Shown: in pieces, positions 1 through 64,000 of the stretch | Layout: every line of letters begins with the position of its first letter | Position numbering within the stretch: the stretch's first letter is position 1 | Assembly: GCA_018675635.1 (NCBI GenBank) | Contig: JABGXU010000008.1 | Span: 195,588-259,587 of the forward strand | Reading direction: 5' to 3' | DNA length: 64,000 nt | Origin: Gammaproteobacteria bacterium | Lineage (GTDB): Bacteria; Pseudomonadota; Gammaproteobacteria; Poriferisulfidales; GCA-002705445 | The notes under the pieces: generated by a model | What the model saw: only the letters and a program-made list of their open reading frames with translations | Database searches by the model: none | What the model was told of the DNA's origin: nothing | Made by a program: the position numbers and the translations under genes

Positions 1-314
1 ATGTAAAAAAAAGAACAAATTTATTAAAAAAAATTTTTTCGCAGATTAATAAAAACGGGATTATTATTGTTACAGAAAAAATATCTCTAGAAAAAGCTTC
101 AGATGACATGTTTTTTAAAAATTTTCATGATTTTTTTAAAGAAAATAATGGATATACAAAGGAAGAAATTGATAGAAAAAAAATAGCGCTTGCTGATACT
201 ATGGAAATAGAAAGTGAGGTAATGCACGAAAAGAGATTTAATTTGATTGGCTGTAATAATTTTTATAAATGGTTTCAATGTTATAATTTTGTATCATGGG
301 TGTTAATCAAATAA
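1..314 (+). CDS. cmoA: carboxy-S-adenosyl-L-methionine synthase CmoA, C-terminal fragment (5' end outside window)
   Basis: Frame 3 is open from the window edge (VKKRTNLLKKIFSQINKNGIIIVTEK...). It ends ...KWFQCYNFVSWVLIK, resembling the CmoA C-terminus (E. coli ...WFQCFNFGSLVALK). It lies directly upstream of cmoB. The 108..314 track ORF is only its tail. Confidence 0.8.
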   Translation, partial: VKKRTNLLKKIFSQINKNGIIIVTEKISLEKASDDMFFKNFHDFFKENNGYTKEEIDRKKIALADTMEIESEVMHEKRFNLIGCNNFYKWFQCYNFVSWVLIK

Positions 315-1285
315 ATATACTATCTTTTATAAAGAATAAAAAAATTTATTCAGATAATACTTTAGAAAAATATAATTATTTATTTGATATTTTTATTTCT
401 TCAGAAGCATTTAATAACCATGGTAATTTACCTAAATGGCTTGATATATTAGATTCTCTCCCTGATTTAAATACAGATTTTTTAGATGTTACTTCTGATT
501 CAATAGAAATTGGAAGGACTGATGAAATTAGTAATTCACAAAGAACGATTTTAAAAAAGAAGCTTTTAAAATTAAACCCGTGGCGAAAAGGACCATTTCA
601 TTTATTTGGGTTACATATTGATTCTGAATGGCGTTCAGAAAAAAAATGGAATCGAATCAAAAATTATTTGCCTAATTTAATGGGAAAGAGTATCGGTGAT
701 TTAGGTTGTAGTAATGGATATTACTCCTATAGATTATTAAATTTTAATCCCAAAATAATTATTGGGTTAGATAAAACACCTTTATTTATTATGCAATTTC
801 TAGCAACTAAACTTTATGCTAGGAATTTGCAAAATATAATAATTTTACCTACTACTGCTGAAGATTTTGTATATAAAAAATTTAATTTTGATTTATTATT
901 ATCAATGGGTATTTTATATCATTCAAAAAATTCTGCTACCCATATTGAAGCATTGAATAGCTTGTTAAAAAAAAATGGTACTTTATTTCTAGAAACAATT
1001 ATATCTTTAACAAAAGATAATTTAAATATTACAAAAGGCCAAACATACGCAGGAATGAAAAATATAGGAACAATTTATACTATAGATAATTTAAGAAAAT
1101 TAATGATTGAAAATGGTTTTAAAAATATTGAATGTATTGATGAAAGTTTTACAAATTCTAGCGAACAAAGGTCTACAGAGTGGATGACAGGCAAAAGTTT
1201 TAAAGATTTTATATTGCCAAATGGAAAGACAATAGAAGGTTTTTTGCCAGTGTGTCGTGCTATATTTATAGCTCAAAAAAAATGA
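296..1285 (+). CDS. cmoB: tRNA U34 carboxymethyltransferase CmoB
   Basis: 329 aa. NPWRKGPFHLFG..IDSEWRSEKKW and the DLGCSNGYY SAM-binding motif match CmoB. Overlaps the cmoA end. Confidence 0.9.
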   Translation: MGVNQINILSFIKNKKIYSDNTLEKYNYLFDIFISSEAFNNHGNLPKWLDILDSLPDLNTDFLDVTSDSIEIGRTDEISNSQRTILKKKLLKLNPWRKGPFHLFGLHIDSEWRSEKKWNRIKNYLPNLMGKSIGDLGCSNGYYSYRLLNFNPKIIIGLDKTPLFIMQFLATKLYARNLQNIIILPTTAEDFVYKKFNFDLLLSMGILYHSKNSATHIEALNSLLKKNGTLFLETIISLTKDNLNITKGQTYAGMKNIGTIYTIDNLRKLMIENGFKNIECIDESFTNSSEQRSTEWMTGKSFKDFILPNGKTIEGFLPVCRAIFIAQKK

Positions 1286-1325
1286 TTATGTTAGAATTTC
1301 ATAATTATTAAATACAGGATTAAAC

Positions 1326-2492
1326 ATGAATGGAAAAGTTTTTACTTCTGAGTCAGTTTCGGAGGGACACCCAGATAAGTTATGCGATCAGGTTTCTGAT
1401 GCAATATTGGATGCAGCTCTAAAAGAAGATAAGAAAGCAAGAGTTGCTTGTGAAACACTAGTTAAATCAGAGAAAGATTCTCTTGGTGTGGTTGTTCTTG
1501 GTGGTGAAATTACAACTTCCGCAAATATTAATTACGAAGAAATTGTAAGAAAAACAATAGATGAAATTGGTTATAATTCGAAAGAATTAGGTTTTGATTC
1601 TAAAACGGTTGAATTTATAAATAAAATTGGCTTGCAATCAACAGATATAGCGCAAGGTGTTGATAGAAACAATGATGAAGATCAAGGCGCAGGTGATCAA
1701 GGTTTAATGTTTGGATATGCTAACAATGAAACAGATGTTCTTATGCCTGCACCTATAACTTATTCACATAGATTAGTTCATAAACTAGCTACATTGAGAA
1801 AGAATAAAGATGTTAATTGGTTAAGACCAGACGCTAAAAGCCAAGTAACTTTTAAGTATGATTCTAATAAAATACATTCTATTGATACGATAGTTATTTC
1901 AACACAACATTCCCCAGAAGTTAATCAAAAAGATATTAAAGATTATGTATATGAGCAAGTTATAAAAAAAGTATTACCTTCAAAATATCTTAATAAAGAA
2001 ACAATAATTCATGTAAACCCAACAGGATCATTTGAAATTGGTGGGCCAGTAGGAGATTGTGGTCTTACTGGTAGGAAAATAATAGTTGATACATACGGGG
2101 GGATGGCTCGACATGGTGGCGGAGCTTTTTCAGGCAAAGATCCTTCAAAAGTTGATAGATCGGCAGCTTATGCTGCTAGATATGTAGCTAAGAATATTGT
2201 TGCGGCAGGATTAGCGGAAAAATGTGAAATCCAAGTGTCTTATGCGATTGGGGTTGCAAAACCTACTTCGATAAGTGTAGATACATTTGGTACTTCAAAA
2301 GTTGATGAATCTAAAATTGTACAAATTATTAATGAGGTTTTTGACTTGCGTCCATGGGGTATAATTAATATGCTAGATTTATTAAAACCTATCTATAGAG
2401 ATACTGCTTCATATGGGCATTTTGGTAGAAGTGATCTCGAACTTTCTTGGGAAAAGATTGATCAAGTAGAAAGAATAAAAAGTTTAATTTAA
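1326..2492 (+). CDS. metK: S-adenosylmethionine synthetase
   Basis: 388 aa. Carries the [22 protein letters not shown] and [19 protein letters not shown] signatures. Confidence 0.97.
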
Positions 2493-2503
2493 TGGAGTAG
2501 AAA

Positions 2504-3814
2504 ATGAGCGAAGTAGTAGAAAAAATAGGACCAGATTATAAAGTAGCAGATATCTCTTTAGCTGATTGGGGTCATAAAGAAATGAGTATAGCTGAAACTG
2601 AAATGCCTGGTTTAATGGCTCTTAGAGAAAAACATGGTAAGGCTAAACCATTAAGTGGAGCAAAAATAGTAGGTTGTCTTCATATGACAATACAAACCGC
2701 AGTTCTTATAGAAACTTTAGTGGAACTTGGAGCAAGTGTTAGATGGTCATCATGCAATATATATTCAACACAAGATCATGCCGCCGCCGCAATTGCAGAA
2801 AAAGGAATACCTGTATTTGCATGGAAAGGAGAGACTGAGGAGGAGTATTTGTGGTGTATAGACCAAACAATTATAGGCAATCAATCATGGAAGCCTAATA
2901 TGATTTTAGATGACGGTGGTGATTTAACTTCAATAATGCATGAGAAATATCCTGAATTATTGTCCGAAGTTAAAGGCTTATCTGAAGAAACAACAACGGG
3001 TGTTCATCGCCTACATGAAATGGTAAAAAAAGATGCACTTAAAGTGCCGGCATTTAATGTAAATGACTCTGTTACAAAATCAAAATTTGATAATTTATAC
3101 GGATGCAGAGAATCTTTAGTTGACGGCATAAAAAGAGCTACTGATGTAATGATATCCGGGAAAACTGCATTAGTTTGTGGTTTTGGTGATGTTGGCAAAG
3201 GATCTGCTCAATCATTAAGAAATGCTGGAGCAATTGTATGGGTTACAGAAATTGATCCAATTTGTGCTCTTCAAGCTGCTATGGAAGGTTTTAAGGTTGT
3301 TACTATAGAATCTGTTGCATCAGAAGTTGACATTTTTGTAACAGCAACAGGAAATGCGTCTATTATTTCGTATACTCATATGAATAAAATGAAAGACCAG
3401 GCTATAGTTTGTAATATTGGCCATTTTGATAATGAAATAGATGTTGAATCAATAAAAGATTGTAAGTGGGATAATATAAAACCACAAGTTGATCATATTG
3501 AGTTTCCAGATGGCAAAAAGATTATATTGTTGGCAGAAGGAAGATTAATAAATTTAGGATGTGCAACTGGGCATCCAAGTTACGTTATGTCTGCTTCATT
3601 CACAAATCAAGTTTTAGCTCAAATAGAATTATGGGAAAACGCAAAAAAATATAAAAATGAAGTATATGTTTTACCTAAACTATTAGATGAAGAAGTTGCT
3701 AGATTACATCTTGATAAAGTTGGGGCAAAATTAACTAAACTTACAAAAGATCAAGCAGAATATATAAGTGTAGACCAAGATGGCCCTTATAAGAATGATA
3801 CATATAGATATTAA
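2504..3814 (+). CDS. ahcY: adenosylhomocysteinase
   Basis: 436 aa. Has [14 protein letters not shown], the [11 protein letters not shown] site and a C-terminal ..[11 protein letters not shown]. Starts 11 nt after metK. Confidence 0.96.
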
Positions 3815-3821
3815 TTAAGTA

Positions 3822-4559
3822 GTGCGTTTAATAAGATTATATGTTGAAGAATCATTAAATGTTAATACTTCAGTTTTTTTAAAAAAAAATTCTTACCATT
3901 ATTTAGTTAAAGTACTTAGGATAAAAGAAAACCAAAAGATTGTTTTATTTGATAATTCTGGATATGAATATTTTGGTTATGTAAAAAATATTAACAATAA
4001 ATATTTTGAAATTTTTATAGAGAAAAAAAATTACATAGAGAGAAATTTTTCAAAGGTAGAAATCGCTTTTAGTATTTGTAAAAACCCGTGCTCTGATCTT
4101 ATTATACAGAAACTTACAGAGCTTGGAATTGATTCAATACAGCCAATAATTTCAAAAAATTCAATCTTTAATCAAAAAAAATTAGATGTAGAAAAAAAAA
4201 ATTCTCATTGGAAAAATATATCTATTAGTGCTTCTGAGCAATCTGAAAGATCATATTTACCTATTATAAAAAAAATAATTTCTTTCCAGGATTATTTAGA
4301 AAATAATTCGTCTGATCAAAAAATCATTTTAGATACTAGAGTAAACGCAATGTTATCAGAAGTATTTAATAGAAAATTTAAATCATGTTCTTTGTTGGTT
4401 GGGCCAGAAGGTGATTTCACTTCTGAAGAATATGAATATGCTAAAGAACTGAATTTTTCATCAGCAAGTTTAGGTGGTAATATCTTGAGAGTTGAAACAG
4501 CAGTTATTGCGGCCTTTTCATATATTAATATACTTACTAATAGTGATAAATATGAATAA
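3822..4559 (+). CDS. rsmE: 16S rRNA (uracil1498-N3)-methyltransferase RsmE
   Basis: 245 aa with a GTG start. MRLIRLYV N-terminus and a GPEGDFT...LGGNILRVETA SPOUT C-terminus. Confidence 0.85.
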   Translation: MRLIRLYVEESLNVNTSVFLKKNSYHYLVKVLRIKENQKIVLFDNSGYEYFGYVKNINNKYFEIFIEKKNYIERNFSKVEIAFSICKNPCSDLIIQKLTELGIDSIQPIISKNSIFNQKKLDVEKKNSHWKNISISASEQSERSYLPIIKKIISFQDYLENNSSDQKIILDTRVNAMLSEVFNRKFKSCSLLVGPEGDFTSEEYEYAKELNFSSASLGGNILRVETAVIAAFSYINILTNSDKYE

Positions 4560-5487
4560 AAAAGTACTTGTTATAATGGATCCAATTGAATCTATAAATG
4601 TACAGAGAGATACAACTTATTTATTAATGCTAGCAGCGCAAGAGATAGGTTATGAATTATTTTATTTAATGCCAGGTTCTTTATCTGTAAATTTTCTAAA
4701 ACCTGTTGGTAGAATTGCAAAAATTAAAATATTTCATAATAAAGAACCTTTTTATGATATTTCTGAAATAAAAGATACAGAGTTAGGTTTTTTTGATTGT
4801 GTGTTGATGAGAACTGATCCACCTATAAATAGCACCTATATTTACATGACATATATTTTAGACATGTTAGATGAAAAAAATATTAAAGTGATAAATTCTG
4901 GCTCTTCATTAAGAAATTATAATGAGAAACTTATTACGCTTAATTTCCCTAAATATATACCAGATACAATATTAACTTCTGACAAGAGGCAAATTGAAAA
5001 TTTTAAAATAAAACATCAAAGAATTATTTTAAAACAATTAAATCTTATGGGTGGTAGATCAATATATTTTTTAGATAAAGATGATAAAAATTTAAATGTA
5101 ATATTTGAGGACATGACTGATTTTGGCAAAAATTATATTTTAGCTCAAGAATATATATCAGAAGCTAAAACTGGAGATAAAAGAATAATTATTGTAAATG
5201 GCGAAGTTATTAAAGAAGCCGTAATTCGTGTACCAAATGATAAAGATCATCGTGCTAGCGCAGCTGCTGGAGGATCTATAGAAAAGTATTATTTAAAAAA
5301 AGAAGAAATTGAAATATGCCAAGATGTTGCAGATTTTTTATATGAAAAAAATATTCTTTTTGCAGGAATCGATATGATAGGAAATAAAATTACTGAAATT
5401 AATATAACCTCTCCGACTTGTGTAGCAGAAATTAATCAATTTCATAATATTGATCTTGGTAAAAAGTTTTGGGAATGTATTAAATGA
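4552..5487 (+). CDS. gshB: glutathione synthetase
   Basis: The track ORF opens at 4492, but GshB-like sequence begins at MNKKVLVIMDPIESI (ATG 4552). C-terminal half is ATP-grasp. Conserved position before ruvX. Confidence 0.85.
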   Translation: MNKKVLVIMDPIESINVQRDTTYLLMLAAQEIGYELFYLMPGSLSVNFLKPVGRIAKIKIFHNKEPFYDISEIKDTELGFFDCVLMRTDPPINSTYIYMTYILDMLDEKNIKVINSGSSLRNYNEKLITLNFPKYIPDTILTSDKRQIENFKIKHQRIILKQLNLMGGRSIYFLDKDDKNLNVIFEDMTDFGKNYILAQEYISEAKTGDKRIIIVNGEVIKEAVIRVPNDKDHRASAAAGGSIEKYYLKKEEIEICQDVADFLYEKNILFAGIDMIGNKITEINITSPTCVAEINQFHNIDLGKKFWECIK

Positions 5488-5942
5488 AAATAATTAAGGT
5501 TCTTGCAATTGACTATGGCGAAAAGAGAGTCGGGCTTGCTATAGGTGATTCAGAAAATAAGATTGCTATGCCATTAAAAACTATAAAAAATAATGGATAT
5601 GAAAATACTTGTAAAGAAATAGTTGATTTAGTAAAAGAGTGGGAAGTGAACAGAATTGTAATAGGACTGCCTGAAATTCACCCTGATCAAAAAATTAATA
5701 AGAAAATATCCCATTTTAGTAAAATTCTTAAAAAGAATGCGAATGTTAATATTATTTTTTATAATGAGGATTATTCTTCTAATTATGCTCAAACGGAGTT
5801 AACCAGCCAAATGAAAGTGGGTAGAAAAAAAAGTATTAATAAGGAAGAAATAGATAGAATTGCAGCCGCAATAATATTACAATCTTATTTTGAAAATGAA
5901 ATATTCAAAAACGCAGACACAAGATCTACTTCTAAAGATTGA
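5484..5942 (+). CDS. ruvX: Holliday junction resolvase-like / pre-16S rRNA nuclease YqgF
   Basis: 152 aa. LAIDYGEKRVGLAIGD N-terminal RNase H-fold motif. ATGA overlap with gshB. Confidence 0.85.
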   Translation: MKIIKVLAIDYGEKRVGLAIGDSENKIAMPLKTIKNNGYENTCKEIVDLVKEWEVNRIVIGLPEIHPDQKINKKISHFSKILKKNANVNIIFYNEDYSSNYAQTELTSQMKVGRKKSINKEEIDRIAAAIILQSYFENEIFKNADTRSTSKD

Positions 5943-6405
5943 GAATTCTCTAAGGGATTATCTTTTAAATAACAATATCAAAAATCCAATTATAATAGGT
6001 GTGCATACTGGCGGCGCATGGATTGCTGATTGGTTGCAAAAATCTCTTGGTTTTGAAGGAAAAGCTGCTTCTTTAAATATAAGTTTTTATAGAGATGATT
6101 TTAGTAAAGTTGGAGTAAATCCAAGGGTTGATCCTACAGCAATGCCTGTTTCAGTAGATGATAAGCATGTTATTTTAGTTGATGATGTTCTATTTACTGG
6201 CAGAACAACAAGAGCAGCTATAAACGAAATATTTGATTTTGGAAGGCCGCTTTCAGTTACTTTAGTTGTGCTTGTAGAAAGGAATGGAAAAGAATTACCA
6301 ATTTCAGCAGATATTGTCGGTGAGAAATTAGAATTAGATAATAATAAAAATATTAAATTATTAGGTCCTGATCCAATGATTTTAGAAATTATTGATAAGG
6401 GATAA
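5890..6405 (+). CDS. pyrR: bifunctional pyrimidine operon regulator / uracil phosphoribosyltransferase PyrR
   Basis: 171 aa. PRTase motif VILVDDVLFTGRTTRAA. Immediately upstream of pyrB. The exact start is uncertain because it overlaps the ruvX tail. Confidence 0.88.
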   Translation: MKMKYSKTQTQDLLLKIENSLRDYLLNNNIKNPIIIGVHTGGAWIADWLQKSLGFEGKAASLNISFYRDDFSKVGVNPRVDPTAMPVSVDDKHVILVDDVLFTGRTTRAAINEIFDFGRPLSVTLVVLVERNGKELPISADIVGEKLELDNNKNIKLLGPDPMILEIIDKG

Positions 6406-6422
6406 TATAAGAGGTAAATATT

Positions 6423-7409
6423 GTGAATGAAAAAGATGATATGGGCATAAAAAATAAAGAATTAAACCAACAAAATATCGTATCTCAGCAGCATCTCCGT
6501 CATTTTTTAGATATTGAGTATTTACCAAAATCATTGATTTTAGATATATTAGATTTAGCAGAATCATTTGCTGGAGTTTCTGGCCAACCAGTAAAAAAAG
6601 TTCCTCTATTGAGAGGAAAAACAATAGTTAACTTATTTTTTGAATCAAGCACAAGAACAAGAACAACTTTTGAATTAGCAGCAAAAAGACTTTCGGCAGA
6701 TATTTTAAATATAAATTTAGATTATAGTGCAACAAAAAAAGGTGAAACTTTATTAGATACCTTAAGAAATCTTCAAGCTATGCATTGTGATATGTTTATA
6801 GTTAGACACCCATCATCAGGGGCGGCAGAATTTATTTCAAAAAATGTATTACAAAATATTAGCGTTATAAATGCTGGAGATGGTAGACATGCTCATCCAA
6901 CGCAAGCAATGCTTGATATTTTTACAATCAGAAAGTATTTTTCAGATTTTACAAAAATTAAAGTTGCTATTGTAGGAGATATATTACACTCAAGAGTTGC
7001 TAGATCTTTAATGCATGCTTTAAGGATTCTTGAAGTGCCCGATGTAAGAGTTATTGCTCCCAAGACTTTATTACCAATTGGAATTGAAGATATGGGTGCA
7101 ACTTCTTATGTAAATATGGATGAAGGAATAAAAAATTGTAATGTAGTAATAATGCTGAGACTGCAAAATGAGAGGATGAATTCAAGCTTTATACCTAATG
7201 AGCACGAATATTATAATCTTTATGGGTTTACCCCAAGAAGATTAGATCTTTTGGCTAAAAATGGAATTGTAATGCATCCAGGACCTGTAAATAGGGGGGT
7301 AGAGATAAGTTCAGAAGTTGCAGATGGAGATAGATCTGTGATTCTACAACAGGTGTCAAATGGTATTGCAGTAAGAATGGCAATTTTATCTTTATCAATG
7401 CAGCCATAG
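6423..7409 (+). CDS. pyrB: aspartate carbamoyltransferase catalytic subunit
   Basis: 328 aa. [19 protein letters not shown] and HPGPVNRG motifs. Start is GTG 6423 or ATG 6441. Confidence 0.95.
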
Positions 7410-7419
7410 CGGAGAAATA

Positions 7420-8697
7420 ATGAATGATATAATAATAAAATCAGGAATTCTTGTGAACCCAGGTGGAGAGATGTCTGGGGAACATGATATCTATATTAAA
7501 AATGGATATGTAGTTGGTATAGATGAAGATAATACTAAATTAAATTCTCCCATAATAATAGATGCTCAAGACTGTATCGTTTGCCCAGGTTTAATTGATC
7601 TTTCGGTTAGATTTAGAGAGCCAGGTTTAGAAAAAGAAGCTACAATAATTAGCGAATCTCATGCAGCTGTATCTTCAGGAGTTACAACAGTTTGCTATAT
7701 GCCAGATACTCAACCAGTTATAGATACACCTGCCCAAATTAAACTAGTGGAAGAAATTTTTAGTAGTGTTGGTTTATGTAATGTTAAGGTTTTAGCTGCA
7801 CTTACTAAAGGCCTTGATGGAGAAAGGCTTAGTCCTATGATGGAACTTAAAGAGGCTGGTGCTGTAGGATTAACTAACTGCCTTAACCCAATAAAGGATT
7901 CTTTAGTTTTGAGAAGAGCTATGGAATATGCGTCTGGTCAAGATATAACAGTATTTTATCAACCTCAAAACAATTATTTGGCTAACAATGGTTGTGTTCA
8001 TGAAGGTAAGATTGCAACAAAATTAGGATTGCCTGGAATTCCTTCTGCCGCTGAATCAGCTGCAGTCGCAGAAGCAATCTTATTAATGAAATTAACAGGA
8101 GTTAAGTTACATTTATGTAGAATATCTTGCCTTGAGTCTTTAATGATTATAAGGAATGCTCAAGCAGAAGGAATTCGTGTAACTGCAGATGTTGCGATAC
8201 ATCAATTATTTTTCGATGAAAATTCGATTAATAATTTTAATAGTGATTTTCATGTTATGCCGCCATTTAGAGCTAATGAAGATATGGTTGCTTTACAAAA
8301 ATCAATATCAGAAAATACGTTGACAGCAATTTGTTCTGATCATCAGCCCCATAATAAAGATGCCAAGCAGGCTCCGTTTTATAATACGCAGCCCGGAATT
8401 TCATCTATAGAATTATTACTTCCATTATTAATGGAACTAGTAAATTTAAATTTTCTAGATTTAAATACAGCAATTTCAAAAGTGACAATAAATCCTGCTA
8501 AAATTTTAGGTATAGAAGCTGGAATTATTCAAAAAGACTCTCAAGCTGATTTATGTATATTAAAAAAAGAAGAATGGCAATTAGAAGGAGATAAAATAAT
8601 AAGTTCTGGAAAAAATAACCCATATATTGGGAAAAAATTTAATATGGTTGTAGCTAAAACAATTTTTAAGGGGCAGATTGTTTATGAAAATAATTAA
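7420..8697 (+). CDS. dihydroorotase-like protein, probably non-catalytic PyrC' type
   Basis: 425-aa amidohydrolase-fold DHOase homologue directly after pyrB. The metal-binding HxH of active enzymes is replaced (PGLIDLSVRFREPG). Confidence 0.8.
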   Translation: MNDIIIKSGILVNPGGEMSGEHDIYIKNGYVVGIDEDNTKLNSPIIIDAQDCIVCPGLIDLSVRFREPGLEKEATIISESHAAVSSGVTTVCYMPDTQPVIDTPAQIKLVEEIFSSVGLCNVKVLAALTKGLDGERLSPMMELKEAGAVGLTNCLNPIKDSLVLRRAMEYASGQDITVFYQPQNNYLANNGCVHEGKIATKLGLPGIPSAAESAAVAEAILLMKLTGVKLHLCRISCLESLMIIRNAQAEGIRVTADVAIHQLFFDENSINNFNSDFHVMPPFRANEDMVALQKSISENTLTAICSDHQPHNKDAKQAPFYNTQPGISSIELLLPLLMELVNLNFLDLNTAISKVTINPAKILGIEAGIIQKDSQADLCILKKEEWQLEGDKIISSGKNNPYIGKKFNMVVAKTIFKGQIVYENN

Positions 8698-8727
8698 ACT
8701 TAACCAATTTTAATTAGGGAAGTAATT

Positions 8728-9594
8728 TTGAAAGATTCATCAATATATATAGAAAATGCTAAAGTTTTAAATCATCAGCATATGGAAGGTGGTCAGCATA
8801 TAATTAGGTTAGAAAGTGAAAAATGCTCACAGTATGCAAAACCCGGAATGTTTATTCATTTAAAATGTGATGAGAATACTTTAATGCGAAGACCTTTTTC
8901 AGTTATGAGAGCATCAAAAGAAGAAAAATGGATTGAAATTTTGTATAAAACTTTTGGGCATGGCACTAATTCACTTAAATTAGTTGAAGTTGGTGACACA
9001 TTGAATTATATGGGACCTATTGGCAATGGGTTTTCATTAAGTAAAAAAAAAACTATTCCACTTTTAATTGGTGGTGGTGTAGGAATACCTCCGTTAATAT
9101 TTCTTGCTAGCGAAATAAAAGAATTTTGTAATTTTAAACCAATAATATTTTTTGGGTCAGAAGTAACTTTTCCTTTTAAATATTTTCCATCAAAATATAT
9201 GATAAAAGATTTTTTGCCTGAGGTAACAGCTTCTCCAGATTTTATAGAGGCAATGGGATTTGTATCAAGATTAGCTTCGCAACAAGATTACCCTGGCTGT
9301 TATAAAGGCTTTATTCATGAGCTTGCTGAACATTGGATTAAAACTTTAAATACAGATCAATTAGATAAAGTTTGTATATATTCATGTGGACCAACTCCAA
9401 TGTTAGAGGCTGTATCATTAGTAGCTCGAAAATATAAAATTGATTGTCAAATATGTATAGAAGAGCATATGGCTTGTGCAGTTGGCGGTTGTGCAGGTTG
9501 CATTGTTAAAATTAAGGATAATAATAAGATTGTTTCAAAAAGAGTTTGCGTAGATGGCCCAGTATTTAAATCAAGTACAATTTATTATGAATGA
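8728..9594 (+). CDS. PyrK-like ferredoxin-NAD(P)+ reductase-family flavoprotein with C-terminal 2Fe-2S Cys cluster
   Basis: 288 aa with a TTG start after AGGGAAG. RRPFSV FAD motif, GGGVGIPP nucleotide-binding loop and a C-terminal CAVGGCAGC...C cluster as in the dihydroorotate dehydrogenase electron-transfer subunit. Confidence 0.6.
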   Translation: MKDSSIYIENAKVLNHQHMEGGQHIIRLESEKCSQYAKPGMFIHLKCDENTLMRRPFSVMRASKEEKWIEILYKTFGHGTNSLKLVEVGDTLNYMGPIGNGFSLSKKKTIPLLIGGGVGIPPLIFLASEIKEFCNFKPIIFFGSEVTFPFKYFPSKYMIKDFLPEVTASPDFIEAMGFVSRLASQQDYPGCYKGFIHELAEHWIKTLNTDQLDKVCIYSCGPTPMLEAVSLVARKYKIDCQICIEEHMACAVGGCAGCIVKIKDNNKIVSKRVCVDGPVFKSSTIYYE

Positions 9595-10273
9595 GATTGA
9601 AAATAATATTTTAAATATTAAAAAAAATATTATTAAAGCTGAATTAAATTCAAGTAGAAAAGAAAATAGTGTTATTTTAATGGCTGTTAGTAAAACACAA
9701 TCCGTAGAAAAAATTAAGCATGCCTATAATGCTGGGCAAAAGGACTTTGGTGAAAATTATTTACAAGAAGCTGTAAAAAAAATTTTAGAATTAAAAAATT
9801 TTGATATTATTTGGCACTATATTGGTAAAATTCAGGGTAATAAAGCAAAATTAATTGCGGATAATTTTGATTGGGTTCATAGCGCTGACAAAATTTCAAC
9901 TCTTATAAAAATTGATAATTATAGAAATAAGTTAGAAAAAAATCTTAATGTTTGCATACAGGTAAATATTGATAATGAAGAATCTAAATCTGGCATTGAA
10001 ATTAAAAATATTGAAGAGTTTTTAGAATCTACACATAACCTTCAAAATATTAATATTAGGGGATTAATGGCTATACCTCAATATCAAGAAAGTTTTGAAG
10101 ATCAATTTAATACATTTAAAAGGCTTCAGGATTTATTTAATAACCTTGTAAAAAAAGGATATAAATTAGATACTCTATCAATTGGAATGAGTTCAGATTA
10201 TCATGCAGCTATAGAAGCAGGATCTACAATTATAAGAATTGGTACAGCAATATTTGGTGAAAGAATAAAATGA
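9587..10273 (+). CDS. yggS: PLP homeostasis protein YggS
   Basis: Homology begins at MNEIENN (ATG 9587; the track ORF opens at 9554). LMAVSKTQ PLP-lysine motif. Conserved yggS-proC-yggT order. Confidence 0.85.
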   Translation: MNEIENNILNIKKNIIKAELNSSRKENSVILMAVSKTQSVEKIKHAYNAGQKDFGENYLQEAVKKILELKNFDIIWHYIGKIQGNKAKLIADNFDWVHSADKISTLIKIDNYRNKLEKNLNVCIQVNIDNEESKSGIEIKNIEEFLESTHNLQNINIRGLMAIPQYQESFEDQFNTFKRLQDLFNNLVKKGYKLDTLSIGMSSDYHAAIEAGSTIIRIGTAIFGERIK

Positions 10274-11085
10274 AAATAGCATTTATTGGTTATGGAAATA
10301 TGTCAATTGCAATTATTGACGGAATACTGGAATCTAAAAATAATAATTTTTTAGATAATATATATATATTTCATAATAAAGAAAATTTACATTCTAAAAA
10401 AGAAGGTTGTAAATACTATTTGTCTGGAAATAATCAATCTAAAGAAAATTTCGATATTGTTTTTCTAGCGGTAAAGCCAAAAGATATAAATAATGCAATA
10501 AGAGAAAATATTAATATTTTTAAAGATGAGCAAATCATTATTTCTATAGTTGCTGGTATAAATGTAAAAACGATAAAAAGCATTATAAATAGAAATAATT
10601 CTATAATAAGGGCTATGCCAAATTTATGTGCAAAAATCAAAAAAAGCACTTCAATTATTTTTTATTATAATAATCTTAATAATAATTTAAAAAAATCAAT
10701 AGAAAGTTTATTTTCTTGTATTGGAAGCATTATAATAATTACAGATGAAGAGCAGCTTCATAGTTACACAGCTTTAACTGGAAGCGGGCCAGCATATGTG
10801 ATGTATTTTATAGAAGCCATGTATGAAGCTTGTGAAAATTTTAATATTGATGATAGTTTGAAGTTCAAAGTAATTTTGGATATGGCTATTGGTACTTTAG
10901 ATTTAATTGAAAAAAAATCTAAAGGAATTGAGGATATAAAAAAAATGCGTAATGAAGTTACTTCTAAAGGCGGTACAACAGAAGCAGCCATAAAAAGTTT
11001 ATCGGATAATTCATTTTCTAAAATTTTAAGGGATGCGGTCAATGAAGCAAAGATAAAATCTATAGATTTATCAATTAAGGATTAA
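10270..11085 (+). CDS. proC: pyrroline-5-carboxylate reductase
   Basis: 271 aa. IAFIGYGNM Rossmann N-terminus and the VTSKGGTTEAAI motif. ATGA overlap with yggS. Confidence 0.85.
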   Translation: MKIAFIGYGNMSIAIIDGILESKNNNFLDNIYIFHNKENLHSKKEGCKYYLSGNNQSKENFDIVFLAVKPKDINNAIRENINIFKDEQIIISIVAGINVKTIKSIINRNNSIIRAMPNLCAKIKKSTSIIFYYNNLNNNLKKSIESLFSCIGSIIIITDEEQLHSYTALTGSGPAYVMYFIEAMYEACENFNIDDSLKFKVILDMAIGTLDLIEKKSKGIEDIKKMRNEVTSKGGTTEAAIKSLSDNSFSKILRDAVNEAKIKSIDLSIKD

Positions 11086-11090
11086 ATTTG

Positions 11091-11648
11091 ATGTCAAATT
11101 CATTTCCACAATTAGGGTTAAATTTAATAGATATATTTTTTTCTTTTATTATATTTGTTTTTACGTTAAGACTATTAATGTCTTTTTTTAGTACGAGTGC
11201 ATATAATCCAATAACGCAGTCATTAATTAAAATATCAAGACCAATATTAGTGTTTTTTTTCTTTATTCCTAATCTAAATAAATTTGAGTTATCAAGTCTT
11301 TTCGTTATATTTTTATCGCATTTTTTAAATTTTTTTATACAAGGTTCTTTAATAGGAGCAGACATTTTTATTGAGTCTATAATAATATTTTCTATTAAGA
11401 GTTCTATATTTAGCATTCTTAATGTTTTATCAATTATTTTTATAATATTAGCTTTATCTAGTTGGTTTGTTCAATCTTCACAATCTAACAGAAATCCAGC
11501 ATTAGATATAATTTATCAGATATCAACCCCAATTTTATTTTTTATTAAGAGATTAGTGCCTACATCAATAGGTGTAATAGATTTTTCAGTAATAATTGTA
11601 CTTGTTCTTATTATATTTATTAAAAATATCGTTAATATTATTTTATAA
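11091..11648 (+). CDS. yggT: YggT family membrane protein
   Basis: About 185 aa, polytopic and hydrophobic. Conserved location after proC. ATG at 11091, one codon inside the track ORF. Confidence 0.7.
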   Translation: MSNSFPQLGLNLIDIFFSFIIFVFTLRLLMSFFSTSAYNPITQSLIKISRPILVFFFFIPNLNKFELSSLFVIFLSHFLNFFIQGSLIGADIFIESIIIFSIKSSIFSILNVLSIIFIILALSSWFVQSSQSNRNPALDIIYQISTPILFFIKRLVPTSIGVIDFSVIIVLVLIIFIKNIVNIIL

Positions 11649-11687
11649 GCTTATTTGTATATTTTTCTAAATTCGTATATATTGCAT

Positions 11688-11740
11688 AAAACACCGATTT
11701 GAAGTCAGCTTGCGGGTGGGAAAATACAGCTAAAGCGAAA
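11688..11740 (+). ncRNA. candidate SAM-II/SAM-V-like pseudoknot leader upstream of metX (tentative)
   Basis: A GC-richer patch in an AT-rich spacer: CACCGAUUUGAAGUCAGCUUGCGGGUGGGAAAAUACAGCUAAAGCG. H-type pseudoknot potential: CACC 11692-11695 pairs with GGUG 11715-11718, and GCUU 11708-11711 pairs with AAGC 11733-11736. It has a U-rich 5' loop and an A-rich 3' linker. Both helices are short, and the motif match relies on my memory of the consensus. Confidence 0.3.
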
Positions 11741-11799
11741 AATTTATCAAGCATAGCCAAATTTCCTTTATATATAATAATGATTTCAAATATGAAATT

Positions 11800-12942
11800 A
11801 TGGATTTTATTATGCAAAATAAACTAGATAAAAATTCAGTTGGCATTGTTTCTCCTAGCTCTGTTGAGATAAAGCAGAGTCTGGAGCTTGATTGTGGGAA
11901 AACTATAGAAAATTTTTGTTTGGTATATGAAACGTATGGGAAATTAAATAAAGAAAAAAATAATGCAATTCTAATTTGTCATGCTTTATCTGGGGATCAT
12001 CATGCTGCTGGGTATCATGACATTAATGATAAGAAGCCAGGATGGTGGGACGTATGTATAGGCCCAAACAAACCTTTTGATACTAATAAATTTTTCATAG
12101 TCTCTCTTAACAATCTTGGTGGTTGTATGGGCTCAACTGGGCCAAACACATTAGATAAAAAAACTGGTAATGAATATGGTCCTGATTTTCCAATAGTTAC
12201 TGTAAATGATTGGGTTAATAGCCAAAAATTATTGGCTGATTATTTAGGAATTAATGCTTGGGCTTGTGTTATTGGAGGTAGTCTTGGAGGTATGCAAGCG
12301 TTGCAGTGGGCAATAAGTTACCCAGACAAAATAAGAAATTCAATAATAATTGCTGCTGCAGCAAAACTTTCTGCCCAAAATATTGCATTTAATGAAGTAG
12401 CAAGACAGTCGATAATTACCGACCCAGAATTTCATGACGGGCATTACAATAAATTTGGAGTTATTCCAAAAAGAGGACTTAGTATCGCAAGAATGTTAGG
12501 GCATATAACATATTTGTCTGATGATTCTATGAGGCAGAAATTTGGGAGAGATTTAAGAGAGGGAAAATTACATTTTGGATATGATGTAGATTTTCAAGTA
12601 GAAAGTTATTTGAGATATCAAGCACAAGCATTTGTGGAAAGATTTGATGCAAACACATATTTATTAATGACTAAGGCATTAGATTATTTTGACCCGGCAA
12701 AAGAACATGGAGGAGATTTATCAAAAGCATTAGAAAATACTAAGTCTAGGTTCCTTGTTTTGTCTTTTACTAGTGATTGGCGTTTTTCATCATCTAGATC
12801 ACATGAAATAGTGAAATCATTAGTTAGAGCAAGAAAAAGTGTTTCTTATTCTGAAATTGAAGCAAATCATGGACATGATGCATTCTTAATGCCAATACCT
12901 CAATATTTGGGTGTTCTTAAGAATTTTATGGAGAATGTCTAA
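11800..12942 (+). CDS. metX: homoserine O-acyltransferase MetX
   Basis: 380-aa alpha/beta hydrolase. [10 protein letters not shown] nucleophile elbow and C-terminal HGHDAFL. Followed by metW. Confidence 0.92.
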
Positions 12943-13541
12943 TGATAAGAAAAGATTTTAAAATAATATCTGATTGGATAAAAAAAGATTCAACTGTTTT
13001 AGATTTAGGTTGTGGTGATTCAACCTTGCTTGAATATTTAAAAATAAATAAAAATATTTCTGGTTATGGATTTGAAAAAGATATTAATAAGGTTCAAGAG
13101 TCTATAAAAAAAAATATTAATGTAATACAAGCAGATTTTAATGTTGGTTTGGCAAAATATTTTAATAGTAACTTTTTTGATTACGCAGTTATGACTCAAG
13201 CACTTCAAGAAAACAAGAACCCAAATCATATAATTTTAGAAATGTTAAGGGTTGCAAGAGAAGGTATTGTAACTTTCCCCAATATGGGATTTTGGAAAAA
13301 CAGGTTTCAACTTGGTTTTCTTGGACGTATGCCAGTATCAAATTCATTGCCAAATAATTGGTTTGATACCCCAAATATTCATTTGTGTACTTTTAATGAT
13401 TTTGAAAAACTTTGTGGAGATTTAGAAATTATTATTTTAGATAAGAAAGTTTTAAATAATAATTATTCCACTAATTTTCTACTTAAAATATTTCCTAATT
13501 TTTTTGGGGAAATAGCTTTATATCGTTTTAAGAAAGATTAA
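12942..13541 (+). CDS. metW: methionine biosynthesis protein MetW
   Basis: 199 aa. VLDLGCGDSTLL methyltransferase-like fold. Canonical metX-metW coupling (1-nt overlap). Confidence 0.9.
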   Translation: MIRKDFKIISDWIKKDSTVLDLGCGDSTLLEYLKINKNISGYGFEKDINKVQESIKKNINVIQADFNVGLAKYFNSNFFDYAVMTQALQENKNPNHIILEMLRVAREGIVTFPNMGFWKNRFQLGFLGRMPVSNSLPNNWFDTPNIHLCTFNDFEKLCGDLEIIILDKKVLNNNYSTNFLLKIFPNFFGEIALYRFKKD

Positions 13542-13973
13542 TTATTTTGTTTTAATTTTTGCCTTAATAAAATCAGTATGACTTAAATGCAGTAATTCTG
13601 ATATTTTTCTAATTCTGTGTTCTTCATGTTTATCAATAATATTATCAACTCTTGCTATTTTCCAAGCCATATTAAGTATTGTTTTTTTCTGTGTATTAGT
13701 AAATTTATCGTTAATTAATTTAATGTACTTTCTAAGACAATTAATGTTCTTATGTAATTCTTGTGCTTCAGCAGTTACCCATTTAGCTTTTTCTTTGTCT
13801 AAATTATATTCTTTTTCAATTAGATTGACTATAGATCTAATTTCAATTTCACTAATTTTAAAGTCAGCATAGCTAACTTCTATTAAAATTATTGCACAAG
13901 CGATGTTAATATCACTTATTGGATCAATATTCTCTGGTGCTTTTTTAAATATTTTTTTTATTAGATTTAGCAT
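13542..13973 (-). CDS. TerB-like (tellurite-resistance TerB / DjlA N-domain family) protein
   Basis: 143 aa, helical. The pattern ..IEVSYADFKISEIE....I...L.......HEEHRIRKISELLHLSHTDF resembles TerB-family repeats. This is a by-eye assignment. Confidence 0.5.
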   Translation of the reverse strand: MLNLIKKIFKKAPENIDPISDINIACAIILIEVSYADFKISEIEIRSIVNLIEKEYNLDKEKAKWVTAEAQELHKNINCLRKYIKLINDKFTNTQKKTILNMAWKIARVDNIIDKHEEHRIRKISELLHLSHTDFIKAKIKTK

Positions 13974-14082
13974 AATTTATGATATTTTATCATTAATAGA
14001 ATATATAATTTTAATTTTTTCAATATCATTGATAATTTCATTATTAAGATATAAAGTAACATAAAATAATTTTTGATAAATT

Positions 14083-14481
14083 ATGACTAATTATACGGAT
14101 AAAGAATTTATGTACATAACAGAAACTGTTATGAGGATTTTAGATACTTGGAACCTTACAACCCAGCAAATGGTTTTAGTTATAGGACTTCCAACTCAAA
14201 CTAAGAAAAGACAGCTAGATAAATTCAGATCTCTAAAAGCTTTTCCAAAGGATGATCTAATTATAAAAAGGCTAAGTCATATAGTAGGAATATCTGATGC
14301 ACTACGAACTTCATTTCCAAGAAATGAAAATATGTCAGAAAAATGGTTAAAAACACAACATAGGAGATTTGATAATGAGACCCCTTTGTCTGTTATATTG
14401 GAGCAAGGGGTGGATGGACTATGTAAAGTAAGATCTGAATTAGATTGCACTTTTGCATGGGATACATCTGTACAAATTTAA
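14083..14481 (+). CDS. Xre/MbcA/ParS-type antitoxin-like protein (HTH plus DUF2384-like C-terminal domain)
   Basis: 132 aa. N-terminal HTH-like WNLTTQQMVLVIGLPTQTKKRQL. The C-terminal segment RLSHIVGISDALRTSFPRNENMSEKWLKTQHRRFDNETPLSVILEQGVDGLCKVRSEL parallels the MbcA/ParS toxin-binding domain pattern (DAL..P...W(L/M)......TP......G...V...L). Confidence 0.6.
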   Translation: MTNYTDKEFMYITETVMRILDTWNLTTQQMVLVIGLPTQTKKRQLDKFRSLKAFPKDDLIIKRLSHIVGISDALRTSFPRNENMSEKWLKTQHRRFDNETPLSVILEQGVDGLCKVRSELDCTFAWDTSVQI

Positions 14482-14493
14482 TCAATTAATATT

Positions 14494-15006
14494 ATGAAAA
14501 AACTTTACACAATAAAAAATTCAAAATTACATGGAAAAGGGTTATTTGCTAATTGCAACATAAAAGCCGAAACAAATATTGTTGAGTACGTTGGTGAAAA
14601 AATAACAAAAGCACAATCAGAGAAAATATCTGATATACAACTAAAAAAATCTCAAAAAAATAAAGATGAAGGGCAAGTATATATTTTCACATTAAATAAT
14701 AAATATGATATTAACGGCAATGTAAATTATAACAAAGCTAGATTAATGAATCATTCATGTAATTCTAATTGTGATACCGATATAATTGATAATAAAATTT
14801 GGATAAGATCGTATAAAGATATTAAGAAAGGTGAAGAATTGACATATGATTATGGTTTTACTTTTGATAAAGATGATTTTAGAGATCACATTTGTAAATG
14901 TGGGTCAAGAAAATGTGTAGGATTTATTGTAACTGAAACAGACTGGAAAAAGCTAAGAAAGTTTCTGTTAAAGCTAGCTAAAAATTGTTTAAAAACTAAC
15001 GAATAA
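14494..15006 (+). CDS. SET-domain protein methyltransferase with post-SET Cys motif
   Basis: 170 aa. GKGLFA, EYVGEKI, YIF, RLMNHSCNSNC, GEELTYDYGF and post-SET CKCGSRKCVG are the full set of canonical SET signatures. Starts 12 nt after the preceding ORF. Confidence 0.9.
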   Translation: MKKLYTIKNSKLHGKGLFANCNIKAETNIVEYVGEKITKAQSEKISDIQLKKSQKNKDEGQVYIFTLNNKYDINGNVNYNKARLMNHSCNSNCDTDIIDNKIWIRSYKDIKKGEELTYDYGFTFDKDDFRDHICKCGSRKCVGFIVTETDWKKLRKFLLKLAKNCLKTNE

Positions 15007-15655
15007 ATTTTTTTGAAAAGCAAGAAACGTTATTTATTGAAGTATAATTTTCTACTATTTGTTTTTCTTTTTTTGAATCCGGATAATTTATCGAGATAAG
15101 ATTTTTAATACCATTTTTTTCAGCAAATTTTAAAACATTTTCATTATCATCAATAAAGAATGTTTTTTCTTTATTATAAATTATATTTTTATTTAATATA
15201 TTCCAAAAATTTTCCGTCTCTTTGGCATACCCATAATCATGAGATGAAATTATTTTATTAAAATACCCCCATAATTTAGACTGTGTAATTTTAATATTTA
15301 GCATTTCTCTTGGGCAATTAGTTATTAGAACTGTATTAATCTGATTTTTTTTTAGAGTTTTAAGGAATTCTATTGTGTTAGGAAGCACTGAAATTTTGTC
15401 TTTGGTATTTAATATTTCTGATTTTAAATTAATGTTCAAAATATTACTCCAGTAATTTATGCTGTACCATTCAATAGTACTTTTTTTCTCCATATACATG
15501 CCTTCAAGTATTATTTTTGCTTCTGCAAATGTTGTTTTTTCTATTTTAGAATATAAATTTGGAATATGCTCATGCCAAAAATAGTTGTCATATGCTAGAT
15601 CAAGTAATGTTCCATCCATATCTAAAAAAAACGTTTCTATTACGCCCCATTTCAT
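14996..15655 (-). CDS. HAD-superfamily hydrolase (YrfG-like nucleotidase type)
   Basis: 219 aa. FLDMDGTLLDL (DxDxT), LITN and FIDDN motifs. Its 3' end overlaps the convergent SET gene by 11 nt. Confidence 0.7.
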   Translation of the reverse strand: MKWGVIETFFLDMDGTLLDLAYDNYFWHEHIPNLYSKIEKTTFAEAKIILEGMYMEKKSTIEWYSINYWSNILNINLKSEILNTKDKISVLPNTIEFLKTLKKNQINTVLITNCPREMLNIKITQSKLWGYFNKIISSHDYGYAKETENFWNILNKNIIYNKEKTFFIDDNENVLKFAEKNGIKNLISINYPDSKKEKQIVENYTSINNVSCFSKKFIR

Positions 15656-15692
15656 CTACTCTATTCCTACATTAGTTATTTATTTGATATAT

Positions 15693-16877
15693 ATGATAAC
15701 AGAAAAAAAATATACAGCTTTGGTAAACCTATTATTACAGGTACTGTTTGTTGGTATTTTGCTTGGGTTATTTAGAACTGCTATTCCAGCATTATCAGAA
15801 AGTGTTTTTTTAGTCCCTAAAAATTCATTTATATTTTTATCTACTTTTATTATTGCTTTTGGGATCATTAAGGGAATTGCTAATTATTATGCTGGTGTTT
15901 TTGCTGATAAATATAATAGAAAAACTGTTCTATTATTAGGTTGGTTAGTAGCATTTCCAGTTCCTTTTATAATTTATTTTGCTACAAATTGGTATTACAT
16001 AATTTTAGCCACATTTATTATTGGCATTAATCAAGGGCTAACCTGGTCAGTGACACAAATTTCAAGTGTAGATATTACAAAAAATGAGAATAGAGGATTT
16101 ATTGTTGGGTTAAATGAATTTTCTGGATATTTTGGTGTTGCTATTGGAGGTATTTTAGTTAGTTATATGACATCTTTACTTACAGTAAAAATAGCTTTAT
16201 TTCTTTTTAGTATAATATTTATTTTAATAGCTACTTTATATTGTATATTTTTGGTTAAAGAAACAAAAAGCTATGCAAACATAGCATTTGGTAAAAATCC
16301 AAAAAACGTTTTTTTATATGTAACATGGACAAATAAAAAATTATTTGCTTATTCTCAGGCAGGACACATTGAAAAATTTGTTGATACTTGTATATGGATC
16401 TTCTTCCCTGTTTATTTGTTTAATAACGGTGTAACTTTAATTGAAATTAGTTACATAGTTGGTACATATACTTTTACTTGGGGGATTTTTCAAATTTTCA
16501 CGGGTTTGTATTCTGATTATGTGGGAAGAAACTTATTAATTATATCAGGAATGTTAATTTGTTCTATTGTACTTCCATTATGTTTATTAAGTCTTGAATT
16601 TAGTTGGTGGATGACGTGTAGTTTTTTTCTTGGTTTGGGTATGGCTCTTTTATATCCGTCAATAAGCTCTGCTGTTAATGATAATTGTGATGATAGTTGG
16701 AGAGCTTCTGCAATTGGTATATATAGATTTTGGAGGGATACCGGTTATGCTACAGGAGCATTAGGATTAGGCATAGTAACAAGTTTAGTAAACATTGAGG
16801 CTGGCTTTATTTTTGTTTCTTTCAGCATGATATTGTCAACTTTAATTTTAATTTTTACTTTAAAAAAATATAGTTAG
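15693..16877 (+). CDS. MFS transporter
   Basis: About 394 aa with about 12 predicted TM helices. The loop motif GVFADKYNRKTV resembles the MFS D-R/K-x-G-R-R/K loop. Start trimmed to ATG 15693 to avoid overlapping the HAD gene. Confidence 0.75.
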   Translation: MITEKKYTALVNLLLQVLFVGILLGLFRTAIPALSESVFLVPKNSFIFLSTFIIAFGIIKGIANYYAGVFADKYNRKTVLLLGWLVAFPVPFIIYFATNWYYIILATFIIGINQGLTWSVTQISSVDITKNENRGFIVGLNEFSGYFGVAIGGILVSYMTSLLTVKIALFLFSIIFILIATLYCIFLVKETKSYANIAFGKNPKNVFLYVTWTNKKLFAYSQAGHIEKFVDTCIWIFFPVYLFNNGVTLIEISYIVGTYTFTWGIFQIFTGLYSDYVGRNLLIISGMLICSIVLPLCLLSLEFSWWMTCSFFLGLGMALLYPSISSAVNDNCDDSWRASAIGIYRFWRDTGYATGALGLGIVTSLVNIEAGFIFVSFSMILSTLILIFTLKKYS

Positions 16878-16940
16878 TATATTAAATAAAAATGTTTTTG
16901 GTGAAACGATAGGAATTTGTAGTTAAGAATACTATGTATT

Positions 16941-18449
16941 CTATTTCACAAGTGGAGGAACCATACCATGGTGAAATATGTATGCTACACCGTAAGCTAT
17001 TGGAGCTATAACTACAAATAAACCAATAGCATATAGAAATGCAAGTTTACCCATGCCTTTTAATTTACTGAAATCAGTTATTACTCCGATGCTAACGAAA
17101 GTAAGCATAAACATCATTTTTCTCATAGGGCTTTGAACAACATTAGCTCCAACTGACGCAGCATCTTTTACATCTGGCGCTAAAATAATAATTAATAAAT
17201 AAAAAAACCAGGTTATAAAATAACCAATCACAAATTTTGGAAAGCGAAACCAAATTTCTGATAAAGGCACATTACTTCCAACCGACCTTTTTTCAACTTT
17301 GTACATCCATATTAAAGCCAATATAAACGCCCAAACACCAATAAAGACATCTATCCATATTTTAGTTAATACGGCAGCAGCAAGTATCCAATCCTCTTGC
17401 CATTGTTCTCCTGTTTCTTTTAGATGTTGGCTAACCATTATTTCATCTAATATTGCTCCTGCAGCCGCATCTGCGCCATCTGTTTTAACAGTCATGCCCA
17501 TAGCAGCACCATTTACTATTGGCTCATTAGGTGCAACAGCTGCATAAAAACCTGGCAATACCACTAATTCAAGCATTGCAAATATTACTATTAACATCGA
17601 AAGGGCTATAGGCAAAATGGGTTTTGCACGAATTGCGCCAGCTGTTGCAATTGCTGCAGAAACTCCACATATTGAAATACCAGATGACAGAACTGCTGCG
17701 GCGTCTCGACTAAGCTTAAATAATCTTCGCGATATAAAATATATAATTGGCCAAAATAAAAGATATGCTACAAAAACTGCGGCTGCACCAGTTAGAGCTA
17801 GATCTATTGCAAAACCTGTTGCTCTCATAGACATTAAGCCAAGCTTTATTCCAAGATAAACAATTGCTGTTTTAATAAACCATTCTGGTTTTGCTGATTC
17901 TCGTAAAAACTTTGCCAAATTTTTAAAAAAATTTCCTATTATTAATCCAATAGCTAAAGCTAGCATATAAGAAAAACCACCACCCAATTGTAACCCCCAT
18001 GTTAAATTATATTTTTCAAAATAATTTTTTCCTTTTACAATGGCATCAACAGATTTGAAGTGTGCTTCATGACCTACAATCCAGCATAGCCATGTAATAA
18101 AAAATATAATGGTGAACCCAAAAAAGAATTTTTTTACATCAAGTTTTTGAAAGTAAGCACCAATGCATGTAATAAATGTAAAAATAAAATAAGTGAAAAA
18201 TAATGAAACTAGAGGATGTAATTGCGCATAGTATTTTGTAGATGGTTTAAGCAACTTTGCCCATGAAAAATTAGACATAAGATCAGTCCATTCCCAAGTT
18301 TTTACTTTTGTCATCCATCCTACTAGGTCAATATCCCAGATAGTAAAAAGTCCTGCAAAAAACATTATTAAACCTAACCAGACTGCCCACCAGTCTTCTG
18401 TTCGCAGCATGCCATCTGACCATTTTCTATTAATATTTTCCATATTCAT
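16941..18449 (-). CDS. large polytopic membrane protein, YeiH/UPF0324-like (putative sulfate-exporter family)
   Basis: 502 aa with many TM helices. The central GISICGVSAAIATAGAIRAKP resembles the YeiH family signature, but the protein is longer than typical members. The function call is tentative. Confidence 0.5.
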   Translation of the reverse strand: MNMENINRKWSDGMLRTEDWWAVWLGLIMFFAGLFTIWDIDLVGWMTKVKTWEWTDLMSNFSWAKLLKPSTKYYAQLHPLVSLFFTYFIFTFITCIGAYFQKLDVKKFFFGFTIIFFITWLCWIVGHEAHFKSVDAIVKGKNYFEKYNLTWGLQLGGGFSYMLALAIGLIIGNFFKNLAKFLRESAKPEWFIKTAIVYLGIKLGLMSMRATGFAIDLALTGAAAVFVAYLLFWPIIYFISRRLFKLSRDAAAVLSSGISICGVSAAIATAGAIRAKPILPIALSMLIVIFAMLELVVLPGFYAAVAPNEPIVNGAAMGMTVKTDGADAAAGAILDEIMVSQHLKETGEQWQEDWILAAAVLTKIWIDVFIGVWAFILALIWMYKVEKRSVGSNVPLSEIWFRFPKFVIGYFITWFFYLLIIILAPDVKDAASVGANVVQSPMRKMMFMLTFVSIGVITDFSKLKGMGKLAFLYAIGLFVVIAPIAYGVAYIFHHGMVPPLVK

Positions 18450-18712
18450 ATATCAAAAATTAATATTCTGTTGAAATAGTGTGAATGATATTGATGAAGC
18501 CACTTCGGGAATGTGGAAAAATCATAAACCATATTAACTTTTATTTTTTTTCCTTTTTCTTTTATTAGTAAATTAGTTAGCGTTATTTTAATTTTATCAT
18601 CTAGATCAGTAATCTCTTTTGCTTTCAATTTCAAGAAATTATTTTTCGCAAACCAATAATTATTATTATGGCTAATTTGTAATTCTGTATTTATTACTAG
18701 TATTGTCTTCAT
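18446..18712 (-). CDS. hypothetical protein (88 aa), translationally coupled to the downstream transporter
   Basis: ORF overlaps the genes on both sides (4-nt ATGA-type overlap with the upstream micro-ORF; 4-nt overlap with the transporter start). I recognise no motif. Confidence 0.5.
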   Translation of the reverse strand: MKTILVINTELQISHNNNYWFAKNNFLKLKAKEITDLDDKIKITLTNLLIKEKGKKIKVNMVYDFSTFPKWLHQYHSHYFNRILIFDI

Positions 18713-18873
18713 AATACTAACAAGTTTATTAAAATACCGAGAATAATTAAACCAATAATGGCAATTAGGATACTATAGATTACTAGTTTTGATTCCCAGC
18801 TTTCCCATGGTTCTGGGTTACTTAGTAATTCTTGCGCAGACTCTAATTCAATAGATTTTACTTTATCTTTCAT
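18709..18873 (-). CDS. small single-pass membrane protein (54 aa), not in ORF track
   Basis: Manual translation: MKDKVKSIELESAQELLSNPEPWESWESKLVIYSILIAIIGLIILGILINLLVL. Its TGA overlaps the ATG of the 88-aa ORF. C-terminal TM helix. Confidence 0.45.
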   Translation of the reverse strand: MKDKVKSIELESAQELLSNPEPWESWESKLVIYSILIAIIGLIILGILINLLVL

Positions 18874-19012
18874 TTTTAAAAACCTCATAAAGTACTTTAT
18901 ATAATATATGGAAAAATTTGCTAAATTAACAAATTTTTCTTATAGAGTAGTTTAATATGAATAGCATAAAAGTTAGATATGCTAAAGATTTTTTTTAATA
19001 GAATATTATAAA

Positions 19013-19088
19013 TGGTGGCTCGGGGCAGAATTGAACTGCCGACACGAGGATTTTCAGTCCACTGCTCTACCAACTGAGCTACCAAGCC
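19013..19088 (-). tRNA. tRNA-Phe (GAA)
   Basis: The reverse complement reads GGCTTGGTAGCTCAGTTGGTAGAGCAGTGGACTGAAAATCCTCGTGTCGGCAGTTCAATTCTGCCCCGAGCCACCA. It is 76 nt with a 7-bp acceptor stem, a CT-GAA-AA anticodon loop, a GTTCAAT T-loop and an encoded CCA. Confidence 0.95.
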
Positions 19089-19276
19089 GTTATTCATTTA
19101 TAATTCATTATGAAAAAAGTGAGTATACACTAATGTATTAATAGATGAAGTTATGTTTTTAATGATAAATTTTTTTATATTTTTTCATCAATATGAAATA
19201 TATTAGATATTCATTATATTCGAATAATGGTATTTATTATAAATATTCAGTGAGTTTTTTTTATTTCTAAATTAAT

Positions 19277-19540
19277 TTATTTTGGTTTAAATTCCTTAGG
19301 GAGCTCTGAACCTCTGCCAAATAAAAATTTTTCCATTTCTTCTTCTAAAAAAGTTCTAGCTTTTGGTTCCATAGGTGTCAGTCTATTTTCATTAATAAGC
19401 ATGGTCATATGCTTCACCCAAAGAGCCCATGCTTCTTTCGAAATATTTTCAAAAATTTTTTTACCTAATTCTCCAGGATATGTAGGTCTATCTAAACCTC
19501 CCAACTCTTTATTAAGCATTAAACAATTTACAGTACGCAT
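19277..19540 (-). CDS. yggX: Fe(2+)-trafficking / oxidative damage protection protein YggX
   Basis: 87 aa. [48 protein letters not shown] is typical of YggX. Confidence 0.85.
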
Positions 19541-19743
19541 TAGGAAAGTTCCTCCGTCATTTTATTATAACCGATTTAACTGGTTTTGAAGATGCAATAT
19601 TATCATAAATATTTTTCCAGTAATATTTATCAATTGTTATATTATTTATTGATTTCGTTTTAATAACAGAAACATTCATTTTAATATGTGTTAAATTATG
19701 TCTGCCATTATTTTTATGACAGCTAATTAAGTTATAAGAAAAA

Positions 19744-20229
19744 TTATTTTTTTGATCTTTTCCATTCACCAGAGGCGCCACCTTTCTTAGATTCAAGCAT
19801 AATATCACCTATAATCATTCCTCTATCGATAGATTTACACATATCGTATATTGTTAACAGTCCTATTTGTACAGCGGTAAGAGCTTCCATCTCCACACCT
19901 GTTTGTCCAGTTGTTTCAACAATTGCTTCGCATGATACAAACTTTTTTGTAGAATTAATTTTAAAAATAACTTTAACTGAAGATAAGTTTATATTATGAC
20001 AAAGCGGTATTAGTTCAGATGTTTTTTTTGATGATGTAATTGCAGCAATTCGTGCGATTCCAAGCACGTCTCCTTTTTTATGTGTTCCATCTTTAATTTT
20101 GTTAATAGAAATTACGGACATGAAGATTTTGCCGCTAGCAACAGCTATTCTATTCGTGATATCCTTATCTTTAATATCAACCATTTGGGCATCTCCAGTT
20201 TTAGTAAAATGCGTAAGGTTTTTTTTCAT
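19744..20229 (-). CDS. moaC: cyclic pyranopterin monophosphate synthase MoaC
   Basis: LTHF..GDAQMVDI..K..T.R.A.A, LIPLCH and GVEMEALTAV..LTIYDM motifs. Start trimmed to MKKNLTHF (ATG top coordinate 20229). Confidence 0.9.
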   Translation of the reverse strand: MKKNLTHFTKTGDAQMVDIKDKDITNRIAVASGKIFMSVISINKIKDGTHKKGDVLGIARIAAITSSKKTSELIPLCHNINLSSVKVIFKINSTKKFVSCEAIVETTGQTGVEMEALTAVQIGLLTIYDMCKSIDRGMIIGDIMLESKKGGASGEWKRSKK

Positions 20230-20266
20230 TTTAATAAATTTTATTTTTTTATAGTGTAACAAAAAT

Positions 20267-20500
20267 ATGAATATAAAAGTAATTTACTTAGCAAGATTAT
20301 CAGAAGACTTAGGTAAAAAAGAAGAGTATATAGAATTAACAGAAAACAAGTCTTCAATTAGAGATATTTTTTTAAAACTTAAGCTAGATAAATTTGATTA
20401 TCAGATTTATTCAGCTAAAAACTATGAGCATGCTAGCTTAGATTCTATTGTAGTAGAAAAAGATGAAATTGCTTTTTTCCCAACAATAACCGGCGGTTGA
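20267..20500 (+). CDS. moaD: MoaD/ThiS-family sulfur-carrier protein
   Basis: 77 aa, ubiquitin-like size, C-terminal ...FFPTITGG diglycine. Divergent from moaC. Confidence 0.6.
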   Translation: MNIKVIYLARLSEDLGKKEEYIELTENKSSIRDIFLKLKLDKFDYQIYSAKNYEHASLDSIVVEKDEIAFFPTITGG

Positions 20501-20505
20501 AAATT

Positions 20506-21873
20506 TTAGTTTATTAAGAGAAAGGCAGTTCTATTTTTTCTTTGAACATGAAGTACTATTCCAGAATCGTTTTTCCCAGCAATAATTTCTAAATCTTTAA
20601 TTTTTTGAACAGGAATATTATTTATTGATAATATTATATCATTGACTCTAATGCCCACTGAGTATGCTGGGCTATCTTTTTTTATTTTAGTAACTTTTAT
20701 ACCACTAATTTTCCCATATTCTGGCATATTCTCTAAAATTTCACTAAAAACCATTCCTTGCAACCTAGGATTTATTTTAATGCCAGTTTTATCTGATATT
20801 TTTGGTTCAACTATTTTTACTTTAATTTTAAGTATTTTTCCTTTTCTATTTACTTCCATAAGAATATTGGTATTAATTTTCAGAAGGCCAATTTTATTTC
20901 TCATTGAAGCAGCATTTTCAATTTTTTTGTTATTTAATTTTGTTATTACATCACCAATTTGTATACCTGCTTTATCAGCAGGAGAATTTTTTTGTACTTG
21001 GGTAACTATTGCTCCTTTTTCTGTATTTATCCCAAATGCTTTTGATAAGTCTTTGGTTAGATCTTGTGCGGCGACGCCAAGATAACCTCTTTTTACTTTA
21101 CCGTATTTAATTAATTGATCGGTAATATCTAGAGCCATATTTATTGGTATAGCTAAACCTATCCCAACACTTCCTGAGCTTCCTCTAGATCCTATTATCG
21201 CAGTATTAATACCTACAATCTCTCCTTTTAAATTAACTAATGCTCCACCAGAGTTGCCAGGATTTATAGATGCATCTGTTTGTATGAAATTTTCATAAGC
21301 CTCAATTCCTAAACCAGACCTTCCTAAGGCGCTTATTATTCCAGAAGTTACTGTTTGGCCAATACCAAATGGATTCCCAATAGCTACGACAAAATCCCCA
21401 ACTCTAGATTTTTCAGAATTTGCAAATTTTAATGATTGAAGGTTATCTGGTGTAATTTTTATTATGGCAATATCAGATGCAGGGTCTGTCCCTACTAAAC
21501 TAGCTTTAAATTCTCTACCATCCTGCAGTTTAACTTTAATATCTTTAGCTTTTGCAATTACATGATTGTTAGTAATAATATAGCCTTTTTTACTGTCTAT
21601 GATAACGCCAGAGCCTAGCCCAGCTCTGTTTTTCTTTTTAGATTGTTGTTGACCTGGAATATTAAAAAATTTTCTAAGAAAAGGATCATCAATGTATTGG
21701 TTTTTTTCTTCAGCTTCTCTAATAGTATAAATATTTACAACTGCAGGCGTAACATTTTCTAACATTGGAGCTAAGGAAGGAACACCAGCACTGAATAAAT
21801 TAGATGTGTTTGCAAATAATGTTGTAGATGTAAGGATCAATACTATAAGTAATAATTTTTTTAGAATTTTCAT
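20506..21873 (-). CDS. periplasmic Do-family serine endoprotease (DegP/DegQ)
   Basis: 455 aa with a signal peptide. ITNNHV (His), the GNSGGAL catalytic Ser motif and two PDZ-like C-terminal repeats. Confidence 0.9.
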   Translation of the reverse strand: MKILKKLLLIVLILTSTTLFANTSNLFSAGVPSLAPMLENVTPAVVNIYTIREAEEKNQYIDDPFLRKFFNIPGQQQSKKKNRAGLGSGVIIDSKKGYIITNNHVIAKAKDIKVKLQDGREFKASLVGTDPASDIAIIKITPDNLQSLKFANSEKSRVGDFVVAIGNPFGIGQTVTSGIISALGRSGLGIEAYENFIQTDASINPGNSGGALVNLKGEIVGINTAIIGSRGSSGSVGIGLAIPINMALDITDQLIKYGKVKRGYLGVAAQDLTKDLSKAFGINTEKGAIVTQVQKNSPADKAGIQIGDVITKLNNKKIENAASMRNKIGLLKINTNILMEVNRKGKILKIKVKIVEPKISDKTGIKINPRLQGMVFSEILENMPEYGKISGIKVTKIKKDSPAYSVGIRVNDIILSINNIPVQKIKDLEIIAGKNDSGIVLHVQRKNRTAFLLIN

Positions 21874-21883
21874 TGTTTTTTAG

Positions 21884-22369
21884 TTACGTTTTATTTTCAA
21901 ATTTTCCTAAATCTATATTTTTTCTGACATTATCAGATCGAAATACTCTTCCACTCATTGCAATATAAACACCATTTTCTAAACTTACAGCAGCAGCATA
22001 TGCAAATCCAGAATTAAATATAGCATCTGTTTTTCTAAATCTTGCTGGTTGCATAGAGCCTGTAAGAACTATAGTTTTATTTTCAATGTTTTCTAAGCAC
22101 TTTGCTGTTTCTATCATCGTGTCAGTTCCATGAGTAATTATAATTTTATCTTCTTCGCAATTTTTTACAGCATTTTTTATTATTTCCCTTTCTTCTTGGG
22201 TTATATCTAAACTATCTTTTTTTAAAATTGATTGTACTCGGTAGTCAGAAGTAACGTTTCCTTCATCAAGTATAGATGATATACAAGGTTCGCCAATACT
22301 ATATTCACTATTGGCATCAAAATAAACTTTGTCAAATGTGCCCCCGGTCGTAAGGATTGCTACTTTCAT
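21884..22369 (-). CDS. asparaginase-domain protein (short, N-domain only)
   Basis: MKVAILTTGGTFDK Thr motif and HGTDTM. About 161 aa after trimming the track ORF to ATG 22369. Confidence 0.6.
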   Translation of the reverse strand: MKVAILTTGGTFDKVYFDANSEYSIGEPCISSILDEGNVTSDYRVQSILKKDSLDITQEEREIIKNAVKNCEEDKIIITHGTDTMIETAKCLENIENKTIVLTGSMQPARFRKTDAIFNSGFAYAAAVSLENGVYIAMSGRVFRSDNVRKNIDLGKFENKT

Positions 22370-22484
22370 ATTAATATACTCCAATACAATTAATGCTATG
22401 TTATTATGTCGAGATTGTAATTCTTCATAAAAATAGGAAATAAGCAAATTTATTTTATTTATTTAATAACTTGGAATATTTAAT

Positions 22485-23201
22485 ATGAGAAAAAATGGAA
22501 GAAAGCCTAACCAACTAAGGGATATAAGGATTACTAAGGATTATATTTCTCACCCAGAAGGATCGGTATTAGTCGAGTTTGGTAAAACAAAAGTTATTTG
22601 TAATGCCACAGTTGATAATAATGTTCCAAGATTTCTTAAGGGGCAAAGTACTGGTTGGGTTACAGCTGAATATGGAATGCTTCCAAGATCAACCAATGAA
22701 AGGATGAGAAGAGAGGCAAAAAATAGACAGAGTGGTAGAACCATGGAAATTCAAAGATTAATTGGGAGATCTTTAAGGTCTGCAGTAAATTTGGACAAAA
22801 TTGGCGAAAGAACAATAACAATTGATTGCGATGTAATTCAGGCTGATGGCGGAACCAGAACTGCGTCAATTACTGGGGGCTTTGTAGCGCTTTATTTAGC
22901 CGTCAGAAATTTAGATAGCGAAGATTTTAGTTCGGCTGATGCAATTAAGTCTTTTACTGGGTCTGTTTCGTTAGGTAAAGTTAATAATGAAATTGTTCTA
23001 GATCTTGATTACGAAGAAGATTCAAACGCTGAAACAGATATGAATTTTGTGATGAATGAAGATGGAAATTTTATTGAGATTCAGGGAACTGCTGAAGCTG
23101 GTTTTTTTTCGCAGGATGAATTAAATCAAATGATATCTTTGGCTACTGAAGGTATAAGATCTATTATTGAGATTCAAAAAAATGCTCTAAATAGTGTATG
23201 A
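22485..23201 (+). CDS. rph: ribonuclease PH
   Basis: 238 aa. R..GR...[19 protein letters not shown] and the [18 protein letters not shown] motif. Confidence 0.95.
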
Positions 23202-23803
23202 ATAAAATTGTTATTGCCTCAAATAATCAGCATAAAATTAATGAATTTAATAAAATCTTAGGCCGCGAGGATGTGAAATTCATATCCCAGTCTGAGCTCA
23301 ATATTACTGAAGCAGCTGAGACTGGTTTAACATTTGTAGAAAATGCTATATTAAAAGCAAGAAATGCTTGTTTATTTTCAGGTATACCATCAATTGCAGA
23401 TGATTCAGGGATTGAAGTCGATGCTTTATCAGGAAGACCAGGTATTTATTCAGCTAGATATGCAGGTGATAATTGCGATGATTATGCAAACAATAAATTA
23501 TTACTAAAGGAACTTTCAAATGTTCCTTTTGAAAGAAGAAACGCAAGATATCATTGCGCAATAGTTTTTTTAAGTAAACATGATTGTTCAATGCCAAAAA
23601 TATTTAATGCAACATGGGAGGGTGTTATTGGAAGCAAGGAAATAGGTGATAATGGATTTGGTTACGATCCATTATTCTTTTTACCAACGCTAAATTGCAC
23701 CGCTGCTGAGCTCTCAGAAGATGAAAAAAATACAATTAGCCATCGTGGTAAAGCTTTGAATTTGTTTAAAAAAGAAATTAAGGAAATAATATTAAAATAC
23801 TAG
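23198..23803 (+). CDS. rdgB: dITP/XTP pyrophosphatase RdgB
   Basis: 201 aa. [35 protein letters not shown] and SHRG motifs. ATGA overlap with rph. Confidence 0.9.
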
Positions 23804-24061
23804 CTATTTTTTATATAAATAATGTAAATTTTTATTGATTTTTTTAATTTTCTTCTAAATCTAGCATGGAATAAGGTTATTTATTCACAGTTATTTTTTT
23901 GTCAACTTCTTTTATAAATTTATTAAAAATAAATTAGCGTTAAAAATTATTAATTTTTATTTAATAAAATCAATAAGTTATATTGTACAAAAAATGAACA
24001 ATTTAGTAATTATTAAAGAATGTTTGCCGTGTGATTAAAAAACTAAGTTTTTTGCACAGAC

Positions 24062-24084
24062 TTATCCACAATTTTTGTGGATAT
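24062..24084. promoter_or_regulatory. palindromic pair of DnaA-box-like sequences
   Basis: TTATCCACA (24062-24070) is a perfect TTATNCACA consensus. TGTGGATAT (24076-24084) is ATATCCACA on the other strand, with 1 mismatch. Together they form a perfect 9-bp inverted repeat, TATCCACAA-TTT-TTGTGGATA (24063-24083). Confidence 0.5.
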
Positions 24085-24160
24085 AAAAAATATCCTTAAA
24101 AACAGTAATTTATATAGATATATTAAAATTTATTACCAAATAATAGGCTAACTATGGTAA

Positions 24161-24221
24161 AAATACCTACCAATTCATTATATTATTATTGTCTTATAGA
24201 CGATATTACTTGTAGGTATTT
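24161..24221 (+). repeat. 10-bp perfect inverted repeat in the rpmE leader, with a second copy of the 3' arm
   Basis: AAATACCTAC (24161-24170) and GTAGGTATTT (24212-24221) are exact reverse complements, 41 nt apart. TAGGTATT recurs at 24229-24236, about 30 nt before the rpmE ATG. Function unknown. Confidence 0.55.
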
Positions 24222-24267
24222 AGTTCTTTAGGTATTATTCACTCTCTTAATTTACAATAAAGATATT

Positions 24268-24474
24268 ATGCAAAAAAATATTCATCCAAAATATAATGAA
24301 ATAGAGGTTGTTTGTAGTTGTGGTAACAAATTTATAACAAAATCTACATATAAAGACTCGGTTCTTTCTATAGACGTATGTTCTCAATGTCATCCTTTTT
24401 ATACTGGAAAGCAAAAGATATTAGATACCGCAGGTCAGGTAGATAAGTTTAAAAAGAGATATAGCAAAACATAA
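24268..24474 (+). CDS. rpmE: 50S ribosomal protein L31 (Zn-ribbon type)
   Basis: 68 aa. MQKNIHPKY..., CSCG...[13 protein letters not shown]. Confidence 0.95.
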
Positions 24475-24526
24475 ATTTTATCTAATTCTGCTTTATATTC
24501 ATTGTTTTTTTCGGCAATATTAGCTT

Positions 24527-25993
24527 ATGGATAGACGCGGATTTTTAAAAGCTTCAACTTTATTTTCATTATCTGGAATATTGCCCTCCTGTGCAACTAA
24601 TCCAGTAACTGGTGAAACGGATCTAATGCTTTTATCTGAAGATGAGGAAGCAGAATTAGGAAGAACTTCTCATATCGAAGTGATGAAAGCTTATAGGCCT
24701 TACATAAACCCTGAATTGGTAAAATACGTAACTTCATTGGGTGAAAAATTAGCTTCGGTTAGCCATAGAAAGGAGTTAATTTATCATTTTACAGTTTTAG
24801 ATAGCCCGCACGTCAATGCTTTTGCTATACCTGGAGGCTATATTTATATAACTAGGGGTATGATGGCTTATTTAGGAAGTGAGGCAGAGTTATGTGGTGT
24901 TTTAGGCCATGAGCTTGGGCACATTACAGCGAGACATGGTGTAAAACAGTATTCTAAAAATCAAGTTACAAATATTTTTTCAACCGTATTTTCAATATTA
25001 ATTGGTAGTAGGCAACTAGCAAATATAAGTCAATTAGCTACAGCAGCCATATTAAGAGGATTTGGAAGAGAGGCTGAGTTAGAAGCCGATAGAGTAGGAG
25101 CTGAGTATTTAGGAAACCTTGGGTATGATCCTGACGCTTTAATAAATGTTATAGCTGTTCTTAAAAACCAAGAAGAGTTTGATAAAGTTCTAGCCAAAGA
25201 AGAGAATAGAGAACCTTATGCATATCATGGAGTATTTTCTACACATCCTAATAATGATAAAAGACTGCAGGAAGTTATAAAAGCTGTAAAAGATAATTTT
25301 AGTGAAAAAACTATAGATGAAAATAAAGAAAAATATTTAAGAATTATTGATGGAATGCCTTTTGGACCTGGTGACGGGCAAGGTTCAGCAAGAGGCTCAA
25401 GTTTTTATCATGCAGATCTAGATTTTACAGTTAAATTTCCAAAAGATTGGAAAATAGAAAATTTGCCAACTACTGTATTGTCAACTTCAAAGAATAGAGA
25501 AACATTAATAGAATTATCTATGAGAGATTTAAATAGAAAAATTTCTGCAGAAGAATTAGTAAAAAGACTTTATGGCAAACATGTAACTGGGGGTAAAAAT
25601 ATAATTACACCAGATTATAACGGGTATGCAGCAAATGTAGAGCTTGATACTTCTTTTGGAAAAAGTCATAAATGTAGAGTAGCTATATTATATAAAAATA
25701 AAAAAGAGGCGTTTCAATTTATTGCAACTACTAAATCAGAATCTGATTTTGAAAAATACATTGATGATTTTGATAAAACTATTAGAAGTATAAGAAAACT
25801 AAAAACAGAAGAGAAGGAGCTGGGGCAGTCAAAAAAGATAAAAATGTATAAAGTTAAAAAAGGAGATACCTTTAGAGGCCTGTCTGCAAAAAGTTCTTTC
25901 AGTACACATGCAGAAAATAGACTTAGAGTCCTTAATAATATGTACCCATCAGGAGAACCAATACCTGGTAATTATATAAAATTAGTATATTAA
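24527..25993 (+). CDS. M48-family Zn metalloprotease lipoprotein with C-terminal LysM domain
   Basis: 488 aa. Lipobox LPSC, HELGHITARH (HExxH) and a C-terminal YKVKKGDTFRGLS..LN LysM-like segment. Confidence 0.8.
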   Translation: MDRRGFLKASTLFSLSGILPSCATNPVTGETDLMLLSEDEEAELGRTSHIEVMKAYRPYINPELVKYVTSLGEKLASVSHRKELIYHFTVLDSPHVNAFAIPGGYIYITRGMMAYLGSEAELCGVLGHELGHITARHGVKQYSKNQVTNIFSTVFSILIGSRQLANISQLATAAILRGFGREAELEADRVGAEYLGNLGYDPDALINVIAVLKNQEEFDKVLAKEENREPYAYHGVFSTHPNNDKRLQEVIKAVKDNFSEKTIDENKEKYLRIIDGMPFGPGDGQGSARGSSFYHADLDFTVKFPKDWKIENLPTTVLSTSKNRETLIELSMRDLNRKISAEELVKRLYGKHVTGGKNIITPDYNGYAANVELDTSFGKSHKCRVAILYKNKKEAFQFIATTKSESDFEKYIDDFDKTIRSIRKLKTEEKELGQSKKIKMYKVKKGDTFRGLSAKSSFSTHAENRLRVLNNMYPSGEPIPGNYIKLVY

Positions 25994-25994
25994 T

Positions 25995-27572
25995 ATGAAA
26001 CTAAAATATTTTTTTTTCAATTTTTTATTTTTTTTGGTTTTATGTCTAATATCTAACAACTCTTATTCAGATAACATTTTTAGTTCTATCAATAAAAATA
26101 CTAAAACTTTTTTAAAAATAGATGATGCGTTTAAAGTGTCTTTATTTCAAAAAAATAAAGAATTAATAATAATTAATTATAAAATTCATAATGGTTATTA
26201 TTTATACAAAGATAAGATAAAATTATTTATTAATGATAAAGAATTTTATGATTTTAGTACTCCAGCGTCAAAAACTAAAGAAGATGAATTTTTTGGCATA
26301 AGTGAAATATATGACTCAGATTTTATAATTTCTGTAAATTATCCAGGAAATATATATTCTCTAGTGGTTCATTACCAAGGTTGCGCAAATAAGGGATTAT
26401 GTTACCCCCCAATGAAAAAAGAATTAATTTCGTCTTACTTAAGTAAAAAAAAGGATTTTGTTAAAATTAAAGTATCTGAGCCTGATTATATTTTTGAAAA
26501 AATATTATCAAATAATATTTTTATAAATATTTTATTATTTATTGGTTTTGGATTATTGCTTTCTTTCACACCATGTATTCTTCCAATGATTCCTATATTA
26601 TCTGGTGTAATTTTGAAATCTAATGCAATAAACACTAAAAACTCTTTTTTATTATCTTTTTATTATGTTCTAGGCTTAACTTTTGTTTACTTATTAATGG
26701 GTTTATTTTTAGGTTATGCAGCAAGTATTTACAATATACAAAGCGTGTTTCAAAAACCTATTTATTTATTAATATTTATTTTTATTCTTATAGCGCTTTC
26801 TTTTTCTATGTTTGGGTTTTATGAAATTAGAATTCCTAGAAACATACAAGGATGGGCAATATCTTTTAGCGATAAAACGAACACTGGGAAATATAGTAGT
26901 TCTTTTGTGATGGGTTTTGTGTCTGCATTAATTGTTGGGCCATGTGTTGCGCCTCCATTAGCTGGAATTTTTTTATATGTTACTGCAGAAAATCCTGGTT
27001 CATTAGTAACAGGTATACTTTTCTTTAGCTTAGGGCTAGGAATGAGTATTCCATTATTAGTCTATGGAACATTTATTGGTAAATATGTGCCAAAAACAGG
27101 TAAATGGATGAAATATATTAATTATTTTATAGGAGTTTTGCTATTATTTGTTGCACTTACATTTATTGATAGATTAGTGCCAATTTTAAAATTCAGTAGC
27201 CAAGAATCTAATTTAATTTTTAAAAAAGTTGAAAATGTTAAAGATCTTAAGAGGTATTTAAGATTAGATAATGATAAGATAACTCTAGTTGACGTGTACG
27301 CAGACTGGTGTGTTGAATGCAAGTTGATGGAGCAAAAAACTTTTAGTAATACTGAGGTAGAAAGTTTACTAAAAGATTTAAATTTACTTAAAGTAGACGT
27401 TACAAATAATAAAAAAGAAGACGTTGAGATATTGAAATATTTAAAAGTTATAGGACCACCAGCGTACAAATTTTTTGATATTCATGGAGATGAAATTAAA
27501 GCATATGGAATTCAAGGATATATGGGGCCATTAGAATTCAAGTTACATTTGCAAGAATTAAAAAATCATTGA
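25995..27572 (+). CDS. dsbD: thiol:disulfide interchange protein DsbD
   Basis: 525 aa. N-domain YQGCANKGLCYPP, a central TM core with Cys (FTPCILPM, VGPCVAPP) and a C-terminal thioredoxin fold WCVECK. Confidence 0.9.
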   Translation: MKLKYFFFNFLFFLVLCLISNNSYSDNIFSSINKNTKTFLKIDDAFKVSLFQKNKELIIINYKIHNGYYLYKDKIKLFINDKEFYDFSTPASKTKEDEFFGISEIYDSDFIISVNYPGNIYSLVVHYQGCANKGLCYPPMKKELISSYLSKKKDFVKIKVSEPDYIFEKILSNNIFINILLFIGFGLLLSFTPCILPMIPILSGVILKSNAINTKNSFLLSFYYVLGLTFVYLLMGLFLGYAASIYNIQSVFQKPIYLLIFIFILIALSFSMFGFYEIRIPRNIQGWAISFSDKTNTGKYSSSFVMGFVSALIVGPCVAPPLAGIFLYVTAENPGSLVTGILFFSLGLGMSIPLLVYGTFIGKYVPKTGKWMKYINYFIGVLLLFVALTFIDRLVPILKFSSQESNLIFKKVENVKDLKRYLRLDNDKITLVDVYADWCVECKLMEQKTFSNTEVESLLKDLNLLKVDVTNNKKEDVEILKYLKVIGPPAYKFFDIHGDEIKAYGIQGYMGPLEFKLHLQELKNH

Positions 27573-27636
27573 TTTAAAACAAATATCATGTTATTTTAAA
27601 GAAGATAACCGAAATTAGACGAATTTAGAAGAAATT

Positions 27637-28083
27637 ATGAGTACAATCCTTATTCTTAATGGGCCGAACCTTAACCTTTTGGGTGAGCGCGAGCCTGAAA
27701 TATATGGGCATGACTCTTTGAAAGATATTTCAGATAACCTAGATAAAGTAGCAAAAAAAATAGATGTGACTTTAAATCATCAGCAATTTAATTCTGAATC
27801 AGAATTAATTGATACTATACATATAGCGTCAAAAGAAAAAATAGATTTTATTATATTTAACCCTGGAGCTTTTACGCATACAAGTATTGCATTAAGAGAT
27901 GCATTATTAGGAGTTTCAATACCTTTTATTGAAATTCACATTTCTAATGTTTTTGCTAGAGAAGACTTTAGAAAGCAGTCTTATTTGTCTGATATAGCTA
28001 TCGGAGTAATTTCAGGACATGGAATTTACGGATATGAACTAGCCTTAATGTCAGCTTTAAATATTATTGATAAAGGAAAATAA
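27637..28083 (+). CDS. aroQ: type II 3-dehydroquinate dehydratase
   Basis: 148 aa. [28 protein letters not shown] and EIHISN motifs. Confidence 0.93.
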
Positions 28084-28085
28084 TT

Positions 28086-28553
28086 GTGGATATAAGAAAA
28101 GTAAAAAAATTAATGGAGATGCTTGAGGAATCAGATTTAGAAGAAATGGAAATTATAGAGGGTGAAGAATCGATTCGCCTTAGCAAGACATCAAGTAATA
28201 TAGCTGTAAATACCACAAACCCAATACCAGATAATATAAATTCAAATAGCACTACACAGAGTCAAAACAAAGTTAGTAATCTAGACTCTGCAGGTTCGGA
28301 GGAAATTTTACGAGTATCTGGTCATGAAATAAAATCACCGATGGTTGGAACTTTTTACGAAGCAGCTGTACCTGGGTCCAAGCCATTTGTAAGCGTTGGA
28401 GATAATGTAAAGATCGGAGATACTCTTTGTATTATAGAGGCAATGAAAATGCTAAATCAAATTGAAGCTGATAAATCAGGCGTCATAAAATCTATTCTTG
28501 TAGAAAATGCTCAACCCGTAGAATTTAATCAAGTTTTATTCATAGTAGAGTAG
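28086..28553 (+). CDS. accB: acetyl-CoA carboxylase biotin carboxyl carrier protein
   Basis: 155 aa with a GTG start. The [15 protein letters not shown] biotinyl-lysine motif. Confidence 0.93.
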
Positions 28554-28556
28554 AAA

Positions 28557-29912
28557 ATGATTAAAAAGTTATTGATAGCAAATAGAGGCGAAATAGCATT
28601 ACGTATTTTAAGAGCATGCAAGGATCTGGGAATTAAAACTGTAGCAGTTCATTCAGAAGTGGATAGAAATTTAATGCATGTAAAATTAGCTGATGAGTCT
28701 GTATGCATAGGCCCAGCTGACTCTAAAGAAAGTTATTTATCGTCGTCATCTATTATTAGTGCAGCAGAAATTACAAATTCTGATGCTATTCATCCTGGGT
28801 TTGGTTTCTTATCAGAAAATGCTGATTTTGCAGAACAGGTTATAAAATCAGATTTTATATTTGTTGGTCCAAAATCTGAAACAATAAGATTAATGGGGGA
28901 TAAAATCTTAGCGAAAAAAGCTATGAATGATGTAGGTATTACAGGAATACCTGGCTCTAAAGGACCAGTATCTAAAGACAATAAAGAAAATAAAAAAATA
29001 GCTAAATCTGTAGGTTATCCCGTATTGATTAAAGCATCACATGGTGGTGGTGGTCGCGGAATGCGAGTAGTAGAGCACGAACAAAACCTCGAAGAAGCTA
29101 TAAAGCTAACAAAAAATGAAGCCAAATTAGCATTTGGCAATGATACAGTTTTTATAGAAAAATTTTTAGAAACTCCAAGACATATAGAATTTCAAGTTCT
29201 TTGTGATAATTTTGGTAATTCTATATGTTTAGGTGAAAGAGATTGTTCAATGCAAAGAAAGCACCAAAAAGTTATCGAGGAAGCACCTGCTATTGGTGTA
29301 TCGGCCGTGGTCAGAAAAAAAATGATGAAATTGGTTGTTAGCGCATGTAAGAAAATAAACTACATTGGCGCAGGAACATTTGAGTTTTTATATCAAAATG
29401 ATGAATTTTATTTTATTGAAATGAATACAAGAATTCAGGTAGAGCATCCAGTAACAGAAATGATTACAGGTATTGATATTGTTAGGCAGCAATTATTGAT
29501 AGCTTCAGGGGAAAAAATTGGTTATTCACAAGAGCAAGTAGAAATAAAAGGCCATGCAATAGAGTGTAGAATAAATGCTGAAAATTCAAAAACTTTTATT
29601 CCATGTCCTGGAAAAATAGAGCAATTTCATGCTCCAGGTGGACCTGGAGTAAGGATGGATACTCATATATATAATGGTTATACAGTTCCCCCAAATTATG
29701 ATTCAATGATAGGTAAGCTAATATCATATGGTAATAATAGGAATGCTGCCATCAGAAGAATGAGTAACGCTTTAAACGAAATTGTTATAGACGGAATTGA
29801 GACTAATATTGATCTTCAAAAAAAATTAATTGTGGATCCTGAATTTCAAAAAGGTGGTTTTAGTATAAATTATTTAGAAAATAAATTTAAAAAAGAAAAT
29901 GGATCAAGATAA
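28557..29912 (+). CDS. accC: acetyl-CoA carboxylase biotin carboxylase subunit
   Basis: 451 aa. [36 protein letters not shown]. Confidence 0.96.
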
Positions 29913-30144
29913 GTCAAATAAATTACTTAGAGAATTTGTAAGACAATCAATGAAAGAGTATTTTAAAAAAACTGATGGTTTTCCAATAAATAATATATAT
30001 GGTTTAGTAGTTGGAGAGGTCGAAAAGCCATTAATTGAAGAGACAATTAAATATTGCAAAGGCAATCAGTCTAAAGCTTCAGAGATACTTGGTTTAAGTA
30101 GAGGTACTTTAAGGAAAAAAATGAAGCAGTATAATATTACATAA
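29899..30144 (+). CDS. fis: DNA-binding protein Fis
   Basis: 81 aa. C-terminal [29 protein letters not shown]. Overlaps the accC end by 14 nt. Confidence 0.85.
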
Positions 30145-30158
30145 ATAGGTACTAGATT

Positions 30159-31712
30159 TTGAGCACAAATAAAAAATTTGCACTTATAAGCGTTTCTGAT
30201 AAATCTAAGTTAGAAGAAATAGCAAAGTTTTTAATTAAAAATAATTTTGAAATTATTTCCACAGGTGGAACACATAAAAAATTAGAAGAATTAAATATAC
30301 CGGTAATATCAATTTCTGAAGTAACAAAATTTCCTGAGATTATGAATGGTAGAGTTAAAACACTACATCCTAATATTCATGCTGGTCTTTTGGCAAGAAA
30401 ATCTGATAATAAAATATTAAATGAACTAAATATACGAAGAATTGACGTTTTAATTGTAAATTTTTATCCATTTGAAAGTACAATTAATAAAGCTAATGTA
30501 AGTTTTGAAGAAGCAATAGAAAATATTGATATTGGCGGACCTGCAATGGTTCGTGCTGCTGCAAAAAACTATAAGAATTGCTGTGTTATCACAAATCCTG
30601 ATGATTATAAAAAATTTATTAAAATCTATGATAGTAATAAATTAATAAACAAGGATTTATATAAAGAAATGTCCTTAAAAGCTTTTCAATGTGTTGCTCA
30701 TTATGATATTTGTATTGCTAATTATTTAGGAGAAAAAATTAGCAATGAAAATTTTCCAAAATTCTATTCATTCAAAAAAATTAAAGATTTACGATATGGT
30801 GAAAACCCTCATCAGAAAGCTTCTTTGTACCAAGATTTTGGACAAAGACAAATAAGTATTGTAAATTCAAAAATATATCAGGGAAAAGAATTATCTTATA
30901 ATAATATTGTTGATGGTGATGCAGCATTGTCATGTGTATTAAACTACGAAAAACCATCATGCGTAATAGTTAAGCATGCAAATCCATGCGGTGTATCAAG
31001 TAATATTACTTTGAAGGAAGCGTATATTAATGCATATGAAACCGATCCGGTTTCTGCATTTGGTGGTGTAATAGCATTTAATAAAATTGTAGATGACGAA
31101 TTAATAAAAAATATTTTAGAAAGACAATTTGTTGAATTAATAATAGCGCCAGAGTTTTCAAAAAAGTCATTAGAGTATGCAAAAACAAAAAAGAATATTC
31201 GTATTATAGAATATAATAGTTATAAAAAATTGGAAAATAATGCATCAAGCCAAATAAAAAATATTAGTGATGGAGTATTGATACAAGAAGTTGACTCATC
31301 AATGGATGACAATCAAGAAAAATATAAAGTGGTTTCAAAAAAAATTCCTACAAAAAAAGAATTATCTGATTTATATTTTGCATGGGTTGTTGCTAAATAT
31401 GTTAAATCAAATGCTATCGTTTTTGCTAAGAATAATAAAACATTAGGTATAGGCGCTGGCCAAATGAGTAGAATTGATTCAACATATATTGCCTCTAAAA
31501 AAGCATATCAACAAAATTTGGAATTGATGGGAGCAGTTATGGCGTCTGATGCTTTTTTTCCATTTTCTGATAATGTTGAAAAAGCTGTTGAGTTAGGCAT
31601 ATCTGCGATTATACAACCAGGAGGCTCACAAAATGACCAGGAAGTAATAGACAAATCAGACGAGTTAAATGTAAGTTTAGTATTTACAGGTATAAGGCAT
31701 TTTAGGCATTAG
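30159..31712 (+). CDS. purH: bifunctional AICAR transformylase / IMP cyclohydrolase
   Basis: 517 aa with a TTG start. ALISVSDK, TGGT, VKTLHP.IH.G, GGPAM.RAAAKN and a C-terminal TG.RHFRH. Confidence 0.95.
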   Translation: MSTNKKFALISVSDKSKLEEIAKFLIKNNFEIISTGGTHKKLEELNIPVISISEVTKFPEIMNGRVKTLHPNIHAGLLARKSDNKILNELNIRRIDVLIVNFYPFESTINKANVSFEEAIENIDIGGPAMVRAAAKNYKNCCVITNPDDYKKFIKIYDSNKLINKDLYKEMSLKAFQCVAHYDICIANYLGEKISNENFPKFYSFKKIKDLRYGENPHQKASLYQDFGQRQISIVNSKIYQGKELSYNNIVDGDAALSCVLNYEKPSCVIVKHANPCGVSSNITLKEAYINAYETDPVSAFGGVIAFNKIVDDELIKNILERQFVELIIAPEFSKKSLEYAKTKKNIRIIEYNSYKKLENNASSQIKNISDGVLIQEVDSSMDDNQEKYKVVSKKIPTKKELSDLYFAWVVAKYVKSNAIVFAKNNKTLGIGAGQMSRIDSTYIASKKAYQQNLELMGAVMASDAFFPFSDNVEKAVELGISAIIQPGGSQNDQEVIDKSDELNVSLVFTGIRHFRH

Positions 31713-31714
31713 AT

Positions 31715-33004
31715 ATGAATTTATTAATTATTGGCGGCGGCGGTAGAGAACATGCAATAGTATGGAAGGTATCTCAATCTAATAAAGTAAGTAAAATTTT
31801 TGTTACTCCAGGTAATCCTGGCATAGCAAATGAAAATAAAGTAACTCTTGTTAGTATAGATAATCCAAATATCAAAGATTATGTTCAGTTAGCAATAGAG
31901 AAAAATATTGATCTTACAATTGTCGGTCCAGAAGATCCTTTGGTAGAAGGAATAGTTGATGAATTTAATAAAAATAATTTATTAATATTCGGGCCAAATA
32001 AATTAGCATCACAATTAGAAGGATCAAAAGACTTTTGCAAAAAAATATTAAATTCTGCAAATGTTCTTACTGCGAAACATGAGTCATTTAAAGACCCTAT
32101 ATCTGCAAATAATTATATAAAAAATCAAAACATGCCAATTGTAATAAAAGCTGATGGTCTTGCTGCAGGGAAAGGCGTTTTTATTATGAAAGATAAAAAT
32201 GAGGCATGTAAATTAATAAATGATTTATTTGATGCGAAGATAAATGGCATTAAAACATCTTTGGTAATAGTTGAAGAATTTTTAAAAGGCGAAGAAGCAA
32301 GCTTTATATGTTTAGTTTCTGGAGATACAGTTATACCAATAGCTTCATCAAAAGATCATAAGAAACTATGTGATGCAGACCTAGGGCCCAATACAGGGGG
32401 AATGGGAGCATATTCTCCTACTAAACTTATAAATACTGATATGTCAGAAAATGTTATCAATAAAATTATTTTACCTACAATAAAAGAGCTAAAAAAAATT
32501 AATATAAATTATCAGGGTTTTCTTTATGCGGGATTAATGATAGATAAAAATAAAAATGCATATGTTTTAGAATATAATTGCAGATTAGGTGACCCAGAAG
32601 CTCAAGCAATACTTATGAGGCTTGATAGTGATATTATCAATATGTTTTTATCTACAATAAATAATCAACTAGATAAATTGGAAATAAAATGGAAGAAAGA
32701 AAGCGCTTGTACAATTGTTCTTGCGTCTGAAGGATATCCTGGTAAATATGAAAAAAATAATAAAATTAATGGGTTAGATTATGAAGTAAATGATGTAAAA
32801 ATTTTCCATTCTGGAACTAAATTAAATGATGGCTCTGTTGTTACAAATGGAGGCAGGGTATTAGCCGTAACAGCATTAGGGATAAATCTTCAAATAGCAC
32901 AAGCTAAAGCATATGATAGATGTAGTCAAATATCTTGGGATGGAAAAATTAAAAGAAATGATATTGGAAACAAAGAAATAAATAATAAATTTATCTTTTC
33001 ATAG
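31715..33004 (+). CDS. purD: phosphoribosylamine-glycine ligase
   Basis: 429 aa. [31 protein letters not shown]. Follows purH. Confidence 0.95.
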
Positions 33005-34247
33005 ATTCAAAGAATTCACTATTTGTTTTTGTTGTTTTTAATTTATCTAACAAAAACTCAACAGCTTCAATTTCATCCATGGAATGCATGAATTTTCTTA
33101 ATATCCACATTCTTTGAAGTTCTTCTGGTGACGTTAAAAGTTCTTCTCTTCTTGTTCCAGATTTATTAATACCAATCGCTGGGTATACTCTTTTCTCTGC
33201 TATTCTTCTGTCTAAGTGTATTTCACTATTACCGGTACCTTTAAATTCTTCAAATATTACTTCATCCATTTTAGATCCAGTGTCAACAAGTGCTGTTGCT
33301 AAAATTGTAAGTGATCCACCTTCTTCTATATTTCTGGCTGCCCCAAAGAATCTTTTTGGTCTATGTAGCGCATTAGCGTCAACACCACCAGATAAAACTT
33401 TTCCAGATGAAGGAGAGACAGTGTTATAAGCTCTTGCAAGTCTAGTGATAGAATCTAATAGAATAACCACATCCTTTTTGTGTTCAACAAGTCTCTTTGC
33501 TTTTTCAATCACCATTTCTGCTACTTGCACATGTCTCGTAGCTGGCTCATCAAATGTACTAGAAACAACTTCACCATCTACCATGCGAGCCATTTCTGTA
33601 ACCTCTTCAGGTCTTTCATCTATAAGTAATATAATTAGATGACACTCTGGATTATTAGTTGTAATGCTTTGTGCAATATTTTGAAGCATTATAGTTTTAC
33701 CAGCTTTTGGTGGAGAAACAACTAATCCCCTTTGACCTTTACCAATCGGTGCGATTATATCTATTATTCTAGCAGTAATATCTTCACTGCTTCCATTCCC
33801 TCTCTCTAATTTAATTCTTTTTTCAGCATGCAAAGGTGTTAAATTTTCAAATAATATTTTTCTTTTTGCATTTTCAGGAGATTCATAATTAATTTGATCT
33901 ACTTTAAGCATCGCAAAATATCTTTCTGTATCTTTAGGAGGTCTAATTTTTCCTGATACTGTATCTCCGGTGCGCAAACCAAATTTCCTAATTTGGCTTG
34001 GTGAAACATATATATCATCAGGACCTGCAAGATATGAACTATTTGAAGATCTTAGAAATCCAAATCCATCTTGAAGAATCTCTAACACACCATCTCCAAA
34101 TATATCTTCACCATTTTTTGCATGGGATTTTAATATAGAAAAAATTACTTCTTGTTTTCTTGCTCTAGCTATATTTTCTATACTCATATCTGCAGCCATA
34201 GTCATTAAATCTGCTGGGCTTTTTTTCTTTAACTCTGTTAAGTTCAT
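32991..34247 (-). CDS. rho: transcription termination factor Rho
   Basis: 418 aa. RNA-binding FGFLR, Walker A PPKAGKT, and [36 protein letters not shown]. Its 3' end overlaps convergent purD by 14 nt. Confidence 0.97.
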
Positions 34248-34400
34248 AATAATTTTTACCTAAGGAATTTTGTAGATTATATAAAGGATTAATGCGTTTT
34301 TTTATAATTTGACGCGTGAAATTTTTTCTTTGAAGTGCTAAATCTACTACTGAAATTGAAAGTTAACATTAATTATAACTTTCGTCTAGCTTTTTTTTAA

Positions 34401-34727
34401 CTAAATATTGTCCTCAATAAATTTTTTTAAATCATTTTTACTTAAAGCGCCTACTTTTGTTCCTACAGGTTCACCGTCTTTAAAAAGCATTAGCGTAGGT
34501 ATGCCACGTATTCCATATTTTGGAGGTGTTTGTGAGTTTTCATCAACATTTAGTTTGCCTACCAATACTCTGCCTTCCATCTCATCAGCAATTTCTTCTA
34601 GTATTGGAGTAATCATTTTGCAAGGCCCGCACCATTCAGCCCAGTAATCAACTAATATTGGTTTTTCTGATTTAATGACTAAATTTTCGAAATCTGTATC
34701 TGTTATTTTTAATATTGATTCTGACAT
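34401..34727 (-). CDS. trxA: thioredoxin
   Basis: 108 aa. WAEWCGPCK active site. Canonical trxA-rho neighbourhood. Confidence 0.95.
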
Positions 34728-34806
34728 AAATTTTCCTTAAATAATTTTTTTGATTAGTTTTTTATTATACATATAATTACTTTAAATCAAGATATTTTCT
34801 TGATTA

Positions 34807-35973
34807 TTATGTATCTTCATAAATAATTCTCCATTTTCCGTCTTTTTCTTTCTTCCAGAATAATTTTTTATTTGTAGCAGTTTTAAAATTATTGCTTTCA
34901 TAAAATTGTCTAAAATCAGCATATATTAAATTTCTTTGCTCAGGATAAAAAAATAAGTTTAGATTTTTAATATTTATTTTAATGAAAGTTTTGTTCCCAA
35001 TTATTCTTAAAATATGCGCAACTCTTTTCTCAAAATCATGTGTTTTACTATTAAAATTAATTGAATGTTGTGCTATAAAAGAGTGTGGATCCAGACTTTC
35101 CCAGCTCTTTTCCCATTCTTTTATGAAATTATTTGCTTCTTCTTTATTTTGGTGCCACTTATTTCTTTTTATCCAATTTACGTTTTCTACTAATAGAACT
35201 GGTGTTTTGCCTATTTCAGTGTATTTTTTTAATTTCTGCAGGGTTCTGTTGCTCGTTACAACGCAACCTTCACTAGTAAGCGGAGGTCTACTATAAACAT
35301 CCCTAGGAACTCCGTGAATCCATATACCGTAACCAGTTTTATTATTTCTTATATCCCATGAGTTTGGATAATTTATAGGGTATGCTCCATTACCATATAG
35401 TTCCGGAAGATCTTCATCTATTAAATGTGAAGTAATCTTATAAACGCCGATAGGGGTTTTATTATCACCAGAGATTGATTTATTGTAACCACCTTTACCA
35501 ATAGAAACATAATAATCTGCAATAATTTCTGGAATCCCACTATTATTTTTTACTAAATATAATCTTGATTTAGATAGTTCAATTAAAAAAGCATATTTAA
35601 CATTATCAGATAATTGAACTATTGATTTAGGTAAAAGATCATTTTTTTTATATACAGAAGTAAAATTTATTCTAGCCTTTGCTTCACTCTTTAAATCATT
35701 TATTTTTTTGTCTTTAGATTTACTACTGAGTACTGGTTTTTTTTGTAGATGTGATGATAATAAATCAGCATAAATTACTTTTCCTAATTTAAAATTTGGG
35801 TAATTTTTACTTAATTTTTCAGCAATAAATAAAGCTTCTTCATTACTGCCATTTCTCATGTAGTCAATTATTTTTAAAAGTTCAATTTCTGCTTTTTCAT
35901 TTGGAGAAATTATTTCATCAGCATAAATATTATTAACAAATAATATAATTAATAAAAGATATAGAGTGCGCAT
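34807..35973 (-). CDS. L,D-transpeptidase family protein (YkuD domain)
   Basis: 388 aa with a signal peptide. The catalytic stretch GIWIHGVP.....PLTSEGCVVTSN (His...Gly-Cys) is typical of the YkuD fold. Confidence 0.75.
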   Translation of the reverse strand: MRTLYLLLIILFVNNIYADEIISPNEKAEIELLKIIDYMRNGSNEEALFIAEKLSKNYPNFKLGKVIYADLLSSHLQKKPVLSSKSKDKKINDLKSEAKARINFTSVYKKNDLLPKSIVQLSDNVKYAFLIELSKSRLYLVKNNSGIPEIIADYYVSIGKGGYNKSISGDNKTPIGVYKITSHLIDEDLPELYGNGAYPINYPNSWDIRNNKTGYGIWIHGVPRDVYSRPPLTSEGCVVTSNRTLQKLKKYTEIGKTPVLLVENVNWIKRNKWHQNKEEANNFIKEWEKSWESLDPHSFIAQHSINFNSKTHDFEKRVAHILRIIGNKTFIKINIKNLNLFFYPEQRNLIYADFRQFYESNNFKTATNKKLFWKKEKDGKWRIIYEDT

Positions 35974-36788
35974 TATTTAAGAATGTATTCTCCAGTTATC
36001 TTAAAACTATTATTTATTATGACTAATGTGGCATGTTTATTAACAACATCTGAAAATGAGTCTGAATTATAATTTTGTGTAAATTGAAGTAATACATTTT
36101 TATTACCAAAATTTATAACTTTAAAATTTAAAATTTTAACTTTTATATTTTTTTTACTTAAAATTTTATTTTTCCTATCTGTTTCCCATAATATTCTAGA
36201 TTTATATTTCTTAGGAAAATAGCCTTTTTTATAGTAATTAAAATATTCTTGATAGTTTTTGTTTTCCCATGATCGAGCCCAATTGTTAATAAACTCTTGT
36301 GCTCTACCAGAATCAATTGACTGAATATTCTCAATATTAGTTTTTTTGGTTACTGTGTTATTTGTTATTTCATTTTTAATTGTCATTGTATCTAATGCTT
36401 TTGCTAATATTAATTTGATGCTATTTTTTTCTGAATCTTTAATTGAGAGTGCTTCCTCATATAAGATATTTGCCTGATAAGCATACAAACTTGTTAAATT
36501 TTTGTAGATAATTTCTATATTTTTATTATTGCTTATAGATTGTCTTAGTATTTTTACTGCAGTATCTATATTGCCTTGTTTTGCTTCTATATAAGCAATG
36601 TTATTTATAACTTGATCATTCTTTGGATGATTTTTTAATATATTTTTTAAAATATTTTTAGCTGCTGAAAAATTCTCTATAAGAATTAATTCATTTGCTG
36701 CATTAAATTTCTCAAAATTATCTACTGAAAATGCTGGGCAAATATTTGAAGCAATCAAGAAAAAAAAAATTACTGTTTTTTTACGCAT
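35973..36788 (-). CDS. secreted TPR-repeat protein, co-transcribed with the L,D-transpeptidase
   Basis: 271 aa with a signal peptide. TPR-like N-half (AKNILKNILKNHP...AYIEAKQGNIDTAVKIL). 1-nt overlap with the downstream gene. Confidence 0.5.
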   Translation of the reverse strand: MRKKTVIFFFLIASNICPAFSVDNFEKFNAANELILIENFSAAKNILKNILKNHPKNDQVINNIAYIEAKQGNIDTAVKILRQSISNNKNIEIIYKNLTSLYAYQANILYEEALSIKDSEKNSIKLILAKALDTMTIKNEITNNTVTKKTNIENIQSIDSGRAQEFINNWARSWENKNYQEYFNYYKKGYFPKKYKSRILWETDRKNKILSKKNIKVKILNFKVINFGNKNVLLQFTQNYNSDSFSDVVNKHATLVIINNSFKITGEYILK

Positions 36789-36885
36789 TTAATATTATGT
36801 TAAGTTATTGTATTATTGTAATTATATTACATATCATTATATGTTAAAAAGTGGATAATACAATAATCTTAAAATTGGAAAAGCT

Positions 36886-37776
36886 ATGAATATAACTATA
36901 CTGGGTGGCACTGGTTTTGTGGGAATGAGTATAATTAATTGTCTCGCTAAAACTGAAAACAATGTAACTATTATAACTCGTGATCGTGAAAAAAATAAAA
37001 AAATATTAGTATATCCCCGTGTAAAATTAATTGAGGCAGATGTTCATAATTTAGAAGCTTTAGCTTCATATACTAAAAATACAGACGTTTTAGTTAATTT
37101 AATCGGAATATTGAATGAAAAAGGGCATTCAGGAAGAGGATTTAGAAAGGCACATAGTGATTTAGCAAGAAATATACTAAATGTCTGCAAGCTGAACAAC
37201 ATTAAACGAATATTACATATGAGCGCTTTAAATGCCGATCCTAAAGGCAATAGTCATTATTTAAGAACTAAAGGCGAGGCTGAAAGTTACTTGATGACAT
37301 ATGGGAAAAGATTTGCAAATGTAACTATATTTAAGCCCTCAGTAATTTTTGGGAAAAACGACAATTTTATTTTAAGATTTAGCAATTTATTAAATTTTAT
37401 GCCATTTATATTTCCTTTAGCATGCCATGAAGCTAAATTTGCCCCTGTTTATGTAGAAGAGTTGTCTGAGTTTATTGTAAATTCAATAAAAAATACAAAA
37501 AGCTTTAATAAGAAATATGATTTATCTGGGCCAAAAGACTATACTCTAAAAGAGATATTGGAATTAATTATCCAAACTAAAAAAAGGAAAATTAAAGTAA
37601 TACCCTTATCAAAAAAATTATCTAAATTACAAGCCATAATAATGGAGTTTATTCCAGGAAAACCTTTTTCAATAGATAATTTTAATTCATGTCAGATAGA
37701 TAGTATTTGCAGTTCAGATTATAATTTTTATTCTGACTTAGAAACTATAATACCTACTTATATTAACCCACAATAA
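36886..37776 (+). CDS. NAD(P)-binding SDR-fold protein (NDUFA9-like / epimerase family)
   Basis: 296 aa. ILGGTGFVG Rossmann motif and Y..TK (YLRTKGEAE). Confidence 0.65.
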   Translation: MNITILGGTGFVGMSIINCLAKTENNVTIITRDREKNKKILVYPRVKLIEADVHNLEALASYTKNTDVLVNLIGILNEKGHSGRGFRKAHSDLARNILNVCKLNNIKRILHMSALNADPKGNSHYLRTKGEAESYLMTYGKRFANVTIFKPSVIFGKNDNFILRFSNLLNFMPFIFPLACHEAKFAPVYVEELSEFIVNSIKNTKSFNKKYDLSGPKDYTLKEILELIIQTKKRKIKVIPLSKKLSKLQAIIMEFIPGKPFSIDNFNSCQIDSICSSDYNFYSDLETIIPTYINPQ

Positions 37777-37783
37777 ATTAATA

Positions 37784-38872
37784 ATGAAAAAATATCTTGT
37801 CGGTGGTGCTGTAAGAGATAAATTATTAGGTTTAGAACCCAAAGAAAAAGATTGGGTAGTTGTAAATAGTAGCCCAGAAGAATTGATTTCTTTAGGTTAC
37901 AAACAGGTAGGTAAAAATTTTCCAGTTTTTTTGCATCCAAAAACTTTTGAAGAGTATGCATTGGCAAGGGTGGAAAAAAAAGTTAATACAGGGCACCAAG
38001 GTTTTGAATTTAATACGGAGAAAAGTGTAACTCTTGAGCAGGATTTATTAAGAAGAGATTTAACAATAAACGCGATTGCTGAAGATGGTGATAATAAATT
38101 AATAGATCCGTTTAATGGCTTAAAAGATATAGAAAATAGAGAACTTCGACATGTGTCAGATGCATTCTCAGAGGATCCACTAAGAGTATTTAGAGTAGCG
38201 CGATTTTACGCATCACTTAGTGAATATAATTTTAATATTCATGATTCAACATATATAGCAATGCAGAGTATTGTAGATTCTGGTGAAATAGAAAGTCTTT
38301 CTAGGGAAAGATTGTGGGGAGAATTTTCCAAAGCATTTAGTACGAAGGAGCCATACAAATTTTTTGAAGCATTAATTAATTCTGGTACTGCAAAAAAGTA
38401 TTTTCCTGAGGTTGTAGATAATGAAATACTTAAGAAAAAAATAATTTATTTCGCTAAACAGAATATAAGTAAAGATATATTTATATCATTAATTGGTTTT
38501 TCTGTAGATTTTCTAGAATTATTTGGATTTCCTAAAAAAATAGTAGATTTATATTTTATATTTAATGAATTTGGAGCTAAGTTTTTATCCTTAGAGTTAA
38601 AAAAAGAACTAGTTTTAAATTTTTTGAATGAATTAGATGCATTCAGGCGCCCTGATAGATTATACAATTTTTTGATACAAATTAATTGTTTTTTAGATTT
38701 TCATAACCAAGATGAAAATAGTAAAATTAATATTTTTGACGATATATTAAAAAATATTGAAAGTAAGATTAATTATGGGAATTTAAAAAATCTTAATGTT
38801 GCTCAAATTAAACAAAGTGTAGAAAATACTAATTTAAATATTATTAATAAGATTTTAAGTAAAAATACTTAA
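37784..38872 (+). CDS. cca: tRNA nucleotidyltransferase (CCA-adding), lacking an HD domain
   Basis: 362 aa. YLVGGAVRD..LG, RRDLTINA, DPLRVFRVARF. The C-terminal third has no HD/HDLGK motifs. Confidence 0.85.
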   Translation: MKKYLVGGAVRDKLLGLEPKEKDWVVVNSSPEELISLGYKQVGKNFPVFLHPKTFEEYALARVEKKVNTGHQGFEFNTEKSVTLEQDLLRRDLTINAIAEDGDNKLIDPFNGLKDIENRELRHVSDAFSEDPLRVFRVARFYASLSEYNFNIHDSTYIAMQSIVDSGEIESLSRERLWGEFSKAFSTKEPYKFFEALINSGTAKKYFPEVVDNEILKKKIIYFAKQNISKDIFISLIGFSVDFLELFGFPKKIVDLYFIFNEFGAKFLSLELKKELVLNFLNELDAFRRPDRLYNFLIQINCFLDFHNQDENSKINIFDDILKNIESKINYGNLKNLNVAQIKQSVENTNLNIINKILSKNT

Positions 38873-39634
38873 AAGAACTATTCCTAATATTAATCTGTAT
38901 ATCATAAAAGGGTAAAATCCAATTTTATTTACATATAGTATGAAATTCTTTATTACAACATATGCTACTAGAAAAGATATTATTATTGATATAAATGACG
39001 ATAAAATAATTTCAAAATTTATACTAGAAAAATTTAAGGAAAGCGTTTCATAGCACATGGCAATAAGAATTACTGGAAATGCTAGAATAATTGCAATAAT
39101 AATTGAGCTCTTTTTGTTATACCCAAGTAATAATGCCGACAATATAATTATTGCTGATCTAGATGTTCCTGGAATTAATGCTAGAGCTTGAAATAGACCA
39201 ATAATTACCATATCAATATTATTAATTTCACTAATATTTTTTGACTTTTTGCTAAATAACTCTGCTGCTAATAAAAAAAGTGCAACTGCAATAGTAGAAA
39301 TCGCAATAACTTCTAAATTTCTTAAATGATTAATAATATAATCATGAAAAAAATACCCAAAAATTAAGACTGGCAAAGAGCCAATTATAATTTTTTGAAT
39401 ATTTATATAATTTTTTGCATATTCTGTATTTATAAACTCTGTAGTATTTTTAGAATAATAATAAATAATGGCAAGTAAAGACCCAAAATGCATAGATACG
39501 TCAAGAAAAACTCCTTGGTCATTCCAACCTAAAATTTTTGGAATAAGAATTAAATGCGCAGAACTTGAAATAGGTAAAAATTCTGTAACACCTTGCACTA
39601 AAGATAATATTATTACATGAGTATAATCAATCAT
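38855..39634 (-). CDS. uppP: undecaprenyl-diphosphate phosphatase
   Basis: 259 aa, polytopic. LSLVQGVTEFLPISSSAHL and PGTSRSA motifs. Confidence 0.9.
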   Translation of the reverse strand: MIDYTHVIILSLVQGVTEFLPISSSAHLILIPKILGWNDQGVFLDVSMHFGSLLAIIYYYSKNTTEFINTEYAKNYINIQKIIIGSLPVLIFGYFFHDYIINHLRNLEVIAISTIAVALFLLAAELFSKKSKNISEINNIDMVIIGLFQALALIPGTSRSAIIILSALLLGYNKKSSIIIAIILAFPVILIAMCYETLSLNFSSINFEIILSSFISIIISFLVAYVVIKNFILYVNKIGFYPFMIYRLILGIVLLSIFT

Positions 39635-40734
39635 AATTTGTGCCTATAATCTTTAAATGTTACTTGAAATTCTGAATTCATATTGTCACAGAATATCATC
39701 ATTTTAAAATTTTCTCCCATATCCGAAGGGAATAATAATGTCTTAAGAATATTTTGTTTTTCAATAGTATCTGCGATTTTTGTTGAATTATCTAATATAT
39801 TATTATGAATTAAAAATTCACTTTGAGTTGTATAAGCAATAAGTTTTAAATTATTAGCTTGAACAATCCTATTAATTCTAGAAAAGTCTACACTAACTGA
39901 TATATCAAAAGTTCCAGGGCTATTTAATGGGGATATTAATTTTTTATGATCTTTATAATATTGAATAGTCCCTTTATTTCTTTCTTGATGATAAAATTCA
40001 CTTTCACTATAACCGTAATCAATTATTACAAATATAAAATTACTAATATTTTTAAAAATATGTGATAGCCAATTATCATAAGTAATATTAATTTCTGAAC
40101 TATAATTATTAGAAAATGGGGCCCCAAGTCTATTTTCTATATTTTTAATTTTTGTAGATAAAAAATCATTACATGGTATTTTTGAGAAGTATAATTTATT
40201 ATTTTTTAAAGTAATTACTTTTTCAAAAAGTGCATCATCTTGTTTTTTAAATATCTTTGAAGGTATAGCGTCTAAAACCTCGTTAGCAATTAAAAAAACA
40301 TTTTCTATATTTTCTATTTTGTCAATCCATTTAACTATAGATCTTTTAATTTTTGGAAGTTTATTTATTTTTATTTGTTGTTGTTTTTTTAAATAATAAC
40401 TTTTTTCTAATATATAATATTTTTTTGGAAGCATATTATTATTTATGTTTTTAAGAATATTAAAAGCCATTTCTCCACTCCCAGCCCCAAATTCAATAAT
40501 ATTTTCAATATTTTTATTTTTTTTACATTTTATATAAAAATGTAATATTGATTCTGAATATAGAGAAGATATTTCCGGAGCAGTTACAAAGTCTGAGTTT
40601 TTTGGATTTAAGCTAATTTGATCGTTATTATAATAACCTTGATCTGGATAATATAAACAAATATCCATATAGTTATCAAAAGTTATATGTTTATCTTGTT
40701 CAACTTTTGCATGTATTCTTTTTATTAATTCCAC
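39631..40734 (-). CDS. class I SAM-dependent methyltransferase, MidA/NDUFAF7-like (DUF185)
   Basis: 367 aa with a GTG start. ...YYPDQGYY...DFVTAPEIS..., IIEFGAGSGEMA, ANEVLDA.P are patterns typical of the MidA family. Confidence 0.6.
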   Translation of the reverse strand: MELIKRIHAKVEQDKHITFDNYMDICLYYPDQGYYNNDQISLNPKNSDFVTAPEISSLYSESILHFYIKCKKNKNIENIIEFGAGSGEMAFNILKNINNNMLPKKYYILEKSYYLKKQQQIKINKLPKIKRSIVKWIDKIENIENVFLIANEVLDAIPSKIFKKQDDALFEKVITLKNNKLYFSKIPCNDFLSTKIKNIENRLGAPFSNNYSSEINITYDNWLSHIFKNISNFIFVIIDYGYSESEFYHQERNKGTIQYYKDHKKLISPLNSPGTFDISVSVDFSRINRIVQANNLKLIAYTTQSEFLIHNNILDNSTKIADTIEKQNILKTLLFPSDMGENFKMMIFCDNMNSEFQVTFKDYRHKL

Positions 40735-40793
40735 GTAGTAGCCTATAATCTAATTGTTAGTAGGGCAGTATAATTATCTAGTATAATGTTTTT

Positions 40794-41546
40794 ATGAATC
40801 AAAATATTAAAAAAAATAGAAAAATTGTTTTAATTACTGGAGCTGCAAGGCGCTTGGGGAAAGCTATTGCATTAAAACTTCATTCTAGCGGCATGGATAT
40901 TATTATTCATTGTAATAAATCTGAAAAAGATGCGAAAAAATTGGTATCTGATATGAATTTATTGAGAGAAGATTCTGCAAAATATATTAGTTTGAATTTA
41001 AGAGATTTCAAAAAATATGAAAATTTTTTACCAAGTCTAGGAGATAGATGGGAAAATATTGATGTTCTTATTAATAATGCTTCTACTTTTTACCCCAATC
41101 AAATAGATAAATCTTCATTAGAGAACTGGAATGATTTACAAGATGTTAATTTAAAATCTACTTTTTTTCTTTCAAAGATATTTTATAATAGTTTAAAAAT
41201 TAATAAAGGCTGCATCATCAATATTATTGATATCCATGCAGATAAACCATTAGGGGGTTTTTCTATATATTCAATTGCAAAAGCAGGGTTAAAAATGTTA
41301 ACAAAGTCTTTAGCTGTAGAATTTGGGCCAGATATTAGAGTTAATGGTATTTCTCCAGGATCAATAATATGGCCTGAAATTAAGGAATATGAAAGCGAGC
41401 ATCAAGCAATAATTGATAAGACCTTACTAAAAAGACAAGGAAGTACGAATGATATAGCTAACGCTTGTATTTTTTTAATAAATTCTGCAGATTATATAAC
41501 TGGCCAAATAATAAATATTGATGGCGGAAGTAGCTTAAATAATTAG
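40794..41546 (+). CDS. short-chain dehydrogenase/reductase, pteridine reductase (FolM)-like
   Basis: 250 aa. ITGAARRLGKAIA, NNAS, YSIAK (YxxxK). Adjacent to folB. Confidence 0.6.
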   Translation: MNQNIKKNRKIVLITGAARRLGKAIALKLHSSGMDIIIHCNKSEKDAKKLVSDMNLLREDSAKYISLNLRDFKKYENFLPSLGDRWENIDVLINNASTFYPNQIDKSSLENWNDLQDVNLKSTFFLSKIFYNSLKINKGCIINIIDIHADKPLGGFSIYSIAKAGLKMLTKSLAVEFGPDIRVNGISPGSIIWPEIKEYESEHQAIIDKTLLKRQGSTNDIANACIFLINSADYITGQIINIDGGSSLNN

Positions 41547-41547
41547 A

Positions 41548-41898
41548 TTATGCTTTTCTTGTAATAGTAATGCCAACATCTTGAGATCCTCTAATTGCTC
41601 CAGGCTTACTAATCGATATTGTAACATATTCAACTTTAAATTCCTTTAACACCATGTTTGCAATGTTCTCAATTAAAGTTTCAACAAGGTTATGTTGGTT
41701 ATTTTCTACATAATCAATTATCATTTTTGATAATGTTTTGTAGTCTAAAGAGTATTGAATATCCTTAGTATCAGCAGCTTTTTTAATATCAGTACCTATT
41801 TCTACATCTATATTAATTGTTTGGTCAATTTGCTTTTCCCAAGCAAATATACCAATTCTAGTTTTTAATTTAAGATTTTTTAAGAATATTTTGTCCAT
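41548..41898 (-). CDS. folB: dihydroneopterin aldolase
   Basis: 116 aa. MDKIFLKNLKLKTRIGIFAWEK...Q...ID is typical of FolB. Confidence 0.8.
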   Translation of the reverse strand: MDKIFLKNLKLKTRIGIFAWEKQIDQTINIDVEIGTDIKKAADTKDIQYSLDYKTLSKMIIDYVENNQHNLVETLIENIANMVLKEFKVEYVTISISKPGAIRGSQDVGITITRKA

Positions 41899-41989
41899 AT
41901 GAGGCTGATTATAGTGTATTATAGAATTTATTGTTGTATAGATAGCAAATATTTGTTATCTTTTTTCTTTTTAAAGGTTTGAGATTATT

Positions 41990-42214
41990 ATGTCAAGAAT
42001 ATGTGAAGTTACTGGTAAAAAACCAATGTCTGGAAATAACGTTTCTCATGCAAAAAATAGAACAAGAAGACGTTTTCTGCCTAATTTACAAATGCACAGA
42101 TTTTGGGTGGAAGCTCAAAAAAAATGGATTTCTTTAAGAATTTCAAGAAAAGGATTAAGAATTATAGAAAAAAAAGGAATTGAAACTGTATTAAAGGAAA
42201 TAAATAAGATATGA
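41990..42214 (+). CDS. rpmB: 50S ribosomal protein L28
   Basis: 74 aa. [34 protein letters not shown]. Confidence 0.95.
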
Positions 42215-42366
42215 GAGAGAAAATTAAACTAGTATCTTCTGCAAAAACAGGGCATTACTACACTACAACTAAGAATAAGAAAAATACACCAGATAAGATG
42301 GAAATCAAAAAATTTGATCCAGTTGTTAGAAAGCATGTAATTTATAAGGAAGCAAAAATTAAATAG
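42211..42366 (+). CDS. rpmG: 50S ribosomal protein L33 (below ORF-track size cutoff)
   Basis: Manual translation: [51 protein letters not shown] (51 aa). ATGA overlap with rpmB. Confidence 0.9.
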
Positions 42367-42369
42367 TTA

Positions 42370-42681
42370 TTATTCCGGGCAAGGGCAAAAACATTGGCCT
42401 TTAGCATTCCAGCAACATCTTCCAGATTCACCTGTTTTACTTTTCCACATTGCGCAACCAATTCCTGTAGCTCTAGGTCCTAAAGGATCAGCAACCTTAA
42501 CAGCAATTTTATCCTTAATGTTGACAGTAACGTATTCGAATTGTGATTTACTTTTATTTGTAATCACAGTTTCTGTATCTTCTTCGCCATCATCAAAAGC
42601 CCAATCATAAACCTCATTTACTGTCGAACAACCAGAAATCATTAAAAAAGCAATAATTGGAAAAACAATTTTAAATTTCAT
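42370..42681 (-). CDS. small lipoprotein with Cys-rich C-terminus, unknown function
   Basis: 103 aa. Lipoprotein signal MKFKIVFPIIAFLMISG|CS, an acidic linker, and 7 Cys in the last 29 residues (GCAMWKSKTGESGRCCWNAKGQCFCPCPE). Confidence 0.6.
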   Translation of the reverse strand: MKFKIVFPIIAFLMISGCSTVNEVYDWAFDDGEEDTETVITNKSKSQFEYVTVNIKDKIAVKVADPLGPRATGIGCAMWKSKTGESGRCCWNAKGQCFCPCPE

Positions 42682-42838
42682 GTTAAAAAAACTCCCTAAT
42701 TTTAAGTTGAATTAATAGTTTTTTACTATTATATCTATATTTGATTTATAATGTACTCTATATTTTTTATATTTACAAAATATATTAGATAAATATACGG
42801 TTGCAATATATCCCATAAATTATGTAAAGAGATCATTT

Positions 42839-43774
42839 GTGTCAATAAACGTTTTTTTATCAAATAAACTACCACTAAAAAAGGATAATATTTTATCAAT
42901 AATATCTTTTGATAATAAAGTAGAACATAATTCCGATATATTGATAACAGGAGTTCCATCTTTAAACGGAAAAAAAATTTATGAGATATGGGAAGTCAAA
43001 GAAAATGTTAAGCAATTAAAATACAATAATATAAATATATCCCAAACAAAGGATTATTTATTTGGAATTTCTATAATTAAAAATTCTGGGACATACGAGG
43101 AGATAAAATTAGAGATACAAAAGGAATATACTAATTTTTTTGAGTTTTCAAAAAAAAATGAAATGAAATTAGTAAAAATTTGGCACTATATTCCTGATCT
43201 ATTAAAAGTTTACAAAAATAAGAAAACAAATTACTCATTACTATGCGAAGCTAGAGAAAATGCATACAAAGTGCATTATAAAAATTTTAATTATCCTGCG
43301 GCGACAGTAATCGGAACAAATAGTGACAAAATATTAATTTATTTTTTTTCAGCTCTTTGTAATAAATACAAAGCCATTGAAAATAGTAGGCAAATAAGCT
43401 CATATAATTATCCTCAAAATATTTTTTTAGAAAGGCCGATGTTTTCAAGGGCTGTAAGCTTCCAATTATTAAATGAACCCCAAAAACAAACAATGATATC
43501 TGGAACAGCTAGTATTAGAGGATATGAGTCTGTTTATAAAAAAAATGTTTTAAATCAATTAAATGAGGCAATTGAAAATTATAAAACATTTATGACTCTA
43601 GATAGTACAGTTACTAATGTCTGCAGAGTTTATATATCAAAATCGCAAAGTGCTAATTTAAAATTTATTACGGAAATGTTAGATAAGGTTATTGGCAGTG
43701 AAAATTATGTTCTTTTAAAAGGCGTCATATGTAGGGAAGAATTATTAGTAGAAATTGAAGGTATTATGAAGTGA
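42839..43774 (+). CDS. FkbO/Hyg5/XanB2-family chorismatase-like protein
   Basis: 311 aa with a GTG start. KIWHYIPDL, Y..LCEARENAY, ISGTASIRG and REELLVEIEGI match, by eye, the chorismatase (RidA-like fold) family pattern. Confidence 0.6.
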   Translation: MSINVFLSNKLPLKKDNILSIISFDNKVEHNSDILITGVPSLNGKKIYEIWEVKENVKQLKYNNINISQTKDYLFGISIIKNSGTYEEIKLEIQKEYTNFFEFSKKNEMKLVKIWHYIPDLLKVYKNKKTNYSLLCEARENAYKVHYKNFNYPAATVIGTNSDKILIYFFSALCNKYKAIENSRQISSYNYPQNIFLERPMFSRAVSFQLLNEPQKQTMISGTASIRGYESVYKKNVLNQLNEAIENYKTFMTLDSTVTNVCRVYISKSQSANLKFITEMLDKVIGSENYVLLKGVICREELLVEIEGIMK

Positions 43775-43954
43775 GCAATATAAAATATAGAATAAAACAG
43801 ATATATCAATTTTTGAAATAAAAAAAGAGTCTCTTGGTTGCTGTTAATGCAGTTATTCAAAAAACTGGTTACTTACTATGGGATAGCCAAATTGAATCTG
43901 TTGATACAAGCTTAGAAATTAAAAAATTGGGAAAAAATCCCTGTTTAATAGAAT

Positions 43955-44977
43955 TTAATATTTATTTTTCTCCATTTTTAGATCATATTTTCCTGAAGCT
44001 GCTAGGCTATTTAGATGTGCCCTATTGCTAATAATTTTTTGAGCTTCTAGAATATTATTATTATTTCCTTGCCATCTTTTCATGGCTTCTAATTGCAAAG
44101 CTCTACCATATGAAAATGTTAATTTCCAAGGATTATTATTAAATTTATTAATATAATTTAAATTATTACTTGCGTCTTGGTCAGTTTGTCCGCCAGATAA
44201 AAATGCTATTCCCGGAACTTCTTTAGGGACATTATTTTCAAGGCATTTTATGGTTAGTTTAGAAATTTCTTCTACACTTGATTTTGAGTTACATTTGTTC
44301 CCCGGGGTAATCATATTAGGCTTTAAAATTATTCCGGAAAAATTTACATCTAGCTTATCTAGAGCTTCGAAAACAATAGATTGAGTTTCGTTAGTAACTT
44401 CAAAACATTTATTTATGTCGTGAGCTCCATCCATTAGTACTTCAGGCTCGACAATGGGAACGATATCCATTTCTTGGCAAATGCTTGCATATCTTGCTAG
44501 AGCTTGAGCGTTAGCTATTATGCATGCTTTTGATGGAATATTTTCACCAATGGTAATAACCGCCCGCCATTTTGCAAATCTTGCTCCTAAAGCTTTGTAC
44601 TCTTCTACTCTTTTAGGAAGATTATCTAAGCCCTCAGTTATCTTTTCATTAGGATGACATGAAAAAGGTTTAGCGCCTGAATCTACTTTAATGCCAGGTA
44701 TTATACCTATGGTATTTAAATGATCTGGGAAAGGTACGTTTTTTTTAGTTTTTTGTTTAATAGTTTCATCAAACAGAATTGCACCAGATATATAATTAAA
44801 TAATGATTCTGCAGTAATTAACATTTCTCTATAAGATCTTCTGCTTTCTTCAGAAACATTGATATTAAGATCATCAAATCTTTTTTTGCATGTTGGATGG
44901 CTTTCATCCATCGCAAGAATACCTTTTGAATTGGCAACCAATGCTATTGCGGTTTTATTAAGTATTTTTATATTCAT
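43955..44977 (-). CDS. fba: class I fructose-bisphosphate aldolase
   Basis: 340 aa. KGILAMDES, ILFDET, ...LKPNM (Schiff-base Lys region), LSGGQ. Confidence 0.85.
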   Translation of the reverse strand: MNIKILNKTAIALVANSKGILAMDESHPTCKKRFDDLNINVSEESRRSYREMLITAESLFNYISGAILFDETIKQKTKKNVPFPDHLNTIGIIPGIKVDSGAKPFSCHPNEKITEGLDNLPKRVEEYKALGARFAKWRAVITIGENIPSKACIIANAQALARYASICQEMDIVPIVEPEVLMDGAHDINKCFEVTNETQSIVFEALDKLDVNFSGIILKPNMITPGNKCNSKSSVEEISKLTIKCLENNVPKEVPGIAFLSGGQTDQDASNNLNYINKFNNNPWKLTFSYGRALQLEAMKRWQGNNNNILEAQKIISNRAHLNSLAASGKYDLKMEKNKY

Positions 44978-44994
44978 AAAAATAATTCCTCGCT

Positions 44995-46455
44995 TTATCC
45001 GTCTGTTAAGTGTCCAACTGTAACAACTTTCATAGCATTAGTTCCACCTCGAATTCCAGCAAGATCGCCTTTTGTTATTATTACTAAATCATTTTCCTTT
45101 GCAACTCCAAGTTCAGTTAAAACATTTATTGCATCTTTATTAACAGTTGCATGATTTGTATCTATTGTTTTAATTCTAGCGGGATAGACGCCTCGGTATA
45201 GAGTTACTTTTCGTAAAGTCCCAATATGAGTTGTTAAGGCAAATATTGGTATACTATGGTTTGTTCTGGACATCCATAAAGCTGTTGAACCTGATTCAGT
45301 TAAAGCTGCAATCGCAATAGCGTTTAGATTATCAGCAGTAAGCATACATGCCATAGATATAGCTCTATCAACTTTTTTGCTTTCAATAGAATAATTTGAT
45401 CTTTTTTTAGTTACTGAATTTTCTTTTTCTGAGCCTTCGCAAATTCTACTCATAGCTTCTACTGCTTCGACCGGATGATCCCCCATAGCAGTTTCACTTG
45501 ATAACATTACAGCATCAGTACCATCAAGAACTGCGTTTGCAACATCAAAAACTTCAGCTCTAGTAGGTATTGAATTTGTAATCATAGATTCCATCATTTG
45601 TGTTGCAGTAATAACTGCTTTGTCTTTATCTCTCGCTTTTTGAATAAGTTCTTTTTGAACAGCTGGTAATTGCGCATCCCCAATTTCTACACCAAGATCT
45701 CCTCTTGCAATCATTATTGCATCTGATGCAACAATGATTTCATCTATATTTTCAATAGCTTCCGCTCTTTCAATTTTTGCAATTATTCCACCATTATTCC
45801 CAGATTCTTTTAATAGTTTTCTCGCAAGATTTATATCTGATGCTTCTCTTGCAAATGATACAGCAAGGTAATCTACACCAATCTCAGCAGCCAACTTAAT
45901 GTCATTTATATCTTTCTCGCTTATAGCTGAGGCAGACAGTCCACCACCTTTTCTATTAAGCCCTTTTGAATCGTACAAAAGACCACCGTGAATTACTTTA
46001 GTTATAATCTTTGAACCAGAAATTTTTTCAACACTCAACTCTATTCTTCCATCATCTAAAAGAAGTATGTCTTCAATATTAAGTTCATTAGCAAGACCTT
46101 TATATGTTGTCCCAACGATCTCTTCTGTGCCTTTATCAAACGCATGTTGATCATCTATAGTAAATTTTGCATTATTTAATAATTTAATTTTTGAATTTAT
46201 AAATCTTGTTATTCTTATTTTTGGGCCTTGTAAATCACCCACAATACCGACATGATAACGTTTTTCTTCTGTAATTTTTCTAACTAATTTAGCTCTTTCT
46301 ATATGAGTTTCTTTGTCACCATGAGAAAAATTAAATCTTACTAAATCTACTCCTGCATCTATTAAACCTTCAATTGATTCTCTTGAGGATGTGGAAGGGC
46401 CTAGTGTGGCAATAATTTTAGTTTGCCTATATATGTGATCATTAATTGCTGTCAT
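44995..46455 (-). CDS. pyk: pyruvate kinase
   Basis: 486 aa. TKIIATLGP, NFSHG, MIARGDLGVEI, ATQMMESM. Confidence 0.95.
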   Translation of the reverse strand: MTAINDHIYRQTKIIATLGPSTSSRESIEGLIDAGVDLVRFNFSHGDKETHIERAKLVRKITEEKRYHVGIVGDLQGPKIRITRFINSKIKLLNNAKFTIDDQHAFDKGTEEIVGTTYKGLANELNIEDILLLDDGRIELSVEKISGSKIITKVIHGGLLYDSKGLNRKGGGLSASAISEKDINDIKLAAEIGVDYLAVSFAREASDINLARKLLKESGNNGGIIAKIERAEAIENIDEIIVASDAIMIARGDLGVEIGDAQLPAVQKELIQKARDKDKAVITATQMMESMITNSIPTRAEVFDVANAVLDGTDAVMLSSETAMGDHPVEAVEAMSRICEGSEKENSVTKKRSNYSIESKKVDRAISMACMLTADNLNAIAIAALTESGSTALWMSRTNHSIPIFALTTHIGTLRKVTLYRGVYPARIKTIDTNHATVNKDAINVLTELGVAKENDLVIITKGDLAGIRGGTNAMKVVTVGHLTDG

Positions 46456-47615
46456 AATTTTTTAATTATTTCTATTCCAGGTAATTTATTTCCTTCTAAA
46501 AATTCTAAGAAGGCCCCACCGCCAGTTGAAATATAGTCTATATCATCAATATTTATAAATTTTTCAATAGCAGAAATTGTATCTCCTCCTCCTGCGATTG
46601 TTGAGCCTTTAGCTTTTCCTATGGATTTAGCTATTTCTTTTGTGCCATTTTCAAATAGAGTTTCTTCAAAAACACCAACTGGGCCATTCCATAATATTGT
46701 ACCAGCTTCTTCAATAAATTTTTTATAAATTGTAATGGTTTTTGAACCAATGTCTTTTATTACTTCTGAAGTATTTATATCATTTATTTCTTTTAAAGTT
46801 ATTTCTGTGTTTTGTTCACATATAACATCAATTGGCAAAGGAAAATTCACTTTGTATTTTTTTGTTAAATCAATAATTTCCTGCGCATCTTCTACCATGT
46901 CTTTTTCAACGAGAGAATTACCAACTGAAAAATTTTCGTTAAGTAAAAATGTATTAGCAATACATCCCCCAACAATAAGTGAGTCAACTTTTTTTATTAA
47001 GGATTTTAAAATATTTAATTTTGTTGATACTTTAGATCCTCCAATTATAGCTAAAACAGGTTTTTTTGGATTATCAAATATTTTATTTATATTTACAATT
47101 TCTTTGATTAAAAGAAGACCTCCGCAAGTCACAGGGATGTATTTTGCTAAAGTGTATGTAGAGCAGTGTCTTCTATGTGATGCACCAAAAGCATCCATTA
47201 CAAAAACATCGCAATTCGTAGCAATGTTTTTTGCAAGCTCATCACTGCCTGCTTTTTCACCAACTAAAAACCTTGTATTTTCATAAAGAGTAATATCATT
47301 TTCGTATGTTGGAGGCTTAATATTTAAAGGCTCTTTTTCAAAGTAGACTTTTAAACCTAAAAGCTCAGATAATCTTAAAGCAATTGGTTCTAAGCTATAA
47401 TCTTTATTATATTTTCCTTCTTTCGGCCTTCCTAAATGAGACAATATGGCTATTTTTGAGCCTTGGGATAAAGCATATTCAATAGTTGGAAGAGCGGCTT
47501 TAATTCTTTTGTCATTTGTTATTTGGTTATTAGTAATAGGCACATTAAGATCTTCTCGAAGCAATATGTGCTTATTTTTTATATCAATATTAACAAGTTC
47601 GTTAAATTCAGACAT
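46452..47615 (-). CDS. pgk: phosphoglycerate kinase
   Basis: 387 aa. LLREDLNVP, SHLGRP, FVMDAFG.AHR, WNGP.GVFE, STGGGA. Confidence 0.96.
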   Translation of the reverse strand: MSEFNELVNIDIKNKHILLREDLNVPITNNQITNDKRIKAALPTIEYALSQGSKIAILSHLGRPKEGKYNKDYSLEPIALRLSELLGLKVYFEKEPLNIKPPTYENDITLYENTRFLVGEKAGSDELAKNIATNCDVFVMDAFGASHRRHCSTYTLAKYIPVTCGGLLLIKEIVNINKIFDNPKKPVLAIIGGSKVSTKLNILKSLIKKVDSLIVGGCIANTFLLNENFSVGNSLVEKDMVEDAQEIIDLTKKYKVNFPLPIDVICEQNTEITLKEINDINTSEVIKDIGSKTITIYKKFIEEAGTILWNGPVGVFEETLFENGTKEIAKSIGKAKGSTIAGGGDTISAIEKFINIDDIDYISTGGGAFLEFLEGNKLPGIEIIKKL

Positions 47616-48625
47616 TATTTTGCATTCATTAAAGCTAATGTGGCATCTAGCATCCTATTTGAGAACCCCCACTCATTGTCATACCAGACATAAACTTTTA
47701 CTAATTTTTTTTCCATTACTTTAGTTAGGTTCGAGTCATATATTGACGAAGCTGGGTTATGATTAAAATCTGTAGAAACTAAGGGTATGTCATTAAATTC
47801 AATTATTCCTTTCATTTCATTTTTTGAAGCATTTAAAATTATTTCGTTTATTTCACTTATTGAGGTTTCTTTTTTTGTTCTAATTACTAAGTCAACAACG
47901 GACACATTTACTGTTGGAATACGAACTGCATGCCCATCAAGTTTTCCTTGTAATTCTGGTATAACCAAGCCTACGTTTTTTGCTGCCCCTGTTTTAGTAG
48001 GTATCATGGACTGAGTTGCAGCTCTAGCTCTTCTTATATCTTTATGGTTTGCATCAGTTAATCTTTGGTCATTAGTAAATGAATGAATTGTTGTTATAAG
48101 TCCATGTTCAATGCCTATATTATTATTTAAAACTTTTATAACTGGAGCAATACAATTAGTAGTGCAAGAGGCATTTGAGATAATTTGATGTTCTTTGGAA
48201 AGAATATTTTCATTGACTCCATAAACAATAGTCGCATCAACATTTTCCCCTGGAGCTGAAATTATTACTTTTTTTGCGCCATTTTTAATATGAATCAGCG
48301 TTTCTTCTTTTGAATTGAATTTTCCAGTACATTCAAAAACTACATCAACATTATATTTCCCCCAATTTATTTTACTTGGGTCTCTTTCAGACGTAATGTT
48401 AATTTTATCTCCATCAACATACATAAAATTACCTTCAGCAGTTACCTCTTTATTAAATTTCCCATGCGCAGAGTCATATTTTGTTAAATGCGCACTTACA
48501 GCATTATCTCCTACATCATTGATTGCAACTATCTGAAGATTCTTATGTTGGTTTGATTCATATAAAGCTCTGAGAATATTTCTACCAATCCTTCCGTAGC
48601 CATTTATTCCTATATTAATTGTCAT
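47615..48625 (-). CDS. gap: type I glyceraldehyde-3-phosphate dehydrogenase
   Basis: 336 aa. [10 protein letters not shown], the SNASCTTNC active site, and TGAAKNVG (GAPDH-like rather than Epd-like). Confidence 0.92.
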
Positions 48626-48640
48626 GATAATTTCCTATAT

Positions 48641-50653
48641 CTATTTTTTAAGCATTAATTTAACTCGGTCTATTATATTCTTTTGTGTGAAACCAAAATA
48701 TTTTAATAACTCACCGCCAGGTGCTGATTCTCCAAAAGAATCAATACCGATAGTATCCCCATTTAATCCAACATATTTGTACCAAAATGAAGTAGACCCA
48801 GCTTCTATTGAGATCCTGTTTTTTATTTTTGCAGGCAAAACCTCTTCTTTATAATCATCATTCTGCTTCTCAAAAATTTCAGTTGATAGCATTGAAACAA
48901 CCCTAGTATTAATTCCTTCTCTCTCTAATTCTTTAGCAGCATTCATTGTTATCCCAACTTCACTTCCTGTTGCTATTAGAATTACATCTAAATTTTTTGC
49001 ATCTTTTAATACGTAAGCGCCTTTGTTAGATAAAGCTATTTGTTCGTTAGTTCTTTCTTGAAATTCACAATTTTGTCTAGACAGTATCAAACATGTTGGC
49101 CCATAATTATTCTCGATTGCATATTTCCACGCTATTGCTGCTTCTATGGTATCACATGGTCTAATTACGGTTGTATTTGGAATATCTCTTAAGCTATTTA
49201 TATGCTCTATAGCCTGATGTGTTGGACCGTCTTCACCTAAACCAATAGAATCATGCGTAAAAACAAAAATATTTTTTAAACTCATAATTGCTGACATCCG
49301 AATTGCATTTTTTGCATAGTCAGAGAATGTTAAAAAAGTTCCACCGTAAGGAATAAATCCTTTGTAAGAACTGATCCCATTCATGATTGCTGACATACCA
49401 AATTCCCTAACACCATAATTAATATAATTACCATCAAAGAACTCTTTAATATCCTTAGACCCAGACCACATTGTTAAGTTTGATGCCGCAAGATCAGCAG
49501 AACCCCCAATCATTTCTGGTAAAATTTTTGCGTATGCTTCAATAGCATTTTGTGAAGCTTTTCTAGTGGCAATATTTTCTTTCTTTTCATTGCAAGCTTT
49601 TATGTATTCTTGTGATTTTAATATCCAGTTGTCTTTTAATTCTGAAGATATTCTTCTTTCAAATTCATATGCATCTTTTGGATATCTTTCTTTATATATT
49701 TTGAAATTATTATTCCATTCATCCTCTAAATTAGAGCCTTTTTCTTTTTTGTCCCAAGATTCATAAACATCTTTAGGTATTTCAAAAGAACCATAATCCC
49801 AACCAATCTCTTTTTTTGTTAATTTTGTTTCTTTATCTCCAAGAGGAGCACCATGTGAACTTTCTTTACCTTCTTTATTTGGTGAGCCAAATCCAATTTT
49901 TGTTTTACAGCATATTAATGTTGGTTTATTTTTTGATTGAAGTGCTTTTTCTAAACTTTTTATTAATTCTTCAGAAGAGTGACCATCAACATTATTTATT
50001 ACATTCCAATTATATGACTCAAATCTTTTAGCTGTATCATCAGTAAACCAGCCGTCTACTTTTCCATCTATCGAAATTCCATTATCATCATAAAAAACAA
50101 TCAGTTTATTTAATTTTAATGTTCCCGCTAAGGAACAAACTTCATGTGAGATGCCTTCCATAAGGCAACCATCCCCAGTAAATACATATGTATGATGATT
50201 TATAATTTCTATATCTTTTTTATTAAATTGAGCTGCAAGTGTTTTTTCTGCTATTGCCATACCAACTCCATTTGATAAGCCTTGTCCTAATGGCCCTGTA
50301 GTTGTTTCAACTCCTTTAGTTACGTGAGATTCAGGATGTCCTGGAGTTTTTGAATGAAGCTGCCTAAAATTTTTGATCTCATCTAGACTTAAATCATATC
50401 CTGTAAGATGAAGAAGACTGTATAGCAACATTGACCCATGCCCATTAGATAATACAAATCTGTCTCTATTGGCCCAGTTTGGGTTGTTTGGGTTATATTT
50501 TAAATAATCGTTCCATAGCACCTCTGCTATGTCAGCCATGCCTAAAGGCATACCAGGGTGCCCAGAATTAGCTTTATCAACAGCGTCCATAGAAAGTGCT
50601 CTTATAGCATTTGCTAAATGTTTTCTAGAATTATTGTTAATTTTTGTTGCCAA
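48641..50653 (-). CDS. tkt: transketolase
   Basis: 670 aa. SGHPG, FVLSNGH, the [11 protein letters not shown] motif, [15 protein letters not shown]. Confidence 0.96.
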
Positions 50654-51242
50654 TCTTTGTTTCTTTGTTATTTAAAAGGTTGTGAATATTTGTTTTATGC
50701 TTATATATTACTACAACTGTTAAAATTAAATATACTAGCGTTATTAATAAAATTTCATAACTTAACCAAGTATATATCGGTAAAAAAGTAAATGAGACTA
50801 TAGCAGATAAAGCAGAGTACCTAAATAGGAATGCTGTTATTAACCATGTAATCATACAGATTAAGCCTAAGATTATGTCAAATCCTAGAATTGCTCCAAA
50901 AGCTGTTGCAACACCTTTACCACCTTTAAATTTGTAAAAAATAGGATATATATGCCCAAGAACTGCAATGACGCCAGCAACTTGGACATATAATTTATCT
51001 TCTATAATGTAATAAGCTATTAATACTGGTAAAAATCCTTTTAATATGTCTAATAGTAATATAAGAAGAGATAAAATTTTATTGCCAGAACGTAATATAT
51101 TTGTTGCACCAGGATTTTTTGAGCCATAATCTCTAGGATCAGGCAACTTATATATTCTTGAGAGAATTATTGAGCTATTAACAGACCCAATGATATAGCA
51201 GATGGGGAATAGTAGAATAAAAGCAATGAGAATTGTGTTCAA
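50637..51242 (-). CDS. plsY: glycerol-3-phosphate acyltransferase PlsY
   Basis: 201 aa with a TTG start. GSKNPGATN and FKGGKGVAT motifs. Overlaps the tkt start by 17 nt. Confidence 0.9.
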
Positions 51243-51280
51243 ATGTTACCTTCTGTTATTTAAAATAATCATTATTTAAT

Positions 51281-52024
51281 ATGTTAGATTATAAAGATAA
51301 AATTAGAGAAAAATATAAAAAAATACTTTTTATTCATGGTTGGGGAGTAACAGATAAGATTTGGATAAATTTTGCTAAAAAATTTTTTTATCTCGATACT
51401 TGCCACTTTCTTAATTTATATAGTTATATTGAGGGTTCCAATGGTGATCTCAAAATTGCCGCAAAAAAGGTTCTAAATGATTACGAGGATGTAGATTTAA
51501 TAGTTTCATGGTCTTTAGGTTGTTTTCTTGCAAAGGAAATAGAGAAAATAAGTAAATCTAGCACTAAAGCAATAATTTATATTTCTTATGCACCAACATT
51601 TATGAAAAGCAAAGAATGGGATTTTGGTTTTGAAAAAAATACCATTATAAAATTGAAGAAAGAATTAAAAAACAACAAAGAAAAGGCTTTAAAAAATTTT
51701 TATTTATTAATAATTGGGCAAGTAGTTAACAAAAAAAATGTATATAAGGAAATAATATCTAATATTAATGAAATGAATTATGTAAGCTTGAAAACTTTAA
51801 ACCTTGGGTTAGATATTATACAAAATTCTAATTACAAAGATTTTGCCACAAATAAAAAAATAAAAAATCTATATATATATGGTGATGACGATAATATAAC
51901 ACCTAAAAATAATATAAAATTATTAGAGCCTTTGTCTACTGTAAAGGTTTTACCTTGTTCTTCGCATATTCCTTTTCTAAGTAATAGTGACGAATTTTTT
52001 AAAATTATAAATGAGTTTATGTAA
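51281..52024 (+). CDS. bioH: pimeloyl-[ACP] methyl ester esterase BioH-like
   Basis: 247-aa alpha/beta hydrolase. LFIHGWG, the SWSLG nucleophile elbow, C-terminal SSHIPFLS. Coupled to bioC. Confidence 0.7.
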   Translation: MLDYKDKIREKYKKILFIHGWGVTDKIWINFAKKFFYLDTCHFLNLYSYIEGSNGDLKIAAKKVLNDYEDVDLIVSWSLGCFLAKEIEKISKSSTKAIIYISYAPTFMKSKEWDFGFEKNTIIKLKKELKNNKEKALKNFYLLIIGQVVNKKNVYKEIISNINEMNYVSLKTLNLGLDIIQNSNYKDFATNKKIKNLYIYGDDDNITPKNNIKLLEPLSTVKVLPCSSHIPFLSNSDEFFKIINEFM

Positions 52025-52812
52025 TGAAAAACGAAAAAAAAATTATTTCTTCTAATTATTTGGAATCTGCAATTGTTCAAAAAGAGGTAATAAGTAGATT
52101 AATGCAAAGACTCTCTCTTATTAATATATCTCCTAGAAAGATTATAGATTTAGGAGCAGGAGTAGGACTAAGCACTGAATATTTATTAAATCAGTATAGT
52201 AAATCAGAGCTTTATATGTTGGATAATTCTTTAGCAGCCCTAAAAAATAAAATTTTTAGTAAAGGTAATGTGTTTTCAATTTGTGGTGATTTTAAAAGTA
52301 TTCCATTAGAAAGTAATACGTTTGATTTTGTTTTTTCATCTTCTGCATTACATTGGGAATTAGATATAAATTTATCTTTTAAAGAAATATATCGTATTCT
52401 AAAACCCGGAGGACTATTTTTGTTTTCAACATATGGTCCAGATACATTGATAGAACTTAGGTCGTCATGGGCACAAATTGACAACAAGAAGCACGTTAAT
52501 GATTTTTATGATATGCATGATATAGGTGATTTAATGTTAAATTTAAACTTTTTGGATACAGTTGTCGATGCTGAAAAAATAGTAATTCAATACAATAACG
52601 TAATTCAACTCCAGAAAGATCTAAAAAATATTGGTTCGAAAGTTGTGCATGATGATAATAAAAATCAAAAGTTATATGGTAATAATCGCATGTTAGCTAT
52701 GTATCAAGAATATGAAAAATTTAGAGCAAAAAATGGCAATTTACCAGCAACTTACGAAGTAATTTATGGTTCTGCCTGGAAAAAATTTGATGTTATGAAA
52801 TTAGTTGATTAA
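52024..52812 (+). CDS. bioC: malonyl-[ACP] O-methyltransferase BioC
   Basis: 262 aa. IIDLGAGVG, FDFVFSSSALHW, LKPGGLFLFST. Alignment by eye to BioC runs along the full length. Confidence 0.78.
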   Translation: MKNEKKIISSNYLESAIVQKEVISRLMQRLSLINISPRKIIDLGAGVGLSTEYLLNQYSKSELYMLDNSLAALKNKIFSKGNVFSICGDFKSIPLESNTFDFVFSSSALHWELDINLSFKEIYRILKPGGLFLFSTYGPDTLIELRSSWAQIDNKKHVNDFYDMHDIGDLMLNLNFLDTVVDAEKIVIQYNNVIQLQKDLKNIGSKVVHDDNKNQKLYGNNRMLAMYQEYEKFRAKNGNLPATYEVIYGSAWKKFDVMKLVD

Positions 52813-53540
52813 ATATTAGCAATTTCGTAAAGTTTTTTTTTGTTAAGTATAGATATTAAATTATTTTTAATCGATATAACATCTTGTTCGTAAAATTTTT
52901 TTATAAGCCTACTTATAGTTTCTTTACTTACACCTAAATAATTACCTATATCAGTTTTTGTCATTATAAGTTTATATTGGTCAGGTGCAATCCCTCTATC
53001 TATATATCTTTTAGTTAAACTAATAATAAATCGAGCAAATTTTTGTTGAGAATCACACTTTGCCATCATTAATAGCATGTCATGATCACTAGATATAACA
53101 TTGCTAATAAGATTCAGAAGTTGTTTTTGTAAATCCGGCATTTTTACGCACAAAATATTAAGATCTGTGATTGGTAATTCACAGATAGATGTTGGTTCAA
53201 GAGTAGATGCTGAACAACTATGAATCATATTATCTAGCCCATCTAAACCAAGTAGCTCGCCTGGCAAATGAAAACCAAGAATTTGTTCGTCACCATTTTT
53301 TGCTGTCGTAAAAGTTTTTATTGAACCTGATTTTACCGCAAAGATGCTACCTGAGGATTCACCTTGTTTAAAAATTGCTCTATTTTTTGATTTAATTTTT
53401 TCTGTTTTTACAATTCTATCAAGTTTTTCAAGACCTTCAATATCTAAGCATCTTGGAAGACATAAATTTTTTAAAGAACAATTTTCACAACGAACTTTAA
53501 GATCGCGAAATTTAATTTTTGTAGATGTAACATTATTCAT
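52809..53540 (-). CDS. fnr: FNR/ANR-type oxygen-sensing Crp-family transcription regulator
   Basis: 243 aa. N-terminal CENCSLKNLC (C-x2-C-x5-C) plus the SICELP Cys give all four [4Fe-4S] ligands. The ETISR recognition helix is identical to E. coli FNR. Confidence 0.9.
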   Translation of the reverse strand: MNNVTSTKIKFRDLKVRCENCSLKNLCLPRCLDIEGLEKLDRIVKTEKIKSKNRAIFKQGESSGSIFAVKSGSIKTFTTAKNGDEQILGFHLPGELLGLDGLDNMIHSCSASTLEPTSICELPITDLNILCVKMPDLQKQLLNLISNVISSDHDMLLMMAKCDSQQKFARFIISLTKRYIDRGIAPDQYKLIMTKTDIGNYLGVSKETISRLIKKFYEQDVISIKNNLISILNKKKLYEIANI

Positions 53541-53595
53541 ATCATGAATTATATAATAGTTTTAAAAATATTATATCAAAACTTTTCTTTTTAAA

Positions 53596-53609
53596 TTGAT
53601 TTATATCAA
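53596..53609. promoter_or_regulatory. FNR/ANR box
   Basis: TTGATTTATATCAA is a perfect TTGAT-N4-ATCAA. It lies in the 129-bp divergent spacer between fnr and the GST-like/AlkB-like operon. A TATATT hexamer at 53632-53637 would place the box centre near -41.5. Confidence 0.7.
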
Positions 53610-53669
53610 TAAAACCAATATGAATTTAAGTTATATTTCAAAAAATATATAAATTGAGGAAATAAGGGA

Positions 53670-54269
53670 ATGTTTTTTAAAAAGAAAAAAGAAAAAGATA
53701 AAATAAAACTATATTGTGCAGCCGAGAATCCAGGCTCTTATTCTGCCATTTTTTTATCTTCATATAGACAAATAGATATAGATGTTGAGTGGGTAGATCC
53801 AGCCGAGGGCTCAGAATATAGCGCTTTAATTGGTACGAATACCTTGCCTTCATTAATAGATGGTAAATTTGCAATATGTCGAATATTCCCTGTTTTAACA
53901 TATTTAAATATTATTGGGTCTAAACCAAAAATAGAACCAAGAAAAGCACGTATCTTGGCAAAAGAGAAATACTATATATCTTTAATAGAAAAAGTTTTAT
54001 GGGTAATTAATATTGATAGTGAAAAAGAAAAACTATTATTTTTATTAGATCAGCAGTTGGAAAAGTACAAATTTATCGCTGGTGATGAATTAACTCTAGC
54101 AGATATATATTTATTTGGATTTACTATGATTTCAAATAATGATTTAGTTAAATATAAAAATATTGGTGTTTGGTTAAAAAAAATGTTTTCACTTGTGCCT
54201 AATCAAAATACAGAGTCAATGATTGATGGTGAATTTTATAAACTTCTTAAAGAAAGGAAAATAGCATGA
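53670..54269 (+). CDS. glutathione S-transferase-like protein
   Basis: 199 aa. Thioredoxin-like N-domain (KLYCA...TLPSLIDGKFAI...VLTYL) and helical C-domain (FIAGDELTLADIYLF). The RBS GAGG..AAGGGA lies upstream. Confidence 0.6.
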   Translation: MFFKKKKEKDKIKLYCAAENPGSYSAIFLSSYRQIDIDVEWVDPAEGSEYSALIGTNTLPSLIDGKFAICRIFPVLTYLNIIGSKPKIEPRKARILAKEKYYISLIEKVLWVINIDSEKEKLLFLLDQQLEKYKFIAGDELTLADIYLFGFTMISNNDLVKYKNIGVWLKKMFSLVPNQNTESMIDGEFYKLLKERKIA

Positions 54270-55009
54270 AAGAATTATTTGATGATATTGCTATATCAGT
54301 TGATGCGTATGGAGCTGATGGAGATATGAAAAAAACGCAATATGTTCTAGATTTGATTGGTTCAGTATCAAATCCGGAAACTTACAAATGTATTTTAGCA
54401 GCTAGCGAGCAGGGAATGGAAATGAACTGTTACGCTTTAGAAAATTTAAATGACTCACAATTTGATGAAATGAAGGGCGAAACATTAGCTCTAAGAGAAT
54501 CAGATTTTATAATTAGTGGATCAGAAGCAATTGTGGCTTTTATAGATGCAAGAGGGCTAGGATATTCATTGGAGCTTAAAAACGCTCAACTTGCTGCGAT
54601 ACAAAATTATTGGGTAGATATTGCAAATGTTGCTTTCTCCGATTCTGTTTGCAAACTTATATATGGCAATGTTGGTAAACGAAAAGACAAACATACTTTA
54701 ACAAAAGATTCATTAGAAAAAATAAATTTATATTTAGATGCTCTGGATAAGCAACTTAAAAATAATAAATATATAGTTTGTAACAAATATACTTTCGCTG
54801 ATCTTCATTGGACTGCCTATATTCATTTTATATTAATTAGTGATTATGAGGATTTGATAGATAATAAAAAGAATATTCAGGATTGGCTCCAAAGAATTAA
54901 ATCAAGAAAAAGTCAATGTGGTCAAGAAATCGTTGCTTATGATAATTTGCCCAACAAAACTGATATAGAAAACAAAAAATTATCTTCTGTAAGAATAGGT
55001 GATTTTTAG
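54266..55009 (+). CDS. divergent GST-like protein with N-terminal extension
   Basis: 247 aa. A GST C-domain-like segment (LDALDKQLKNNKYIVCNKYTFADLHW). ATGA overlap with the previous GST-like gene. Confidence 0.45.
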   Translation: MKELFDDIAISVDAYGADGDMKKTQYVLDLIGSVSNPETYKCILAASEQGMEMNCYALENLNDSQFDEMKGETLALRESDFIISGSEAIVAFIDARGLGYSLELKNAQLAAIQNYWVDIANVAFSDSVCKLIYGNVGKRKDKHTLTKDSLEKINLYLDALDKQLKNNKYIVCNKYTFADLHWTAYIHFILISDYEDLIDNKKNIQDWLQRIKSRKSQCGQEIVAYDNLPNKTDIENKKLSSVRIGDF

Positions 55010-55052
55010 AAACAAGCATTAATTATTGCTAATAAAAGAGAGAAATAAATAA

Positions 55053-56240
55053 ATGAAAAAGTTTTTGATTAATATTAGATATTTTTTAACACCATTGTTA
55101 ATATTTTTAACGGCTATAAGTATAATTATTGGAGGAACATATTGTTGGCTTGGATTATCATTATTAGTTTCATCAATTCTTATTGATTGGGTATCAAGCA
55201 AATTAAGTTTTTGTAATGCACAAGCAGCTGGTACTGATGAAAATGGTGAAAACTATGGCATAGAAAGTTTGTTAAAAACTATGATGTGGTTTCAGTATCC
55301 TGTGTTTGTAGTCATACAATTAGCATTAGCATATAGAGTTTATAGCTATATAAATCATATTGATTTTGAGGTTATAAGTCTTTATGGGTTACCAATACAA
55401 ATGGGTACAACTGGAGCAGAATTAGTAGGTGCAGCTATTTCTTCTGGTATTATTCTTGGTCTTGGAATTATGTTTGGCCATGAGCTTGCTCATACAAAAG
55501 GCCCTACATTCATATTATCAAGATGGATGATGGCGCTAACTGGAATAGCGCATTTTTGTTATGCGCATGTTTATAACCACCATCTAGAACTTGGGTGTGA
55601 AGATGATCCTGCGACTGCACCTAGGGGAAGAACTATTTATTCTCATTGGTTACTTTCTCATTTTGGACAGTCAAGATTCCTTTACGTAATGGAGCAACAT
55701 CGTCTCCAGAGATTAGGAAAACCATTTTTGTCTTTTAGCAATAGATGGCTAAGAGGATATGCAATGAGTTTGCCTACTATATTTTTATTTTGGTTTATTG
55801 GAGGGTGGGTAGGATTACTTATAATGTTGATAACATGGATTATTTCTTCATTTGAATTAGAGGTTTTAAATTATTTAGAGCACTATGGATTAATTAGAGA
55901 GACAGGTTCTCCAATTGACTATAGGCATTCTTGGGATGTTCACAGCTCTCCTTGGACTCAATGGGGTTTTATAGAAATTGGTTTACAGGCCGATCATCAT
56001 GATAGAGGTGAAACTCACTTCTGGGAATTAAATAAATGTGATGCACCTGATACTGGTCTAGGTTATTACGCCATGTTATCAATGATAATAGTGCCGCCAG
56101 TTTGGGAATCTTTTATAAAACCACATCTAGCAAAATGGGACGAAGAAAGAGCTTCTGAGGGCGAGAAAATTATTGCAGGAAAGATGAATTACAAAGCAGG
56201 TTGGACAGACATGCCGTTATGCGAAGGGAGTGAAAAATGA
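55053..56240 (+). CDS. AlkB-type integral-membrane di-iron hydroxylase (alkane 1-monooxygenase family), divergent
   Basis: 395 aa. GHELAHTKG (His box 1), AHVYNHH (box 2), DPATAP, NYLEHYGL (AlkB HYG motif), HSWDV, and LQADHH (a shortened box 3). Confidence 0.7.
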   Translation: MKKFLINIRYFLTPLLIFLTAISIIIGGTYCWLGLSLLVSSILIDWVSSKLSFCNAQAAGTDENGENYGIESLLKTMMWFQYPVFVVIQLALAYRVYSYINHIDFEVISLYGLPIQMGTTGAELVGAAISSGIILGLGIMFGHELAHTKGPTFILSRWMMALTGIAHFCYAHVYNHHLELGCEDDPATAPRGRTIYSHWLLSHFGQSRFLYVMEQHRLQRLGKPFLSFSNRWLRGYAMSLPTIFLFWFIGGWVGLLIMLITWIISSFELEVLNYLEHYGLIRETGSPIDYRHSWDVHSSPWTQWGFIEIGLQADHHDRGETHFWELNKCDAPDTGLGYYAMLSMIIVPPVWESFIKPHLAKWDEERASEGEKIIAGKMNYKAGWTDMPLCEGSEK

Positions 56241-56443
56241 GAGTAAAAATTGCTTTATTTGTAATATTAATATTTACATATTCAATATATTATTTGTTAG
56301 AAAGTATAGGAGTGAATGAGCATCATGATGACCTTGTTTGGGCTTTTTTAACTTCGGTTACCTTTTTATTAACACTATTAATTGATGTTTATTTGTTTTT
56401 TGCTATAGCAAAAGAAGATGCATATAAATGGGGTATTGACTGA
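56237..56443 (+). CDS. small two-TM membrane protein coupled to the AlkB-like gene
   Basis: 68 aa with two hydrophobic helices. ATGA overlap with the AlkB-like stop. Confidence 0.45.
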   Translation: MRVKIALFVILIFTYSIYYLLESIGVNEHHDDLVWAFLTSVTFLLTLLIDVYLFFAIAKEDAYKWGID

Positions 56444-56606
56444 GTTTTTTTAAATTAGTTACTATAATATGCCAGATACATTATCCTCGAGTGATTACAT
56501 AGATATAGTAACTTTTAAAATTATTCGATTCATGTAAATTTGATATAATCTTTGTATAATTTTGTTATAGATTAATATTAAGGTTTTTTCTAATATAGTT
56601 AATAAT

Positions 56607-57083
56607 ATGATTGCAAAGAAAATCGATGGTTGTGAAGAATATATAATTAGTGGCAATAACTCATTATCTTTTCGAGACAGCGTTATATTTATATCTTTAA
56701 TAAGCTTTATTTCTTTATCTATTGCAATAGGATTCTCGTATAAAGGTTATTGGGTAATACTCCCATTTGCTGGAGTGGAGATGATTTTATTAGCAGTTAT
56801 GCTATTATATTGCTGCCATAATAATTCAATGTGCGAGAAGATTCAGATTTTTGGGGATAAAGTCAATATATCTTCAAAATATAGGAAAAATAAAGGATTT
56901 TTTGAGGTAAATAAATATTGGTCATCTATAGTTTTGAGTAAACCGAAGCTTAGAGGTCATCCTCATAGGTTGTTTATAAGATATAAAGGAAGGGAAATGG
57001 AAATCGGAGTTATGTTGGAAGACAAAGAAAGATTAAAGCTTGCAGCTATGCTAAACACTTCACTTAAAAAAAGGAATAAATAA
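56607..57083 (+). CDS. DUF2244-like membrane protein preceding cytochrome oxidase genes
   Basis: 158 aa with two adjacent TM helices followed by a soluble domain. 1-nt overlap with coxB. The position is typical of DUF2244. Confidence 0.55.
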   Translation: MIAKKIDGCEEYIISGNNSLSFRDSVIFISLISFISLSIAIGFSYKGYWVILPFAGVEMILLAVMLLYCCHNNSMCEKIQIFGDKVNISSKYRKNKGFFEVNKYWSSIVLSKPKLRGHPHRLFIRYKGREMEIGVMLEDKERLKLAAMLNTSLKKRNK

Positions 57084-57883
57084 TGCGCTATTTAAACAAA
57101 TTTTTAATTTTTGTGATGATTAATATTTCGGTATTACCTGCTCAAGCTGGCTGGCTGGATCTAAATATGCCTAAGGGCGTTACTGATATTAGTAATGAAG
57201 TTTTTGGTCTACATATGTTAATACTTTGGATTTGCGTTGTTATCGGAGTTATTGTTTTTGGAGCAATGTTTTGGTCTATATTAATGCATCGAAAATCAAA
57301 AGGAGTGACACCAGCAACTTGGCATGAAAGTACAAAATTAGAATTTATATGGACTATTGTTCCTTTTATAATTTTAATTGGAATGGCTGTTCCTGCTACC
57401 AAAACATTAATAAAGATGTACGATCATAGTGATTCTGAAATACATATTAAAATTACTGGTTATCAATGGTTGTGGCAATACGAATATTTAAATACAGGCA
57501 TTTCTTATTATAGTAAATTATCTACTCCATATAGCGAAATTTATAATAAGAAAAGCAAGAACGTTAATTATTTACAACAAGTGGACAATGAACTTGTTGT
57601 TCCAATTAATAAAAAAATAAGATTTTTGTTAACTTCTAATGATGTTTTGCATGCATGGTGGGTTCCAGACTTAGCATTAAAGAGGGATGCAATGCCAGGG
57701 TACATAAATGAGATGTCTACAATAATAAATAAACCAGGAATCTATAGAGGTAGTTGTGCTGAATTATGCGGAAGACATCATGGTTTTATGCCAATAGTTA
57801 TTAAAGCTGTTACAGAGGATGAATATGAAAAATGGTTAACTGCTAGAAAGGTTAAGACATCTGGGGTTGCCAAAATTAAATAA
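57083..57883 (+). CDS. coxB: cytochrome c oxidase subunit II
   Basis: 266 aa with two TM helices. The CuA site HAWWVP...CAELCGRHHGFM. Confidence 0.93.
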   Translation: MRYLNKFLIFVMINISVLPAQAGWLDLNMPKGVTDISNEVFGLHMLILWICVVIGVIVFGAMFWSILMHRKSKGVTPATWHESTKLEFIWTIVPFIILIGMAVPATKTLIKMYDHSDSEIHIKITGYQWLWQYEYLNTGISYYSKLSTPYSEIYNKKSKNVNYLQQVDNELVVPINKKIRFLLTSNDVLHAWWVPDLALKRDAMPGYINEMSTIINKPGIYRGSCAELCGRHHGFMPIVIKAVTEDEYEKWLTARKVKTSGVAKIK

Positions 57884-57897
57884 AAAGGAGAAATATT

Positions 57898-59469
57898 ATG
57901 AGTTCGGTTGTAAAAGATACGCATCATGATGATCATCCATCAGGTATTATGAGATGGATAAGAACTACAAACCATAAGGATATTGGAACATTATATTTAT
58001 GGTTTGCTATGATAATGTTTTTTATAGGCGGCTTCATGGCATTAATTATCCGTTCAGAACTTTTTCAACCTGGACTTCAATTTGTTGACCCTCAGTTCTT
58101 TAATTCTATGACGACAATGCACGCGCTTGTTATGCTTTTTGGAGTTGTTATGCCTGCATTTACAGGATTAGCTAACTGGTTAATTCCTATGATGGTTGGT
58201 GGCCCAGATATGGCTTTACCTAGAATGAATAATTGGAGCTTCTGGATTTTACCATTTGCATTTTCAATGCTTCTTTCAACATTATGGATGGATGGTGGTG
58301 CACCTGCTGGAGGATGGACTTTATATCCTCCATTAAGCTTACAAACAGGTGATGCGTTTCCATTTTTAATTTTTTCAATTCATTTTATGGGGCTTTCATC
58401 AATCATGGGCGCTATAAATGTTATAGCTACTATTTTAAATATGAGAGCACCAGGCATGACATTAATGAAAATGCCACTTTTTGTTTGGACTTGGTTAATT
58501 ACTGCATTCTTACTTATAGCTGTAATGCCTGTATTAGCTGGTGGAGTAACAATGCTTCTCACAGATAAGTTTTTTGGAACTAGTTTTTTTAATGCGGCTG
58601 GTGGTGGAGATCCTGTTATGTTCCAGCATATTTTTTGGTTTTTTGGCCATCCTGAAGTTTATATTTTAATTCTTCCTTCTTTCGGAGTAGTTTCCAGCAT
58701 TATTCCAACTTTTGCTCGAAAACCTTTGTTTGGATATAGCTCAATGGTCTATGCGACAGCATCTATAGCTTTCTTGTCATTTATTGTCTGGGCTCATCAT
58801 ATGTTCACAGTTGGGATTCCTCTTGCAGGGGAATTATTTTTTATGTTCGCAACCATGTTAATTGCTGTTCCTACAGGAGTTAAAGTATTTAATTGGGTGA
58901 CGACTATGTGGAAAGGAGCGATGACATTTGAAACACCAATGTTATTTGCAATAGCGTTTATAGTGATGTTTACTATCGGGGGATTTTCAGGATTAATGTT
59001 GGCTATAACTCCTGCAGACTTTCAATATCATGACACGTATTTTGTAGTTGCTCATTTTCACTATGTATTAGTTCCAGGATCTATATTTGCAATTATGGCA
59101 GCATGTTATTATTGGCTCCCTAAATGGACTGGGAATATGTACCCTGAAACTTTAGGAAAAATACATTTTTGGCTTTCAACTTTTTTTGTAAATTTAACTT
59201 TTTTCCCAATGCATTTTGTAGGACTTGCAGGAATGCCAAGAAGGATTCCGGACTATTCACTTCAATTTGCAGATTATAATATGATTGCTAGCATTGGTGC
59301 TTTTGGTTTTGGTATTGCACAAATATTATTTTTATATATTGTAATTAAGACAATTAAGGGTGGTAAAAAAGCTACAGACCAAGTTTGGGATGGCGCTGAC
59401 GGTTTGGAGTGGACATTACCTTCTCCACCTCCTTATCACTCTTTTAATACGCCGCCTGTAGTAAAATAA
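57898..59469 (+). CDS. coxA: cytochrome c oxidase subunit I
   Basis: 523 aa. TTNHKDIG, WFFGHPEVYILILP, HHMFTVG and the canonical heme-copper ligand pattern. Confidence 0.97.
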   Translation: MSSVVKDTHHDDHPSGIMRWIRTTNHKDIGTLYLWFAMIMFFIGGFMALIIRSELFQPGLQFVDPQFFNSMTTMHALVMLFGVVMPAFTGLANWLIPMMVGGPDMALPRMNNWSFWILPFAFSMLLSTLWMDGGAPAGGWTLYPPLSLQTGDAFPFLIFSIHFMGLSSIMGAINVIATILNMRAPGMTLMKMPLFVWTWLITAFLLIAVMPVLAGGVTMLLTDKFFGTSFFNAAGGGDPVMFQHIFWFFGHPEVYILILPSFGVVSSIIPTFARKPLFGYSSMVYATASIAFLSFIVWAHHMFTVGIPLAGELFFMFATMLIAVPTGVKVFNWVTTMWKGAMTFETPMLFAIAFIVMFTIGGFSGLMLAITPADFQYHDTYFVVAHFHYVLVPGSIFAIMAACYYWLPKWTGNMYPETLGKIHFWLSTFFVNLTFFPMHFVGLAGMPRRIPDYSLQFADYNMIASIGAFGFGIAQILFLYIVIKTIKGGKKATDQVWDGADGLEWTLPSPPPYHSFNTPPVVK

Positions 59470-59594
59470 TGCTAAATATGGGTCAGGAGAATTTTTTGGA
59501 AATAAAAAAGAAAATAAAAATAACAACAATAATTTTAGCTATAGTAGCTTTAACTATATATGTAAGTTTTTATTTCATTGTATCTAATAGGTAA
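59469..59594 (+). CDS. possible 41-aa single-TM micro-protein between coxA and ctaG
   Basis: Manual translation: MLNMGQENFLEIKKKIKITTIILAIVALTIYVSFYFIVSNR. TAATG overlap with the coxA stop. It fills the whole coxA-ctaG gap. Confidence 0.35.
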   Translation: MLNMGQENFLEIKKKIKITTIILAIVALTIYVSFYFIVSNR

Positions 59595-59600
59595 ATAAAA

Positions 59601-60143
59601 ATGAAAGACATGAAGATGAACGTAAAAACAGCAAAGAAACTAATTATTGTATGTTTTGGTATGTTTTTATTTTCTTTTGCTTTAGTGCCATTATATAACG
59701 TTATATGTGATGTAACAGGTTTAAACGGAAACACCTCTAATTTAAGAGAAAAAACTGAACAACATTCAGAAAAGATTAGTAATGAAAAATTAAATATACA
59801 GTTTATTTCTAACGAAATAAATAAAGACAAAATAGATTTTAAGCCATCGGAATTTGAAATGACAATTTCTCCTGGCAAAGTATATAGCACTTATTTTTTA
59901 GTTAGGAATAAATCTAGTTCAATTATAGAAGGTCAGGCAATACCAAGCGTTTCTCCTAATGAGGCATCAATATATTTAAATAAGATTAAGTGTTTCTGTT
60001 TTGAAAAACAGATTATCGAACCAGGAGAAGTTGTTAAACTGCCATTATATTTTTCTGTAAGCGAGAAATTACCTGTAAGAATAAAAACATTAACTTTATC
60101 ATATACATTTTTTGATTTAGTTAAAGTTTCTAAAAAAGATTAA
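59601..60143 (+). CDS. ctaG: cytochrome c oxidase assembly protein CtaG/Cox11
   Basis: 180 aa. VPLYNVICDVTGLNG and the CFCF copper-binding motif. Confidence 0.88.
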   Translation: MKDMKMNVKTAKKLIIVCFGMFLFSFALVPLYNVICDVTGLNGNTSNLREKTEQHSEKISNEKLNIQFISNEINKDKIDFKPSEFEMTISPGKVYSTYFLVRNKSSSIIEGQAIPSVSPNEASIYLNKIKCFCFEKQIIEPGEVVKLPLYFSVSEKLPVRIKTLTLSYTFFDLVKVSKKD

Positions 60144-60167
60144 TTAGAATAAAGGGGATAAATAAAA

Positions 60168-61037
60168 ATGTCAGAGTCAGGAAGTTATTACATACCTCAT
60201 GGAAGTAATTGGCCAATCATAGCATCAATAGGTGTTTGCACTACAATGGTTGGAGGTTCAATTTTATTGAATGGAAGCGATATAGGTAAATATATTTTAT
60301 TTATTGGACTAGCTATTGTTATTTATATGATCGTCGGATGGTTTAGTACAGTAGTATCTGAAAGTGAAAGGGGAATTTACGATTCACAAGTTGATTCATC
60401 TTTTAGATGGGGAATGGTTTGGTTTATTTTCTCAGAAGTAATGTTTTTTGCTGTTTTTTTTGGCGCACTTTTTTATGTTAGATCATATTCTTTGCCTTGG
60501 CTTGGTGGTGAGGGAACAGGCTTAGCAACAAACACTTTTTTATGGCCTAATTATGAAGCTGTTTGGCCTCAGACAGCCAATGGTCCAGGCGAAATTGGTG
60601 GTAAATTTGAACATATGAGTGCATGGGGACTTCCAGCACTTAATACGGCTATATTATTAACTAGTGGTTTAACATTAACATGGGCTCATCATGCTTTAAA
60701 AGAAATGAAAAGAGGTCAATTAATTGCTGGTTTATTCTTAACTGTAGCTCTTGGTTCGGTTTTTATGATTTTTCAGGCGATTGAATATGGGCATGCTTTT
60801 ACTGAGTTAAACTTAAATTTAGGTAGCGGCATATATGGGTCAACTTTTTTTATGTTAACTGGATTTCATGGTTTTCATGTAACTATCGGAACAATTATGT
60901 TGTGTGTAATTTTAGGAAGGTCAATTCGTGGTCATTTTAATCCAAAAAATCATTTTGCATTTGAAGCGGTTGCTTGGTACTGGCATTTTGTTGATGTAGT
61001 TTGGTTAGGGCTTTTTATATTTGTATATTGGATTTAG
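60168..61037 (+). CDS. coxC: cytochrome c oxidase subunit III
   Basis: 289 aa with 7 TM helices. FFMLTGFHGFHV, WYWHFVDVVW. Confidence 0.93.
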   Translation: MSESGSYYIPHGSNWPIIASIGVCTTMVGGSILLNGSDIGKYILFIGLAIVIYMIVGWFSTVVSESERGIYDSQVDSSFRWGMVWFIFSEVMFFAVFFGALFYVRSYSLPWLGGEGTGLATNTFLWPNYEAVWPQTANGPGEIGGKFEHMSAWGLPALNTAILLTSGLTLTWAHHALKEMKRGQLIAGLFLTVALGSVFMIFQAIEYGHAFTELNLNLGSGIYGSTFFMLTGFHGFHVTIGTIMLCVILGRSIRGHFNPKNHFAFEAVAWYWHFVDVVWLGLFIFVYWI

Positions 61038-61244
61038 TTAGTTCTTTATGCCGTGCGGCTGGATATAACCATACTTATACATAATTATTAATATAATAAA
61101 TAATAGGATAGATAACCCTATTCTTATTTTTAGTGCATTTACAACTCTATTTTTGTTACCCTTATCTTTTATTAAGAAAAATAATGAACCAAATAAACTT
61201 ATTATGATTAATAGAAACAAGAATATAAATATAATTTTAAACAT
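61038..61244 (-). CDS. twin-TM small protein (DUF2909/Hig1-like), opposite strand within the cox cluster
   Basis: 68 aa with two TM helices joined by a basic loop (KDKGNKNRVVNALKIR). It abuts the coxC stop with no gap. Confidence 0.5.
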   Translation of the reverse strand: MFKIIFIFLFLLIIISLFGSLFFLIKDKGNKNRVVNALKIRIGLSILLFIILIIMYKYGYIQPHGIKN

Positions 61245-61265
61245 TAATAATAAATTTTTTTGTTT

Positions 61266-61994
61266 ATGAAACTTAAATTACTTTCTAGCATTATTTTTCT
61301 ATCATGTATATCCTTATTTATTAGTTTAGGATTTTGGCAAATAGATAGAGCAAATCAAAAAGATAGTATAGTTGAATTATATAAAGATAGGCAGTTATCT
61401 CCAGTAAAGTCATTACAGACATTTAAAAATAGAGATATAAAAAAGCTACATTTTATAAATTGTAAAATAAAAGGACGATACTTAAATAAAATATTTCTTA
61501 TAGACAATAAGATCAAGAATAATCAACTAGGATTTAATGTAGTAACACCATTTCAGCTTGAGAAAGGGGGTGAAATAATAATTGTAGACAGAGGCTGGCT
61601 GCCAATTAAAGGTGCGCGGTCTGAAATAATTAATAATTTTAATTATTTAAATAATCAAAAAATTGATAAAAATGCACAGGAAATTAATGGGTATATTTAC
61701 CCAAAAGATGAGAGTTATACTATTGGAGAGATATCAACAAATAAAGAATGGCCAAGATTATTGCAAGCAATTGATTTTCAAGAAATTAATAATGATATTT
61801 CAGAAAAAGATTTATTGCTGAGTGGAGTAATATTTAGACTTGGTAAAAATAATGAATTTGGTTTTAATAGGGAGTGGGAAATAGTTTATATGGATAGCAA
61901 TAAGCATCTAGGATATGCATTTCAATGGTTTAGTTTAGCACTTGTATTTCTAGTTATGACAATAATATTTTTTTTAAGAAATAAAGATGGATAA
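61266..61994 (+). CDS. SURF1-family cytochrome oxidase biogenesis protein
   Basis: N-terminal TM followed by LGFWQIDRANQK, VDRGW.P, and a C-terminal HLGYAFQWF plus TM. Confidence 0.8.
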   Translation: MKLKLLSSIIFLSCISLFISLGFWQIDRANQKDSIVELYKDRQLSPVKSLQTFKNRDIKKLHFINCKIKGRYLNKIFLIDNKIKNNQLGFNVVTPFQLEKGGEIIIVDRGWLPIKGARSEIINNFNYLNNQKIDKNAQEINGYIYPKDESYTIGEISTNKEWPRLLQAIDFQEINNDISEKDLLLSGVIFRLGKNNEFGFNREWEIVYMDSNKHLGYAFQWFSLALVFLVMTIIFFLRNKDG

Positions 61995-62559
61995 AAAAAC
62001 AGATTATTATCTTCAAGTAAAAACAAAATTATATTTGTTACTAATTATACTGTCATTTATAGGCCCACTTATACTTGCAACAATAATGTATAAATATAGT
62101 GATGCTCTTCCTGTTGCCCCACCAAAATCATATGGAAGTCTTATTAATCCTGTAATAACAATTAGTAAAAAAGATGAATTTAATAACATATTATCTATAA
62201 AGAAATGGACGTTAATGTATGTATATGGGAGTAATTTATGTGATCTTTCATGTGAAGCTACTTTATATATGATGCATCAGGTTAGGGAATCATTAGGTAA
62301 AGACATGCAAAGAGTATCTAATATTATTGTTACAAATACTGATTTTAATAATAATGATAATAAAAGGATTATTAAAAAATATAAAAATTTAAAACAATTA
62401 GATTTAATAAATAAAAATTTATTTAAAGTATTAAAGCATAATCATCTTTATATGGTTGATCCTTTAGGTAACATATTTATGTATTACGATAAAAATTTTA
62501 AAGCTAAAGGCTTAAAAAAAGATATTAAAAAAATATTAAAAATATCAAGAATTGGTTGA
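61987..62559 (+). CDS. membrane-anchored thioredoxin-fold protein, SCO1/SenC-like (CxxxC)
   Basis: 190 aa with an N-terminal TM. WTLMYVYGSNLCDLSCEATL (CxxxC) and a later HLYMVDPLGN. Sits in the cox assembly cluster. Confidence 0.45.
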   Translation: MDKKTDYYLQVKTKLYLLLIILSFIGPLILATIMYKYSDALPVAPPKSYGSLINPVITISKKDEFNNILSIKKWTLMYVYGSNLCDLSCEATLYMMHQVRESLGKDMQRVSNIIVTNTDFNNNDNKRIIKKYKNLKQLDLINKNLFKVLKHNHLYMVDPLGNIFMYYDKNFKAKGLKKDIKKILKISRIG

Positions 62560-62568
62560 TAAAATTTT

Positions 62569-63594
62569 ATGATAAAAATTAATTATTATTTGTTGTTTGT
62601 TATATTTACTGCATTTGCTGTTATTACATTAGGAGCATATGTTAGATTATCTGACGCTGGTTTAGGTTGTCCAGATTGGCCAGGCTGCTATGGCCATTTA
62701 ATTGGGATACCAAATAATACTTCTGAGATTGTTGCGGCTGAAAATAATTTTTTTGGAACAACTTTTGATGTTATTAAAGCATGGAAAGAAATGATTCATA
62801 GATATCTTGCTGGTTTTTTAGGTATTTTAATATTCATTATATCGCTTATATTTTATAAAAATAATGTTCATAATATTTTTAAATTGTCTGCAATAATATC
62901 TGTTTTGGTAATAATGCAAGCTATTCTTGGAATGCTTACAGTCACTTTTCAACTTCAGCCATTAATTGTAATGTTTCATTTATTAGGCGGTTTAACAATA
63001 ATAACTTTATTATGGTTAATTTTTTTAAGGTTCAATAAAAACAGTTATTTTAGTGAAAGTGAGTTTGTTGTTAATGCCATGAATTACCAAATTAATATGC
63101 TATTAATGTTTGGATATGCAACTCTTATTGTTTTAGTAATTCAAATAATGCTTGGTGGGTGGACTAGTACAAATTATGCTGCATTAGCATGCCCTGATTT
63201 TCCAAAATGTAATACATTTTGGTGGCCTGATATGAATTTTAGTGATGCTTTTATGGTTCAATTTACCACAGGATTAAATTATGAATTTGGCAGACTAGAT
63301 AGCCCTGCACGAGTTGCAATACATTTTAGTCATAGAATTTGGGCAATTTTAGTAACTTTTATGATTTTAGCATTATCAGTAATTTCCTATAATATAATTA
63401 AAGTTTCGTACCAAAAAATTATTTCATATTTATTAGTATTTTTTTTATTAATTCAAGTTTTACTTGGAATACTCAATGTAAAGATGAGTTTGCCAATATA
63501 TATAGCAGTTGCTCATAATGGAAATGCTGCTCTTTTATTGATGTGCTTAGTAACGCAATTATATTTCATAAGAAATGTAAAAAATAATTTATAA
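62569..63594 (+). CDS. ctaA: heme A synthase (COX15/CtaA)
   Basis: 341 aa, polytopic. YVRLSDAGLGCPDWPGCYG, and His pairs in TM helices (HRYLA, FHLLGG, HFSHR, VAHNG). Confidence 0.8.
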   Translation: MIKINYYLLFVIFTAFAVITLGAYVRLSDAGLGCPDWPGCYGHLIGIPNNTSEIVAAENNFFGTTFDVIKAWKEMIHRYLAGFLGILIFIISLIFYKNNVHNIFKLSAIISVLVIMQAILGMLTVTFQLQPLIVMFHLLGGLTIITLLWLIFLRFNKNSYFSESEFVVNAMNYQINMLLMFGYATLIVLVIQIMLGGWTSTNYAALACPDFPKCNTFWWPDMNFSDAFMVQFTTGLNYEFGRLDSPARVAIHFSHRIWAILVTFMILALSVISYNIIKVSYQKIISYLLVFFLLIQVLLGILNVKMSLPIYIAVAHNGNAALLLMCLVTQLYFIRNVKNNL

Positions 63595-63602
63595 AATTTA
63601 AA

Positions 63603-64000
63603 ATGGTTAATTCTAAAATTATTAAAGCATACATTGAATCTTCAAAACCTAGAGTTGTTTTACTAATGATATTTACTTCTTTTATTGGAATGCTTTTAGC
63701 AAACCCATTATCTATTAATTTAAAAGTTTTAATTTTAGGAAATCTTGGAATAGCTATGATGTCATTATCAGCTGGCTCTATTAACCAATTACTAGATCAA
63801 AGAATTGATAGAATTATGTCTAGAACTAAAGGCAGGCCTTTACCTGCAGGAATATTAACTACAAAAAATGTAGTTATTTATTCTTTATTAATGTCAGTTA
63901 TTGGATTTTTTATATTATTTTATTATATAAATATTCTTACAGCTTGGCTAACTTTCGGCTCTTTAATTGGATACGCTTTTATATATACACTTTATTTAAA
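63603..64000 (+). CDS. cyoE: protoheme IX farnesyltransferase (heme O synthase), N-terminal part; continues beyond the window
   Basis: Manual translation: MVNSKIIKAYIESSKPRVVLLMIFTSFIGMLLA...NQLLDQRIDRIMSRTKGRPLPAG. This is the UbiA-family D-rich motif. Open to the window edge. Confidence 0.85.
   Translation, partial: MVNSKIIKAYIESSKPRVVLLMIFTSFIGMLLANPLSINLKVLILGNLGIAMMSLSAGSINQLLDQRIDRIMSRTKGRPLPAGILTTKNVVIYSLLMSVIGFFILFYYINILTAWLTFGSLIGYAFIYTLYL

Follow-up and report, generated by a model that had tools for sequence, protein, structure and literature searches.

When a gene for an antitoxin-like protein is followed, 12 nt downstream, by a gene for a SET-domain methyltransferase, does the methyltransferase take the place of the RES toxin in a toxin-antitoxin (TA) module, or is there another explanation for the adjacency? 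The question is raised by a gene pair, A and SET, in a 64,000-nucleotide stretch of a gammaproteobacterial contig (hereafter, the window). An earlier note, made from the sequence alone, had placed SET in the toxin slot and proposed a TA-like or inhibitor-effector module, with the fallback that SET stands behind an Xre-type regulator. Such a pairing (SET domain with DUF2384) was not found described in the searchable literature. Across a comparison of about 170 related loci, we conclude that A-SET is very probably not a TA module; on balance, it is probably a lineage-specific two-gene operon that formed when SET arrived downstream of a more ancient regulator standing on its own. The features of the locus are as follows.

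14029..14057, + strand: promoter-like element TTGATA-17 nt-TAAAGT (consensus scan and conservation)
14083..14481, + strand: gene A, 132 aa, Xre helix-turn-helix (HTH) and DUF2384 (Xre/MbcA/ParS C-terminal domain)
14482..14493, + strand: A-SET junction, 12 nt, A/T-rich, too short for a promoter
14494..15006, + strand: gene B (SET), 170 aa, predicted SET and post-SET protein-lysine methyltransferase

Gene A and the RES-Xre antitoxins

The DUF2384 domain that the earlier note had recognized by eye in the 132-aa product of gene A is confirmed by Pfam: the PF09722 (Xre_MbcA_ParS_C) profile matches residues 78-121 with 27.9 bits, above the gathering score of 24.5 (E = 2.3 × 10−6). The Xre-like HTH fared less uniformly, in that the respective Pfam model, PF20432, remains sub-threshold (13.4 vs. 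25.8 bits) whereas the fold is that of an antitoxin. With NCBIfam NF049845 (Xre_ParS_antitoxin, type II RES/Xre antitoxin), A scores 25.3 bits vs. a cut-off of 90 and is not a member. The AlphaFold model of A (16 family members; pLDDT 87.3, pTM 0.81) has seven helices, and 9 of its 10 best fold matches in the PDB are RES-Xre antitoxins, with nearly the whole chain aligned. Against NatR (8qnq/8qnl), TMq is 0.74 and TMt 0.76-0.85 (E = 2 × 10−4); the other matching antitoxin folds include MbcA (6fkg_C), VPA0769 (8gug_C) and P. putida Xre (6gw6_B/9r35), and across NatR, MbcA, VPA0769 and Xre, 121-126 of the 132 residues align, with TMq not exceeding 0.75. On plasmids, tblastn matches of A are annotated MbcA/ParS/Xre antitoxins (26-31% identity), and in at least four cases among the matches listed, a RES gene overlaps the match. 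Comparison of the A-family profile with PDB sequences retrieved no antitoxin, the best hits being uronate isomerase and similar proteins (E ≥ 0.018), so that the kinship of A with antitoxins is visible by three routes alone, the Pfam HMM, the fold and the plasmid tblastn.

The RES-Xre systems compared were NatR-NatT of P. aeruginosa, MbcA-MbcT of M. tuberculosis, ParS-ParT of Sphingobium, Xre-RES of P. putida, and VPA0769-VPA0770. [quoted passage not shown] Unlike them, A has no adjoining RES toxin (the downstream ORF matches SET only, and not PF08808), SET follows it in the window's clade only, and elsewhere the A family has a conserved partner upstream, a helical protein of ~95 aa. Judging by domain content and fold, A appears to be an orphan antitoxin-like protein and a putative transcriptional regulator.

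The SET protein and its relatives

The second gene encodes, as the earlier note had it, a complete 170-aa SET protein that begins 12 nt after A. PF00856 is matched over its full profile (1-105) with 82.9 bits, vs. a threshold of 22.4, and all canonical motifs are present, namely N86-H87-S88-C89, E115-L-T-Y118-D-Y120 and post-SET C134-x-C136-x4-C141; NHSC, ELTYDY and C-x-C-x4-C are invariant across the 17-sequence alignment of the SET family. The nearest solved relatives are the SET domains of MLL/KMT2 and SET1 (E = 10−19 to 10−20). Given the Pfam scores, the fold of A, its plasmid relatives and the invariant SET motifs, the domain calls made by eye were well above chance.

Like the small stand-alone SET proteins with which it was compared (Methanosarcina Go1-SET, chlamydial SET/NUE, and the proteins of Burkholderiaceae and Pelagibacterales that NCBI names 'SET domain-containing protein-lysine N-methyltransferase'), the window SET falls within ~160-170 aa, consists of SET and post-SET alone, and retains complete catalytic and zinc-cluster motifs; unlike all other members of the SET family examined, it appears to share an operon with an Xre/DUF2384 gene located ahead of it. 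With the secreted effectors of pathogens (Legionella RomA/LegAS4-AnkI, Chlamydia NUE, and the SET effectors of Bacillus and Burkholderia), it shares the SET catalytic domain but has no ankyrin or other extra domains. Its distance from RomA/LegAS4-AnkI is apparent from NF043024 (T4SS_AnkI), with which it scores 24.7 bits vs. a cut-off of 550, the SET core alone being aligned.

The SET family comprises 1154 homologues of ~160-170 aa, mostly from marine plankton, the sources of the homologues of the window SET being metagenomes of open-ocean plankton as well as MAGs and single-cell genomes of ~1.1 Mb. One homologue, P0190 (56% identical), carries the NCBI label Pelagibacterales, the only such label among the outgroup SETs. 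No match for SET was found among phage genomes. At all 87 other marine SET loci (50-60% identity of SET), an A-like neighbor is absent; these comprise 7 loci from exact protein look-up and 80 metagenome loci (380 kb in total), the flanks covered around loci being 3-5 kb. In the 7 looked-up loci, a Wzy_C gene precedes the SET orthologue and there is no PF09722 gene nearby; in the 80 metagenome loci, the A-family HMM, which would overlook unrelated DUF2384 subfamilies, detected nothing at E ≤ 1, and the genes upstream of SET are diverse, variable polysaccharide genes. An Xre/DUF2384 neighbor is likewise absent from the megaplasmid SET loci of Burkholderiaceae/Variovorax (0/4; 31-34% identity). 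The existence of SET without an A-like gene in 87 loci implies that the SET family needs no A-type inhibitor, which in turn argues against intrinsic toxicity.

On the SAR11-type contigs (L090-L176), SET orthologues edge polysaccharide/LPS clusters (e.g. L091:1756-3489), the commonest setting being directly after a Wzy_C gene (31/77 loci). One contig, L094, carries two copies of SET ~750 nt apart (1421-1912 and 2660-3148).

With regard to the substrate, free-living bacteria encode SET proteins, and the known precedents among small prokaryotic SETs have chromatin and nucleoid proteins as substrates, as with Methanosarcina Go1-SET, which acts on MC1-alpha (PMC3980110). By analogy, the SET substrate could possibly be a nucleoid-associated or other abundant basic protein, although we would not bet on it. 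Two of the four plasmid loci have nucleoid-protein neighbors, a weak hint that small bacterial SETs may act on nucleoid-associated proteins: H-NS lies ~1.4 kb upstream of SET on L177 (716-1036 and 2498-2935), and HU ~380 nt upstream on L180 (1832-2110 and 2486-2929).

Distribution of the pair and the usual partner of A

We identified 94 close homologues of A, nearly all from marine metagenomes; a GTDB scan with one genome per species confirmed 140 relatives, and 80 of these 140 loci were kept and examined. The relatives are found in Thiotrichales-like and sulfur-oxidising Gammaproteobacteria, the named hosts being Candidatus Porisulfidus, Cocleimonas, Leucothrix, Thiolinea and Thiohalophilus, and the others ~1.1-Mb MAGs or single-cell genomes labelled "Thiothrix sp." or "Gammaproteobacteria bacterium".

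Conservation of the pair, which the earlier note proposed as a check, holds within the window's clade but does not extend beyond it. SET lies directly 3' of A in 11/11 genomes of the clade (A 68-81% and SET 70-86% identical) and on the L089 metagenome contig, whereas no SET was detected by the SET-family HMM within 5 kb of A in the 69 other genomes with A (0/69). The two genes are not inherited as a module: A is found without SET at 69 of the 80 loci, and SET without A at 87 marine and 4 plasmid loci. An apparent lack of A in L089 was rejected, since A is frameshifted on this error-prone long-read contig; at L089:883-3582 of this long-read, pilon-polished sequence, metX, TerB and A are all split and A-SET forms a read-through frame, which most likely reflects homopolymer errors in the assembly and not genuine pseudogenes. 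No RES-like neighbor family was found at the 80 genomic A loci, and RES adjoins A in 0/80. The gene downstream of A varies:

CxxCxxCC/YkgJ-type: 19 loci
SET: 10 loci clustered (11 by tblastn)
HTH-like, 145 aa: 8 loci
BioA-like: 5 loci
Others or none: the remaining loci

Among the 69 genomes outside the window's clade, 48 have a gene for a protein of ~95 aa, denoted U, immediately 5' of A and co-directional with it, and the two frequently overlap by 4 nt (ATGA) at the start of A; these U-A loci fall in L020-L088 (e.g. L021:4672-5405, L024:4729-5402, L056:4422-5167). In its model, U forms a helical hairpin and carries a disordered tail whose motif, RPxYxDEP, is conserved. The model has no significant fold match, and U belongs to no Pfam or NCBIfam family. 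U is missing at all loci of the SET clade and throughout the 64-kb window, and at 19 loci, A is accompanied by neither U nor SET. Some U proteins are annotated by NCBI as "segregation and condensation protein A" (ScpA). ScpA is ~250 residues long; U, with its ~95 residues, is too short and no model stands behind the name, which we therefore rejected.

A sub-lineage of A loci has two uncharacterised neighbors, a 108-aa ORF family upstream, unrelated to U by HMM (L030, L033, L038, L039, L042, L046, L047, L054), and a 145-aa protein downstream with a weakly Fis/HTH_8-like N-terminus (L030, L038, L042, L047, L051, L054, L061, L069).

History of the locus

In the sister group (A ~48% and MetX ~65% identical to those of the window), the order proC-yggT-metX-metW ... 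TerB(-) ... A ... HAD(-) is shared with the window, but the sister group reads U-A-CxxCxxCC where the window has A-SET. The upstream neighbor of A in the window is the divergent TerB gene, and of the 69 genome-scan loci that do not belong to the SET clade, 24 have the HAD gene next to A. The shared synteny indicates that A is old and vertically inherited and that SET joined it later, in a single streamlined clade, where it would have been inserted behind A or have replaced another gene there. SET can thus hardly be said to occupy a toxin slot, as had been proposed, given that A is older than the adjacency, U is its usual partner, and SET stands beside it in one clade. NatRT is itself a core-genome TA system (PMC11535050), so the core, syntenic location of A would be compatible with a TA function.

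Conservation of the C-terminal domain of A

In MbcA, ParS and NatR, the toxin-binding surface is the C-terminal domain (PMC7758455; PMC11535050). We compared 12 SET-linked with 36 U-linked sequences of A, counting as conserved those positions at which both groups have the same residue with a conservation of 80% or more:

C-terminal domain, residues 58-125: 26 positions conserved in both groups, 1 switched (A71S)
N-terminal part, residues 1-57: 8 positions conserved in both groups, 2 switched

The sole C-terminal switch between SET-linked and U-linked A, A71S, is conservative. Such conservation in both groups is difficult to square with an interface specific for SET, and implies only that the conserved function of A predates SET and is independent of it. 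The toxin-binding-type surface of A appears, from these alignments, to be maintained whatever its neighbor.

The junction and the probable operon

Upstream of A, the block with the sigma-70-like, promoter-like element at 14029-14057 is kept in 12/12 genomes of the clade and is the only conserved block in the TerB-A intergenic region. Promoter-like matches were no commoner than in shuffled sequence, so that the support for this site comes from its conservation rather than from the scan. A GGTGA-like ribosome-binding site follows the block in most members of the clade; the window has TTTTGAT. A conserved operator palindrome upstream of A was not found, and inverted repeats in this region were rejected as operators, being A/T-rich and outside the conserved block. 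The A-SET junction is 8-15 nt long and A/T-rich in 10 genomes of the clade, and in L018, the two genes overlap in ATGA; the junction contains neither a promoter nor a Shine-Dalgarno sequence, and no terminator-like site was found in 13400-15800. At its 3' end, SET overlaps the convergent HAD hydrolase gene (14996-15655, − strand) by 11 nt.

With the conserved block upstream of A, the promoter-less junction and the ATGA overlap in L018, A and SET probably form one operon, and their co-transcription, as read from the sequence, is quite likely. The fallback of the earlier note, that SET is encoded behind an Xre-type regulator, fits this anatomy, the regulation itself being putative. The 12-nt spacer, on the other hand, is no evidence of a module because such spacing is ordinary in this compact genome: the window is ~90% coding, co-directional gaps have a median of 8 nt, 61% of them are 12 nt or less, and unrelated genes abut, e.g. 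metW/TerB and SET/HAD.

The only Rfam match in the window (1-64000) at the gathering threshold is a tRNA (19016-19088, − strand), which lies in one of the ORF-poor stretches (18450-19743, 23804-24526 and 41899-42838).

Alternative explanations

Several features of the pair are those expected of a partner swap, whereby, after the loss of U, A came to serve SET alone, as a post-translational inhibitor or an obligate partner, with a methyltransferase replacing the RES toxin: the antitoxin fold of A, including a C-terminal helix 7 like the one that NatR inserts into NatT (PMC11535050), the antitoxin-first order with the 12-nt gap and the overlap in L018, the retention of the pair in 12/12 cases (the clade and L089), and the lack of U exactly where SET is present. 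We nevertheless consider this scenario quite improbable. The enzyme family needs no inhibitor, as the 87 loci with SET orthologues but no A-like gene attest; the same 26 C-terminal positions are kept in clades without SET; 19 lineages have A but neither U nor SET; A and SET are as conserved as metX and metW in the ~1.1-Mb streamlined genomes; and gap length is uninformative in this genome. The TA-like or inhibitor-effector module of the earlier note is left unsupported by the same observations, namely SET orthologues without A, no clade-specific remodelling of DUF2384, and a gap of typical length. Re-use of the DUF2384 protein after the loss of U as a binding partner of SET, be it an inhibitor, a specificity factor or a co-repressor, strikes us as very improbable. 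If it were true, no earlier case would exist of a DUF2384 "toxin-binding" domain that controls any enzyme besides a RES NADase/ADP-ribosyltransferase, nor of a bacterial SET enzyme regulated at the protein level.

At the other extreme, A and SET could be unrelated neighbors, SET having been inserted at a permissive site between convergent genes and being transcribed from its own promoter in the 3' part of A. The variation of the gene downstream of A by clade (CxxCxxCC, HTH-like, BioA, none), the compactness of a genome in which unrelated genes lie 0-12 nt apart, and promoter-like hexamers inside A (14347-14376), in A/T-rich sequence, are all compatible with this possibility, which we regard as unlikely given that the intragenic matches are no commoner than in shuffled sequence, that the junction lacks a promoter and a separate ribosome-binding site, with the ATGA overlap in one genome, that no terminator was found after A, and that the only conserved non-coding block is upstream of A. 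Highly improbable, in our assessment, is that SET is irrelevant to A and A counteracts a toxin, RES-type or other, whose gene lies at a distant genomic site: the fold, the PF09722 domain and a C-terminal domain that is strongly conserved throughout the clades, irrespective of neighbors, would accord with such a role, but RES adjoins A in none of the 80 genomic loci, and the conserved neighbor is U, a 95-aa helical hairpin.

A probable lineage-specific operon

Under the reading that we favor, a lineage-specific operon, gene A would encode a long-established Xre-HTH/DUF2384 protein, passed on vertically among Thiotrichales-like marine Gammaproteobacteria and keeping a fixed place on the chromosome (proC-yggT-metX-metW ... 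TerB / A / HAD), in most lineages translationally coupled to the upstream, ~95-aa helical U. The streamlined ~1.1-Mb clade of the window would have lost U, and SET, whose closest relatives outside the lineage appear to be those of SAR11-type bacterioplankton, would have taken the place that a CxxCxxCC (YkgJ-type) gene holds in the sister group, last in the transcription unit of A and before the convergent HAD gene. SET would most likely be transcribed from the conserved promoter of A and translated by coupling to A. NatR autoregulates natRT (PMC11535050), and P. putida Xre is reported to autorepress its operon (PMC12204516). By analogy with these proteins, A probably binds its own promoter and autorepresses, and would so set the level of SET; DNA binding and autoregulation are both inferred, and we deem it reasonably likely that A acts as an autoregulator. 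SET itself would be a non-toxic cytoplasmic protein-lysine methyltransferase, the best guess for its substrate being an abundant basic or nucleoid-associated protein.

Some observations point against this explanation. The loss of U and the gain of SET coincide exactly, as a partner swap would show; the pair is perfectly conserved in the clade, with the ATGA overlap; and the antitoxin-first order copies RES-Xre. With respect to the operon and the autoregulator, there is no conserved operator palindrome, and the Pfam model of the HTH is sub-threshold.

Implications

The candidacy of A-SET as a TA module does not hold up, and saying so spares wet-lab effort. Both gene families were already known, and the adjacency is best explained by the history of the locus in a compact genome. 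DUF2384/Xre proteins can be conserved core genes without RES, so that default annotation as antitoxins is unsafe. The U-A pair of sulfur-oxidising Gammaproteobacteria is an undescribed, conserved, non-RES partnership of a DUF2384 protein, a more intriguing lead than A-SET that deserves separate attention. Finally, the conservation of a small SET in several ocean bacteria whose genomes are among the most streamlined (the window's clade and the SAR11 type) points to a putative housekeeping function of this enzyme in protein methylation.

Follow-up and report, generated by a model that had tools for sequence, protein, structure and literature searches.

The window, that is, the whole 64-kb stretch of DNA that was analysed (29% GC), carries an fnr gene on its minus strand and, divergent from it, a plus-strand operon of four genes, gst1-gst2-alkB-like-68aa, that spans 53670-56443 (Table 1). 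The two units are separated by a 129-bp spacer (53541-53669; 85% A+T) delimited by the ATG of fnr at 53540 and that of gst1 at 53670. The spacer harbours a TTGAT-N4-ATCAA palindrome, located 56-69 bp from the fnr ATG (62.5 nt when measured from its centre), with a -10-like hexamer facing each of the two genes. The sequence-only reading had reported a perfect FNR box in this spacer, and the sequence and all of its coordinates were found to be correct.

Table 1. Features of the fnr-gst1 locus, with positions in the window
Feature	Position	Strand	Basis or remark
fnr, CRP/FNR-family [4Fe-4S] O2-sensing regulator, 243 aa	52809-53540	-	NCBIfam, PDB, E. coli alignment
Extended -10-like element TGATATAAT, predicted leftward fnr promoter	53570-53578	-	TATAAT at 53575..53570, 20 nt from box
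FNR box TTGATTTATATCAA	53596-53609	.	Perfect TTGAT-N4-ATCAA palindrome, centre 53602.5, 0 mismatches
-10-like hexamer TATATT, predicted gst1 operon promoter	53632-53637	+	22 nt after box
Shine-Dalgarno-like GAGGA	53656-53660	+	9 nt before gst1 ATG; read from sequence
gst1, divergent GST-fold protein, first operon gene	53670-54269	+	Pfam GST_C 6.7e-7; PDB GSTs down to 8e-8
gst2, GST-fold protein	54266-55009	+	Pfam GST_C 1e-10; PDB phi-class GSTs 2e-12
alkB-like, membrane di-iron oxygenase (PF00487)	55053-56240	+	PF00487 at 2e-24; HELAH, HVYNHH, NYLEHYG, (Q)ADHH
68-aa membrane ORF, last core operon gene	56237-56443	+	tblastn conservation; gene calls in metagenome contigs

The fnr product scored 241.1 bits against NCBIfam model NF008365 (cutoff of 228; residues 6-242 covered), was aligned end-to-end with the FNR of Aliivibrio fischeri (5cvr; E = 4e-56; residues 4-241) and shared 39% identity with E. 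coli FNR in a gap-free alignment. That this neighbour keeps the four cluster cysteines and the ETISR recognition helix, as had been proposed, was borne out by the alignment to E. coli: C18, C21, C27 and C120 are aligned with C20, C23, C29 and C122, and the helix (E--SR: E209, S212 and R213) is identical. Also identical is GDEQI of the AR3 loop (GDEQ), which FNR uses in class II activation. The four cysteines plus ET[IV]SR are kept in all 20 full-length FNR orthologues that neighbour the module in relatives, while the 21st (in locus L039) is a disrupted gene. On these sequence features the regulator adjoining the box is a bona fide FNR, and the O2-labile behaviour of its cluster would be expected from its family. 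Two further cysteines were noted: C109 (in the motif HSCS; H[SN]C[SA]), a fifth cysteine kept in all the neighbouring FNR orthologues and with no equivalent in E. coli or A. fischeri FNR, and C31, which is restricted to the window species.

In the operon, the start of gst2 overlaps the stop of gst1 by 4 bp, and the start of the 68-aa ORF likewise overlaps the stop of alkB by 4 bp. tblastn matches to the 68-aa ORF were found directly after alkB in most of the related loci L001-L040, across three gene arrangements. Downstream is a 163-bp gap (56444-56606) that precedes DUF2244-coxB-coxA-ctaG (aa3 type) in the window clade; it contains three weak sigma-70-like matches, and neither a terminator-like hairpin nor an FNR box was found in it.

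The third gene had been described as an 'AlkB-type' hydroxylase, which held at the level of family: besides its PF00487 domain, the protein matched AlkB structures 8f6t (E = 9e-25) and 8sbb (E = 1.5e-21), while no NCBIfam model matched it. At the level of the active site and its partners the description was less apt. Eight of the nine canonical AlkB histidines (HELxH, HxxxHH, NYxEHYG and HxxHH) are present, yet Gln takes the place of the first His in the third box, giving RQ[AG]DHH (residues ~311-317) in the window protein and in all of its 120 best homologues, versus RHSDHH in canonical AlkB; moreover, no ORF with the CxxCG...CxxC signature of a rubredoxin partner was found in any frame of the 64-kb window. 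Given the Gln in place of one canonical His and no rubredoxin nearby, both the O2 dependence and the substrate chemistry of the AlkB-like enzyme are presumed here, from its family membership only.

Promoter geometry and chance expectation in the window

Toward gst1, the TATATT hexamer predicts a transcription start near 53644, which would put the centre of the box at -41.5 and leave a leader of 26 nt, for which no significant structure was predicted. A consensus promoter scan found no sigma-70 -35/-10 pair in 53541-53669, as expected for an activator-dependent promoter; the weak -10 hexamers of the relatives (TAnnCT and CAnAAT) are likewise as expected for promoters of this kind. The box and hexamer together thus have the geometry predicted of a class II, activator-dependent promoter for gst1-gst2-alkB-like-68aa. 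In orthologues, a GGAG precedes the gst1 ATG. Apart from one tRNA, the window gave no match to Rfam.

Toward fnr, the TATAAT of the extended -10-like element predicts a start near 53561-53563, so that the box centre would lie at about -39.5 to -41.5, of which -39.5 would be at the edge of the activating range.

The perfect box is the single instance of TTGAT-N4-ATCAA in the 64-kb window. However, 0.55 such boxes are expected per 64 kb by chance (at least one was found in 41 of 100 shuffles), and the 12 one-mismatch boxes observed compare with 11.3 expected. As both counts match chance, they were rejected as proof of significance, which therefore had to rest on location and conservation. In terms of location, shuffling of the 129-bp spacer produces a perfect box with a probability of 6.9e-4. 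Furthermore, in the ~5.8 kb of non-coding DNA of the window this box is the only site that has two or fewer mismatches with its core intact and is accompanied by -10-like hexamers at class II spacing; no other credible FNR site was found in that scan, including upstream of DUF2244-coxBA. TAnnnT hexamers are frequent in a spacer of 85% A+T, and thus the window by itself proves little. A one-mismatch box, TTGATTTAAAACAA, at 27569-27582 precedes the ORF at 27637-28083 by 61.5 nt; it lacks a -10-like hexamer at class II distance and is probably a chance match.

Conservation of the box among relatives

A genome scan with the AlkB-like protein yielded 80 loci, which were sorted by tblastn with the window proteins. 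They fall into four sets based on gene order: (i) group 1 (L001, L003-L012, L014 and L015, to which L087 was added separately), with fnr(-) / gst1 gst2 alkB small as in the window and alkB 68-70% identical; (ii) group 2 (L016-L021 and L039), with alkB small(+), fnr(-) / gst1 gst2(+); (iii) group 3 (L022-L038), with alkB small gst gst and without fnr; (iv) distant alkB paralogues (L041-L080), with neither gst nor fnr nearby. Closer relatives, with FNR 80-84% identical, were obtained via members of 90% clusters and a metagenome scan (L093/L103, L089/L095/L096 and L105), the metagenome scan with FNR contributing one new lineage, L105. Copies identical to the window locus were seen in NCBI Gammaproteobacteria MAGs and in the JGI metagenomes 3300048882-7 and 3300001683 (contig prefix GBIDBA), and a 678-kb contig (P0132) bears the identical fnr; the sister lineages come from Tara Oceans assemblies.

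At every locus with a neighbouring fnr, fnr is divergent from gst1, in two different gene orders. In the spacers between them, the arrangement xTGAT-N4-ATCAx, then 21-23 nt, then TAnnnT toward gst1 was found in 25/25 lineages (24 others plus the window). Of 22 lineages, 17 have a spacing of 22 nt, four of 21 nt and one of 23 nt, and the box plus a rightward hexamer at 21-22 nt is present in all three of the closer lineages; for comparison, TAnnnT occurs in the spacers at a background of 0.036 per position, or ~0.1 per locus. The flanks of the box are not alignable between groups, and between the window, L093 and L089 the box is identical at 12-13 of 14 positions versus 58-62% identity over the rest of the spacer. 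Lineages of 35-45% GC are among those that carry it. Thus the proposal of the sequence-only reading that the box stands at class II distance (-41.5) for the rightward operon is supported, by 22 nt in the window and 21-23 nt in 25/25 lineages, and the box does recur in orthologous spacers.

The form of the palindrome varies, being CTGAT..ATCAG in group 1 and TTGATCCATATCAA in group 2, and the gst1-side hexamer is TAnnCT in the former and TAnnAT in the latter; no difference in the recognition helix was found that would explain the change from TTGAT-N4-ATCAA to CTGAT-N4-ATCAG in group 1. The group 2 box is close to the fnr start (50-60 nt) and far from the gst1 ATG (~320-340 nt). There alkB and the small gene form a separate unit, and alkB has its own box, TTGATnTnCATCAT (TTGAT[AT]T[AG]CATCAT), 73-90 nt before the alkB ATG, followed after exactly 22 nt by CAnAAT in 7/7 loci, with a second box 52-63 bp further upstream in five of the seven. 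The gst1 box and this separate alkB box give each half of the module FNR-type boxes of its own. In group 3, no consistent box was found within 450 nt upstream of alkB; since this group keeps the gene cluster without fnr or box, FNR control is not intrinsic to the cluster. Nor did a whole-locus scan of the paralogous alkB loci (L041-L080) find a box at a conserved position upstream of alkB. Its absence from group 3 and the paralogues indicates that the FNR link co-occurs with physical adjacency of fnr.

Additional elements were observed in the spacers and leaders of the relatives. Most group 1 spacers carry a second box, here termed site A (L001, L003, L004, L006-L010, L012, L014, L015 and L087), with an invariant right half GATCAG, a degenerate left half and TA(T)AA directly after it. 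In groups 1 and 2 site A is on the fnr side of the class II box at 49-64 bp from it, that is, at about -90 to -105; in group 1 the distances cluster at 49 and 60-64 bp, so that helical phase is kept. Group 1 site A was considered as a possible fnr promoter element, but no conserved hexamer was found at class II distance on either side of it. An inverted repeat, ATGAC-N16-GTCAT, is conserved within the group 2 gst1 leader (L016-L021 and L039), which is predicted to be ~280-300 nt long; the repeat lies ~90-130 nt from the FNR box in the direction of gst1. Rfam gave no match to this leader as searched in L020, nor to the loci L006 and L020 with long gst1 leaders included.

On the fnr side, TATAAT exactly 20 nt from the fnr-proximal box was found in 4/4 AT-rich lineages (the window, L093/L103, L089/L095/L096 and L105), and a leftward TATAAT is not conserved in groups 1 and 2. 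Autoregulation of fnr via this box would thus be lineage-specific at best. In L089/L095/L096 (1050-1100) the box is duplicated at 21 bp centre to centre, as TTGACTTATATCAA and TTGATCTATATCAA; in L089 one copy is 20 nt from the fnr hexamer and the other is 21 nt from the TATAAT of gst1, whereby each promoter keeps its own spacing. The same lineage has a Pyr_excise gene (PF03013, pyrimidine-dimer glycosylase) inserted between gst2 and alkB (2531-2941). The FNR site of E. coli fnr overlaps the transcription start and represses, and its centre is 26.5 nt from the ATG versus 62.5 nt here. Accordingly, of the earlier proposal that the box autoregulates fnr, the E. coli type of repression was not supported, whereas a positive form is probable: the TATAAT at 20 nt in 4/4 close lineages points to activating rather than repressing geometry, and in contrast to the negative autoregulation in E. 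coli, fnr is probably positively autoregulated via the same box.

The gene neighbourhood of the relatives is, as judged from its gene content, a typical micro-oxic setting. The group 1 operon has OmpW-SirB-fnr on one side and Yip1-ccoN-ccoO-ccoP on the other, and additional FNR-type boxes precede these units; in L006 an extra one, TTGATTTGAATCAA, was seen at 7530. In group 2 an OmpW-family gene is directly 5' of alkB and a truncated globin is nearby. This context of OmpW-family (AlkL-like) porin, ccoNOP and globin was located at 2050-2742 and 7618-11722 in L006 and at 5131-5862 and 10119-10487 in L020. The OmpW/AlkL-type porin genes beside the cluster hint at a hydrophobic substrate for the oxygenase module.

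Proposed regulation and its alternatives

From sequence and comparison, the palindrome is best read as the operator of the adjacent FNR, which replaces the -35 element of a class II promoter. It is likely that, at low O2, the box is bound by holo-FNR, which then activates gst1-gst2-alkB-like-68aa, and probably fnr as well in this lineage. By analogy with FNR biology, as O2 falls FNR would gain its [4Fe-4S] cluster, dimerise and bind 53596-53609 at about -41.5, and the bound dimer would recruit RNA polymerase to the weak TATATT at 53632-53637, so that transcription would begin near 53644 with a leader of ~26 nt. Micro-oxic conditions would then be the main setting in which the O2-using AlkB-like enzyme and the GST-fold proteins are produced, a compensatory logic shared with cbb3 oxidase and hemF. 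The same FNR dimer, 20 nt upstream of the opposite-strand TATAAT, would also activate fnr; the two promoters would stand back-to-back with predicted starts ~81 bp apart, resulting in positive autoregulation. Start sites, sign of regulation and response to O2 are throughout predictions from sequence. The stricter version, in which one dimer drives two class II promoters and fnr is strictly co-induced with the micro-oxic oxygenase module, is a tentative proposal and rather doubtful. The module in question comprises the eight-His/Gln AlkB-like enzyme, the two GST-fold proteins and the 68-aa membrane protein.

Repression via the same box would be the opposite outcome. Overlap with the -35 region is also compatible with repression, and holo-FNR bound there could shut off the oxygenase operon, fnr or both when O2 is lacking. 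For an enzyme that requires O2, aerobic expression is what one would intuitively expect, E. coli fnr represses itself via a site at its own promoter, the strong extended -10 on the fnr side might need no activator, and FNR-repressed promoters can carry sites upstream of or over the -35 (PMC3688515). However, a spacing of 21-23 nt, as conserved in 25/25 lineages, corresponds to class II activation and would not be required for simple occlusion; there is no -35 to occlude, the -10 hexamers of the relatives are weak, and the group 1 operon has as neighbours ccoNOP and OmpW, both classical targets of FNR activation. Repression is thus unlikely. Quite improbable, too, is that the box serves fnr only, or is read mainly by another CRP/FNR-family protein (Dnr/NNR/FixK-like) encoded elsewhere, the gst-alkB link being a by-product of a compact genome. 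Its position in group 2, near the fnr start and far from the gst1 ATG, would fit this, as would the established fact that TTGAT-N4-ATCAA is common to several FNR-family regulators; yet the group 2 hexamer still points to gst1, group 2 alkB has a class II box of its own, no leftward hexamer is beside the box in groups 1 and 2, and the divergent fnr-gst1 pairing is kept across two gene orders.

That the palindrome arose by chance in AT-rich intergenic DNA and has no regulatory role might be argued from the window, where a perfect match is expected about once in every two stretches of this length (41% of shuffles) and TA-rich hexamers abound in the spacer. For this particular spacer, however, P is 7e-4, the box is far better conserved than the rest of the spacer, and it occupies the homologous position in all 25 lineages, those of 35-45% GC included, so that conservation effectively refutes a chance origin, which is scarcely credible.

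Under activation by FNR, this conserved four-gene module of uncultured marine gammaproteobacteria could be assigned its regulator and its operator, with low O2 as the likely inducing condition, and the FNR-linked module would extend over the pelagic AT-rich clade of the window plus two other uncultured gammaproteobacterial groups. On the stricter version given above, the module may have a hydrophobic compound as its substrate, or serve to remodel a lipid or quinone, specifically at low O2. For ocean microbiology, this suggests that the AlkB-like clade represents a micro-oxic function, and it bears on how 'alkane monooxygenase' matches are read in metagenomes from oxygen-minimum zones and plumes. 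The site and promoter type are textbook FNR, with no new mechanism or principle for FNR biology. What appears to be new is the placement of an uncharacterised AlkB-like/GST module in an FNR regulon, the maintenance of its FNR link across three gene arrangements and the compact arrangement, in the AT-rich clade, of a box shared with fnr.

Comparison with known systems

The predicted gst1 promoter closely resembles the class II FNR promoters of E. coli (dmsA, narG, nirB, nrfA and the synthetic FF-41.5), with which it shares the palindrome, a centre at about -41.5, no functional -35 and 22 nt between box and -10, along with the cysteines, AR3 GDEQ and E--SR helix of the regulator. In E. coli, FNR sites are located at -41.5 +/- 4 in 19 of 23 FNR-activated promoters (PMC3688515). 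The E. coli class II targets are anaerobic respiratory or fermentative, whereas here the target is an aerobic-type enzyme module, behind a predicted start and in a 29% GC uncultured marine host.

The second boxes of the relatives occupy an upstream position similar to that in E. coli yfiD, which has FNR sites at -40.5 and -93.5 and is maximally expressed microaerobically; group 1 site A resembles both the yfiD -93.5 site and the -103.5 upstream site of E. coli fnr. According to the passages of PMC3688515 and PMC10208419 that cite Green 1998 and Marshall 2001, the upstream yfiD site down-regulates under full anoxia. The window differs from yfiD in its single box, and any role of the second box seen in the relatives is putative. 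As for fnr itself, an FNR box in the fnr promoter region is common to E. coli and the window, and the geometry here is of the activating type.

One site that serves two divergent promoters also has parallels within the family. At Paracoccus nirI-nirS, an NNR box is a single CRP/FNR-family site for divergent promoters, and El-Robh and Busby reportedly described, in 2002, a single CRP site that activates divergent promoters; a literature search gave no direct published example of a shared FNR site at divergent promoters. These systems and the window have in common a symmetric dimer midway between starts ~80 bp apart. They differ in that one of the targets here is the regulator's own gene, and in that the box has been split by duplication in L089.

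Induction by low O2 of an enzyme that uses O2 is established for cbb3 oxidases. A literature search for FNR together with alkane hydroxylase, or with SUP05 or Thiodiazotropha alkane monooxygenase, gave no useful match; precedents come from Pseudomonas. In P. aeruginosa and P. extremaustralis, alkB is predicted to be controlled through Anr boxes and has been implicated in the microaerobic degradation of alkanes, and hemF, for the O2-dependent coproporphyrinogen oxidase, is in the core Anr regulon (PMC6588701). With these precedents, and with the operon situated between fnr and ccoNOP in the nearest GC-richer relatives (group 1), the 'unusual regulatory logic' that had been ascribed to low-O2 induction of an O2-dependent hydroxylase is not supported as stated. 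The Pseudomonas Anr systems and the present locus share an FNR-family regulator with boxes upstream of an AlkB-family oxygenase, whereas Pseudomonas AlkB is a canonical nine-His enzyme that works with rubredoxins and the module here is built on a Gln-bearing clade with two GST-fold partners and a 68-aa partner, linked to fnr.

What the first reader, a model, noticed from the sequence alone, without database searches (positions are those of the whole stretch)
53670..56443. Four-gene operon: two GST-like proteins, an AlkB-type membrane hydroxylase and a small membrane protein
Seen: four same-strand genes that are tightly coupled. There are ATGA overlaps at 54266-54269 and 56237-56240, and one 43-nt gap. 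They encode two different GST-fold proteins (the second with a roughly 60-aa N-terminal extension), an AlkB-family enzyme and a 68-aa two-TM protein. Established: characterised alkB loci are usually accompanied by rubredoxin, rubredoxin reductase and alcohol/aldehyde dehydrogenases, not GSTs. Inference: this looks like an uncharacterised pathway coupling membrane di-iron oxygenation to glutathione-dependent chemistry. Examples would be conjugation or isomerisation of an oxidised lipid or hydrocarbon, or detoxification of a reactive epoxide or aldehyde. No electron-transfer partner is encoded anywhere in the window.
Basis: partly seen in the sequence, partly recalled or inferred. Interest (0 to 1): 0.62.

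Follow-up and report, generated by a model that had tools for sequence, protein, structure and literature searches.

The report
GST-partnered AlkB-like membrane oxygenase operon
A conserved, uncharacterised operon pairs an AlkB/XylM-like membrane iron oxygenase with its own glutathione-transferase-like proteins, appears to be controlled by an oxygen sensor, and may belong to the long-sought family that starts dimethylsulfide breakdown in marine bacteria.

Summary
The four genes and their overlaps are real. They form a module conserved in at least 41 loci of marine Gammaproteobacteria. Many of those loci come from MAGs labelled as sulfur-oxidiser lineages.

The module has four products:
- a hydroxylase with the AlkB fold but a QxxHH third histidine box, about 28% identical to both AlkB and XylM;
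- a 2-TM mini-protein;
- two paralogous GST-fold proteins from a clade specific to these clusters.

A bona fide FNR gene sits divergently upstream. The only perfect FNR box in the 64-kb window lies between the FNR gene and the operon. When relatives split the module, both halves keep FNR-like boxes.

Relatives add the missing electron chain: a Fer4 ferredoxin, a XylA-like reductase (42% identical to XylA) and a third GST. They also add truncated globins and FadL or OmpW channels.

In Methylophaga-type genomes the sister cluster abuts the methanethiol-oxidase (mto) cluster. A published M. thiooxydans transcriptome shows genes with matching annotations induced 29- to 136-fold on DMS. The primary DMS enzyme of that organism is still unknown.

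Best reading (about 0.4): the module oxidatively demethylates DMS or a related methyl-sulfur volatile, and the GST-like proteins process the thiol and formaldehyde products. The module itself is well supported; the substrate is inferred.

The parts
52809..53540 (-). FNR-type oxygen-sensing transcription factor, divergent from the operon
   Evidence: NCBIfam PRK11161 Fnr scores 241 bits against a cut-off of 228. The four [4Fe-4S] ligand cysteines (C18, C21, C27, C120) are invariant in 23 of 23 syntenic homologues. The gene is syntenic with the GSTa1-GSTb pair in about 22 loci, in two different arrangements.
53596..53609 (.). Perfect FNR box TTGATttatATCAA in the 129-bp divergent intergenic region
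   Evidence: It is the only exact match in the 64 kb; 0.55 matches are expected per window, which is about 0.001 for this intergenic region (sequence). Orthologous intergenic regions carry TTGATccatATCAA or one to two copies of CTGATnnnnATCAG. Split loci also carry FNR-like boxes 80-150 bp upstream of the hydroxylase gene in 7 of 7 cases.
53632..53637 (+). Candidate -10 hexamer TATATT, which would place the FNR box at about -41.5 (class II geometry)
   Evidence: Read from the sequence; inference only. A TATAAT on the minus strand (53575-53570) would fit the fnr promoter equally well. AT-rich DNA gives many such hexamers, and the consensus scan found no enrichment.
53670..54269 (+). GST-fold protein 'a' (GSTa1 subtype, 199 aa), with a degenerate glutathione site
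   Evidence: Pfam GST_C, E 6.7e-7. PDB delta-class GSTs, E 8e-8. The family has 23 members; the cis-Pro and Glu-Ser G-site positions are not conserved, while the C-terminal N-capping box LADI is conserved. Its closest profile is the 'a2' proteins at the same position in other clusters.
54266..55009 (+). GST-fold protein 'b' (247 aa), with a conserved ~25-aa N-terminal extension and an invariant Thr39-x-Lys41-Cys42
   Evidence: Pfam GST_C, E 1e-10. PDB phi-class GSTs, E 2e-12. The 20-sequence alignment A2 gives invariant F5, Y15, G16, G19, K22-Q25, T39, K41, C42, E48, G50, E52, R96-G99. It is present beside every W-type hydroxylase that has flanks. Translationally coupled to GSTa by ATGA.
55053..56240 (+). 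AlkB/XylM-like integral-membrane di-iron hydroxylase (395 aa), W-type
   Evidence: PF00487, E 2e-24. Best solved relatives are AlkB 8f6t and 8sbb. The AF2 model has pLDDT 76 and pTM 0.81, and matches only AlkB structures, TM 0.64-0.70. Motifs are HELAHT, AHVYNHH, NYLEHYGL and QADHH. It is 27.9% identical to XylM and 28.3% to AlkB. More than 1000 homologues were found, at 55-73% identity.
56237..56443 (+). 68-aa two-TM protein, putative hydroxylase subunit
   Evidence: It lies immediately downstream of the hydroxylase in nearly all W-type loci, and after the reductase in M-type clusters. The family has 51 members with a conserved D/N..(L)W A...Y F..A.E...W pattern. No Pfam family passes cut-off. 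Coupled to the hydroxylase gene by ATGA.

Best explanation
The four genes encode the core of a multicomponent membrane monooxygenase. Its parts are an AlkB/XylM-fold di-iron hydroxylase, a 2-TM mini-subunit, and a pair of dedicated GST-fold proteins that probably form an a/b heterodimer. In this lineage the neighbouring O2 sensor FNR probably controls expression, likely raising it at low oxygen. The reducing system is encoded elsewhere in the genome. In relatives it is a Fer4 ferredoxin plus a XylA-type NAD(P)H reductase.

The most likely reaction is hydroxylation of a methyl group of dimethylsulfide, or of a closely related volatile methyl-sulfur compound. That would give the hemithioacetal CH3-S-CH2OH, which yields methanethiol plus formaldehyde. 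The Cys-bearing GSTb, with the degenerate GSTa as partner, would carry out thiol-exchange chemistry on these reactive products. One example is trapping formaldehyde as S-hydroxymethylglutathione while releasing methanethiol. Methanethiol would then go to methanethiol oxidase or to assimilation.

Shown: gene structure, folds, motifs, conserved synteny, the FNR box, and the partner genes in relatives. Inferred: direction of FNR control, the heterodimer, the substrate, and the GST chemistry. I put the module-level statement at about 0.85 and the DMS/methyl-sulfur substrate at about 0.4. The confidence given below is for the full statement including the substrate.
For: Module: the GSTa, GSTb, hydroxylase and small genes co-occur in 41 of 42 W-type loci with flanks. 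They do so across three gene orders and several lineages whose MAG labels include Thiotrichales, Ca. Thiodiazotropha, Chromatiaceae, Arenicellales and Piscirickettsiaceae.

Oxygenase identity.

Electron chain and uptake in relatives: trHb, Fer4_19, GSTc and a Fer2/FAD/NAD reductase lie next to the hydroxylase, with FadL in the same operon. The reductase is 41.6% identical to XylA, E 3e-84. OmpW recurs in 13 W-type loci. Seven genomes carry both a W-type operon and an M-type cluster, and in three of them the M-type locus includes the ferredoxin-GSTc-reductase genes; these could act in trans.

FNR.

Methyl-sulfur link:
(i) In Methylophaga-type contigs the sister (M-type) cluster directly adjoins mto-cluster genes. 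L092 has mtoX (SBP56), SCO1/MauG, TlpA-like and PDO-rhodanese. L090 and L177 have pdo, sqrB and sulP. L093 has PDO, AhpC and a SorA-like gene.
(ii) W-type full clusters also lie within 4-6 kb of mtoX or SCO1/MauG, in L037, L038 and L044.
[quoted passage not shown] These are the components of this cluster. The authors state that the primary DMS enzyme is missing.
(iv) A 2026 review lists only DmoA for DMS to methanethiol.
(v) A SCO4226-like gene sits inside Methylophaga AlkB-like operons, and its homologue lies directly upstream of mtoX in about 40 of 80 metagenomic mtoX loci.
(vi) From established knowledge, not tested here: AlkB-type enzymes are known to oxidise thioethers and to demethylate methyl ethers.
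Against: The window (64 kb) has no mtoX, pdo, ferredoxin or reductase gene.

The reciprocal test was negative: 0 of 80 metagenomic mtoX loci (53 of them at least 8 kb) have an AlkB-like gene within 10 kb. Physical linkage is therefore confined to a few lineages.

I could not confirm by sequence that MDMS009_226, _61, _199 and _906 of M. thiooxydans belong to these families. The match rests on annotations and co-induction. That paper's authors read the same induction as a membrane-lipid repair response.

The window enzyme is W-type, only 56% identical to the Methylophaga M-type, so the substrate could differ.

Many M-type genes are 'orphans' in unrelated contexts: next to FabA and a MerR-like regulator, or among LPS genes.

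The window lineage of GSTb lacks the canonical cis-Pro motif, and GSTa has a degenerate G-site, so glutathione use is unproven.

The FNR box lies midway between two divergent genes and could serve fnr autoregulation instead.
Confidence: 0.4

Rival explanations
1. The oxygenase attacks a hydrocarbon or alkene (short alkane, aromatic methyl group, isoprene-like alkene) or an oxidised lipid. The GSTs then conjugate or isomerise the reactive epoxide or aldehyde. This would be a bacterial 'phase I + phase II' detoxification or catabolic entry module.
For: The fold and motifs are AlkB/XylM-like. The reductase in relatives is XylA-like, and FadL/TodX-type and OmpW/AlkL-type channels are typical of hydrocarbon operons. 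Two GSTs accompany the oxygenases of the isoprene and styrene pathways (papers listed). An identical contig carries the record name GBIDBA_10001579. From memory, this is a hydrothermal-plume assembly from a hydrocarbon-rich basin.
Against: No alcohol or aldehyde dehydrogenase, CoA-transferase or beta-oxidation genes are conserved with the module. The GSTs lack a conserved Ser/Tyr conjugation residue; GSTb, GSTa2 and GSTc share an invariant Cys, which is more typical of thiol-transferase GSTs. The recurring neighbours are sulfur and methanethiol genes and microoxic-respiration genes, not hydrocarbon catabolism genes. Identity to any characterised AlkB or XylM is only 26-35%.
Confidence: 0.25
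2. The protein is a membrane-lipid-modifying desaturase or hydroxylase. It adjusts membrane composition under low O2 or under sulfide/H2O2 stress. The GST-like proteins would act as redox or lipid-peroxide-handling helpers. This is the reading given by the authors of the M. thiooxydans study.
For: Pfam family FA_desaturase. The third histidine box is QxxHH, which from my own knowledge is the form found in front-end desaturases. M-type orphans sit beside fabA. W-type operons lie next to FNR and terminal-oxidase genes. This interpretation is offered in PMC6548844.
Against: The predicted fold matches only AlkB, and no desaturase structure was hit. The AlkB/XylM signature NYxEHYGL is invariant. 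A XylA-like reductase, a dedicated ferredoxin and a FadL channel in the same operon point to an imported small hydrophobic substrate. Induction of 136-fold, together with a substrate channel, on a specific growth substrate is more typical of a catabolic enzyme.
Confidence: 0.12
3. The module acts on a different small sulfur or nitrogen species. Candidates are methanethiol itself, dimethyl di- or polysulfides, sulfane sulfur, or NO/nitroalkane-related compounds. The globins, NorQ/NorD-like ATPases and NMO genes would reflect that chemistry.
For: The MAG labels of the related loci are mostly sulfur-oxidiser lineages, although that physiology was not checked here. Truncated globins, CbbQ/VWA (NorQ/D-like) pairs and nitronate-monooxygenase-family genes occur in Methylophaga-type clusters. 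Cys-type GSTs suit disulfide and persulfide exchange.
Against: A reductant-consuming monooxygenase is an unlikely way to oxidise inorganic sulfur for energy. CbbQ/VWA, NMO and the globins are absent from the window and from most W-type loci. No NO-responsive regulator is present; the FNR here has the full O2-sensing cysteine set.
Confidence: 0.1
4. The four genes are merely adjacent and are not a functional unit.
For: No transcript data are available. No terminator or clear promoter could be assigned by the consensus scans.
Against: There are 4-nt start/stop overlaps. The genes co-occur in 41 of 42 loci across three rearranged gene orders. Both halves retain FNR-like boxes when the module is split.
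Confidence: 0.03

Closest known systems
Xylene monooxygenase XylM/XylA with the XylN channel (TOL plasmid pWW0)
   Same: Both have an integral-membrane histidine-rich di-iron hydroxylase. The full-length alignment to XylM gives 27.9% identity over 391 aa. In relatives the reductase has the same Fer2 + FAD/NAD architecture as XylA and is 41.6% identical to it. A FadL/XylN-type outer-membrane channel lies in the same operon in relatives.
   Different: The third histidine box is QxxHH, not HxxHH. The module adds a 2-TM mini-subunit, one to three dedicated GST-fold proteins, an extra Fer4 ferredoxin and truncated globins. It has no benzyl-alcohol or benzaldehyde dehydrogenases. The window operon itself has no reductase. 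The hosts are mostly uncultured marine Gammaproteobacteria plus methylotrophic Methylophaga, not the soil pseudomonads that carry TOL.
Alkane 1-monooxygenase AlkB with rubredoxin AlkG and reductase AlkT (structures 8f6t, 8sbb)
   Same: AlkB is the only solved fold matched (TM 0.64-0.70). The HELxH, HxxxHH and NYxEHYGL motifs are shared. OmpW/AlkL-type channels occur nearby in relatives.
   Different: Identity is about 28% over 283 aa. One of the canonical histidine positions is an invariant Gln. There is no rubredoxin or rubredoxin reductase. No NCBIfam AlkB model is hit. The module has GST partners and sits next to an FNR gene and box.
DMS monooxygenase DmoAB of Hyphomicrobium sulfonivorans (FMNH2-dependent, luciferase family)
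   Same: It catalyses the proposed overall reaction: DMS + O2 + reductant gives methanethiol + formaldehyde. It feeds MtoX. It is the only enzyme currently listed for this step.
   Different: It is a completely unrelated enzyme family: soluble and flavin-dependent. No homology is claimed or found. The similarity is 'works like' only, and is hypothetical.
Glutathione-dependent isoprene (IsoABCDEF + IsoGHIJ) and styrene (StyI/StyJ) pathways
   Same: In both, an oxygenase is encoded together with two different GSTs (papers listed).
   Different: Those oxygenases are soluble di-iron or flavin enzymes that make epoxides. Those clusters always include a dehydrogenase and a CoA-transferase. Here those genes are absent, and the GSTs form their own clade with an invariant Cys.
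FNR class II-activated promoters (E. coli paradigm)
   Same: The regulator has all four cluster cysteines and sits beside a perfect TTGAT-N4-ATCAA box. The spacing is compatible with -41.5.
   Different: No transcription start site is known. The box is equidistant from two divergent genes. Some relatives use CTGAT-N4-ATCAG.

Membership tests
AlkB-type integral-membrane alkane 1-monooxygenase | Membrane FADS-like domain (PF00487) with the AlkB fold: six TM helices plus a cytosolic cap | tested here: met
   Pfam E 2e-24. The AF2 model (pLDDT 76, pTM 0.81) matches only 8f6t and 8sbb, TM 0.64-0.70.
AlkB-type integral-membrane alkane 1-monooxygenase | His box 1 HE[LM]xHK and the NYxEHYG[LM] motif | tested here: met
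   HELAHT (H143, H147) and NYLEHYGL (H277) are invariant in the 13-sequence alignment.
AlkB-type integral-membrane alkane 1-monooxygenase | His box 2 EHxxGHH | tested here: inconclusive
   The window has AHVYNHH. The three His (H172, H176, H177) are invariant, but the Glu and Gly are replaced.
AlkB-type integral-membrane alkane 1-monooxygenase | His box 3 LQRHSDHH (three histidines) | tested here: not met
   The window has LQADHH. The first His aligns to the invariant Gln312, giving a QxxHH box.
AlkB-type integral-membrane alkane 1-monooxygenase | Rubredoxin and rubredoxin-reductase electron donors | tested here: not met
   There is no rubredoxin-motif ORF in the window. Relatives use a Fer4_19 ferredoxin and a XylA-like reductase.
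AlkB-type integral-membrane alkane 1-monooxygenase | Terminal hydroxylation of n-alkanes | not testable with these tools
   This needs an enzyme assay. Identity to characterised AlkBs is only 26-35%, and no NCBIfam equivalog is hit.
Xylene monooxygenase XylMA | XylM-type hydroxylase plus XylA-type (Fer2-FAD-NAD) reductase encoded together | tested here: inconclusive
   The hydroxylase is 27.9% identical to XylM. A XylA-like reductase (41.6% identity) lies adjacent in relatives but is absent from the window.
Cytosolic glutathione S-transferase superfamily | All-helical GST C-terminal domain with an N-capping box | tested here: met
   Pfam GST_C passes cut-off for both proteins. Both hit PDB GSTs. 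The (S/T)xAD motif is conserved in all four subfamilies. The C-terminal domain of the GST2 model is confident, with pLDDT 80-94.
Cytosolic glutathione S-transferase superfamily | Thioredoxin-like N-domain with an intact G-site: catalytic Ser/Tyr/Cys, cis-Pro, and the Glu-Ser gamma-glutamyl site | tested here: inconclusive
   GSTb has an invariant T39-x-K41-C42. However, the window lineage has a 6-aa deletion and lacks the SPxGxxP motif present in most GSTb. In GSTa1 the G-site positions are not conserved. The AF2 N-domain has pLDDT below 50.
Cytosolic glutathione S-transferase superfamily | Binds glutathione and catalyses GSH-dependent chemistry | not testable with these tools
   This needs biochemistry.
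FNR regulon (O2-labile [4Fe-4S] FNR with a TTGAT-N4-ATCAA operator) | A regulator with the four cluster cysteines, and a consensus box upstream of the target | tested here: met
   The Fnr model passes cut-off. The cysteines are invariant. A perfect box, unique in the window, lies at 53596-53609. Boxes are conserved in orthologous regions.
FNR regulon (O2-labile [4Fe-4S] FNR with a TTGAT-N4-ATCAA operator) | Box centred at -41.5 relative to a mapped transcription start, with O2-dependent expression | not testable with these tools
   Only a candidate -10 hexamer is available. There is no transcription start site or expression data.
DMS monooxygenase (DmoAB) | Luciferase-family FMNH2-dependent DmoA subunit | tested here: not met
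   The hydroxylase is a PF00487 membrane di-iron protein. Only functional analogy is proposed, not membership.
GSH-dependent epoxide pathways (Iso/Sty type) | Oxygenase + GST + HGMB-type dehydrogenase + CoA-transferase in one cluster | tested here: not met
   No dehydrogenase or CoA-transferase is conserved with the module in about 90 loci.

The most novel reading that the evidence does not exclude
This family is a previously unrecognised, membrane-bound AlkB/XylM-like di-iron dimethylsulfide monooxygenase. If so, it is the missing primary DMS-degrading enzyme of Methylophaga and other Piscirickettsiaceae. It would work with obligatory GST-fold partner proteins and a 2-TM subunit. It would be widespread in marine Gammaproteobacteria from sulfur-oxidiser lineages, including lucinid and sponge symbiont lineages. 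In the window's lineage it would be under FNR control, letting thiotrophs harvest DMS sulfur and methyl carbon at low oxygen.
Probability: 0.35. Interest if true: 0.88.

Novelty: new variant of a known kind. Interest (0 to 1): 0.72.

Why it matters
DMS is the largest biogenic sulfur flux from ocean to atmosphere. Only one enzyme, DmoA, is known to convert it to methanethiol. The best-studied marine DMS degraders, Methylophaga, lack it.

A conserved and experimentally tractable gene set that is induced on DMS and sits beside mtoX makes that open question directly testable. It would also add a functional marker gene for DMS consumption in oxygen-minimum zones, vents, sediments and symbioses.

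Independent of the substrate, the module has mechanistic interest. It is a new architecture for AlkB-type enzymes: a QxxHH box, a mini-subunit, dedicated GST-fold partners, and an adjacent FNR gene and box.

Tried and rejected
- NCBIfam gave no model for the hydroxylase or the small protein.
- Rfam found only one tRNA in the window.
- Six literature searches for a described AlkB+GST system, or for alkB in SUP05, Thioglobus or Thiodiazotropha, found nothing relevant.
- The AF2 model of GST2 was poor in the N-domain (pLDDT below 50). I did not use it for a fold search or for G-site inference.
- I tried to confirm the M. thiooxydans genes by matching gene-start nucleotide strings in the paper's supplementary sequence file; there was no match.
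- Cluster look-ups did not reveal which homologue is M. thiooxydans DMS010.
- The reciprocal metagenome scan from MtoX found no AlkB-like gene within 10 kb in 80 loci. I count this as evidence against general physical linkage.
- Consensus promoter and terminator scans were uninformative. No terminator separates the operon from the downstream DUF2244-cox genes, so read-through cannot be excluded.
- I considered and set aside roles in ubiquinone or haem-a biosynthesis, suggested by the neighbouring oxidase genes. The oxidase type differs between lineages (aa3 here, cbb3 in relatives), and the full clusters carry substrate channels.
- I considered an NO-related role. It is kept only as a minor rival.

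Full report
**Observation.** The window carries four + strand ORFs exactly as described: 53670-54269 (199 aa), 54266-55009 (247 aa), 55053-56240 (395 aa) and 56237-56443 (68 aa). ATGA start/stop overlaps lie at 54266 and 56237, and a 43-nt gap precedes the third gene. The first two products have GST C-terminal domains. The third is a PF00487 membrane 'fatty-acid desaturase'-superfamily protein. The fourth has no family and two hydrophobic segments. The window is about 29% G+C. It is identical over this region to metagenome contigs, including one named GBIDBA_10001579. The rest of the window is housekeeping: cmoB, metK, ahcY, pyrBC, metX, degP, dsbD, accC, purHD, rho, pyk, pgk, tkt. Downstream lies a DUF2244-coxBAC-ctaG-surf1 oxidase cluster.

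**The hydroxylase.** Its only solved relatives by sequence are AlkB structures 8f6t and 8sbb (E 9e-25). An AlphaFold model built on 13 homologues has pLDDT 76 and pTM 0.81. It matches only those two structures, at TM 0.64-0.70, and matches no desaturase.

- The protein keeps HELAHT, the HxxxHH of box 2 and the AlkB/XylM signature NYLEHYGL.
- Its third box is QADHH. An invariant Gln stands where AlkB and XylM have His.
- It is 27.9% identical to pWW0 XylM over 391 aa, and 28.3% identical to an OCT-type AlkB over 283 aa.
- Plasmid-borne AlkB and XylM proteins are all 26-35% identical.
- No NCBIfam model matches.

It is therefore a distinct branch of the AlkB/XylM group. The branch is large: more than 1000 homologues at 55-73% identity, almost all unnamed.

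**Synteny.** A scan of species-representative genomes returned 80 loci. tblastn and ORF clustering separate two hydroxylase subfamilies.

*W-type* proteins are 64-70% identical to the window protein.
- In 41 of 42 W-type loci with enough flank, the hydroxylase is accompanied by the small 2-TM gene and by a pair of GST-fold genes.
- The small gene is nearly always the next gene downstream.
- Three gene orders occur: FNR(-)|GSTa-GSTb-hydroxylase-small (the window and about 15 loci); hydroxylase-small-FNR(-)|GSTa-GSTb (about 8 loci); and hydroxylase-small-GSTa-GSTb (about 20 loci).

*M-type* proteins are about 56% identical to the window protein and include Methylophaga sulfidovorans.
- Some are followed by (trHb)-Fer4 ferredoxin-GSTc-reductase-small.
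- Others stand alone.

The GST-fold proteins fall into four groups (a1, a2, b, c). All are closer to each other than to other GSTs. The window's GST1 (a1) is closest to a2.

MAG labels of these loci include Thiotrichales, Ca. Thiodiazotropha, Chromatiaceae, Arenicellales, Ca. Porisulfidus and Piscirickettsiaceae.

**The GST-fold proteins.**
- GST2 (b) resembles phi-class GSTs (E 2e-12). GST1 (a1) resembles delta-class GSTs (E 8e-8).
- All groups keep the C-terminal N-capping box.
- Groups b, a2 and c share a Thr-x-Lys-Cys motif at the start of helix 1. In GSTb, T39, K41 and C42 are invariant, as is a ~25-aa N-terminal extension (F5, Y15, G16, G19, K22-Q25).
- The extension is therefore about 25 aa, not about 60.
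- In a1 proteins the usual glutathione-site positions are not conserved.
- The window lineage of GSTb has lost the SPxGxxP cis-Pro motif.
- I infer that a and b form a heterodimer in which b is catalytic. An invariant Cys suggests thiol-transfer rather than conjugation chemistry. None of this is shown.

**Regulation.** The divergent gene at 52809-53540 passes the NCBIfam Fnr cut-off. All 23 syntenic homologues keep the four [4Fe-4S] cysteines.

- The only exact TTGAT-N4-ATCAA match in the 64 kb lies at 53596-53609, in the 129-bp intergenic region. About 0.55 matches are expected per window.
- A TATATT hexamer at 53632-53637 would put the box at -41.5 for the operon. A minus-strand TATAAT would serve fnr about as well. 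The target promoter is therefore not settled.
- Orthologous intergenic regions carry TTGATccatATCAA or CTGAT-N4-ATCAG palindromes.
- Where the module is split, 7 of 7 loci also have an FNR-like box 80-150 bp upstream of the hydroxylase gene. The background rate is 0.3 per kb.
- In 11-13 W-type loci the operon is followed by yip1-ccoNOQP-hemerythrin. Truncated globin and ompW genes flank the FNR gene.
- These points suggest low-oxygen expression; this is inferred.
- No terminator separates the operon from the cox genes.

**Missing partners.** The window has no homologue of the ferredoxin, reductase or globin, and no ORF with an iron-sulfur-motif pattern. Relatives supply them. One example is L088: trHb-Fer4_19-GSTc-reductase-hydroxylase-small-GSTa2-GSTb-69aa-FadL. 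The reductase has XylA architecture and is 41.6% identical to XylA. Seven genomes hold both a W-type operon and an M-type cluster. In three of them (the L011/L071, L014/L074 and L015/L063 pairs) the M-type locus carries the ferredoxin-GSTc-reductase genes. So trans supply is plausible for the window organism.

**Function.** The strongest clue comes from Methylophaga-type loci. There the M-type cluster abuts genes of the methanethiol-oxidase cluster.
- L092: mtoX (SBP56), SCO1/MauG, a TlpA-like protein and PDO-rhodanese.
- L090 and L177: pdo, sqrB-like and sulP.
- L093: PDO, AhpC and a SorA-like molybdoenzyme.
- W-type full clusters in an Arenicellales genome (L044) and two other MAGs (L037, L038) lie 4-6 kb from mtoX or SCO1/MauG.

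Kroeber and Schaefer (PMC6548844) compared M. thiooxydans grown on DMS and on methanol. Table S6 lists:
- 'oxidoreductase, NAD-binding domain', 618 vs 12;
- glbN truncated globin, 601 vs 21;
- 'membrane protein, aromatic hydrocarbon degradation', 1469 vs 18;
- mtoX, 17350 vs 37.

The paper states that no Methylophaga has dmoA or ddh, and that the primary DMS enzyme is missing. It reads the desaturase as lipid repair. A 2026 review still lists DmoA as the only DMS-to-methanethiol enzyme. 13C-DMS stable-isotope probing identifies Methylophaga and other Piscirickettsiaceae as key DMS degraders.

The induced set matches the composition of the cluster described here. I therefore propose that the family hydroxylates a methyl group of DMS, giving methanethiol plus formaldehyde. 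The GST-fold proteins would handle these thiol and aldehyde products.

**Caveats.**
- I could not verify by sequence that the M. thiooxydans genes belong to these families.
- The reciprocal scan from MtoX found no AlkB-like gene within 10 kb in 80 metagenomic loci. It did show that a SCO4226-like gene present inside Methylophaga AlkB-like operons is the usual upstream neighbour of mtoX.
- The window itself has no mtoX.
- The window's enzyme is the W-type paralogue.
- Many M-type genes are orphans in unrelated contexts.

I rate the module-level conclusion at about 0.85 and the DMS/methyl-sulfur substrate at about 0.4.

**Comparison with known systems.** The module works most like the XylMA and AlkB multicomponent membrane monooxygenases, and it shares their fold. 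It fails two defining AlkB features: the third His box and the rubredoxin partners. It also adds components not described for either system. I found no published description. I therefore class it as a new variant of a known kind. It is of above-average interest because it offers a concrete, testable candidate for an unresolved step of the marine sulfur cycle.

Noticed in passing
L097-L176 (metagenomic mtoX loci), e.g. L106 9605-10000, L160 9485-10000: A SCO4226-like small gene lies directly upstream of mtoX in about 40 of 80 loci. It is 62-74% identical to the one inside Methylophaga AlkB-like operons. In 5 loci a Fer4_19 ferredoxin (55-59% identical) sits between the two genes. This looks like an unrecognised MtoX accessory pair.
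   Followed up: partly
L048 6340-12208 and about 25 similar loci (L049-L061 and others): 'Orphan' M-type AlkB-like genes lack GST and redox partners. They are conserved next to a MerR/LitR-like regulator and fabA, and are followed by a TraB/GumN-like protein. This may be a different role for that sub-branch.
   Followed up: partly
L004 3616-6514, L090 6771-9682, L092 6776-9693, L093 6728-9665, L177 6640-9545, L044 about 14284-16452: A CbbQ/MoxR-type AAA+ ATPase and a large VWA protein (NorQ/NorD-like pair) are divergently transcribed from the AlkB-like operon. By analogy with NorQD, they could insert the non-haem iron. They are absent from the window.
   Followed up: no
window 56607-63594: The operon is followed, with no recognisable terminator, by DUF2244-coxB-coxA-ctaG-coxC-DUF2909-surf1 (an aa3 oxidase). 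In 11-13 related loci the same position holds yip1-ccoNOQP-hemerythrin (a cbb3 oxidase). A terminal-oxidase operon is thus a recurrent downstream neighbour, but its type differs.
   Followed up: partly
L009-L020, intergenic regions between the FNR gene and GSTa1: One or two CTGAT-N4-ATCAG palindromes stand in place of the canonical TTGAT-N4-ATCAA box. This suggests a shifted operator preference of the local FNR orthologues.
   Followed up: partly
L019 (CAXMUG010000034.1): A 4.1-kb contig binned as 'uncultured Mycobacterium sp.' carries the gammaproteobacterial GSTb-hydroxylase-small cluster at 69% identity to the window. This is probably mis-binning.
   Followed up: no
L028 13026-13235 and 10 other a2-type loci; L088 13200-13409: A conserved 69-70-aa ORF follows GSTb where no FNR gene is present. 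From reading its sequence it looks like a small helix-turn-helix protein, and might be an alternative regulator. No family search was run on it.
   Followed up: no
L004 1168-2043, L090 5646-6486, L092 5915-6754: A tandem pair of paralogous 134/135-aa proteins (about 41-45% identical to each other, no Pfam family) lies between the mto-type genes and the CbbQ/VWA pair in Methylophaga-type loci.
   Followed up: no
window 1326-3814 and 11800-13541: Methionine/SAM-cycle genes lie in the same window: metK, ahcY, metX (succinyl type), and an adjacent 199-aa ORF that may be metW. They would be relevant only if methanethiol is assimilated. No link is shown.
   Followed up: no
L094 2218-8026: A separate 314-aa FA_desaturase-amine oxidase-DUF1365-CFA synthase-DUF2878-CFA synthase cluster lies upstream of an M-type cluster in a 4.7-Mb genome. 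It shows that 'fatty acid desaturase' annotations in these genomes cover unrelated systems.
   Followed up: no
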